Position numbers and translations under genes: made by a program. The notes under the pieces are model-generated. The model had not been told where the DNA came from and searched no databases. It worked only from the letters and a program-made list of their open reading frames with translations. Positions 1-39,452 of a DNA stretch of 39,452 bases are shown here, one piece after another. Source of the DNA: Polyangium sp. (GTDB taxonomy: Bacteria > Myxococcota_A > Polyangia > Polyangiales > Polyangiaceae); the NCBI GenBank assembly GCA_031374535.1, contig JANMGF010000076.1:1-39452 (forward strand). Direction: 5' to 3'. Numbering within the stretch: the stretch's first letter is position 1; each line of letters starts with the position of its first letter.

Positions 1-2
1 AA

Positions 3-1229
3 GAGGCGCGGGATGTCCTGCATCTCGCGGACGTCTTCCAGGAGGATCTCCAAGAAGCCTACCTCGAAGAAGTAGCCGCGCTCGAGTTCAAGCTCCTCCC
101 CATTGTCGCCCAGATGGAGGTGAGCGGCGTGCCGATGAACCGAGACCAGTGGAATCGGCTTGTCGACATGTGGGCCAGCGAGGCTACGGAGCTCGAGAAG
201 AACCTCGTCGACACGCTGGGCGTGAAGAACATCGATAACAACGATGAAGTCCTCGCTGCCCTCCAACGACACGGTCTCCAGGTCGAACGCACGAACAGCG
301 AGGCCCTCGCGCCGTACATGCATCTGCCGGTGGTCCAGCAGCTCGTCCTCTACCGGCGCAAGAACGCCTTCGTCACGGGTGCTGGCAAGGGCGTGCTGCG
401 GGCCCTCAGCCGTTCCGAGGACGGGCGCGTGCACGCGACGTTGAACCAGATCGGCGCCGTGACTGGCAGGCTCAGCGCGCAGGAGCCCAACCTGCTCGGT
501 CTGCCGCGCGACAAGCAGGTGCGCTCGTGCATCCAGGCTCCCCCAGGCAAAAAGCTCGTCGTCGGGGACTACAACGCCATCGAGCTGCGAGTGCTCGCGG
601 ATCAGACGGGAGACGAGACGCTCAAGGCGGTTTTCAGGAAGAGGGACGGCGACCCGCACCGCCACACGGCTTCGTTGTTGATGGGCGTGCCTGAGAACCT
701 GGTGACCGACGAGCAGCGCAACCGGGCCAAGCCCGTGAACTTCGGGGGCTCGTTCGGGATGGGCGTGAACAAGCTCATCACCTACGCGAAGAAGAACTAC
801 AAGGTGGACCTCACGCCAGACCAGGCGGCGCGGTTCAAGCAGATGTTCTTGCAGAACTACGCAGGGCTCGCCGCGTGGCAGAAGAAGATGGCCGAGGAGA
901 TGCCGGCCGAACTACGCACCAAGAGCGGCCGGGTCTCGTACCACTTCGACCCCGACGAGGACTACAACGCGCGCCTGGCCTTCCCCATCCAGGGCACCGC
1001 GGCCGACGGCATGAAGCAGGCGATGGTGCTCCTGGCCCCGCACCTCAAGGGGCTCGGAGCGCAGATGATCCTCGTCGTGCATGACGAGCTCCTCGTTGAA
1101 GCGCCCGAGGAGCACGCCAAGGAGGTCAAGGGGCTCATGCGCGACTGCATGGTCGCCGGGATGAAGAAGTACGTGCCCTCGGTGCCGATCGTGGTCGAGC
1201 CGAAGATCATATCGCGCTGGTCGAAGTAG
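3..1229 (+). CDS. Family A DNA polymerase (PolA-like, phage/MGE type), 5'-truncated by the window edge
   Basis: Motif A VVGDYNAIELRVLA, motif B RNRAKPVNFGGSFG, motif C VHDELL, plus TGRLSAQEPNL and FPIQGTAAD. The frame is open from base 3 (EARDVLHLAD...LEFKLLPIVAQME), so the true start lies outside the window. Confidence 0.95.
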   Translation, partial: EARDVLHLADVFQEDLQEAYLEEVAALEFKLLPIVAQMEVSGVPMNRDQWNRLVDMWASEATELEKNLVDTLGVKNIDNNDEVLAALQRHGLQVERTNSEALAPYMHLPVVQQLVLYRRKNAFVTGAGKGVLRALSRSEDGRVHATLNQIGAVTGRLSAQEPNLLGLPRDKQVRSCIQAPPGKKLVVGDYNAIELRVLADQTGDETLKAVFRKRDGDPHRHTASLLMGVPENLVTDEQRNRAKPVNFGGSFGMGVNKLITYAKKNYKVDLTPDQAARFKQMFLQNYAGLAAWQKKMAEEMPAELRTKSGRVSYHFDPDEDYNARLAFPIQGTAADGMKQAMVLLAPHLKGLGAQMILVVHDELLVEAPEEHAKEVKGLMRDCMVAGMKKYVPSVPIVVEPKIISRWSK

Positions 1230-1245
1230 CGAAAACAACAGCGAA

Positions 1246-1275
1246 TTGACGCTCGGGACCTCCGGTACCTATATG
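1246..1275 (+). promoter_or_regulatory. Possible sigma70-type promoter for the Tc operon
   Basis: TTGACG (1246-1251), 18 nt, TATATG (1270-1275). Good -35, weak -10. Confidence 0.3.
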
Positions 1276-1591
1276 ACCGCGTCGGGGGCAGGCGCGCCAG
1301 CGCGTCTTGCGGGGGTTCCAAGGACGTCAAATCAGCGTGCTCGTACCGCAACCAGGAGCTTCGTTGCCAGCGATAGAGGCAGTCCGATTCGCCCCCGCGG
1401 TCGGCCGGGCTCTCGCCCAGCTCCTTGCCTACTGCACGCCATGAACCTCGACGTGCCGAGCTTCTCGGTTCTCTCTTCGAGGTCGTACCCGGCGGGGGCG
1501 CAGTGACGTTTTCGGTCCGATGTGCTGCACGGAGTCGGAGCAACCTGCGCCCGTCCGGCGTTATCATCGCCACCGGAACGGGGAGGTCACG

Positions 1592-4500
1592 ATGCAGCAG
1601 GGGCACGGGGGCGGCGAGTACATCCTCACGGGGCGAGTCGTCGACATCCAGACCGGGCAAGGGCTGCCCGATGTGCGCGTCGAGGCGTGGGACAAGGGGC
1701 GGCTCTGCAACGACCTGGTCGCGTGCGCCTTCTCCGACGCGCTCGGCATCTTCCGCATTGTTCTCGAAACCCGGCTCCTGCGCGAGCTCTTCCTCGACCG
1801 CGTCCCGGTGTTGTTCTTCCGCCTCTTTGAGGGCCCGACCTGCATCGCCAGCACGGAGCGCTCGGTCCTCTGGCGGATCGATCGCCCGAAGAGCGCCGTG
1901 CGAATCGAGATCAACCGCTCAACGAGTACGCGCAGCTTCACCCCGGCACCCTTCCTCGTACGTGGTCGGGTAGTCACGGCCGCAGGGGCGCCACGCGCGG
2001 GCCTCGTCGTGCGCGCCTACAACCGGAACCTCCGAGAGGAGCAGCTCCTCGGCGAGGCCACAACCAGCGACACCGGCAGCTACCGGATTGTCTACGCGGC
2101 CGACAAGCTCATCCAGGATTTCAAGTACAGCGGCGAGTTGCTCGACGTGGCGCTCTTCGATCCCGGCCCCGGACGGGGGCACCGGAAGTCGGCCGCTGAT
2201 CTCGTCGTGCGCGTGTACGCAGAGCGCGCCATCGCCGCCGAGAAGAAGCTCTGCCACGCGCCGCCCACAGCAACCGTGAACCTGGTGACAGGCAGCGAGA
2301 TCTACCGCGGCCCCTCCGCCTACGAGCGCCTTGTTCTTCTTCTGGCCCCTGCCATCCGCGGCGCCTCTCTGACGGACCTCACCGAGGAGGACATTCGCCA
2401 CCTCGCGTGCAGCCTGCGCCTCGATCTGGACGACCTCGACGCCTTCGTCACAGCCACGCAGCTCGCACGCGCCCTCGGGATCCACCCCGCGGCCCTCTAC
2501 GGGTTGTTCCGCGAAGGACTCCCCCGCGAGCGCCGTGCCCTGCTCACGACGAGGCCATCCGAGCAGCTCCGGGCGCTTCTTCTCGCGCTTGAGCACAACC
2601 TGATCCCGGCGACGCTCCGGGAGCATATCGACGCGATCCTCGCAGCGCTCCACAAGGCCGCCGTGCAGCTCGCATTCGAGCCGGCGGAGACCGGGATCTC
2701 TCTGGGCGATCTCCTCGCCATCGCGCTTCCCGCCCGAGATGCGCAGGAAGCGCTGGTCTCGGCCTACCTCCAGTACGAAGGGCCGGTCGAGAGCTTCTGG
2801 CAGGGACTTCGCGAGCACCGGTTGTTCAAAGAAGAAGGGCTCGTCGACTGCGTGCAGCTCGCCCTGCAGCTAGCCACGCTCAGCCGTCAGCACCTGCCCC
2901 TTGTTCGTGCCCTCGACGATTGGCGTCGCAGCGGCATGTGGTCGTCGCTCGCTGATCTCGCCAAGCTCGCCGTCCCCGACTGGCTCGCCCTGCTGGAGAA
3001 GGGCATCGACGGCGCACCCATCGGCGCCCCGCCCGACATGCCTGGCGCCGACGAGAAGAAGAAAAGCACGAACTACGCGCTGCTCTTGACCGACACGCTG
3101 GCGAACACCTTTCCCACGGCCGCGCTCGCGGGGCAGCTCCAGGGCAAGGCGGATCAAGACCTCGCACTGTTCTTGTCGAAGAACCCGGACTTCGAGATCG
3201 GCAAGACCCAGGTGCGCTCCTACTTGCAGGAGAAGCCTGGTGTCCTCGACGGCCTGTCCTCCCCGAAGACCGCGACGGCAAACCTCGAGGCCCTCGAGCG
3301 CCTCTTCAAGGTGACGCCCAGCCCCAGCGAGATAAACACGCTCTTCTCCGCGGGCATCCACTCCGCGCAGAGCATCCAGAAGCTCGGCAAGCCGGCGTTC
3401 ATCAAGTCGTACAGCCAGGTGCTCGGGGGCCAGTCCAAGGCCGAGACCCTCTTCCAGAAGGCCCAGCAGATCACGAGCGGCGCCCTCGCGCTCTTCGGGA
3501 AGTTCGCCTCCATCGCTCGGCCGCCTGGGCTCTATGTCCTCCCCGCTCCGGACCTCGCAAGCACGGGTGACTCCGCCGCGCTCACGGACATCTTCGGCCC
3601 GCAGAACCTCGCGTGCGAGCACTGCGCGTCGATCTACGGCCCTGTCGCCTACCTCGTCGACGTCCTCGACTTCCTCGGCCGCTACCCGGCAACCCAGAAT
3701 AAGCCCAGTGATCCCGCGACGGCCCGTGATGTTCTTCTCGCCCGGCGCCCGGATCTCTCACGCATCGAGCTCTCCTGCGCGAACACCCTGACCGAGGTGC
3801 CGTGCGTGGATCTCGCCGACGAGATCCTCGAGTTCCGCCTCGCCCACGCGGTTGACCCGTCCGTCGTCCTCGACGCGCACATCAAGACCGTGGGCACCGC
3901 GGAGGATCTCGCGCTCTCACCCCAGCCCATCCACGGCAAGGCGCGCTTCACGGCCTACAAGGCGCTCGCGCAGGGGAAGTTCCCCCCGGCGCCGCCGTTC
4001 GACGTCTGGGCCGAGGAGACGGACATCCTGCTCGCGCACTTCGGCACCTCGCGTGCCGAGCTCGTTGACGTCTTCTCCCAGACCCCGGCCACGCCGGCGC
4101 CGCCGGCCCCTGGCCTGCTCGATGCGTTCTCGGCGCTGCTCAAGGAGACCAAGGCGGACGCCTCCGCGTTCTTCTCGGCTGTTGCCGAGCGCGCTGGGAT
4201 TCCTGCTGCGGACCTGGATGTCCTCGTCAGCAAGCTCGGCCTCGTCTTCCCCTCGAGCTTCGAGGACGAGGCAGCAGTCGGCCGCCTCTGGAACGCAATC
4301 CAAGTCGTGAAGGGACTCGGCGTGTCCGCGACGCGGGCCATCTCCTGGGCCACCACAACGGCTCCGATCGAGAGCGCCAACCCCGCCGTGCTCACCGCCC
4401 CGGCTCTTGCCGATGATGTCCGCCTGGCCGTGAAGGCGAAGTACACGGACGAAGCCTGGCCCGACATCGGGCGGGTTCTTCGCGATGGACTGCGCGAACT

Positions 4501-7500
4501 ACAACGAAAGGCGCTGGTCTCTGCCGCGCTCGCGCTGGGCAAGTACGACTCCACGAACGACCTTTTCGCAGAGCTGCTCGTCGACGTGGAGATGAGCCCG
4601 AAGCCGACGACGTCACGCATCCAGCAAGCGATCAGCTCGGTGCAACTCTTCGTGCAGCGCTGCTTCATGGGCCTGGAGCCCGTGGTCACGTCCCTCGACG
4701 ACGAGGCCGCCGCGCAATGGGCGTGGATGAAGAACTACCGGGTCTGGGAGGCCAACCGAAAGATCTTCTTCCACCCGGAGAACTGGATCGAGCCCGAGCT
4801 GCGCGACGACAAGACGCCGTTCTTCAAGGAGCTCGAGAGCGAGCTACTCCAGGGGGATATCACCGACGCCCGCGCCGAGGGGGCATTCCGCAAGTATCTC
4901 CAGAAGCTTTACGATGTGGCGCACCTCGATATCGTCGGCGTGTGCGAGGAGGGGCAGAAGACAGGAAGTTCCTGGATCACGATCCTGCACGTCATCGGCC
5001 GGACGCACATCTCGCCGCGCGTGTACTACTATCGGCAGCGCGTCGACCAGTTGTGGTCGCCCTGGGAGAAGCTCGACCTCGATATCCAGAGCGAGCACGC
5101 CCTGCTCGCCGTCTACAACCGTCGACTGTACTTGTTCTGGGCGCTGCTCGAGGAGGCGGAGGACACCGGGCAAGAAGCGGCACCTGCGCCGAAGGGCGGC
5201 AAGCCCGCGGGCCATAAGAAGCCGAAGGAATACGATCTCGATGATGGGGGCAAACCGCAGCCGGACATCGACCCCGACATCGACGAGCCGCACAAGTCTC
5301 CGGGCCCCAAGGCGCCCGCCATCAAGAAGAAGCCGATGCGGCTCAAGATGGCCTGGAGCGAGTACCAGAACGGCCGTTGGTCACCCCGGAAGACCGGCCC
5401 GGAAGAGCCTCTCCGCCTCGATCTGCCCGAGGGCGACCCGGCTGCGCTGACGTTCTGGAGCACGTACAAGAACGGCCAGCTCGCCATTCTCTGCGCGGTG
5501 AAAGAACTGGCCCCGCCGGATCGAGCGCGCCGGGTGTACGAGCTCGTGCTGGGCTGCGACGGACGCCTGACTGCTGGATCAGCGTCGAATCCATGTCCCA
5601 CGGGCGCGCCGTACGGCACGCACCTCGCGGGAACGGAGTTCATCAAGGACAAGGACACCGCCGGCCTCTGGCTGCGCGGCTTCGTCCTCACCGACAAGGA
5701 CGTGAAGGTCCTCGGGGCGACGCCGAGCGCGTACCGGCTCGTCTGCGCTCAGCGCGGACCGATGCTCTGGACCATGCTTCACGGCGGATTCCCGCACCCG
5801 TCGTTCTTCTACAAGGACGACAGCAGCACCTTCCTCATCCGGATCGAGCACCAGGCCCAAGCGCCCAAGCGCGCGGTGGCGGGAGAGGCGTCCCCCATGA
5901 AGCCGTGGGGACAGGTGCTGCCCGGACTCCCGCCCGCGCCGTCCGAGGGGCCGTTCTACATCCCCAATATCTCGATCGAGCTCGACCCGCGCCAGGTCCA
6001 AATCGAGACGTTCTACCACCCGCACGCCTGCGGCATGCTCGAGGCCCTCGATGGCGACGGCCTCGACGGTCTCTTCCGCTGGCCGGCGGACGGCTCTGCC
6101 CTCCAGCTCCGGAGCGACGTCTACTTCCAGGAGACCTACAAGCCGGCACTCTCCGTGGTGAAGAAGCCGTACCCGGTTGACGATATCGATTTCTCCTCAG
6201 CGGCGGCCTACAGCCAAGACAACTGGGAGGTCTTCTTCCACGCGCCCTTCCTCATTGCCTGCATGCTCATGAAGAACCACAGGCACGAGGAAGCCCAGCG
6301 CTGGTTCCACCGCATCTTCGACCCCACCCCGGGCACTGGCGGCCCGGAGCGGTTCTGGAAGGTGAAACCTCTCCGCGAGAAGGTCGACCCGAAGGCGCTC
6401 GCGGCCGAGCTCGCGGCGCTCGCGGCAGGGGATGATGAAGCCCTCGGGGAGCTTGCGGCGCAGATCAAAGCCTGGCGCGAAGAGCCCTTCAATCCCCACC
6501 TCATCGCACGCATGCGACCGATCGCGTACCAGCGGGCCGTCGTGATGAAGTACATCGACAACTTGATCGCGTGGGGCGACTACTTGTTCTCCCAGGACAC
6601 GCGCGAGGCGATCAACGAGGCAACGGGGCTCTACATCCTCGCCGTGGACATCCTCGGTCCGAGGCCGGAGCAGAACAAGAAAGCCGACGCGGAGCCAAAG
6701 ACGTACGCGGAGCTTCTTGCCGCAGCACCCCTCGCCGGCCTCGAGAACCTCGTGCCCGAGCTCAACGGCGCCGGGGATGTTCCCCTCATCGACACGGCCC
6801 ACTTCGCGATCCCGCCGAACGACAAGCTCCTCGGGTACTGGGATCTCGTCGTGGACCGGCTCTTCAAGGTCAGGCACGGGCTCAACATCGAGGGCCAGGC
6901 ACGACCGCTCCCGCTCTTCGCGCCGCCGATCGATCCGGCCCTGCTGGTGAAGGCCGCGGCAATGGGCGTCGATTGGAAGGACGTCAGCGAGGTCGTGCCG
7001 ATGCCCCACTACCGCTTCGGAGTTCTGCACGCCAAGGCGATGGAGTTCTGCGGCGGCGTGATCGCCCTGGGCGCGGCCCTGCTCTCCGCGCTCGAGAAGA
7101 AGGACGCGGAGAAGCTGACCCTGCTGCGAGCGACGCACGAGGCAGCGGTACTCACCGCTACCCGCGAGGTGAAGAAGCGGCAGATCGACGAGGCGAAGCA
7201 GACGCTCGCGGGCTTGAAGAAGACTCGGGAGGCCGCCGCGATCCGATCCCAGCACTACAAGGGCCTGCCGTTCATGAACTCTTACGAGGAGCAGGCCATG
7301 GTGATGTCAGGCACCGCCGCCATCACCCAGGCCCTCGTCCAGGTCACGCACACCGAGTCAGCGGGGGCCTACCTTCTTCCCACGGCAATCACGGGCGGCG
7401 CCGGCATCGCCAGCCCCGCTGCATTGATCGTGTACGGGGGCGAGAACGCGGCGAAGTCCGGTGAGTCGTTTGGCAACGCCCTCGGCGTGATGGCGTCGTT

Positions 7501-8941
7501 GATGCGCGACGGCGCCGCGATGAGCGCGACGATCGGCTACTACACCCGCCGCGCCGAGGACTGGAAGCTCCAGGCGAAGATCGCCGCCAAGGAGATCGAA
7601 CAGCTCGACAAGCAGATCTTGGCCGCCGAGATCAGGCTCGCGCTCGTAGAGAAAGACCTCGAGAACCACGACCTCATCGTGGAGAACGCCAAGGTCGTCG
7701 AGGCCACGATGCGCGACAAGTTCACCAACGAGGCGCTCTATTCCTGGACGATCAACGAGATCTCGACGGTTTACTTCGACGCGTACAAGCTCGCGCTCGG
7801 CATGACCAGGCGGGCCGCGAAGGCATTCAAGCACGAACTCGCGCAGGACCCCCCGGATGTCTCGCTCACGCACTGGGACAATACGAGAAACGGCCTGCTC
7901 GCAGGGGAGAAGCTGTTGCAGCAGCTCCGCCAGATGGAGGCCGCGTACCTCGACAAGAACAAGCGGGAGTACGAGATCACGAAGCACATCTCCCTCGCGC
8001 AGCTCGCCCCGCAGAAGCTCCTCGAGCTGAAGCAGAAGGGCGTCTGCGAGTTCGACGTGCCCGAGCTCGAGTTCGACCTCGACTTCCCGGGTCATTACCT
8101 GCGGAGGATCAAGACCGTTAGCCTCTCCGTCCCCTGCGTGACGGATGCCTACGGCACGCTCAATGCCACGCTCACGCTCGTGAAGAGCCGGGTTCGGAAG
8201 AGCGCCGACCTCACCGGCGGCTACGCCGAGAAGGTGAACGACGGCCGATTCACCACGCCTTACGTCGCCCCGATCTCGCTCGCCATCAGCGGCGCGCAGA
8301 ACGACGCGGGCGTCTTCGAGCTGTCTCTGCGTGACGAGCGGTTCTTGCCCTTCGAGGGCGCTGGCGTCATCGGCACCTGGAAGATTGAGCTCTCGACGAA
8401 CATCACCGACCTCGACGCCGTGAGCGACGTTGTTCTCCACGTCCGCTACACGGCGAACGATGGCGGAGACTCATTGAAAACCGAAGCGCAGAAGAACGCC
8501 GCGCTGCTCCTATCGGGTCTGCGCTTGTTCTCGTTGAAGGACGAGTTCCCGACGGAGTGGCGCCACTTCCTCACGCCGGATGCCGGCGCAGCACAGACGC
8601 TGGTGCTGCCGCTCGAGAAGAGCGTCTTCCCAAGGTGCCGCAATGGCGGCGCCCCGAAGATCAACGCCGTGCGGATATTCGCCGCCTGGAAAGACCCCAC
8701 GGCGTACTTCGCGGGCACGCCTCTCGCGGTGAGCGTCGTGCCGCCTGCGGCTTCATCCGTGCAGACCACGCTCGTGAAGGACCCCGGCGCTCTCGACAGC
8801 CTGGCCGTGAGCCCGACGCTGACGCCTGCCGCCGGAACATCCTGGGCAGCCGGTTCGTGGACACTCTCGGCTGCGGGCCCCGTGGGCGAGGGCCTCGACA
8901 ACATCTGGGTCCTCTGCGACTTCTCGCGGCAGGGGGCCTGA
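1592..8941 (+). CDS. Tc toxin complex subunit A (TcA-like), about 2449 aa
   Basis: ATG 1592 follows GGGAGG. TcA motifs: CEHCASIYGPVAYLVDVLDFL/RRPDL, TSRIQQAISSVQLFVQRC, WMKNYRVWEANRKIFFHPENWIEPELRDDKTPFF, NWEVFFHAPFLIA, PPNDKLLGYWDLVVDRLFKVRHGLNIEG, a long coiled-coil channel region, FDLDFPGHYLRRIKTVSLSVP and LPFEGAG (TcB-binding domain). Two N-terminal beta-sandwich repeats. Confidence 0.93.
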   Translation: MQQGHGGGEYILTGRVVDIQTGQGLPDVRVEAWDKGRLCNDLVACAFSDALGIFRIVLETRLLRELFLDRVPVLFFRLFEGPTCIASTERSVLWRIDRPKSAVRIEINRSTSTRSFTPAPFLVRGRVVTAAGAPRAGLVVRAYNRNLREEQLLGEATTSDTGSYRIVYAADKLIQDFKYSGELLDVALFDPGPGRGHRKSAADLVVRVYAERAIAAEKKLCHAPPTATVNLVTGSEIYRGPSAYERLVLLLAPAIRGASLTDLTEEDIRHLACSLRLDLDDLDAFVTATQLARALGIHPAALYGLFREGLPRERRALLTTRPSEQLRALLLALEHNLIPATLREHIDAILAALHKAAVQLAFEPAETGISLGDLLAIALPARDAQEALVSAYLQYEGPVESFWQGLREHRLFKEEGLVDCVQLALQLATLSRQHLPLVRALDDWRRSGMWSSLADLAKLAVPDWLALLEKGIDGAPIGAPPDMPGADEKKKSTNYALLLTDTLANTFPTAALAGQLQGKADQDLALFLSKNPDFEIGKTQVRSYLQEKPGVLDGLSSPKTATANLEALERLFKVTPSPSEINTLFSAGIHSAQSIQKLGKPAFIKSYSQVLGGQSKAETLFQKAQQITSGALALFGKFASIARPPGLYVLPAPDLASTGDSAALTDIFGPQNLACEHCASIYGPVAYLVDVLDFLGRYPATQNKPSDPATARDVLLARRPDLSRIELSCANTLTEVPCVDLADEILEFRLAHAVDPSVVLDAHIKTVGTAEDLALSPQPIHGKARFTAYKALAQGKFPPAPPFDVWAEETDILLAHFGTSRAELVDVFSQTPATPAPPAPGLLDAFSALLKETKADASAFFSAVAERAGIPAADLDVLVSKLGLVFPSSFEDEAAVGRLWNAIQVVKGLGVSATRAISWATTTAPIESANPAVLTAPALADDVRLAVKAKYTDEAWPDIGRVLRDGLRELQRKALVSAALALGKYDSTNDLFAELLVDVEMSPKPTTSRIQQAISSVQLFVQRCFMGLEPVVTSLDDEAAAQWAWMKNYRVWEANRKIFFHPENWIEPELRDDKTPFFKELESELLQGDITDARAEGAFRKYLQKLYDVAHLDIVGVCEEGQKTGSSWITILHVIGRTHISPRVYYYRQRVDQLWSPWEKLDLDIQSEHALLAVYNRRLYLFWALLEEAEDTGQEAAPAPKGGKPAGHKKPKEYDLDDGGKPQPDIDPDIDEPHKSPGPKAPAIKKKPMRLKMAWSEYQNGRWSPRKTGPEEPLRLDLPEGDPAALTFWSTYKNGQLAILCAVKELAPPDRARRVYELVLGCDGRLTAGSASNPCPTGAPYGTHLAGTEFIKDKDTAGLWLRGFVLTDKDVKVLGATPSAYRLVCAQRGPMLWTMLHGGFPHPSFFYKDDSSTFLIRIEHQAQAPKRAVAGEASPMKPWGQVLPGLPPAPSEGPFYIPNISIELDPRQVQIETFYHPHACGMLEALDGDGLDGLFRWPADGSALQLRSDVYFQETYKPALSVVKKPYPVDDIDFSSAAAYSQDNWEVFFHAPFLIACMLMKNHRHEEAQRWFHRIFDPTPGTGGPERFWKVKPLREKVDPKALAAELAALAAGDDEALGELAAQIKAWREEPFNPHLIARMRPIAYQRAVVMKYIDNLIAWGDYLFSQDTREAINEATGLYILAVDILGPRPEQNKKADAEPKTYAELLAAAPLAGLENLVPELNGAGDVPLIDTAHFAIPPNDKLLGYWDLVVDRLFKVRHGLNIEGQARPLPLFAPPIDPALLVKAAAMGVDWKDVSEVVPMPHYRFGVLHAKAMEFCGGVIALGAALLSALEKKDAEKLTLLRATHEAAVLTATREVKKRQIDEAKQTLAGLKKTREAAAIRSQHYKGLPFMNSYEEQAMVMSGTAAITQALVQVTHTESAGAYLLPTAITGGAGIASPAALIVYGGENAAKSGESFGNALGVMASLMRDGAAMSATIGYYTRRAEDWKLQAKIAAKEIEQLDKQILAAEIRLALVEKDLENHDLIVENAKVVEATMRDKFTNEALYSWTINEISTVYFDAYKLALGMTRRAAKAFKHELAQDPPDVSLTHWDNTRNGLLAGEKLLQQLRQMEAAYLDKNKREYEITKHISLAQLAPQKLLELKQKGVCEFDVPELEFDLDFPGHYLRRIKTVSLSVPCVTDAYGTLNATLTLVKSRVRKSADLTGGYAEKVNDGRFTTPYVAPISLAISGAQNDAGVFELSLRDERFLPFEGAGVIGTWKIELSTNITDLDAVSDVVLHVRYTANDGGDSLKTEAQKNAALLLSGLRLFSLKDEFPTEWRHFLTPDAGAAQTLVLPLEKSVFPRCRNGGAPKINAVRIFAAWKDPTAYFAGTPLAVSVVPPAASSVQTTLVKDPGALDSLAVSPTLTPAAGTSWAAGSWTLSAAGPVGEGLDNIWVLCDFSRQGA

Positions 8942-8943
8942 TC

Positions 8944-11900
8944 ATGGAGGGCGTGCCGAAGCGGTCCTCGGTCATCCCCAGGCCGACGGCGAAGGCGCCG
9001 AACCCCTCGCTGCCCAAGGGCGGCGGTGCGGTGCGCGGGCTCGGGGAGAAGTTCAACGCGAACCTCGCCATGGGCACGGGCACGTTCAACGTCCCGATCG
9101 CGACGACGCCTTGCAAGGGCCTCACGCCCGAGCTCGCGCTCACCTACGACTCGGGGACCGGGAACGGCCCCTTCGGCGTCGGCTGGCACCTCTCGGTCCC
9201 GTCCATCACCCGCAAGACGGACAAGGGCCTGCCCGAATATACCGACCACTGGGACACGGATACGTTCATCCTCTCCGGCGCCGAGGACCTTGTTCCGGTG
9301 CTCGGTCCAGATGGGAAGAAGCTGATCACCACCGAGCAGGGCCGGAGGATCCAGCGCTATCAGCCTCGCGTCGAGGGGGCCTTCGCCCTCGTCGAGCGCA
9401 TCACCGAGGCGAGCGCCCATTACTGGCAGGTGATCATGAAGGACAACATTCGGCACATCTACGGCAAGTCGAAGACTGCCCGGGTTGCCGATGCATTGTA
9501 CCCAGACCGGATCTTCACCTGGCTCCTCGAGCGCACGGAGGACGCGCGGGGAAACATCATTCAGTACGAATACAAGGCCGAAGACCTGGCAAACGTGCCG
9601 AAGTCTCTCCACGAGAAGCACCGGCACGAGGAGCCCAAGCTCTTCTCGAATAGCTACTTGAAGCGCATTCGGTACGGGAACAAGAAGCCCGGCGAGGCCG
9701 ACGACTTCTACTTCCAGGTCGTCTTCGACTACGGCGAGCACGAGGCCGAGACCCCGGGGCCGGACGAGGTGAAGCCGTGGCCCTGCCGGAAGGACCCGTT
9801 CTCGAGCTACAGGGCCACCTTCGAGATCCGCACCTACCGCCTCTGCCGGCGCGTTCTGGTCTTCCACCACATCCCCGAGCTCGGCGCGGAGCCCGTGCTC
9901 GTGCGCTCGACGGACCTTGCCTATGTCGAGGCGCCGACCCTCTCGCAGCTCGTCGCGGTCACGCAGTCGGGGTACATCAAAAAGAACGGCGGCTACACGA
10001 AGAAGTCGCTGCCGCCGCTTGAGCTCGGCTACTCCCTGCCCGAGCTCCATACCGAGATACATACCGTCGACCCGGAGTACACGGCGGACCTCGGCAACTT
10101 CGACGGCAAGCGGGCGCGGTGGGTTGATCTCGAAGGCGAGGGGCTGCCCGGGGTTCTTGTCCAGCACGGCGAGGGCTTGTTCTACAAGCAGAACCTCGGC
10201 GAGGCCGAGCTCGCGCCGGCCAGGCAGCTCATGCGCCGTCCCAATGCCCTTGCACCCACCATGGGCCGCACGGAGCTTCTGGATCTCGAGCACGAAGGCC
10301 GCCCGTGCCTCGTGTTCTTCAACAGGACCGGCTCAGGGATTCACGAGCGCACCGTGGATGGCGAATGGGGGCCGTTCATGCCCTTCACATCCCATCCGAA
10401 CATCCCCTGGAACGATCCGGGCGTGCGCTTCATCGACATTACCGGCGACGGCCAGCAGGACATCATCTTCACGAGCGGGCACGTGCACATCTGGTTTCCC
10501 TCGCTCGGCAAGAAGGGCTGGGGGCCGCCGCGCAATCTGCCGATGGTCTTCGACGAGGACCTGGCGCCAACGGAGGTGTACCGGGACAATCGAGGCATTG
10601 TCTTCGTCGCGGACATGACCGGCGACGGCATGCCCGACATCGTGCGGATCAAGAACGGCAGCATCTGCTACTGGCCAAACCGTGGTCTTGGGCGGCTCGG
10701 GCCCAAGATCGAGATGAGCAACGCGCCTCGGTTTGATGACCCGGTCCGTTTCGATCCTCGGCGCATCCGGCTCGCGGACATCGACGGCTCGGGCACGACG
10801 GACATCCTCTACATCGGCGCCGACGGGATCCAGATCGCCTTCAACCAGGCGGGGAATAGCTGGAGAAAGGTCGAGAAGCTGCCGGGGTTCCCGACGGCCG
10901 ACCTCGGGTCGCCGATCTCGGTGCTCGACTTCCTGGGTACGGGGACGGCGTGCATCGTCTGGTCCTCGCCCTGGAAGGGCGTGGCGCAGCCGCCGATGCG
11001 GTACATCGACCTCTTGGGCTCGAAGAAGCCGTACTTGCTCACTTCGGTGAAGAACAACCTTGGGGCGGAGATGAAGCTCGAGTACGCGCCCTCGACGAAG
11101 TTCTACCTGGAGGACTTGAAGAACGGGACGCCCTGGATCACGCGACTGCCCTTTCCGGTGCATGTGCTCGCCCGCGTGGAGACCCACGATGCCGTGAGCG
11201 GCACGAGGTTCGTCAGTACATACAATTACCACCACGGCTACTACGACAGCGCGGAGAAGGAGTTCAGGGGGTTCGGCCTTGTAGAACAATGGGATGCAGA
11301 ATCATTCTCCGAGAACGAGCACCACCTATCGCCGGTCCTGACGAAGACGTGGTTTCATACGGGCGCGTTCTTCGAGAAGGACAAGATCGAGAACCAGTTC
11401 GCGAGGGAGTACTACGCGCACAACGCCCAGGCGCCTGGACTTGCCGAAGCTGTTCTTCCCCAAGGCATGAGCCCGAGGGAGGCACGGGAGGCTGCGCGAG
11501 CCCTCAAGGGCCAGATGTTGCGGCAGGAGATCTACGGGCTCGACGGCTCGCCGCAGCAAGAGCACCCGTACCTCGTCACCTCGGCCAGTCACGAGATTCG
11601 CAAGCTGCAGCCGGCCACGGACAAGGCGCATGCGGTCTTCTTCCCGTACGTCCGGGAGAAGTTCGAGGCCCACTACGAGCGAAATTCGAAGGATACGCGC
11701 GTCGTCCACACCCTGGCGCTCGAGGTTGATGCCTTCGGTCACGTGACCCGCGCCGCGACAGTTGCCTACGCCCGCCGGAACATGGAGCTGCCCGAGCAGG
11801 GCCTGCTCGCCACGATCACCGAGGCCACGGTGGCGAACGAGCCCGCCCAGTCGGGCTTCTACCGCCTCGGGGTGCCCGTCGAGACCCGGGCGTACGAGCT

Positions 11901-14900
11901 CACGGGCCTCGTGAAGACGCAGAGCGCGTGCTTGGCGTTCGCCGACGTCCTCGCCTCGGTGAACAACGCGGCGACCATCCCCTACGAGGCCGCCCTCGAT
12001 GGCAGCCTCCAGAAGCGCCTCGTCGAGCACGTGAGGCACCTCTACTGGGACAGCTCGACCCTGGCCGGCCCGCTGCCTCTCGGGGCGGTGGACGGGCTTG
12101 CGCTGCCCTACGAGACCTACACGCTCGCTTTCACGCCGGGGCTGCTCGCGGCGGCATACGGCTCGCGCGTCACGCCGCAGCTCCTCGCCGAGGGCGGGTA
12201 CGTCGAGCAAGACGGCTTGTTCTGGATCCGGAGTGGACGGGAGACCTTTGATCCGACCAGGTTCTACTTGCCGATCGAGGTCACAGACCCCCTGGGACAA
12301 ACCACGGAGATCGGCTACGACAGCTACAACCTGCTCGTGGTCTCGGTGGTTGATCCCCTGGGCACCGAGATCACGGCGGAGAACGACTACCGCACGATGT
12401 CCCCGGTCCTGGTTACCGACCCGAACAAGAACCGCACCGCGGTAGAGCTCGACGAGCTCGGGCTGGTCGTGGCCACGGCGGTCATGGGCAAGGTCGGCGC
12501 GGGCGAAGGGGACACGCTCGCGGAGCCGACCACTACGTTCGAGTACGATCTCGAGCGCTGGTGGAAGGACAAGAAGCCGAACGTCGTGCACGCAGCGGCG
12601 CGCGAGCGGCATGGAGATCCCGGCACGCCCTGGCAGCACCGCTACACGTACCTCGACGGGCTCGGGCGCGAGGTCATGAAGAAGGTCCGCGCCGAGGCCG
12701 GGCCCGTGCCGAAGCGGGACCAGAACGGCATCCTGGTCAAGGATGGGCAGGGGCAACTCGTCCTCGAAAGCACGACCGTCCGCTGGGTGGGGACGGGACG
12801 AACCGTGTTCGACAACAAGGGCAGTCCGGTCAAGAAGTACGAGCCCTTCTTCAGCGCGACGCACGAGTACGAGGACGAGAAGGACCTCGTCGAGTGGGGC
12901 GTGACGCCGATCCTCCGGTACGACCCCCTGGGGCGCCTCGTCAGGACCGATCACCCGAACGGCACGTTCTCCCGTGTGGAGTTCACGCCCTGGAAGCAGA
13001 GGAGCTGGGACGAGAACGACACATTGCTGGAGAGCGCGTGGTACGCGGCCCGGCAGGCCGGCGCCTCGCCCTTGCCCTCACCCCAGGAGCAGCGGGCCGC
13101 ACTGCTCGCCGCGAAGCACGCCGGCACCCCGGCGGCGCTTCACCTGGATGTCCTGGGCCGGCCGGTCGTGAAGGTCGAGGACAACGGGGCCTCGGGGAAG
13201 TACACGACCGCGACGACGCTCGACATCGAGGGCAACCCTCTCGCCGTCACCGACGCCCGAGGCAATACGGCAATGGCGCAGCTCTTCGACATGCTGAGCC
13301 GGCCGCTCAGCCAGAAGAGCATCGACGCGGGCGAGCGGTGGACCTTCTTCGACGTGCTCGGCAACCCGATCCGGAGCTGGGACAGCCGCGGGCATGTCGT
13401 CCGCTCAGTCTACGATGCCCTTCACCGGCGCACGGAGCTCTGGGTGCAGAAGGACGCGGGCGCGGAGATCCTGGCGGAGAAGACGAGCTACGGCGAAGGG
13501 CAGCCGAACGCGCAGGCCGTGAACCTGCGCGGGAAGACGTACCAGGTCAGGGACGGCGCTGGCCTCGTCACGCACGTGGCCTACGACTTCAAGGGCAACC
13601 CCCTCGAGGTGCACAGGCAGCTCGCCAAGAACTACAAGGTCGACATCGACTGGTCTGCGTCGCCGGTGCTCGAGGCGGAGACGTTCGTCCAGAAGACACA
13701 ATACGACGCGCTCAACAGGCCGACGAGCCTCACCACGCCGGACCAGAGCGAGGCCAGGCCGAAGTACAACGAAGCGGGCCTGCTCGAGCAGGTAGAAGTG
13801 CGGCTGCGCGGGGCGGTCAACTGGACGACGTTCGTCGACGATATCGATTACGACGCGAAGGGGCAGCGGGAGAAGCTCGTCCACGGAAACGGCGTCGTCA
13901 CCGAGTACAGCTACGACCCGCTCACGTTCCGGCTGACGAGGATCAAGACGACCAGGCCCTCGGACGGGGCGCTTTTACAAGACCTTCGCTACACTTACGA
14001 CCCCGTCGGCAATATCGTCGAGATCGCGAACCTCGCGCAGAAGACCGTCTTCAACAACGGGCCTGTCGATCCGGTCTGGGAGTACAAATACGACGCCTTG
14101 TACAGGCTGATCGAGGCGACAGGCCGCGAGCATGCGGGCCAGAACGCCGACATCCAGCAGGACGAGGGCGGCTTCCCGCTGCTCAACTTGCCGCACCCGA
14201 ACGACCCGCAGGCGCTCCGGAACTACACCGAGCGCTACAAGTACGACGCGGTCGGCAACATCGAGAAGATGATCCACGAGGTCGTGGGCCTCGCGGGGAG
14301 CTGGACGCGGCGCTACGACGTCGCGCCGGAGAACAACCGGCTGCTCCGCACGAGCCTTCCCGGTGACGCGGACGGGGAATTCTCGGCGAAGTACGGCCAC
14401 GACGCTCACGGGAACATGACCTCGATGCCTCACCTGCAACTCATCGGGTGGGACTTCAAAGACCAGAAGCGCGCGGTCGACAAGGGCGGCGGCGGTAAGG
14501 TGTACTTCACCTACGACGCCGCGGGGCAGCGGGTCCGGAAGGTCTGGGAGCACAGCGGGATCGTCGAGGAGCGGATCTACCTTGGAGGCTTCGAGATCTA
14601 CCGGAGGAGCGAGGCGGGCTCCCTGGTCCTCGAGCGCGAGACGCTCCACGTGATGGACGGGGCCCAGCGCATCGCCCTGGCCGAGACGAAGACCGTGGAC
14701 GCCTCGGTGCCGAACCTCGCGGTGTCGTCGCGCGTGCGCTACCAGCTCGGCAACCACCTCGGCTCGGCCACGCTGGAGCTCGACGAGGCCGGCCTGGTCA
14801 TCTCCTACGAGGAATACCACCCCTTCGGGACGACGGCCTTCCACGCGGCGGCGAGCGGCGTGGAGGTCAGCGCGAAGCGGTATCGGTACACGGGCAAGGA

Positions 14901-15963
14901 GCGGGACGAGGAGACGGGGCTCTACTATCACGGGGCGAGGTACTACGCGCCGTGGCTCGGGCGGTGGACGAGCGCGGATCCGGCGGGGATGGTGGATGGG
15001 CCGAACCTCTATCAATATGCGTTGTGTAACCCCATCCGGCTACTCGATCCCACGGGTACCCAGGCAATACCACACGGCGACGAAGGCACGGGTGGTTATG
15101 GCCCGGGGGGTTCGGGTGCAGAAGGCTCAGGTCCTGGGAGGGCGCGGCGGCCGGATGAGGACGTAGAACTCCCGCCTCCAGATGAGGCCCCAGCTCCCTC
15201 ACCGCCCCCCCAAGAGAAGGTCCCGCCGACGAAGCCGGAGCAGAAGGGACGCGTGCCGGAGGAACTGCTCAAGGCGGCGGAGAAGGGAGCGATCAAGGTC
15301 GCCGCCGACAAGCCTGGCGCTAAGGATCTGACCGCGGAACAGCGCCAGTTCGCGGTCAAATACTTCCTCTATGCCGTGGACGAGCTCGTGAAGCGCGGGC
15401 TTCCTGTGCGCAATGCTCTCCTGCTCGTCGCCCAGACAGGCATGGAGACGTCCTATGGCCGGAAGCCCACAGAGAAACAACCGAACCCGAACGTCCCGCA
15501 CCACAATTATTTATCCTTTCAACCACAAGAAAGACAACAAGAAGCGCTTGTGAAGATGCGGGTTACAATTCTTGTCGAGCCAAGGATAAACAAGCCTGGA
15601 GGAGAACCACAACCAACTCCAGTTCCCCACTTCGCGGACATCCGCCAGTCCATCGCGGCACAGCTCGACGTAGCGTATGGCATCGGACGGGCGGACACCG
15701 TGGCGCCATGGCCGCAGCTTGGCCGGGAACTGGCCAATGCAGGGGCTACGCCCGCGAGCTATGCGACCCTAGCAGATAACGTGCAGTACTCCGGCACGCC
15801 GTACATGCCCAAGGATCCGAGTGCGTGGAACTTCTCGAAGGAGTACGCCAGAAGTCTGGCAGTCATCTCATCGGCATTAAACAGCCTACCGGAGGGGCTC
15901 AGCCCCGAGACGAAGGCATGGGCGGCCGCCCTGGCCGCGGAGTTGCTGCCGAAGAGGAGATAG
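8944..15963 (+). CDS. TcB-TcC fusion: SpvB-like N-terminus, FG-GAP-like repeats, RHS/YD repeats, RHS core, C-terminal variable cargo (about 2339 aa)
   Basis: ATG 8944 lies 2 nt after the TcA stop. SLPKGGGAVRGLGEKF, YDSGTGNGPFGVGW, DPFSSYRATFEIRTYRLCRRVLVFH, DxTGDGxxD repeats, EFRGFG, RHS core YRYTGKERDEETGLYYHGARYYAPWLGRWTSADP and autoprotease end NPIRLLDPTG (to 15057). Confidence 0.95.
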   Translation: MEGVPKRSSVIPRPTAKAPNPSLPKGGGAVRGLGEKFNANLAMGTGTFNVPIATTPCKGLTPELALTYDSGTGNGPFGVGWHLSVPSITRKTDKGLPEYTDHWDTDTFILSGAEDLVPVLGPDGKKLITTEQGRRIQRYQPRVEGAFALVERITEASAHYWQVIMKDNIRHIYGKSKTARVADALYPDRIFTWLLERTEDARGNIIQYEYKAEDLANVPKSLHEKHRHEEPKLFSNSYLKRIRYGNKKPGEADDFYFQVVFDYGEHEAETPGPDEVKPWPCRKDPFSSYRATFEIRTYRLCRRVLVFHHIPELGAEPVLVRSTDLAYVEAPTLSQLVAVTQSGYIKKNGGYTKKSLPPLELGYSLPELHTEIHTVDPEYTADLGNFDGKRARWVDLEGEGLPGVLVQHGEGLFYKQNLGEAELAPARQLMRRPNALAPTMGRTELLDLEHEGRPCLVFFNRTGSGIHERTVDGEWGPFMPFTSHPNIPWNDPGVRFIDITGDGQQDIIFTSGHVHIWFPSLGKKGWGPPRNLPMVFDEDLAPTEVYRDNRGIVFVADMTGDGMPDIVRIKNGSICYWPNRGLGRLGPKIEMSNAPRFDDPVRFDPRRIRLADIDGSGTTDILYIGADGIQIAFNQAGNSWRKVEKLPGFPTADLGSPISVLDFLGTGTACIVWSSPWKGVAQPPMRYIDLLGSKKPYLLTSVKNNLGAEMKLEYAPSTKFYLEDLKNGTPWITRLPFPVHVLARVETHDAVSGTRFVSTYNYHHGYYDSAEKEFRGFGLVEQWDAESFSENEHHLSPVLTKTWFHTGAFFEKDKIENQFAREYYAHNAQAPGLAEAVLPQGMSPREAREAARALKGQMLRQEIYGLDGSPQQEHPYLVTSASHEIRKLQPATDKAHAVFFPYVREKFEAHYERNSKDTRVVHTLALEVDAFGHVTRAATVAYARRNMELPEQGLLATITEATVANEPAQSGFYRLGVPVETRAYELTGLVKTQSACLAFADVLASVNNAATIPYEAALDGSLQKRLVEHVRHLYWDSSTLAGPLPLGAVDGLALPYETYTLAFTPGLLAAAYGSRVTPQLLAEGGYVEQDGLFWIRSGRETFDPTRFYLPIEVTDPLGQTTEIGYDSYNLLVVSVVDPLGTEITAENDYRTMSPVLVTDPNKNRTAVELDELGLVVATAVMGKVGAGEGDTLAEPTTTFEYDLERWWKDKKPNVVHAAARERHGDPGTPWQHRYTYLDGLGREVMKKVRAEAGPVPKRDQNGILVKDGQGQLVLESTTVRWVGTGRTVFDNKGSPVKKYEPFFSATHEYEDEKDLVEWGVTPILRYDPLGRLVRTDHPNGTFSRVEFTPWKQRSWDENDTLLESAWYAARQAGASPLPSPQEQRAALLAAKHAGTPAALHLDVLGRPVVKVEDNGASGKYTTATTLDIEGNPLAVTDARGNTAMAQLFDMLSRPLSQKSIDAGERWTFFDVLGNPIRSWDSRGHVVRSVYDALHRRTELWVQKDAGAEILAEKTSYGEGQPNAQAVNLRGKTYQVRDGAGLVTHVAYDFKGNPLEVHRQLAKNYKVDIDWSASPVLEAETFVQKTQYDALNRPTSLTTPDQSEARPKYNEAGLLEQVEVRLRGAVNWTTFVDDIDYDAKGQREKLVHGNGVVTEYSYDPLTFRLTRIKTTRPSDGALLQDLRYTYDPVGNIVEIANLAQKTVFNNGPVDPVWEYKYDALYRLIEATGREHAGQNADIQQDEGGFPLLNLPHPNDPQALRNYTERYKYDAVGNIEKMIHEVVGLAGSWTRRYDVAPENNRLLRTSLPGDADGEFSAKYGHDAHGNMTSMPHLQLIGWDFKDQKRAVDKGGGGKVYFTYDAAGQRVRKVWEHSGIVEERIYLGGFEIYRRSEAGSLVLERETLHVMDGAQRIALAETKTVDASVPNLAVSSRVRYQLGNHLGSATLELDEAGLVISYEEYHPFGTTAFHAAASGVEVSAKRYRYTGKERDEETGLYYHGARYYAPWLGRWTSADPAGMVDGPNLYQYALCNPIRLLDPTGTQAIPHGDEGTGGYGPGGSGAEGSGPGRARRPDEDVELPPPDEAPAPSPPPQEKVPPTKPEQKGRVPEELLKAAEKGAIKVAADKPGAKDLTAEQRQFAVKYFLYAVDELVKRGLPVRNALLLVAQTGMETSYGRKPTEKQPNPNVPHHNYLSFQPQERQQEALVKMRVTILVEPRINKPGGEPQPTPVPHFADIRQSIAAQLDVAYGIGRADTVAPWPQLGRELANAGATPASYATLADNVQYSGTPYMPKDPSAWNFSKEYARSLAVISSALNSLPEGLSPETKAWAAALAAELLPKRR

Positions 15964-15965
15964 CG

Positions 15966-16889
15966 ATGTCGGCGTGCAAGGGAAGCGGGCGTCGAAAAAC
16001 GTCTGGGGCGGTAGGTGACCAGTCTTGGCTGACCACCGTGCTGCTGGTCTCGTGCCCGGTCATGCTGGTCGGGCCGTCCTGCGCGGGTTGCCCCGGCGAT
16101 ACACGCCAGGAAGCGGTTCCCAGCTCGGTTTCCGGGGCACAGAACAATTTCGATGGAGGCCCGAATATCACAACCCCGGCCACTCCCACTGTCAGCATTC
16201 CGAGCGTGGAGACGGATGCCTCGACGACCGTAGCACCCTTGAGAGGCACCACGGAGGGTTGCCCCGCTGGCATGGCCAGGATTGAAGGGGGCACGTTCGG
16301 TCAGCGGAAGAATCGGAAGGTCAAGCCATTCTGCATGCAGCGGACGGAGGTTACGCTCGCGCGGTACGCCGAGTGCGTGGCTGCCGGCGGATGCGAAGCG
16401 CCGGCCCAGGGGGAAGCATGCAACTGGGGCGTCGCCGGACGGGAATCGCACCCAATCAACTGCGTCACGTACAAACAGGCGAGCACCTATTGCAACTGGA
16501 TCGGCGCGCGGTTGCCTAGCGAGGACGAATGGGAATGGGCTGCCCGCGGGCGCTCGGCAGCAATGAAGTATCCGTGGGGTGATGTGCCGCCGTCCAAACA
16601 GCTATGCTGGTCCGGGGCCGAACCGCGGACCAGCACTTGCCCCGTTCGCTCTTTTCCAGAAGGCGACTCCCCTGACGGAATCAGCGACCTGAGCGGCAAT
16701 GTATCGGAATGGACGTCAACCCGTGGGCCCGCGCGTAGTGAACGTTCGCCTTTCTCGTACGTTGTTCGTGGCGGATGGTGGAGTATGGACATCCCGGACC
16801 TCTTTCGAGCAGACGTCACGAACTTCAGCGAACCAGCCAGCGCCTTTGACGGCCGCGGATTCCGATGCGTCGCGGACATGAATCGCTGA
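15966..16889 (+). CDS. FGE-sulfatase (SUMF1-like, C-lectin fold) domain protein with N-terminal hydrophobic/Cys segment; candidate immunity protein
   Basis: CPAGMARIEGG, TEVT, HPINCVT, RLPSEDEWEWAARG, YPWG, DLSGNVSEWT, RGG..GFRC. ATG is 2 nt after the RHS stop. Confidence 0.88.
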   Translation: MSACKGSGRRKTSGAVGDQSWLTTVLLVSCPVMLVGPSCAGCPGDTRQEAVPSSVSGAQNNFDGGPNITTPATPTVSIPSVETDASTTVAPLRGTTEGCPAGMARIEGGTFGQRKNRKVKPFCMQRTEVTLARYAECVAAGGCEAPAQGEACNWGVAGRESHPINCVTYKQASTYCNWIGARLPSEDEWEWAARGRSAAMKYPWGDVPPSKQLCWSGAEPRTSTCPVRSFPEGDSPDGISDLSGNVSEWTSTRGPARSERSPFSYVVRGGWWSMDIPDLFRADVTNFSEPASAFDGRGFRCVADMNR

Positions 16890-17042
16890 CCCTGCCAGAG
16901 CGCGCTTCCTGTAGGTACAGCGATAGCCTGCGAACGGCAGAGCCGGACGGCACGAGCCTCGAGGCGACGCAGGTTCGCCGCAGACACTGCACGTGCCCAG
17001 TCTGCCCATGCCTACGCCGAGTACAATCAAAAACGAGGCCAC

Positions 17043-17864
17043 ATGAACCTGCGCCACGTCGTTGCCGCTCTTACCCTCACACTTCTTCTCCCCGCTTTTG
17101 CGATCCTGCCCTCATGCAGCGACCCTGCGTGCGAGGACGGCGGCGAGGGCTGCCCGTGTACGACGGGCGTCGAGTGCGGCAGGCCGCCCGCCTGCACAGG
17201 CTGGATCTGCGACGGCACCTGCCACAGCTTCAACGAGCGCGTGGGCTTCCGCTGCATGATGGATTCCTGCCCTGGCCCGGACAAGTGCCCCGGCGTGTGC
17301 GACGGCGCGGGCACGTGCATCGGGTGCCTGCAGGACGCAGACTGCAAGCCGGGGCATACCTGCGAGCCCGGGAACCTGTGCTCGCAGTGCGATGACGGCG
17401 CGAAGAACGGGGACGAGACCGACGTCGACTGCGGCGCCTCATGCCCACTCTGCCCGGGGACGTGCAACGTGGATGCTGACTGCCCAGGTGGGTACTGTTG
17501 GGATGGCCTCTGCGTCCGATGTGACGATGGGATCCAGAACGGGGACGAATCGGGCGTCGACTGCGGCTCTTTGCTTGGCCACTGTCCCGTCTGCACCGGT
17601 TACAAGTGCGAAACCGACGAGCAATGCGCGACGGGCATCTGCGCTGCCGTTGGGGTCTGCTGCAAGGTCGTGTGCGACGGCTGCCAGCAGTGCGAGGTCG
17701 ATGGGGAATGCGTCCCGATCGCCGGTCCCATACCATGGGCCGACTGCCTCCCCGGACAGCTATGCGGCCTTGGTGGGACCTGTGTGTGGAAGGACGGTTA
17801 TCCCTGCACGAAAAACGAGGATTGCTTCAACCTCGTCTGCTCGAACGGGATCTGTGGATTCTAG
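17043..17864 (+). CDS. Cys-rich exported lipoprotein of myxobacterial type
   Basis: Signal peptide ending LPSC; two CDDGxxNGDExxVDCG repeats; very many Cys; GAGG RBS. Confidence 0.85.
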   Translation: MNLRHVVAALTLTLLLPAFAILPSCSDPACEDGGEGCPCTTGVECGRPPACTGWICDGTCHSFNERVGFRCMMDSCPGPDKCPGVCDGAGTCIGCLQDADCKPGHTCEPGNLCSQCDDGAKNGDETDVDCGASCPLCPGTCNVDADCPGGYCWDGLCVRCDDGIQNGDESGVDCGSLLGHCPVCTGYKCETDEQCATGICAAVGVCCKVVCDGCQQCEVDGECVPIAGPIPWADCLPGQLCGLGGTCVWKDGYPCTKNEDCFNLVCSNGICGF

Positions 17865-17875
17865 CGCTGTATTCG

Positions 17876-19051
17876 CTATGGTGGCGGAGCAAACTCCGGG
17901 ACGCAGCAGTAGGTGACGGGAGCGCCCGTGTACGCCGCGCCGATGACCTCACCCCCGCTGGGCTCGCAGGTACCAGGCTCTGAGAAGATTACCTCGGCCG
18001 CCTTGCTCGCGAGCGCCGTGCCCATCGGCAGGTCGACGCACTTTGGGCCCTCGGTCGAGGGCAGAACGAGAACTCCCTGCTCGTTCGTGCAAGACTCATT
18101 CGCATAAACCCGGACCCGTACCGAGCATGCTCCCGCTTGCGGATCGCCGCACGCGCATGCCGAGCAAACTCGCTGCTCCTCAACCTGCGCCCATCCCTCA
18201 TGTCGGTCCGTCCAGCCCGCTGGACACGATGCCAAGGCCCCCAGCCCGTAGGCGACACGGCAAAGCCTGTAGCCTGGTGGTGGCGGGAGGACACAAATCC
18301 TGGCGATGTCGCAGGTCCCCACATCGCCGGCCGCGTACTCGATGGCCCTCGTCCGCACCGGCGGTGGGAGAGGCTGCCCCTCGGGCAGCATGGCCGGCTC
18401 CGCGACGCACGGTGCGACCGTGGGCGGTTCGATCACCAACGATCGAACGCACGGAGCTCCTTCGCACAGAACGCCTGCTGGGATGGGGCTCGACGAGGAA
18501 CAACTCCCGTCCCAGTCGGCAGGAGGATCGAAAGGGGTGAGGGTGGACAGCGAATTGTCTTGACAAGCGGTCGATTTTGCGTCGCACGCGCTCGGCAGGA
18601 CGCACCCCACGGAGGGCGCCACGCAGGAGCATATCGGGCACGAAGGTTCAGCGAACGCGACGTCCACCCAGCTCTCGTAGGGCTCGGCAGGAAGTGGCGG
18701 CGGCGGGGGATCCGTCTCCTGGCCGAACCACACGTACGACGGGTGCCGGTTGAAGCCGCCGCTGCCTGGCGTGATGCAGTCTCCAGGGCACGTCGATCCT
18801 GGACCTCCATCATCTTCGCCCGCATCGACCTCGGCGCCATCGCCGGCATCCACGTCGGCATCGTCGCCTGCATCGGGCGGGCATGCGTACTTCTCCCCTG
18901 CCGGACCGCAGCACGGGACCTCTTCCTGCGCGTCGTTGTAACAGACGCTGACGAGCTCGATGTTGCCGTCGCAGCTCTCTGCGTCACATGCAGCGAGCCC
19001 GAAGATGATCAACAGGCCGAGGTACGAGGCGAAGGTCTTGAAAGAACGCAC
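17876..19051 (-). CDS. Cys-rich lipoprotein of Sorangium/Polyangium type
   Basis: Lipobox LAAC, acidic DAG-repeat linker, repeated CxxCxC motifs, C-terminal CEPSGG...TYCC. Confidence 0.85.
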   Translation of the reverse strand: MRSFKTFASYLGLLIIFGLAACDAESCDGNIELVSVCYNDAQEEVPCCGPAGEKYACPPDAGDDADVDAGDGAEVDAGEDDGGPGSTCPGDCITPGSGGFNRHPSYVWFGQETDPPPPPLPAEPYESWVDVAFAEPSCPICSCVAPSVGCVLPSACDAKSTACQDNSLSTLTPFDPPADWDGSCSSSSPIPAGVLCEGAPCVRSLVIEPPTVAPCVAEPAMLPEGQPLPPPVRTRAIEYAAGDVGTCDIARICVLPPPPGYRLCRVAYGLGALASCPAGWTDRHEGWAQVEEQRVCSACACGDPQAGACSVRVRVYANESCTNEQGVLVLPSTEGPKCVDLPMGTALASKAAEVIFSEPGTCEPSGGEVIGAAYTGAPVTYCCVPEFAPPP

Positions 19052-19058
19052 GCGGTAA

Positions 19059-19088
19059 AACCTAGCCTCCGCACCTGGACTCCGTCAA
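19059..19088 (-). promoter_or_regulatory. Possible sigma70-type promoter giving a leaderless mRNA for the 19051 GTG
   Basis: Minus strand TTGACG-N18-TAGGTT ending 7 nt before the GTG; no Shine-Dalgarno sequence seen. Confidence 0.35.
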
Positions 19089-19194
19089 CGTTCGGACAAA
19101 CCAATCGTGAGCGCAGCCGCGTTCTACGAACGCTTGCGCCTCGTGCGCCCCACGGGCATGCTCCGCGCCAGGGACAAACCTGGTCATTCAGGTC

Positions 19195-20268
19195 ATGCGC
19201 GACTCCACTCCACGCCCTTGCAAGGCGCGCCTTCTCCTCGTCGCGGCGCTGCTCTGCGGCACCTCGGAGGTGGCGGCGCAGCCATCCCAGGTGCTGCCGT
19301 GGCGCCTCGACTACGCCCCCGGCCCCAACGCCCCGAAAAACTGCCCCGACAAGAGCTACATCCAGGCCGCCCTCGCCACGAAGCTCAAGGGGCAAGACCC
19401 CTTCACCGACGACGCAGCGCGCTCCATCTCCGTGAAACTCGTGCTCACACCGCAGCGGATCGAGGCGCATATCGAGGCACGTGACGAGAACGGTGAGGTT
19501 GTCGTCGAGCACGTCACACAGGCGGAATCTTGGCGCTGCGACCAGCTCGCCGATCGCATCGTCTTCTACCTGCGCGACATCATCGACCCACTGACGATCC
19601 CGCCCGCGGCCCCGGCAGCTTCGAGCTCGTCTGCAACCCCCGCGCCTTCCGCGCCTTCATCAGCCGCTCCGCCCCCATCTCCCTCGACTCCTGCTCGCGT
19701 CGAGCCGCTTCAACCTGCAGGGGGCCCCTCGGCACCCAAGGCCGCAGCGCGCTCGGCGGGGCAGCCGCAGCTCGCCATCTACGCGAACATGGGGGCTGCC
19801 TGGTGGAGCGCCCCCGAGACCGCCTTGAGCCTCGCAGCGGGCATCGAGGCGCGGTGGAACTGGCTCTCCATCGGTCTCGAAGGGCAGTACGACCACGCCT
19901 GGGCCTTGCCGACGAAGCAGGACGTCGATGCTGAACGCGCGGGTGTGTCCGCACTGGCGTGTGGGCGTCACGCTCTCTTCTCGTCTCGAACCTTCGCCCG
20001 CGCATGCGTCTTCGGCGACGTTGCAATGCTCTCGATCGACGCCGAAAAGGAGAAGAGGCCAGATGCAGAGGACGTCACCATCGCCGTCGGCGCGCGGCTC
20101 GGCGGGGGATTCTGGCTGGCGCGCTTCTTCGCCCTCGAGCTGTACGGGGACATCGCCTACGTGCCACGCCGGCCGGTGGTCATCGTCGATGGCAAGGAGT
20201 TCTGGCGGTCTCCCCGTCTCACTGGCGCTGTCCGGGTCGGCCTGGTTGTTCCCTTCGACATCCGGTGA
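19195..20268 (+). CDS. Exported protein with N-terminal disulfide domain, Pro/Ser linker and C-terminal putative outer-membrane beta-barrel
   Basis: Signal-like N-terminus; CP...C pair; PAS-rich linker; alternating amphipathic strands ending GAVRVGLVVPF. Confidence 0.7.
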   Translation: MRDSTPRPCKARLLLVAALLCGTSEVAAQPSQVLPWRLDYAPGPNAPKNCPDKSYIQAALATKLKGQDPFTDDAARSISVKLVLTPQRIEAHIEARDENGEVVVEHVTQAESWRCDQLADRIVFYLRDIIDPLTIPPAAPAASSSSATPAPSAPSSAAPPPSPSTPARVEPLQPAGGPSAPKAAARSAGQPQLAIYANMGAAWWSAPETALSLAAGIEARWNWLSIGLEGQYDHAWALPTKQDVDAERAGVSALACGRHALFSSRTFARACVFGDVAMLSIDAEKEKRPDAEDVTIAVGARLGGGFWLARFFALELYGDIAYVPRRPVVIVDGKEFWRSPRLTGAVRVGLVVPFDIR

Positions 20269-20300
20269 AGGAGCCTTCGAGCAGAAAGCCGTACGATTTA

Positions 20301-20331
20301 TTGGACGGGTCGCCCGTCTCGGCGCGTGTTT
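20301..20331 (+). promoter_or_regulatory. 31-bp element, copy 1 (putative ECF promoter, upstream of the ECF gene)
   Basis: TTGGACGGGTCGCCCGTCTCGGCGCGTGTTT; 27/31 identical to 21614-21644. Confidence 0.6.
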
Positions 20332-20337
20332 GTAGTC

Positions 20338-21582
20338 GTGCGCCTCCTCCTCCCATTCCTGCATCACGCCAGCGACGCCTTTCTCCGCTTCTACGCGACG
20401 CACCTCCTAACCGTTCTCGGGCTCCTGGCGCGGATGGGCGTGCGCCAGGCGGATGTAGACGACCTCGCGCAGCTCGTCTTCGTAAAGGTCTACAAGAACT
20501 TCGACAAGGTCCCGTCCGCGGGGGTCGATGACTGGCTCAAGATGATCTGCGAGCAGCAGGCGGCGGAGCACTATCGCCTCTACCGTCACCGCTTCGAGAC
20601 CCCCGAGGCAGACGTCGGCGTGGACGTGCCCAGCGACGAGAACCCGCACGAGCGCTTCGAGCATCATGAGCTCGATCAAGTCGTCAAACGCGTGCTCAAG
20701 ACCATGGACGCGAAGCTCGTCGATGTACTGGTCAGGGCCGAGTTCAACGGTGAATCGCTGCCGAAGATCGCCGCGGCGCTGGGGGTCTCGCGCAACACGG
20801 CGCAGGCCAGGCTCGTCGAGGCCAAGGACGTCTTCCGGCGCAGGGTGAAGAAGCTGTTCGGCCGGGACTTCACGCCGTTCATGGTGCTGCCCTTCGGCCT
20901 CGATACCGTCTTCCGCCCCGAGGACCTCACGCCCGACTTCATCGAGAAGGCACGGCACGAGGTGTGGCGCCGCGTCGCCCGCGAGCTGGGCTTCAACGAG
21001 GCGCTTCCTCCCGCCCTGGCGCCGAGCCCGCCGCCGCCTTCAGAGCCGCCGGCTTCGGGCAAGCGGCTCATCCAAGCGGTCGCGCCCCGGGGCTCCGAGC
21101 CAGCCACTCGGGCCACCGCGAAGGCGGTGTTCGAGCGCATCATCAAGCACCCGCTCTTCCTGGTCGGCGTCGGCGCCCTGGGCGGGGGTGGCGCGGTCGC
21201 CCTCTGGCCCCACGATGCACCGCCCGCTGCGCTTCATGCAGTGCCGATGGTGCTCTCCGTCGTGGTTGACGAGGGCGGGCGGGGTGAGAGCTCCTCTGTC
21301 GTCGCGCCCGCGCCCACCCGCGGACCGAGCCCGACCGTGATTGTCGTCGCGCACCCGCGTCCCCCTGCCGGCCCTGTGCCACTCAACGACCCGGACACGA
21401 CAAACCTCGAACAAGCCCGGGAGATGCTCTCGCGCGGCCAGTTCGCCGAGGCGCTCGCCACGCTGCGACGGCATGAACAGGACTACCAGGGCAGTCATCA
21501 CGCGACGGTCCGGAACAAGTACATCGCCGCGGCGCTCGAGGGCCTGCGGCAGAACGAGCAGAAGAGCGGCGCCACGCCCTGA
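20338..21582 (+). CDS. ECF sigma factor fused to an anti-sigma-like extension (TM helix plus C-terminal TPR-like helices)
   Basis: Region 2 DVDDLAQLVFVKVY...WLKMICEQQA; region 4 GESLPKIAAALGVSRNTAQARLVEAK; TM LFLVGVGALGGGGAVALW; C-terminal AREMLSRGQFAEALATLRRHEQDY. Start uncertain (GTG 20326 or 20338). Confidence 0.85.
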   Translation: MRLLLPFLHHASDAFLRFYATHLLTVLGLLARMGVRQADVDDLAQLVFVKVYKNFDKVPSAGVDDWLKMICEQQAAEHYRLYRHRFETPEADVGVDVPSDENPHERFEHHELDQVVKRVLKTMDAKLVDVLVRAEFNGESLPKIAAALGVSRNTAQARLVEAKDVFRRRVKKLFGRDFTPFMVLPFGLDTVFRPEDLTPDFIEKARHEVWRRVARELGFNEALPPALAPSPPPPSEPPASGKRLIQAVAPRGSEPATRATAKAVFERIIKHPLFLVGVGALGGGGAVALWPHDAPPAALHAVPMVLSVVVDEGGRGESSSVVAPAPTRGPSPTVIVVAHPRPPAGPVPLNDPDTTNLEQAREMLSRGQFAEALATLRRHEQDYQGSHHATVRNKYIAAALEGLRQNEQKSGATP

Positions 21583-21613
21583 CCAGCCTCTTGCACGGGG
21601 GCGTACACTTTCC

Positions 21614-21644
21614 TTGGACGGGTCGCCTGCGTCGGCTCGTGTTT
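21614..21644 (+). promoter_or_regulatory. 31-bp element, copy 2 (putative ECF promoter for the downstream cluster)
   Basis: TTGGACGGGTCGCCTGCGTCGGCTCGTGTTT, ending 14 nt before ATG 21659. Confidence 0.6.
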
Positions 21645-21658
21645 AGAGAGTAAGGGAC

Positions 21659-22225
21659 ATGCGGCTTCTGCGCCTGGCCATGAGCGCCGGCCATGCGGAG
21701 GCGTTTGTCCCTGCGATTCATCATCATCCGCAGACGGCCGCGGTGCAGGGCGCGCATTGGGGTGCGTTCGTCGAGGCATACCACCGCGGTCGCCTGGGGA
21801 TGGTGATGTTCGCTCGAAGGAGGTCGCGGGATACAGCTCGCATTCGCTCGCCCAGGTTCCGCGCCCGCCTCCGGGCGATCATCACTCCCATCGTCATCCG
21901 CTATCGGCTGCGACGTCTCCCGAGTGGACGTCGCAGGGCCGACGACATGCAGATTCGCGGCTTTCAGGCCGCAGACGGCATTCGTGCGTCCGGAGGTGTA
22001 CATGGCCAACGAGGAAGAAGACGAAGCCGCCACGTGCGTGATGACGCGCCCGGCAGCGAGCCACGAACAGGACGACAACGCCCCCACGGCGTTCTTCCTG
22101 CGGCCGGCTGCGCCCGCGCCTCCAGTTCTCACCACTTCGATCCCGGTGAGGCCCTCATGGTGGCGCGTGCTCATCAGCCACTTGGGCTTCTGGCGGCGTC
22201 GCCCCGTAGCAGCGGTTGTCGCTGA
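21659..22225 (+). CDS. Hypothetical protein (doubtful; 3' part overlaps the next gene)
   Basis: ATG after AAGGGA and directly after the repeated element; GC3-rich first ~100 codons; 224-nt overlap with the 22002 gene. Confidence 0.35.
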   Translation: MRLLRLAMSAGHAEAFVPAIHHHPQTAAVQGAHWGAFVEAYHRGRLGMVMFARRRSRDTARIRSPRFRARLRAIITPIVIRYRLRRLPSGRRRADDMQIRGFQAADGIRASGGVHGQRGRRRSRHVRDDAPGSEPRTGRQRPHGVLPAAGCARASSSHHFDPGEALMVARAHQPLGLLAASPRSSGCR

Positions 22226-22742
22226 ACCGGCTCCGGCCCATGCATCTGCGCGTCCCGCGTCCTCTGCGTCGACATCGCACGTGCACGTGTCCGCGCCCAA
22301 GGCGGCGCGCCGGCCCGCCCACACGCTGGTCTCGCCTCTCTCTCCAGGGCGGCGCGCCGTTGTCGACGAGGTGCACACGCTGCTCTGGAGCTTCGAGCCG
22401 CATGAGCTCGAGGCGACAGCGAAGCTCATCGAGCACATCGTCGCAGCTAGGCTCGCAGGGCCGGAGGGGCGCGTCGAGGCGCAGATCATCTACGCGCTCC
22501 TGTACATGCGCTCCGACGAAGACGGGGCGGTCGGCCTTGCTGTACTGCGGGGCAAGCTCCTCGGGATCGCACGATCCGCAGTGGACCAAGCGCTCCTTCA
22601 TCTGGAAGAGCAAGGTCAGGTTGTACTCCGTCCCGCGGGTCCGATCTCTGGGACACGACAAGTCGCTGCCGGGCTCGAACATGCGACGCGAGGGCTGCTC
22701 GAGCGCGTCGCTCTCGTTGCACTAGCGAGGAGAGCGTCTTGA
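22002..22742 (+). CDS. Hypothetical protein with C-terminal winged-helix-like domain
   Basis: GGAGGT RBS before ATG 22002; C-terminal GAVGLAVLRGKLLGIARSAVDQALLHLEEQGQVVL...RGLL, paralogous to the next gene. Confidence 0.7.
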   Translation: MANEEEDEAATCVMTRPAASHEQDDNAPTAFFLRPAAPAPPVLTTSIPVRPSWWRVLISHLGFWRRRPVAAVVAEPAPAHASARPASSASTSHVHVSAPKAARRPAHTLVSPLSPGRRAVVDEVHTLLWSFEPHELEATAKLIEHIVAARLAGPEGRVEAQIIYALLYMRSDEDGAVGLAVLRGKLLGIARSAVDQALLHLEEQGQVVLRPAGPISGTRQVAAGLEHATRGLLERVALVALARRAS

Positions 22743-23272
22743 GCGGCGAGCGCGTCTCCACACGTACGCCGGGCAGCGCCGATGGGCAGACCGCGCCCAT
22801 CTCGACAAACCCGCGCTCGACGATCCGACCATCCCCGCCTGCGCCCTCCCCCGTCGAGCCTCGACGGCGTCATCGCACCCCGATCGAGGAGGTGAACGAT
22901 GTCCTCCGGCAGCTCCGCATCCCCGAGCTCGCCGACGTCCTGCTATACGCGCAGCGCACCCTCGCCGCGCGTGACGCAGGCCCGGATCCGGCCGTCGTGA
23001 GCGAGATCCTCGCGGTGATGGGCCGGCTTCATCCGGCCTACAAGAACACGCAGGGCGTGCCGCTGCCGATCCTCCGCGGGGCTCTTGTTCAAGTTTCACG
23101 CGCGGCATTCGAGGGGGCTTTGCTTCACGCCGAGCGTGAGGGGCGCGTCCGGCTGGTCGCTGCTTCGCCGCGCGCTCCCTTCGTCGAGCACGCCGCGGGC
23201 ATCCAGGACCCGAAGCGGGGCCTACTTTACTTCTGTACCGCTCCGGAGGCACGCGGGCGGCGGGAGCCCTGA
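22739..23272 (+). CDS. Hypothetical winged-helix-like protein
   Basis: TTGA overlap with the previous stop; GVPLPILRGALVQVSRAAFEGALLHAEREGRVRL...RGLL. Confidence 0.7.
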   Translation: MSGERVSTRTPGSADGQTAPISTNPRSTIRPSPPAPSPVEPRRRHRTPIEEVNDVLRQLRIPELADVLLYAQRTLAARDAGPDPAVVSEILAVMGRLHPAYKNTQGVPLPILRGALVQVSRAAFEGALLHAEREGRVRLVAASPRAPFVEHAAGIQDPKRGLLYFCTAPEARGRREP

Positions 23273-23273
23273 C

Positions 23274-23645
23274 ATGGGCCGCCGACACGAGCCGGATCCG
23301 TTTGCCCTCAAACTAGGTCATCGGATCAGGGATCTGCGCCTCGCACAGGGGATGTCGCTCGAGCACCTCAGAAGGAAGACTGGCATCGTCGCGAGTCACC
23401 TCTCGCTCATCGAGCGCGGGTACGTCGCGATCAACGTCGGCACCCTCGATCGCATCGCACGCGCTCTCGGCTTGACGCCGATGTTCCTGGTGCTGTTCCC
23501 GGAGGAGAGTGAGCTCGAGGCAGTCGTCGAGCAGATCGGCAGCATCAGCGCGGAAGAGCTCGCGCAGCTCTGCGAACGGGTTTCCGCCTCGCAGAGCCCA
23601 CGGGCAGCGAAGCCTCGCCCTTCGCGTGGAACTCGTCGCACGTAG
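23274..23645 (+). CDS. XRE-family HTH transcriptional regulator
   Basis: LGHRIRDLRLAQGMSLEHLRRKTGIVASHLSLIERG...TLDRIARALG; ATG 1 nt after the previous stop. Confidence 0.88.
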   Translation: MGRRHEPDPFALKLGHRIRDLRLAQGMSLEHLRRKTGIVASHLSLIERGYVAINVGTLDRIARALGLTPMFLVLFPEESELEAVVEQIGSISAEELAQLCERVSASQSPRAAKPRPSRGTRRT

Positions 23646-23711
23646 ACCCAGCAAGTAGCCGGACTTGGCAGGCAAACGGGACGAGCCTCGACAGTAGATG
23701 GGGATGAACGA

Positions 23712-23945
23712 GTGTCACGGCATGCAAGCGAAGAGCCCAAGGTCCGGCTCAACTTGGAGCTTCCCGAGCGCCTTCGTGGCAGGCTCGATCAGCTGCGCGC
23801 GACGAGCGAGGCCGGCACGATCACCGAGGTGGTGAAGAAAGCCGTCGCCCTGTACGACGTGCTGCTCTCAGCGAACCGAAACGGCCGGGAGAGGGTGATC
23901 CTGCGCAGCGCCGACGGCACAGAGCGGGAGCTGCTCATCCCGTGA
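23712..23945 (+). CDS. Ribbon-helix-helix (CopG-like) DNA-binding protein
   Basis: VRLNLELPERLRGRLDQLR...TITEVVKKAVALY beta-alpha-alpha pattern. Confidence 0.75.
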   Translation: MSRHASEEPKVRLNLELPERLRGRLDQLRATSEAGTITEVVKKAVALYDVLLSANRNGRERVILRSADGTERELLIP

Positions 23946-24004
23946 TCTTTCCTTCCCCACGTGCTCCACCAGGATGAGCAGCAGGGTTTGTCCTCTCTTG
24001 CGGT

Positions 24005-25000
24005 TTGCCGTGGAACATGCGATCCAGGGCAGCGATGTCCTCCGCTCGTCCGCCTCCCGCGTCGTTCGAGCCTCCGCCTCCGCCCTCGCGAAGGCGGCTC
24101 AAAACGGGGCCCGGCGCGTTCGACGTCCTCTCGCGGGACGGCGCGGCCGCGGTTCTGCTCTTCGCCCGTGCCAAGCTCGAAGCTGAGCGTCGGCGTGCAC
24201 CGGGGCTCGTGAACGGATCCCTTCGCGCCTTCGCCTCGCGCGTGGAGTCAGCGGCTCGCCGCGTGACCGAAGGGGTACATGACGACGGCGTGTTCATTGC
24301 ACCGCTCTTCCGACTGCTCCGCGAGCGTGACGAGGTCCCGTCCTGCCCGACGCTGTCGGCGTTCAAGGCGCGGCTGCTCCAAGCGTACAACCGCGGGCTC
24401 CTCGAGCTCGCCACGTGCACGCGGGCCGAGGACGAGAACCCCTTGGTGGTCGCCGCATCTGCGGTTCGTTCCCGACGAACCACGTTTCACCTCGTGCAGC
24501 GATGGTCGCGTCGGAACATGTTCGCCGCGCTCGACGACATCATCGAGACGCTCTCTCCCAAGGCGTACGCCGCAACCAAAGACTTCGCGCGCAAGGTCCA
24601 CGAGGATGAAAAGCGCCGCGAAGGGCGCCCCCGCTTGATCACGCTGCCGCTCGACGCGTTCGCCGCCCGCGTGCAGGCCGTGGTGAATGAAGGCTCGCAC
24701 GACGCGCTTGTCGTAGAGCTGTTCCGGGAGCTGGATGACCGCGGTGAGGCGACGGGACTCGGCCTCTCGGCGTTCAAGGCTCGGCTTCGCGCAGCACACA
24801 ACGCCGGCCTTCTCGCGCTGCGGGCACGGGCAGCGGGAGATGGCCCGGATAGTGCGATGACAGCGGCTTCTGCTGTCAGTCACCAGGCGGCAAAGCTGCA
24901 CCTCGTGCAGCGTACGGCGGATCCGTTGCCGATCCCGTGGGGTCGGCCCGCGCTGCTCGTATGGCACGGGAGAGCTACAATGGCGGGGGCTGAAGGCTGA
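24005..25000 (+). CDS. Hypothetical protein with two tandem winged-helix-like repeats
   Basis: Two copies of LFRxL...LSAFKARLxxAxNxGLLxL...AASAV...HLVQR (about 24290-24502 and 24704-24913). Start could be 24017 or 24035. Confidence 0.75.
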   Translation: MPWNMRSRAAMSSARPPPASFEPPPPPSRRRLKTGPGAFDVLSRDGAAAVLLFARAKLEAERRRAPGLVNGSLRAFASRVESAARRVTEGVHDDGVFIAPLFRLLRERDEVPSCPTLSAFKARLLQAYNRGLLELATCTRAEDENPLVVAASAVRSRRTTFHLVQRWSRRNMFAALDDIIETLSPKAYAATKDFARKVHEDEKRREGRPRLITLPLDAFAARVQAVVNEGSHDALVVELFRELDDRGEATGLGLSAFKARLRAAHNAGLLALRARAAGDGPDSAMTAASAVSHQAAKLHLVQRTADPLPIPWGRPALLVWHGRATMAGAEG

Positions 25001-25153
25001 CCCTGTCGGAACCTATCACTGATCGATGGGGCATCGGCGCTGTGCGCGAGGTCGCGAGGCCGAACGGGCCGGAGGAGACAACCGAGCGCTAATGAAAAAG
25101 AGCGTGATGGGCTCGACGTCGCCCACCACGCTCTCACGCGTACACCCCGTGCG

Positions 25154-25930
25154 CTACCGGCACTTCCAAGCAAACGGGCACGACACGCATTGCGAGCCCC
25201 GGACTGGATGGTCCACGCCCGCCTTGATGCCTCGAAGCGCCGACGCCGCCGTCGCAGCAAGGTCCCGTTCATCCCCTTTCCCGCGCGAGAGTTGCTCGAT
25301 CTGGATGTCGGGCTTCTTCGTCTTCGTGGCGACGACGAGGACAACCTGGACCTTCCCGAACACCTTCCGCGCCGCCATCGCGTAGGCCGTCGGCTGAAGG
25401 TCATACTGGAGCATCGGGGCACTCCACTTTCTCGCGGCCGTCTTGAACTCCCAGACTGCCTTTCTGCCGCTGGTGGAGACCACGGCGTCAATCGCGCCGA
25501 CGAGGGGCACGGGCAGCACCTCTCCCGTGCTGGGATCCGCGAGCTCGAGCAGGAAGTCGACTTCCACCCCGAGTACCCTCTTGGGCCGCGGCACGCGCTC
25601 CACGAACACGCCGATCATGCGCACGCCGAGGTCGATCATCTGCCCGAGGTCTTCATCCTCATTGAACAATACCGGCGGGGCACTTGCCGTCACCGCAGCT
25701 TCGAGCCCTCCGCGAAAGAGCTCGCGCATCTCCTCGGGCCCAGCGCCCAGCAGGTACTTGTCCACCGTCTCGTGCCAGATGGCCCCGAAGACCATAGCAA
25801 TCGGCCGGAATGACGGCTGGACACGGTCAATGTACTTCAACCTGTACTGCCGCGGGCAGTGCAGGAACGTCCGGAGCTGGGCGATGCTCGTATGCGGTTG
25901 TCGCCTCAGCTCGGCGAGCGATGCTTTCAT
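25154..25930 (-). CDS. PD-(D/E)XK nuclease, RecB/AddB/Cas4-like with Fe-S cysteines
   Basis: SIAQLRTFLHCPRQY, FGAIWHE, GAIDAVV...WEFKT, QPTAY, C-terminal CVSCPFAWKC (1+3 Cys). ATG at 25930; the longer ORF-track start overlaps dndB. Confidence 0.88.
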   Translation of the reverse strand: MKASLAELRRQPHTSIAQLRTFLHCPRQYRLKYIDRVQPSFRPIAMVFGAIWHETVDKYLLGAGPEEMRELFRGGLEAAVTASAPPVLFNEDEDLGQMIDLGVRMIGVFVERVPRPKRVLGVEVDFLLELADPSTGEVLPVPLVGAIDAVVSTSGRKAVWEFKTAARKWSAPMLQYDLQPTAYAMAARKVFGKVQVVLVVATKTKKPDIQIEQLSRGKGDERDLAATAASALRGIKAGVDHPVRGSQCVSCPFAWKCR

Positions 25931-25992
25931 TGACACCCCAAGTATAAAGAGCGGTGCAGCCACCGAGCTGCACCACCCCTGTTCTTCTGCGG

Positions 25993-27213
25993 TCAGGCTG
26001 CCGTCGCCCCGGCGACGGCAGCCTCGTCCCCCGGTCCGGCGTACTCGCCCACCTGCGCCCGCTCGTACCGCCGCTGATCGATGGTGAGCTTGAGGCCGAG
26101 GTGATGCTTGATCAGATTCGCCGCCAGGATCACGCTCGCCGCGTTCTTCAAGACCCTTCCGTTCACCACAGCGCGCACCTCCCATCGCGGGTTGGTCCGC
26201 GACCAGTCGATCGTGCGGAGCCCCGTCAGCACGTTCTTCCAGTCCTCCCGCCGCTCCCGCAGCAGGGCGTTGCCGACGCGGCCGAGAGCCTCGAGCACGA
26301 CCGCATGCGCGTGCACGCACCGATCTCGCAGCGCAGACGCGCGGATCTTACCGAGGCCGACCTCGTGCCAATCCGGCATCACGCGCGTCACCTCGGTCCA
26401 GAACTCGACGGCGATCTGCCTCGCGGTCTCGAAGCTCCCGCTGAACCCGGCGAGCAGCGCCTTCGTTGCCGCATGGATGCTGGCCAGCGCGAAGAGCTTG
26501 TTCGAGCCTCCCGAGACCGAGGTCTTCTCCCCGTCGGTGAGCTGGTGGAAGAGGAAGACGTCGCGCACGACGGCACGCGTGAGCTTCGCGAACTCGTCGC
26601 GGTGGTCGTACAGCAGGCCCAGGGAGTTGTTCGGCCGCACCGCGAAGCGGTTCAAGTCCGCGAACCGCTGCTGCGCCTTCTCGAGCCCCGCGTCGACGAA
26701 CAACGTCACGCAGAGGCTCTCATCCCCGAGCGATCCCCGACGCTTCCTCACGTACTCCTGCGAGAGGGCCATCGCGACGGCGGCCCGCCGGTGTTGCCCA
26801 TCAAGGACCGCGACCGCCATGTCCCGCGGGATGTAGAGCGTGCCCATGTGGCTCTTCTCGTACGCGGGCTCGAAGCGGGGCAGACCGTCGATCGCGCCGA
26901 CGAGGGCCGGCAACGTGTAGGTCGTCGGGTTGTTCGTGACGTAGTCCGCGATCTTCGGGACACGCACCTTGCTCAGCACCCGCTGCGCCCGGAGCTCGGG
27001 CGGCAACTTGCCATCCACGGGGGCAAAGAGCTTGGCCACGTCCCGAAGGTGCACCATGACCGAGTAGTACTCACCGCCGGCTTGGACACCGCGGATGGCC
27101 GGAAAGGCCCACTCGGATGCGGTGTTCTTCGCCTCGGTTCCGTGCCCCCGCTCCTTCGCCGGATCGGTCTGCGTGCCGCCGCTCTTCTTCTGGTCGACTT
27201 TCTTCTTCGTCAT
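25993..27213 (-). CDS. dndB: DndB-like DGQHR domain protein
   Basis: FPAIRGVQAGGEYY, RAQRVLSKVRVPKIADY, DGQHRRAA, FADLNRFAVRPNNSLGLLYDHRD, IDWSRTNPRW. Confidence 0.88.
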   Translation of the reverse strand: MTKKKVDQKKSGGTQTDPAKERGHGTEAKNTASEWAFPAIRGVQAGGEYYSVMVHLRDVAKLFAPVDGKLPPELRAQRVLSKVRVPKIADYVTNNPTTYTLPALVGAIDGLPRFEPAYEKSHMGTLYIPRDMAVAVLDGQHRRAAVAMALSQEYVRKRRGSLGDESLCVTLFVDAGLEKAQQRFADLNRFAVRPNNSLGLLYDHRDEFAKLTRAVVRDVFLFHQLTDGEKTSVSGGSNKLFALASIHAATKALLAGFSGSFETARQIAVEFWTEVTRVMPDWHEVGLGKIRASALRDRCVHAHAVVLEALGRVGNALLRERREDWKNVLTGLRTIDWSRTNPRWEVRAVVNGRVLKNAASVILAANLIKHHLGLKLTIDQRRYERAQVGEYAGPGDEAAVAGATAA

Positions 27214-27695
27214 TGATTACCCCACTGACAGGAGCTCGACTTCACATCCGACGTATTCGCCTTCATCCACGCGACTCGCGCGCCACATCCACGAATCTTC
27301 CGCAACGGTTCTTCCGGCCGAGGGAGGTTGTGCCAATGCGCCCCGTGTACGAGCGCGTCGGCATAAACTTTTCCGGCCAGAATCACGAGCTGTGGAGGAG
27401 GATTGAACATCGGCAAAAGCTCGCCGATCGTTCGGGCTCCCCAGTCCTCCCGATCGTTCTTCCGGAACTTGCGGAGGCTCCGGTCATACGGGTGAAGGAC
27501 GGTCTTCGGGGCGACCGCGCCGTAGAAGGCGGAGACGATGACCACCACGTCGCACGTCTTCTCGGCGTACGCGTAGGCGGCGCGAAAGAGCGCCGACGTA
27601 TAGAAGTCCTTCGCGGGAGCCGGTTTCTTGTTCTTCAGAGCCGAACAGCCCACGAGAGCGACCCGCTTCGCCCCCGACTGCTTTTCCGTGAACAT
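27210..27695 (-). CDS. DUF6884-like protein
   Basis: VALVGCSALK...PAKDFYTSALF...IVSAFYG...PYD...LAGKVY matches my recollection of DUF6884. GGAGG RBS; ATGA overlap with dndB. Confidence 0.7.
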   Translation of the reverse strand: MFTEKQSGAKRVALVGCSALKNKKPAPAKDFYTSALFRAAYAYAEKTCDVVVIVSAFYGAVAPKTVLHPYDRSLRKFRKNDREDWGARTIGELLPMFNPPPQLVILAGKVYADALVHGAHWHNLPRPEEPLRKIRGCGARVAWMKANTSDVKSSSCQWGNQ

Positions 27696-27822
27696 CAACC
27701 CTCCGAGAGGGGCTGGGCGCGCGTCAGAAGTCCTGCGAGTTGCCTCGGCGACTCCGACGGCGCGCTGGTCTACGTCTACTTGCCCGCGTGATGACGCACA
27801 GACGTCCGCGCAGGCCCCTCAA

Positions 27823-28818
<996 letters not shown>

Positions 28819-28838
28819 GATGGTTGGTCCACAAAGAA

Positions 28839-28862
28839 GCGCGCCCTCCCGAGCAGGCGCGC
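28839..28862 (-). terminator. Hairpin plus pyrimidine tract upstream of recA
   Basis: GCGCGCC...GGCGCGC stem followed on the minus strand by TTCTTT. Confidence 0.5.
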
Positions 28863-28915
28863 GTTACTGACCTCGGGAGCCGCTCGCGGCGGCACGTCCG
28901 AGCTCGGGAGATGGG

Positions 28916-30455
28916 TCAGCCACGCCCGAAGACAGGAGCGAGCAGAACGGCCTCGGCCACGTGCGGCGCGCGGACGACCTCGCTCCCGTCGAGATCGGCG
29001 ATCGTTCGGGCCACGCGCAGCACCTTGGTCCGGAGGCTGGCCGACAGCCCGAGACGCTCGACGGCCTGCTCCAGGGTCCGCTTGCCTTGCGCATCAGGCA
29101 CAGCGATGCGCTCGAGGTCGCGGTCGTTCAACGTGGTGTTGAGCGAGGAGGCGACCTTCTGCCGCGCCGCGCGCGCATGCTGGATCGTTCGTGCTGCAAC
29201 GACCCGATTCCGCACCGTCTCGCTGTTCTCGCCCTTCGCCTTGCCCCCGAGCTGCGCGACGTCGACAGGCGGCACCACGATCTGCATATCGACTCGCTCG
29301 AAAAGCGGTCCGTGCACTCGCTCCCGATGACGCCGGATCTGCTCGACAGAACATGTGCACCGCCGTTTTGCGTCCCCGTAGAACCCGCAAGGGCACGCGT
29401 GTGTCGCCAGCACCAGGAGAGGACGCGCAGGAAAGACCGTGCGGTTCTGCCCCCCGGATGATGACCGCTTCCCCCTGGGCGAGCGCGGTCTCCAGCACGG
29501 CGAGCGAACTCCGCCGAAACTCCGGCAGTTCGTCGAGGAACAGGACCCCTCCGTGGGCAAGGGACACCTCCCCAGGACGCACGGGATCTCCTCCGCCGAC
29601 GAGTCCTGCGGGAGTCACCGTATGATGCGGCGCCCGGAACGGCCGGTTCGTAGCGAGCCCCTGCTCCGAATTGAGCAATCCGGCGACGGAGTGGATGCTC
29701 GTGACTTCGAGCGCCTCGTCCACGGACATCGGGGGCAGGATCGTGGGAATGCGGCGCGAGGCCATCGTGATTCCCGCACCGGGCGGGCCGATGAAGAGAA
29801 TCGAGTGCTGGCCCGCCGCCGCGATCTCGATAGCTCGCCGCGTGGATGCCATCCCGCGCATGTCCGCGAGATCGAGCGCGGCAGGCTGCTTCGGTCGGAA
29901 GGGCACGCTCGCGCGTTCCAGCTCGCAGGCTCCACGTAGGTAGTCCTGCACGGCATCCAACTTCCCCGCCACGCGCACGTCGAGCTCCGGCGCGCTCGCC
30001 GCCTCCGCGAGGTTGGCACGGGGCACGATCGCATGCTGGATCCCCTTGCTCGCCGCACCCCGCAGCGCCGGCAGCACCCCACGAACGGGCCGCATTCCCC
30101 CCGAGAGGGACAGCTCGCCGAGCACGACAGTGCCGGGCAGCGTCTTCTTCTCGAAGGCAAGAATCACGGCCGTCGCGATGGCCAGATCGAAGAACCCATC
30201 ATTCCGAAGACCTGCGGGGGAGACCTTGACCGCGATGTTGTAGCCATCAAGGCGCACGCCGACCTGCGCGAGCGCCGAGCGGACGCGCACCTTCGTTTCT
30301 CGCAGGCTCACTTCCGCGAGACCGACGAGATCAAACAAGCTCGCGCCCGTCTCGATCGTGACGACGATGCTCACGAGCGACGCGACGAGGCCCGTGAGCG
30401 AAATGGAAAGAACCTCACTCCGGAGGCACTTCTCCGACTGGGGATACTTCCCCAT
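28916..30455 (-). pseudogene. comM: ComM/YifB (Mg-chelatase-like AAA+), frameshifted and with an altered Walker A
   Basis: [47 protein letters not shown] in one frame; [21 protein letters not shown]...[20 protein letters not shown] in the other. The switch is at a G6 run (C6 at 29450-29455); Walker A reads GPPGAGIT. Confidence 0.85.
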
Positions 30456-30496
30456 ATCGACTCCCTTCGGATGATTGATTGTGCAAAGGAAGAAGC

Positions 30497-30524
30497 GGGC
30501 CCGGAGGCACATGCCCCCGGGCCC
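30497..30524 (-). terminator. Hairpin plus pyrimidine tract upstream of comM
   Basis: GGGCCCGG-aGGCA-ca-TGCCc-CCGGGCCC followed on the minus strand by GCTTCTTCCTTT. Confidence 0.55.
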
Positions 30525-30531
30525 ATTCCGA

Positions 30532-30870
30532 TCAGAAGACGCCCGACTCCGGCCCCGTCCCCGGGTTCACCGGCTCGGCGCCCTCGGGCGGCTCCTGCCC
30601 GCCGAGCTTGCCCTTCTCGATGGCGCTCCGCAGCGCGACGGCCACGTTCGGCATGATGAGCTCGACCTCCTCGGCGAAGAACTCCGTCTCCGCCCGCGTG
30701 AGGCGCACGCCCCGCCACTCCTTCCGCCCGCGCCGTTTGTCGGCGGGCAGCTCATCCTCGTGGATGTAGACGTGCCCGTCGCTGGCGAGCGCGAACGAGG
30801 CCATGCACTCCTCCACGCGGTCCTGCTCCTCGGTCTCCGCGTTCTTCGTGGGCGACTGCTTGGACGACAT
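30532..30870 (-). CDS. Hypothetical protein
   Basis: GGGAG RBS before ATG 30870; GC3-rich; lies within the co-oriented run. Confidence 0.65.
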
Positions 30871-30888
30871 GTGTCTCCCTGGAAAAGC

Positions 30889-30923
30889 GAATGCGGCGCA
30901 CGGAAGAACCGCACGCCGCATTC
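30889..30923 (-). terminator. Hairpin plus short T tract
   Basis: Perfect 10-bp inverted repeat GAATGCGGCG/CGCCGCATTC followed on the minus strand by GCTTTT. Confidence 0.55.
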
Positions 30924-30941
30924 TCGCTACTGGTTTGTCGC

Positions 30942-31343
30942 TCAATCCTCTTCGGGCAAGAGGATCGTGATGACCGCCTCGACGTCGTCGCCAGGCCCGA
31001 TGATGGCCTTCAGCTCGACGAGGGACGGTTCAATCGAGTCGGTGACGACATACAACTCGTACCGGATTTCAGCTTCATCCGGCCGTTGCAGGGCGGCACA
31101 GCGGAACATCCAGAGGACATCCCAGAGCCTACCCGTCTTGTCGTTCCCCGCCTTCTCCGCGGCCGGCGACAGCTCGACGTACTTCTCCCAGACGGAGCGC
31201 GTCAGCGCCACCGGCGCCTTGATTCCGGCCTGCTTCGCGAGCTCAGTGACGTCGACGAGCGTGCCGTCTTCGAGTGCCTGTGCGCGACTGTAGGCCGCAA
31301 TCAGGACAAACTCTCCACCGACATCACCATCTTCGTCGCTCAC
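30942..31343 (-). CDS. DUF6573-like protein (MGE-associated)
   Basis: YSRAQALEDGTLVDVT, PVALTRSVW, GRLWDVLWM, ITILLPEED; family name from recollection. GTGA overlap with the vWA stop. Confidence 0.75.
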   Translation of the reverse strand: MSDEDGDVGGEFVLIAAYSRAQALEDGTLVDVTELAKQAGIKAPVALTRSVWEKYVELSPAAEKAGNDKTGRLWDVLWMFRCAALQRPDEAEIRYELYVVTDSIEPSLVELKAIIGPGDDVEAVITILLPEED

Positions 31344-32509
31344 GTTGCCCCCGCGAGCAACGTGATGCTCGAGCCCTCGGTCATCGCCTTATCGTTGAGC
31401 TCGGTGTATTGCGCGGCCTTCTTTCGAAGCGGCGAGTCCTCCGCGATGGAGCACTCGATCGCCACCGTCCAGAGCCGCGCGCCGATGCTCGCCGCCGCGT
31501 CGACCGACTTCTTCTGCTCCTCCTCGTTCCGGTCGATGCCGTCCGTGACGAGGATGATGTCGGCGCCGTGCTGGCCCTTCTGCGCGAGCGCCTTCACCTG
31601 ATCCGCTGCGACGCCGAGGGCCAGGCCGATCGCCGTTCCGCCGCTGAGGAAGTGAAGGATCATCTTCACGATCCCCGCGCTGTCGTTGGGCTTCACGACC
31701 TGCACCACGGTGGAGGTCGCGTAATGAACCACCGCCACGGGCCGGTTTTCGTCGGAAGCGACTCGGGCGAGCGCCACCGCAGCGGCCTTCGCCCACTCGT
31801 TCCGAATTCCGGACATGCTGCCCGATTCATCGAGCGCGAGCACGAGCGGGCCCTTCGACTTCTTCGTCGTCCCCCGGACCGCGTACTGCGCAGCCCGGCG
31901 AGAGGCGATTCGTTCGAGAGCCACGATCTCAATTTGCGGGTCGGTCAGGAGCACCGTCTCTGCCGGCAAAAGCCGGGCGACGTCATTGCCCTGCTCGACC
32001 GAGTACACCTCGCCCGAGACCCCGTGGACCTTGCTCGCATGCGCGCCGCGAAGCGAGGCGAACATGCGACCAGCCAGTCGAGCAATACGCTCGACCCGAT
32101 CCATGTCGTCCCCCGCAGCCTCCACTTGCCGGACTTGCGCCCAGGCTGCCGAGAGATCCCAGCCGAACCCGTCCGACAGGTGTTTGACCTGCTTCGCCTT
32201 CTTGTCGAACGTCGCCCACTCCTCGCGGGCGGCGCTCCGCATCTCGAAGGCCGAGGCACCCTCCGGGACGTGCTTCCCCGCCTTCCACAAGAGCCCGAAC
32301 GCGTAGGCCGCGCCTACCTCGTCGAGGGCGAGAAAGGCCATGTACTCGGCGGGAACCGTATCCCTCACGGCCTCCGCGAATGACCGCGTCGGCGGGTCCC
32401 GTCCGAGCCCCACGATCGCATTCCAGAGGTCACCGGCCTTCTCCGCGTCCTCGAAGGAAGCCTCCTTGACGCAGAGATGCCGGCGCCTCGCCTGCAAGAA
32501 CGTACTCAT
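31340..32509 (-). CDS. vWA domain protein (ViaA-like partner of a MoxR/RavA ATPase)
   Basis: GNDVARLLPAE, KGPLVLALDESGSM (MIDAS DxSxS), GGTAIG, ADIILVTDG. Confidence 0.9.
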   Translation of the reverse strand: MSTFLQARRRHLCVKEASFEDAEKAGDLWNAIVGLGRDPPTRSFAEAVRDTVPAEYMAFLALDEVGAAYAFGLLWKAGKHVPEGASAFEMRSAAREEWATFDKKAKQVKHLSDGFGWDLSAAWAQVRQVEAAGDDMDRVERIARLAGRMFASLRGAHASKVHGVSGEVYSVEQGNDVARLLPAETVLLTDPQIEIVALERIASRRAAQYAVRGTTKKSKGPLVLALDESGSMSGIRNEWAKAAAVALARVASDENRPVAVVHYATSTVVQVVKPNDSAGIVKMILHFLSGGTAIGLALGVAADQVKALAQKGQHGADIILVTDGIDRNEEEQKKSVDAAASIGARLWTVAIECSIAEDSPLRKKAAQYTELNDKAMTEGSSITLLAGAT

Positions 32510-32512
32510 GGC

Positions 32513-33658
32513 CTACGGCAGCGCGTAGCGCTTCGAGAGGTCGGCCGTGAGCGCGTCGTGGGCCTTCTTGAGCTCGTCGAGCTTCGGCTGGATGCGCGCG
32601 TGAGCGCGGCGCGACACGCCATTCTTCAGCATGTCCTGCACACGCTTGCCCGCCTCCGTGACCTTGTCCGCGAGCTGGGGCAATGCGGACTGATACGCCG
32701 CCGGCTCCGTCGATCGATTCGCGTATCCGCGGAGCGCCTCGTCCACGATATCGATCGCCTGCGCGACGACCGAGCGATCGACCGTCTGCAGCACGGCGAC
32801 GACACGTGCCCGATCCTCCGGCTTGTTCCAGAGCCCATACTTCAGAACGGACAGGTGATCGAGCTCGACCGTGGGTGCATCGTCGAGCCACGCCGCGGCC
32901 TTGAGGACACGCGTGAGCGCGATCCAGCGCCGGTCCGACAGCACGAGGCCATCCGCCTTCAGCGCCGTACGGAGCCGGAGCAGCTCCTCGACGACACGCT
33001 GGGGCAGCTCGAGGCGTTGCACGTCTTTGCACGCGGCATCCCACTCCGCGAGCCCGATCTGCGCCGCCGGCTTGTACTCCGGCGGCGCGGCGACGAGCTG
33101 CATCCACGTCGCATCGGCCTGCACGTACTCGACGACATCGCGCAGGAGGAAACGATCGTAGACCGCCGCGAGGATCTCCTCCTCGGGCAGCTCGTTCGAC
33201 GCGCCGACGAGGAGCCGCAGGGGAATCGACTGCCCCTTGTACAGCCGCTCGTTCATGGCGGACAGGAACGCATTGAGCACGCTGTCCGAGCCCTTGAACA
33301 CCTCGTCGAGGAAGGCGCACTCGACGGCCGCGAGACGGCCATCCAAGTTCCTCTCCCAGAGGTCGTTCTTGAGGGCGGAGAGCTTCACGGGACCGAAATA
33401 CTCGTCCTCGGTCCCGAACTTCGTGATGAGCGTCTGAAACTTCCGCGCGTCCGTGAACGACGCGAGGAACCCGAAGAAGAGCGCGCTCTTCGCCGTGCCC
33501 GGAGGCCCGACGAGCAGCGCGTGGCTCTGCGCGAGCGCGGCGAGGATGATGCACTCGATCGCATCCTCACGCTCCCGAAAAACCGCATTGAGCCCATCAC
33601 GCACGGCGCGAAACCGTGCGCGGACGGAGCCCATGTCGATGGAACCGTTCTTTTTCAT
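32513..33658 (-). CDS. MoxR/RavA-like AAA+ ATPase
   Basis: GPPGTAKS, FGP, AFLDEVFKG, GASNELP, AVYDRF, SDRRW. Confidence 0.92.
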   Translation of the reverse strand: MKKNGSIDMGSVRARFRAVRDGLNAVFREREDAIECIILAALAQSHALLVGPPGTAKSALFFGFLASFTDARKFQTLITKFGTEDEYFGPVKLSALKNDLWERNLDGRLAAVECAFLDEVFKGSDSVLNAFLSAMNERLYKGQSIPLRLLVGASNELPEEEILAAVYDRFLLRDVVEYVQADATWMQLVAAPPEYKPAAQIGLAEWDAACKDVQRLELPQRVVEELLRLRTALKADGLVLSDRRWIALTRVLKAAAWLDDAPTVELDHLSVLKYGLWNKPEDRARVVAVLQTVDRSVVAQAIDIVDEALRGYANRSTEPAAYQSALPQLADKVTEAGKRVQDMLKNGVSRRAHARIQPKLDELKKAHDALTADLSKRYALP

Positions 33659-33740
33659 GTTGTGGAAATCCGCGACTGGTTGAAGCCGCGGCGGCGCCCC
33701 GCCCCGGTGTCACCCGAGACGGGGCCGGTTTGTCCTGTAA

Positions 33741-34688
33741 TCAGTCGTTCACGGCGATGGAGAACGACGGCCCATTGCTGCTCCCACCGCCCGAGAGCTG
33801 GCGCTGGAAGCTGTCCTGGAGCTCCTTCACTTTCGTGGTGATCTTGTCGGAGACACCAGCGAGGACGCCGCGGTAGAGCTCGGCCTTCGCGACGAGCTCG
33901 TTGCAGAACTGGACTCGCCGCGAGAGTGCGTCCTGCCGCATGCCGTCGGTCTTCGCCTTCTCGAAATCCGTGAGAAGCTCCGCAATGTCGGACTCGAGCG
34001 CGCTCTGCGCCGCGGACTTCGCGACGGCAAGGTTGTCCGGCGCGTCGTGCATCTCGATGGTGAGGGGCTCGACGCGTAGCTCCTCGAGAGCGGGCTTGAG
34101 GCGCTTCCACGTGCCGCAGGACAGCGGCGGCAGCAGGTAGAGGCCGCCGCGGTTGCGGATGGGCACCCCGGAGAGGGCCTTCACGATGGCGACGAGGACA
34201 TTCGAGATGTCCCGCGTCTCGCAATGCGTGATGAGGTGGTTCGCGTGCGCGGCGATGTTCTCGGCGTGCGCGAGGGCTGCCTCGAGCCCGGCGCCTCCCT
34301 CGGGCGGCAGGGAGACGACCCGATTGCCACCCGAGTCGACGCGGCACCGCGCGCCACAGACGACGCTGTCGCCCTTCTCGCCGTCGTTCTTGTTCTGGAG
34401 ATAGACCCCGAACGACGCGGGCGTGTCGACGTTCGGTCGGGAGAACGGCCGGACGAGGATGTTCGCCGGCCGCTTGACCTCGCCGGCAGCGCGGGAGAGC
34501 GCCGTGGCCGGGTCCATGTCCACGATGAGATGCTCGAACTTCTCGGGCGCGAGGAGCTTTCGAGCGTCCTCGCGGGAGACATTGATGCGCTCCGTGTTCC
34601 ATCCAACGATGTCGCCGATATGGCGACCTCCGGCGGCGGCGACACGGCGCTGGGACCGGGAAAGGGTCGAAACAGCGCTGCTGGTCAT
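33741..34688 (-). CDS. DUF3150/DUF6744-like protein
   Basis: IGDIVGW N-terminus, RNRGGLYLLP, C-terminal coiled coil, and position directly upstream of AAA+vWA; family assignment tentative. Confidence 0.6.
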   Translation of the reverse strand: MTSSAVSTLSRSQRRVAAAGGRHIGDIVGWNTERINVSREDARKLLAPEKFEHLIVDMDPATALSRAAGEVKRPANILVRPFSRPNVDTPASFGVYLQNKNDGEKGDSVVCGARCRVDSGGNRVVSLPPEGGAGLEAALAHAENIAAHANHLITHCETRDISNVLVAIVKALSGVPIRNRGGLYLLPPLSCGTWKRLKPALEELRVEPLTIEMHDAPDNLAVAKSAAQSALESDIAELLTDFEKAKTDGMRQDALSRRVQFCNELVAKAELYRGVLAGVSDKITTKVKELQDSFQRQLSGGGSSNGPSFSIAVND

Positions 34689-34744
34689 GGGGTTGTCCGA
34701 GGATAGGACGCAATGCCTTGCAAGCATGCCGTCCGAAAAGAGGG

Positions 34745-34770
34745 CACCGCAGACGTGGTTCGTCGCGGTG
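34745..34770 (-). terminator. Hairpin plus pyrimidine tract
   Basis: CACCGCaGACG-tggtt-CGTCGCGGTG followed on the minus strand by CCCTCTTTT. Confidence 0.5.
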
Positions 34771-34788
34771 ATACGTTGTCGCCAGGCG

Positions 34789-35466
34789 CTACGCGAAGAG
34801 CGTCATGTTCACGACTTCATCGCCCAGCGAGACCGGACGCCGCGGTGGCCGCTGCGCCCGGTGCACGCTCGGCCGCTCTGCGGGCGGTGTGAGATACACG
34901 TGCAGCCCGTACGCGATGTCGCGTGCGGGCACGTGCTGCGAAAGGAAGTTCAGGCCGCCCCGCCCGTTCTTCCAGCGGAAGTGAAGCCCTTCGGCATCGA
35001 CCCAGGCGGCAAGGTCATCGTGCCGGGAGAGCGCCTCGCCCGCGCTCCACAGCGTATGGCGCAGCATGCGGGCCTCGAAGACACGTCCACCGTGGAACGC
35101 GATGAACCTGTGTCCGACATCGGCGAGAATGGCACCGAAGAGAATGCTCGGGTCGAGGTGCGCCCGCCCCTCATGCCACACGGCGGTGCGAGCGAGATGC
35201 TCGGCGGCGGAGCCGGCGATCTGGGCCGCCCGCTCCGCGCGCCTCGCTTCCTGCGCTTCTGCTCGCCTGTGAAGCAAGGCCTCGAGCTTCGGCCCCACTT
35301 CACGGTCGGGTTTGCCGACGAGCTGCTCGAGAGCCTCGCGCTCGACCCCGAGGAGAACGGCCACGTGCTCGGACGTCTCCTCGAGATATCGGCTGAGGCT
35401 CTTCGTATTCGGCTCCGCGATCCTGAGCGCGCACCGCAGCTCTTCGAGGCTGCTACGCCGCGGCAT
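34789..35466 (-). CDS. Hypothetical protein
   Basis: GC3-rich ORF overlapping the upstream gene by 14 nt. Confidence 0.65.
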   Translation of the reverse strand: MPRRSSLEELRCALRIAEPNTKSLSRYLEETSEHVAVLLGVEREALEQLVGKPDREVGPKLEALLHRRAEAQEARRAERAAQIAGSAAEHLARTAVWHEGRAHLDPSILFGAILADVGHRFIAFHGGRVFEARMLRHTLWSAGEALSRHDDLAAWVDAEGLHFRWKNGRGGLNFLSQHVPARDIAYGLHVYLTPPAERPSVHRAQRPPRRPVSLGDEVVNMTLFA

Positions 35467-35740
35467 GGAGCGGCTCGTGCGGCTCCGGCAGCACGGGCTC
35501 GGGCCGATCGAAGTCCGGCGACGGCCCCGGCGCTTGGTCGGGCGCCCGCTTCGCCTGCGTGGCGAGGCTCTTAAAGAGCTCCATGTCGGGCGAATTGTTT
35601 TTCGCCGCCCGAGCGATTCGCCGGGCGACGGTGTACGGGTTCATGGAACGCGGCACGCGCAGCTCCGTGATGCCGAGCGAGAGAAACATCCGCCGCTCGG
35701 CGAGCGTGGAGTAGCGAAGCGTGCGGCCATTGACGCGCAT
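35453..35740 (-). CDS. Hypothetical protein
   Basis: Strong AAAGGAG RBS before ATG 35740; GC3-rich. Confidence 0.7.
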   Translation of the reverse strand: MRVNGRTLRYSTLAERRMFLSLGITELRVPRSMNPYTVARRIARAAKNNSPDMELFKSLATQAKRAPDQAPGPSPDFDRPEPVLPEPHEPLHAAA

Positions 35741-35829
35741 GGGAATCTCCTTTCCGGAACCAGAAGGGCGCCCTGGAGCACGGCATTACGTGCCAGCGGG
35801 GCGCCCTGGTCGACGGACGATGAACGTTT

Positions 35830-36195
35830 TCAGCGATCCCACAACCTGCTGGGCCTCCAGGCCGGCGGCGGTTCCTCCTCGTCTTCGTCGAAGAGGTGCC
35901 GCTGATGCGGAGGCGGGTACTGGTTGGGGTATTGGGGCGGACCGTACCGAGGCGCGTGCCGCGTCGGCGCATGCCGGAACGCCAGCATGGCCACGGGCCG
36001 GTTTCGCTCGACGAACACGACGCCGGTGAACATGGCCCCGTCCTCGCTGACGAGCTCGACGCCCGGTGGCGGACGTGCCGCTTCACGGAGCCATTCGAGC
36101 GTCTCATCGGTGACGGGGGCGATGTCCTTGAATCGGCGCTGAAGTTCGTCGAACAGCGCCTCGCCGAGGATGTCGGCTACGAGTTGGAGGGCCAG
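35830..36195 (-). CDS. Hypothetical protein, probably starting at a non-canonical CTG (121 aa)
   Basis: The frame of the 67-aa ORF stays open and GC3-rich for 54 more codons (LALQLVADILGEALFDELQRRFKDIAPVTDETLEWLREAARPPPGVELVSEDGA), back to a CTG with GAGG 4 nt upstream. Confidence 0.5.
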   Translation of the reverse strand: MALQLVADILGEALFDELQRRFKDIAPVTDETLEWLREAARPPPGVELVSEDGAMFTGVVFVERNRPVAMLAFRHAPTRHAPRYGPPQYPNQYPPPHQRHLFDEDEEEPPPAWRPSRLWDR

Positions 36196-36344
36196 ATGGC
36201 CTCGGTCACGACCGCGAGCACGACGCCGGCCACGAGGGCGGCGGCGCCCTTCTTCGTCGAGTCATTGGCCATGACGCGCTTGAGGAAAGGCGTCGAGAGG
36301 TCCTGGACGGGCTGGGCGTTGTTGTTCTGGGCGTTGTTGGCCAT
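36177..36344 (-). CDS. Small membrane protein (55 aa)
   Basis: MANNAQNNNAQPVQDLSTPFLKRVMANDSTKKGAAALVAGVVLAVVTEAIWPSNS; AGGA RBS; one hydrophobic helix; below the ORF-track cutoff. Confidence 0.6.
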   Translation of the reverse strand: MANNAQNNNAQPVQDLSTPFLKRVMANDSTKKGAAALVAGVVLAVVTEAIWPSNS

Positions 36345-36354
36345 TTCGGTTTTC

Positions 36355-36474
36355 CTATCCGGTGATGGTGATGGGGATGACCTGGGCGACCATCGTGAAG
36401 ACGGCAGCCCTGATACGCATCGCCTTGCTGACCAGCTTGGGATCGCGAAGGCGGCTCAAGAACCGCGACATCAT
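36355..36474 (-). CDS. Small basic/hydrophobic peptide (39 aa)
   Basis: MMSRFLSRLRDPKLVSKAMRIRAAVFTMVAQVIPITITG; GGAG RBS; GC3-rich. Confidence 0.45.
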   Translation of the reverse strand: MMSRFLSRLRDPKLVSKAMRIRAAVFTMVAQVIPITITG

Positions 36475-36523
36475 GATGACTCCAGTGTGGAGCCTCCCGG
36501 ATTGTTATACCGGGTCTCGTCGA

Positions 36524-37186
36524 TTATTTCCGCGCAGAGTCGGTTGCCCACTGGTTCGCCACGAACGAGCTGAAACGGCCCGACGCTGTGACGATCACGT
36601 GGTCGACGAACAGAAGGCCGACTTGGTCTCCAGCTTCCTTGACGCGCAGGGTGAGCTCGATGTCCTCGGCCGAGGGATTGGGATTTCCGCTCGGGTGGTT
36701 ATGGATGAGGACGAACCCCGAAGCGGCGAGCTCGAGGCCAGCACGCAGGATGTCGGATGTGCGAACGGCGAGCGCATGAAGGCCGCCTCGGGCGATCGTC
36801 CGTGCCCCACGGAAGTGGCTCTGCCCGCTGAGCGCGAGTAGGTGCATCTCCTCGTGGATGAGGTGCCCGAGCCGGGGCTGGGCCCAGGCGACGACGTCGA
36901 GGCAGGAGGCGATAGAGGTGACGTCTGCGGCTTCGACGAACCGGCGGTGGCCGAGCTCGAGGGCGGCGAGGAGGCGGGTAGCTTCGTCGGGGGTGAGGGC
37001 GAAGCGCTCGGTCAGGGCGAGGGGGGACAGGCGGGCGAGGGAGGCGAGGTTGCCGAGCGATTCGAGGAGATGGGCTGCGACGCCGGGGCGTCCGAGCACG
37101 TGGTCGAGGAGGGTTTCGGTGGGGGCGTGGTGGAGGTCAGAAGTCCCAGCTGGCAACGATTGATGGTCGTCGGGAGCGTCGGACAA
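36524..37186 (-). CDS. radC: RadC-family JAB domain protein
   Basis: LLAALELGHR, EEMHLLAL, HNHPSGNPNPSAEDIELT, DHVIV. Confidence 0.93.
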   Translation of the reverse strand: MSDAPDDHQSLPAGTSDLHHAPTETLLDHVLGRPGVAAHLLESLGNLASLARLSPLALTERFALTPDEATRLLAALELGHRRFVEAADVTSIASCLDVVAWAQPRLGHLIHEEMHLLALSGQSHFRGARTIARGGLHALAVRTSDILRAGLELAASGFVLIHNHPSGNPNPSAEDIELTLRVKEAGDQVGLLFVDHVIVTASGRFSSFVANQWATDSARK

Positions 37187-37267
37187 GGTGCGTGGCTCCT
37201 TTTTGAGGGGTCAAGCGAATGGCGTGCTGCCACTCATTACTCTTATGCCTCCTGCGCACCTGGTTTT

Positions 37268-39253
37268 TCAGAACAACAGCCGCTGCCCCCCCGGCGGCTC
37301 ATCATCCCACTCGCACGACACTCGCAGGCGTTCCGGCGTCATCTTCGCAAGCTCGTCCAGCACGGGTGCATGATCCAGCCTGCTCGCGAGCCACCTCGAC
37401 CGCCAGTACTCGGCGACCGCCTCCCCGCCATCGTCATCCAGCGGAAAGGCGTACTCCGGCGAGCTATCCACGCCGAGCAAGAACCTCCGCATGTTTCGAG
37501 CGAGTGGGACGACATACACGATCCGCGGCGAGCCGTGGTGGATCAAGTCGGACGCCTGGAGGCCGAGTTCTGCGAGCCCCTCGCGTATCTGCCGCATCTT
37601 TGGGTTCACGCCCTCACCAAAGACGAAGTTCACGTTCTGGAAGTCCCGTGCCGCGAGCTTGGCGAGCGCTTCCTCCGCTTCTGCGCTGAGGTTCGTCGAA
37701 CCGTGGCCGCCGCTCCGCCCCACCTCGATGTAATCGACGGAAGACGTTTGCCCCGGGATCGCACCCGCGGGAAGGCGCACGCGATTGTATTGCGACGAGC
37801 GCTCCGGATATAGGCTGGTCGTGCCGAGCATGACGAGCGTCGGATCCTTGGTGATACGTCGACCGGCCATCTGGCTCGCGATGATGCTCGGCTCGCCCTC
37901 GTAACGGGCTCGGTACGCCGTCATGACGGCCGGGCTCGCCATCATCATGCATGCGAGCTTCCCCCCGAGCAGGGGGCCATAGGGAGGCACTGCGCCGCAA
38001 GTGGCGATCTCCATAATCGCCGACGACGCGAAATGCTGCTTCGTCTGACGCAGAGCTAGCTCCGCCGCCCAGCGCGCCTCGGTATCGACCAGGAGAGCGG
38101 AGAGAGGACCGGGCATCTCGGAGAGGGCGCGGTGAGCCCGTAGGAGCACCCTTGCGGTGGCCGAGCGTTTGGCGCGGAACAATGGTGACTTGGTGTGAGC
38201 GAGCAAGTCTGCGCTCTCCAGCGAGACATTGCGCACCACCAGGCCCTTCCTGAGCTGCTCGCGCCGCTCGGCCAGGGCCTCTCGCCCGAACTCCTCGAGG
38301 CGCTGCTCGAGCGCATCGTCGAGCAGCGGCGGGTGGGCGCCGTCGAACCCCAGGTCCTCGGTATAGAGGGCCCCGAGATCCTCACGAACCCTACGGCGCA
38401 AGGCTTCGAGGACTTCCACTTCCGTGAGCTCTCCCAGCCGAATCCGCGCGAGGAGCCCATCCAGCGTCCACCCGATCCACTCATCACGGGCCGAAAGCCG
38501 CATTACAGCGTTGCTCAGTGACGCAATGCCGATGACGGGGTGGTGCGGCTGCGCAGCGTCTCGAATGAGGTAGGCGAGGACGCGCCCCGGCGTTCGGCGA
38601 TACCGGCTCGACCACGTATGCCGAAAGTACCGCCATACCTGGTACAAGTCGATATTAGTGAATCGATCTCGGACTCCGGTCTCGGCAGCCTGTAGGTAAG
38701 GCTGACAGAGCCCGCGGAGCAACTCTGCGCGCTGGACGCGGGGCTTGGCTGCGACTGGGCGCAACGCCGCAGCGAGCCTCCGACCGTCGGCGATGAGGTT
38801 GACGATCGACTCGTATCGCGCGCCGCGCGACGGACGCTCGAGCTCTTCGATGAACCGCCGTACCGATGTGCTGCGGAGCTGGTCCTCGCGACCGAAGATG
38901 AGCTGCCGGCGCACGGCCTGCTTCGTCGGCCCGGCTTCTTGTTCGTCGTGGGGACGAATCCAGATAGCCTCCCCTTCCGATCGTACCTGCCAGCCGATCT
39001 GAATGAGGTCGCGGAGGATCAGGAGAGCCGCGACATAGTGACCTACCGGTGGCTGCTCTCCCCTCGCCCGCTCGAGCTCCTCCTCGAGCGCAGCCGGCGG
39101 GCCTTCATCGTCGGAGGAGCCGAGGAGCGCTGCCAAAGCGCGGAGCGGCGGGGCGTGGTCCTCCAGGCGGGGCTGAAACGGGCGCCACCCTTCACCGGGG
39201 CTAAAAGATGGCCCTACGGTACGTTCTGCGTCGTCGGCAGGAGGAGCGGTCAC
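37268..39253 (-). CDS. druA: Druantia DruA-like (DUF4338) protein
   Basis: TPGRVLAYLIRD...VIGIASL...RDEWIGW, CGAVPPYGPLLGGKLACMMMAS, TTSLY..SSQYNR, GxSxGHGS; matches my recollection of DruA/DUF4338. Confidence 0.78.
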   Translation of the reverse strand: MTAPPADDAERTVGPSFSPGEGWRPFQPRLEDHAPPLRALAALLGSSDDEGPPAALEEELERARGEQPPVGHYVAALLILRDLIQIGWQVRSEGEAIWIRPHDEQEAGPTKQAVRRQLIFGREDQLRSTSVRRFIEELERPSRGARYESIVNLIADGRRLAAALRPVAAKPRVQRAELLRGLCQPYLQAAETGVRDRFTNIDLYQVWRYFRHTWSSRYRRTPGRVLAYLIRDAAQPHHPVIGIASLSNAVMRLSARDEWIGWTLDGLLARIRLGELTEVEVLEALRRRVREDLGALYTEDLGFDGAHPPLLDDALEQRLEEFGREALAERREQLRKGLVVRNVSLESADLLAHTKSPLFRAKRSATARVLLRAHRALSEMPGPLSALLVDTEARWAAELALRQTKQHFASSAIMEIATCGAVPPYGPLLGGKLACMMMASPAVMTAYRARYEGEPSIIASQMAGRRITKDPTLVMLGTTSLYPERSSQYNRVRLPAGAIPGQTSSVDYIEVGRSGGHGSTNLSAEAEEALAKLAARDFQNVNFVFGEGVNPKMRQIREGLAELGLQASDLIHHGSPRIVYVVPLARNMRRFLLGVDSSPEYAFPLDDDGGEAVAEYWRSRWLASRLDHAPVLDELAKMTPERLRVSCEWDDEPPGGQRLLF

Positions 39254-39310
39254 GCTGGCCCCTTGTAGTACGTCGGGGGCCGTGCGCCTAGAAAAAGGCC
39301 AGCGGAGGCT

Positions 39311-39451
39311 TCAGGCGAGGAGCGGGAGCCGCCTCTGTCTGGGCTCAGCCGGGCGAACGGGGCAGATCCGCGCGAGATCCTCGGGGCAGCGCGCGCACAC
39401 CTCAGGACCGGCGCGCATGCAGTCCCTCGGCATGTTGCGGCGGTTCGTCGA
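39311..39451 (-). CDS. 3' end of an upstream gene with a four-Cys cluster (partial)
   Basis: Open frame to the window edge: STNRRNMPRDCMRAGPEVCARCPEDLARICPVRPAEPRQRRLPLLA*. Confidence 0.55.
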   Translation of the reverse strand, partial: STNRRNMPRDCMRAGPEVCARCPEDLARICPVRPAEPRQRRLPLLA

Positions 39452-39452
39452 G

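What the first reader, a model, noticed from the sequence alone, without database searches (positions are those of the whole stretch)
1592..16889. Tc (ABC) toxin complex with a lysozyme/GH73-like cargo and a coupled exported partner: candidate antibacterial Tc toxin-immunity system
Seen: TcA, then a TcB-TcC fusion, then an FGE-fold gene, each separated by only 2 nt. After the RHS cleavage motif DPTG, the ~301-aa cargo (15058-15963) has a Gly/Pro linker and then ALLLVAQTGMETSYG...HHNYLSFQ...HFADIRQSIAAQLD...QYSGT. Known: GH73/FlgJ glucosaminidases follow AQAxLES/TGWG...NNLFGIK...F..Y.S..ES...YATD, with the Glu catalytic (here codon 15445-15447). Characterised Tc toxins deliver anti-eukaryote enzymes and need no immunity gene. 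Inference: a peptidoglycan-hydrolase cargo plus an adjacent exported protein fits a Tc injection machine aimed at the bacterial periplasm, for predation or kin competition.
Basis: partly seen in the sequence, partly recalled or inferred. Interest (0 to 1): 0.85.

Follow-up and report, generated by a model that had tools for sequence, protein, structure and literature searches.

The report
Bacteria-targeting Tc toxin with immunity
A myxobacterium carries a toxin syringe of a type known for killing insects, but loaded with a predicted cell-wall-cutting enzyme and followed by a likely antidote gene, so it likely attacks other bacteria.

Summary
Observation confirmed. TcA (1592-8941), a TcB-TcC fusion (8944-15963) and an FGE-fold gene (15966-16889) lie 2 nt apart. 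The 32-kDa cargo has a GH73 fold: on a pLDDT-94 model the five best structural matches are peptidoglycan glucosaminidases (Z 9.7-11.6), and Glu at 15445 is kept in 32 of 33 family sequences.

Cargo plus next gene is a swappable cassette. Of eight intact same-genus loci with this short TcA, five carry GH73-like + FGE. Three carry a phage-type lysozyme + an unrelated lipoprotein-like gene, between flanks that match the window again. Cargo and FGE are predicted to bind (0.88; best control 0.00). Other Tc loci in the genus and phylum carry Ntox28 or other cargos with SUKH, Imm33 or CPCC genes; one elsewhere has RNase + CdiI.

Best reading (0.75): a polymorphic Tc toxin-immunity system that injects a wall hydrolase into the periplasm of rival bacteria. 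A 2021 survey found no immunity genes in Tc loci but excluded B-C fusions.

Not shown: expression, release, outer-membrane passage, killing, rescue. Against: one Flavobacteriaceae locus has this cargo without a partner, and this TcA lacks 550-800 shell residues.

The parts
1592..8941 (+). TcA translocator, 2449 aa, short form. N-terminal transthyretin/CarboxypepD_reg-like beta-sandwich region, reduced helical shell, ABC_toxin_N, neuraminidase-like domain, channel region, TcB-binding domain. No signal peptide visible.
   Evidence: Pfam; 14 solved TcA sequences at E<=1e-60; lacks about 550-800 residues against 7 longer relatives; dN/dS 0.18-0.29 against 7 sister loci
8944..15057 (+). TcB-TcC fused shell (SpvB, beta-propeller, midN/midC, RHS repeats, RHS core)
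   Evidence: Pfam, NCBIfam TIGR03696; dN/dS 0.18-0.22 against 7 sister loci
14977..15057 (+). RHS self-cleavage motif (DPAG...DPTG) with both aspartates
   Evidence: sequence; role recalled from Tc/Rhs literature
15058..15249 (+). Gly/Pro-rich linker at the start of the cargo
   Evidence: sequence; variable between relatives
15250..15963 (+). GH73-like (lysozyme-fold) glucosaminidase cargo domain. Predicted catalytic Glu 15445-15447, conserved Asn 15505-15507 and Tyr 15787-15789.
15966..16889 (+). FGE-fold protein, 307 aa, 14 Cys. Basic then hydrophobic N-terminus with lipobox-like Cys30 or Cys42, a Ser/Thr/Pro tether, and the FGE domain at about 16242-16886. No Cys in the loop where FGE catalytic cysteines sit. 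Predicted periplasmic immunity protein.
15039..17031 (+). Exchangeable cassette (cargo + partner). DNA identity to sister loci with other cassettes stops at 15012-15038 and resumes at 17032-17043; GC3 is 0.68-0.71 against 0.88-0.90 in TcA and the shell.
17043..17864 (+). Cys-rich exported/lipoprotein-like gene, a conserved right-hand neighbour of these Tc loci whatever the cargo; role unknown
   Evidence: tblastn found it in 8 of 34 loci searched, all 8 from the same genus

Best explanation
This locus encodes a Tc (ABC) toxin complex whose cargo has a GH73 peptidoglycan-glucosaminidase fold and sits in an exchangeable cassette with an FGE-fold gene, and it likely works as an antibacterial toxin-immunity system. 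Shown here: gene layout, domain content, conserved Glu/Asn/Tyr, the cassette swap and purifying selection. Predicted by models: the GH73 fold and the cargo-FGE complex. Inferred from known Tc mechanism: the B-C shell encloses and self-cleaves the 32-kDa cargo, docks on a TcA pentamer, and is released by lysis (no signal peptides). Inferred and untested: TcA binds a Gram-negative rival, crosses the outer membrane and threads the cargo into the periplasm, where it refolds and cuts the glycan strands; the FGE lipoprotein in kin periplasm binds the beta-hairpin and the Tyr loop beside the cleft and blocks it.
For: Fold: pLDDT 94.1 model. The top 5 of 48,161 chains are GH73 enzymes, Z 9.7-11.6; best is T6SS effector 4kt3_A, Z 11.6, rmsd 3.0, 139 aligned; chitinases reach Z<=5.1. 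Foldseek's listed ranks 1-14 are all GH73, though best E is only 4.4e-3. The family HMM hits FlgJ 3vwo at E 0.0011 with the Glu in register. Atlas neighbours are PF01832, score 0.94, 177-178 shared features. Glu 32 of 33, Asn 31 of 33, Tyr 24 of 28 sequences. One family member is fused to PG_binding_1 and one hits PF01832 at 1.7e-5. Swap: among 8 short-TcA loci (window + 7), 5 have GH73-like + FGE and 3 have PF00959 lysozyme (E 1e-8 to 1e-11, above cut-off) + an unrelated gene overlapping by 4 nt. The TcA-shell side is 91-94% identical and the right flank 80-86%. All 8 partners have a hydrophobic N-terminus with lipobox-like Cys and 10-21 Cys; 2 of 17 partners of other cargos met the same crude Cys pattern. 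Binding: score 0.88, best of 3 controls 0.00; this mark was reached by 116 of 157 solved and 2 of 215 mismatched pairs; runs agree in at least 77% of contacts, partner pLDDT at least 89. Window versus G001: 6 of 11 cargo changes fall in 26 interface residues (p 3e-4) and 4 of 10 FGE changes in 32 (p 0.045). The six best FGE matches in the genus are all cargo-linked. Wider clade: Ntox28 + HEAT, SUKH (below cut-off), Imm33-like; RNAse_A_bac + CdiI_2 and an orphan cassette with Cys_rich_CPCC; 5 of 55 TcA N-termini carry PG_binding_1. Precedent for FGE immunity: 10.1101/2021.05.21.445229.
Against: No experiment shows killing, hydrolysis, rescue or outer-membrane passage. L044 (Flavobacteriaceae MAG) has the same cargo family (31% identity) with TcA directly behind it and no FGE hit in the 21-kb locus. 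Of 36 complete cargos outside the genus in the genome contigs survey, 22 are followed directly by TcA, so immunity genes are not general in this clade. FGE paralogues are common: 14 contigs of this genome, 15 of 15 genus genomes. The 8 loci are kin and amount to about two independent cassette types. Interface enrichment may partly reflect variable surface loops, and the predictor saw the same sequences. The listed interface does not include Glu66 or Tyr180 themselves. This TcA lacks 550-800 residues of shell. Cargo pI is 6.9, under the pI>=8 guideline of PMC6868009, although PMC7861908 reports 36.5% of cargos below 7. No holin/endolysin cassette was recognised in the window.
Confidence: 0.75

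Rival explanations
1. Cargo and FGE are a true antibacterial effector-immunity pair, but the shortened TcA does not inject. It acts as a surface-binding carrier, or the B-C shell enters prey by another route (contact, vesicles, another secretion system).
For: TcA lacks 550-800 shell residues. All solved TcAs matched are from insect- or animal-associated bacteria. PMC3482391 lists SpvB-RHS polymorphic toxins with immunity genes without naming TcA.
Against: Channel region and TcB-binding domain are intact. TcA is under purifying selection and stays coupled to B-C in all 8 loci. B-C starts with the SpvB/propeller module and shows no signal peptide or PAAR hit.
Confidence: 0.12
2. A conventional anti-eukaryote Tc (against amoebae, nematodes or fungi) whose lysozyme-fold cargo attacks chitin or another glycan; the FGE gene is a passenger.
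For: All characterised Tc toxins target eukaryotes, per PMC7861908 Discussion. FGE genes are abundant in the genus. One long-TcA locus (L008) has a cargo without a coupled partner.
Against: GH73 matches score Z 9.7-11.6 against <=5.1 for chitinases. The alternative cargo is a phage-type lysozyme. A eukaryotic cytosol holds neither substrate (established knowledge). The partner changes with the cargo and is predicted to bind it.
Confidence: 0.06
3. The hydrolase serves the producer or its mobile element (lysis to release the complex, or wall opening during element transfer), with the FGE protein as a regulator.
For: The locus lies in a mobile island with primase-polymerase, RecA, RadC and DndB genes. 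Tc toxins elsewhere are released by lysis (title seen in the reference list).
Against: The enzyme occupies the cargo slot behind the self-cleavage site. The same slot holds nuclease-type toxins with classical immunity genes in related loci. The domain also ends other RHS proteins.
Confidence: 0.05

Closest known systems
Insecticidal Tc/ABC toxins (Photorhabdus TcdA1-TcdB2-TccC3, Xenorhabdus XptA, Yersinia YenTc)
   Same: TcA with neuraminidase-like, channel and TcB-binding regions; TcB/TcC RHS shell, self-cleavage motif, cargo of 20-35 kDa; polymorphic C-terminus.
   Different: B and C are fused. TcA has an extra N-terminal beta-sandwich region and a shorter middle section (residues 1193-1514 against 1168-1759 in 6rw8). 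The cargo is a wall-hydrolase fold, and a cognate partner gene travels with it. PMC7861908 found no immunity genes in Tc loci and left out B-C fusions.
T6SS GH73 effector-immunity pair of Pseudomonas protegens (PDB 4kt3; name Tge2-Tgi2 recalled)
   Same: Best structural match of the cargo (Z 11.6, rmsd 3.0, 139 aligned); adjacent effector and immunity genes.
   Different: Only 12% identity; delivered by T6SS; its immunity protein is not FGE-fold (recalled; it is not among the FGE hits).
Tsi3-type FGE-domain T6SS immunity proteins (Lopez et al., 10.1101/2021.05.21.445229)
   Same: FGE fold without the catalytic cysteines, encoded beside an effector, protecting by direct binding.
   Different: Tse3 is of unknown activity and T6SS-delivered, and tsi3 is usually on the opposite strand. 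Here the partner is co-oriented, lipoprotein-like and paired with a GH73 fold. Direct homology to Tsi3 was not tested.
'TcdB/TcaC' polymorphic toxins of Zhang et al. 2012 (PMC3482391)
   Same: SpvB + beta-propeller + RHS scaffold with variable toxins and immunity genes, including in deltaproteobacteria.
   Different: Defined there with a signal peptide. 'TcdA', 'TcaA' and 'toxin complex' do not occur in the 300,000 characters held. Tox-Glucosaminidase is listed only for T6SS/PVC, with no immunity protein.

Membership tests
Tc (ABC) toxin complex | TcA with ABC_toxin_N, neuraminidase-like and TcB-binding domains and channel region | tested here: met
Tc (ABC) toxin complex | TcB and TcC shell (SpvB, propeller, RHS) next to tcA | tested here: met
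   fused, 2 nt after tcA
Tc (ABC) toxin complex | RHS self-cleavage motif and 20-35 kDa variable cargo | tested here: met
   DPAG...DPTG, 32.3 kDa, variable between loci
Tc (ABC) toxin complex | Complete outer shell and pentameric pore that translocates cargo | tested here: inconclusive
   550-800 residues shorter than relatives but under purifying selection; no model of TcA was made
Tc (ABC) toxin complex | No immunity gene, eukaryotic target (current view, PMC7861908) | tested here: not met
   a coupled, co-swapped partner is present in 8 of 8 short-TcA loci; the target itself is untested
GH73 glucosaminidase (PF01832) | Lysozyme-like fold with beta-hairpin lobe | tested here: met
GH73 glucosaminidase (PF01832) | Catalytic Glu with conserved Asn and Tyr | tested here: met
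   Glu 32 of 33, Asn 31 of 33, Tyr 24 of 28; Glu in register with FlgJ
GH73 glucosaminidase (PF01832) | Pfam score above curated cut-off (30.2 bits) | tested here: not met
   window cargo has no hit; best relative 25.9 bits, E 1.7e-5: a divergent branch
GH73 glucosaminidase (PF01832) | Cuts peptidoglycan glycan strands | not testable with these tools
   needs an enzyme assay
Polymorphic toxin-immunity system | Constant carrier, exchangeable C-terminal toxin, partner gene changing with the toxin | tested here: met
   orphan cassettes in L012, L014, L119
Polymorphic toxin-immunity system | Partner binds and neutralises the toxin | tested here: inconclusive
   binding predicted, 0.88 against best control 0.00; neutralisation not testable
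Catalytic formylglycine-generating enzyme | Two copper-binding active-site cysteines | tested here: not met
   no Cys in the corresponding loop (position recalled) in 6 of 6 aligned domains; far below NCBIfam cut-offs for enzyme families

The most novel reading that the evidence does not exclude
A distinct, widespread branch of Tc toxins, with B-C fusions and TTR-like or peptidoglycan-binding N-termini on TcA, is a diffusible interbacterial injection weapon. It occurs in Myxococcota, Bacteroidota, Acidobacteria, Planctomycetes, Firmicutes and some archaea. It punches the outer membrane and delivers wall hydrolases to the periplasm, or nuclease-type toxins onward, each with its own immunity gene. 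This locus is a minimal-shell version specialised for wall hydrolases.
Probability: 0.55. Interest if true: 0.92.

Novelty: new variant of a known kind. Interest (0 to 1): 0.82.

Why it matters
Tc toxins are held to be anti-eukaryote machines without immunity genes (PMC7861908 Discussion; PMC13018210 still describes ABC toxins as targeting insect cells). A Tc loaded with wall hydrolases and cognate periplasmic antidotes would add a new delivery route to interbacterial warfare. It would explain why TcA genes occur in free-living myxobacteria (23 of 401 phylum genomes) and many other environmental lineages. It raises a testable question: how a Tc pore handles a bacterial outer membrane. It also gives a first enzyme class for an FGE-fold immunity protein and an unnamed lysozyme-inhibitor candidate.

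Tried and rejected
Direct sequence searches with the single cargo found nothing in Pfam or PDB; the 7-sequence profile found only a chance PDB hit. The metagenome scan with the cargo alignment confirmed none of 83 candidates. Word-based protein searches found only 1 and 2 relatives. The cargo was found in 4 of 14 other genomes of the genus and not found with this query in 46 other relatives. Motifs that looked to me like SleB-type (L054, L074) and M14-type (L093) wall enzymes got no supporting Pfam or NCBIfam family (one weak AstE/AspA hit, E 0.04), so they are not counted as evidence. The next two FGE paralogues (L126, L127) have no toxin beside them. Earlier scan findings: 3 look-ups, nothing. 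The atlas look-up for the TcA N-terminus did not complete, so its ligand is open. Literature: 10 searches listed no paper whose title or abstract opening describes an antibacterial Tc toxin; subscription journals are mostly not covered. PMC7861908 supplements (2 files held) contain no 'lysozyme', 'Glucosaminidase' or 'Polyangium' and one Sorangium row; other supplements were not seen.
Full report
Observation. Pfam confirms the TcA domains PF18276, PF20220 and PF18413, the SpvB, midN, midC, FG-GAP and RHS domains of the fusion, and PF03781 for the third gene. TcA matches 14 solved TcA sequences at E<=1e-60. The window is a whole contig of G000. The closest named records are Polyangium, at 88-95% identity over the TcA C-terminus, so the host is a Polyangium-like myxobacterium.

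Cargo fold. The cargo is 301 aa and 32.3 kDa, inside the 20-35 kDa range given for the cocoon (PMC6868009, passages). It has no Pfam or PDB sequence hit on its own. The atlas placed it next to PF01832 glucosaminidases (0.94; 177-178 shared features). A profile search of 1.84 billion representatives gave 33 proteins at E<=0.001. A 30-sequence alignment gave a model of pLDDT 94.1. Its five best matches among 48,161 chains are GH73 enzymes, Z 9.7-11.6, led by a T6SS effector (4kt3_A, Z 11.6, rmsd 3.0, 139 aligned); chitinases reach 5.1 at most. Foldseek lists only GH73 enzymes in ranks 1-14, though none reaches E<=0.001. An earlier 5-sequence model was inconclusive.

Cargo residues. In an alignment of 33 sequences (7 of A3 plus 26 representatives; short fragments and P0002 left out) the Glu at 15445 is kept in 32 of 33, Asn in 31 of 33 and Tyr in 24 of 28. 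These are the E, N, Y marks listed for Tox-Glucosaminidase in PMC3482391 (passage). The family HMM hits FlgJ (3vwo, E 0.0011) with the Glu in register. Of 24 representatives scanned, one is fused to PG_binding_1 and five have weak PF01832 hits, the best 1.7e-5 and all below cut-off. The cargo is therefore a divergent GH73-like domain; activity on peptidoglycan is inferred.

Cassette. TcA occurs in 10 of 15 genomes of the genus, 20 matches in all; I fetched the 19 outside the window. Seven are intact loci of the window's short-TcA type, seven are long-TcA loci with a complete cargo, and five are cut by contig ends. Among the 8 short-type loci, 5 carry the GH73-like cargo + FGE gene and 3 carry a PF00959 lysozyme (E 1e-8 to 1e-11) + an unrelated gene overlapping the stop by 4 nt. 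Against these three, DNA identity to the window is 91-94% up to 15012-15038, breaks, and resumes at 17032-17043 at 80-86%. Cargo and FGE share a low GC3 (0.68, 0.71) against 0.88-0.90 in the carrier genes. TcA and shell are under purifying selection (dN/dS 0.18-0.29 and 0.18-0.22, 7 pairs). Two unrelated wall-hydrolase families filling the same slot, each with its own partner, is the strongest single argument. The loci are kin and count as about two independent events.

Partner. All 8 partners have a hydrophobic N-terminus with a lipobox-like Cys and 10-21 cysteines; 2 of 17 partners of other cargos met the same crude pattern (no SignalP was available, so export is inferred). The FGE domain has no Cys in the loop where enzyme cysteines sit (position recalled). 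FGE-fold proteins protect against a T6SS effector by direct binding (10.1101/2021.05.21.445229; abstract, introduction and most of the results read). The cargo-FGE complex scored 0.88, best of 3 controls 0.00. That mark was reached by 116 of 157 solved and 2 of 215 mismatched pairs, counts that hold only roughly with my own alignments; runs agree in at least 77% of contacts, partner pLDDT at least 89. None of the 25 solved FGE-like sequences is named as a glycosidase inhibitor, so recall of a like complex is unlikely. The interface covers the beta-hairpin and the loop next to the conserved Tyr, against the variable C-terminal loop of the FGE domain. Between the window and G001, 6 of 11 cargo changes and 4 of 10 FGE changes fall in that interface (p 3e-4 and 0.045); for two distant cargos the enrichment was not significant. 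FGE paralogues are common in the genus, but the six closest are the cargo-linked ones.

Wider clade. In the genus, 5 of the 7 long-TcA loci have a short gene within 20 nt of the cargo stop; L009 has one 528 nt away and L008 none; L012 and L014 have orphan cassettes. TcA was found in 23 of 401 phylum genomes. Of 20 such loci fetched, 6 gave a complete cargo, all 6 followed within -4 to +22 nt by a small gene; families were Ntox28 + HEAT, SUKH (below cut-off), Imm33-like and a weak REase. Among 80 genome-contig loci, 36 outside the genus gave a complete cargo: 22 are followed directly by TcA, 12 by a short ORF and 2 by nothing listed. One is an RNAse_A_bac + CdiI_2 pair. L044 has the window's cargo family without a partner. 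Five of 55 TcA N-termini carry PG_binding_1; many others carry TTR/CarboxypepD_reg-like domains as the window does.

Mechanism. Inferred from Tc biology: the shell encloses and cleaves the cargo, docks on pentameric TcA, and leaves the cell by lysis, since no signal peptide is visible. Inferred from cargo and partner: the target compartment is the periplasm. A wall hydrolase needs only to cross an outer membrane, and an antidote anchored in the periplasm protects siblings there. Consistent with this, the eight wall-hydrolase cargos have no strongly hydrophobic stretch (max 0.44-1.05) while 13 of the 17 other cargos exceed 1.2. Unexplained: this TcA lacks 550-800 residues of the shell found in 7 longer relatives, its receptor is unknown, and no lysis cassette was recognised. 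Confidence 0.75; rivals are non-injective delivery (0.12), a eukaryotic target (0.06) and self-lysis (0.05).

Prior knowledge. PMC7861908 (passages, Discussion and 2 supplement files seen) found no immunity genes in Tc loci, concludes that Tc toxins target eukaryotes, and excluded B-C fusions. PMC3482391 (abstract and passages) lists SpvB-RHS 'TcdB/TcaC' toxins with immunity genes but not a TcA syringe. PMC13018210, PMC13340143 and 10.1101/2021.10.19.465003 were seen as passages only. Ten searches listed no report of an antibacterial Tc toxin; the library lacks most subscription journals, so prior description is not excluded.

Verdict. A real Tc locus, and a new variant of a known kind: the parts are known, while their combination and the likely bacterial target are not described in what I could search. 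Interest 0.82.

Noticed in passing
window 114-1229 (+); L029 2-3601: The polA-like ORF matches the end of a 1200-aa ORF in L029 whose N-terminal part looks like a primase/helicase (recalled resemblance), i.e. a replication gene of a mobile element. Upstream context differs between sister loci.
   Followed up: partly
window 20326-39253: Island-type genes: ECF sigma factor, PD-(D/E)XK nuclease, DndB, a RecA, Mg-chelatase/ComM-like ATPase, MoxR-vWA pair, DUF6744, RadC, Druantia DruA.
   Followed up: no
G004 (L016, L021) and G005 (L018, L023): Single genomes carry two copies of the short-TcA element with different cassettes, one GH73-like + FGE and one lysozyme + other lipoprotein.
   Followed up: partly
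L018:4521-5255 (-), L019:14797-15507 (+), L021:14797-15507 (+): Cys-rich lipoprotein-like partners of the lysozyme cargos have no Pfam or NCBIfam family (2 of 3 scanned): candidate new lysozyme-inhibitor family.
   Followed up: partly
L016:14818-16311 (+): The partner holds two FGE domains in tandem, as in poly-immunity proteins.
   Followed up: no
L012 15145-17130, L014 740-1687, L119 17086-17997: Orphan RHS-core/C-terminal cassettes downstream of the main gene; the one in L012 is interrupted by an insertion sequence.
   Followed up: partly
L032, L045, L074, L092, L100 (TcA N-termini): PG_binding_1 domains on TcA, five repeats in the archaeal MAG locus L074.
   Followed up: partly
L031, L074, L089: Tc loci in archaeal MAG records (Methanoperedens, Methanosarcinales, Nitrosocosmicus); binning not checked.
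   Followed up: no
L054:1510-1989 and L075:1430-1897: The same small gene lies between cargo and TcA in two loci with unrelated cargos: likely an accessory factor, not cognate immunity.
   Followed up: no
P0007, P0010, P0017, P0020, P0021, P0029, P0030: The GH73-like domain also occurs behind an uncharacterised N-terminal region, Ig-like by eye, with one weak pilus-protein hit.
   Followed up: no
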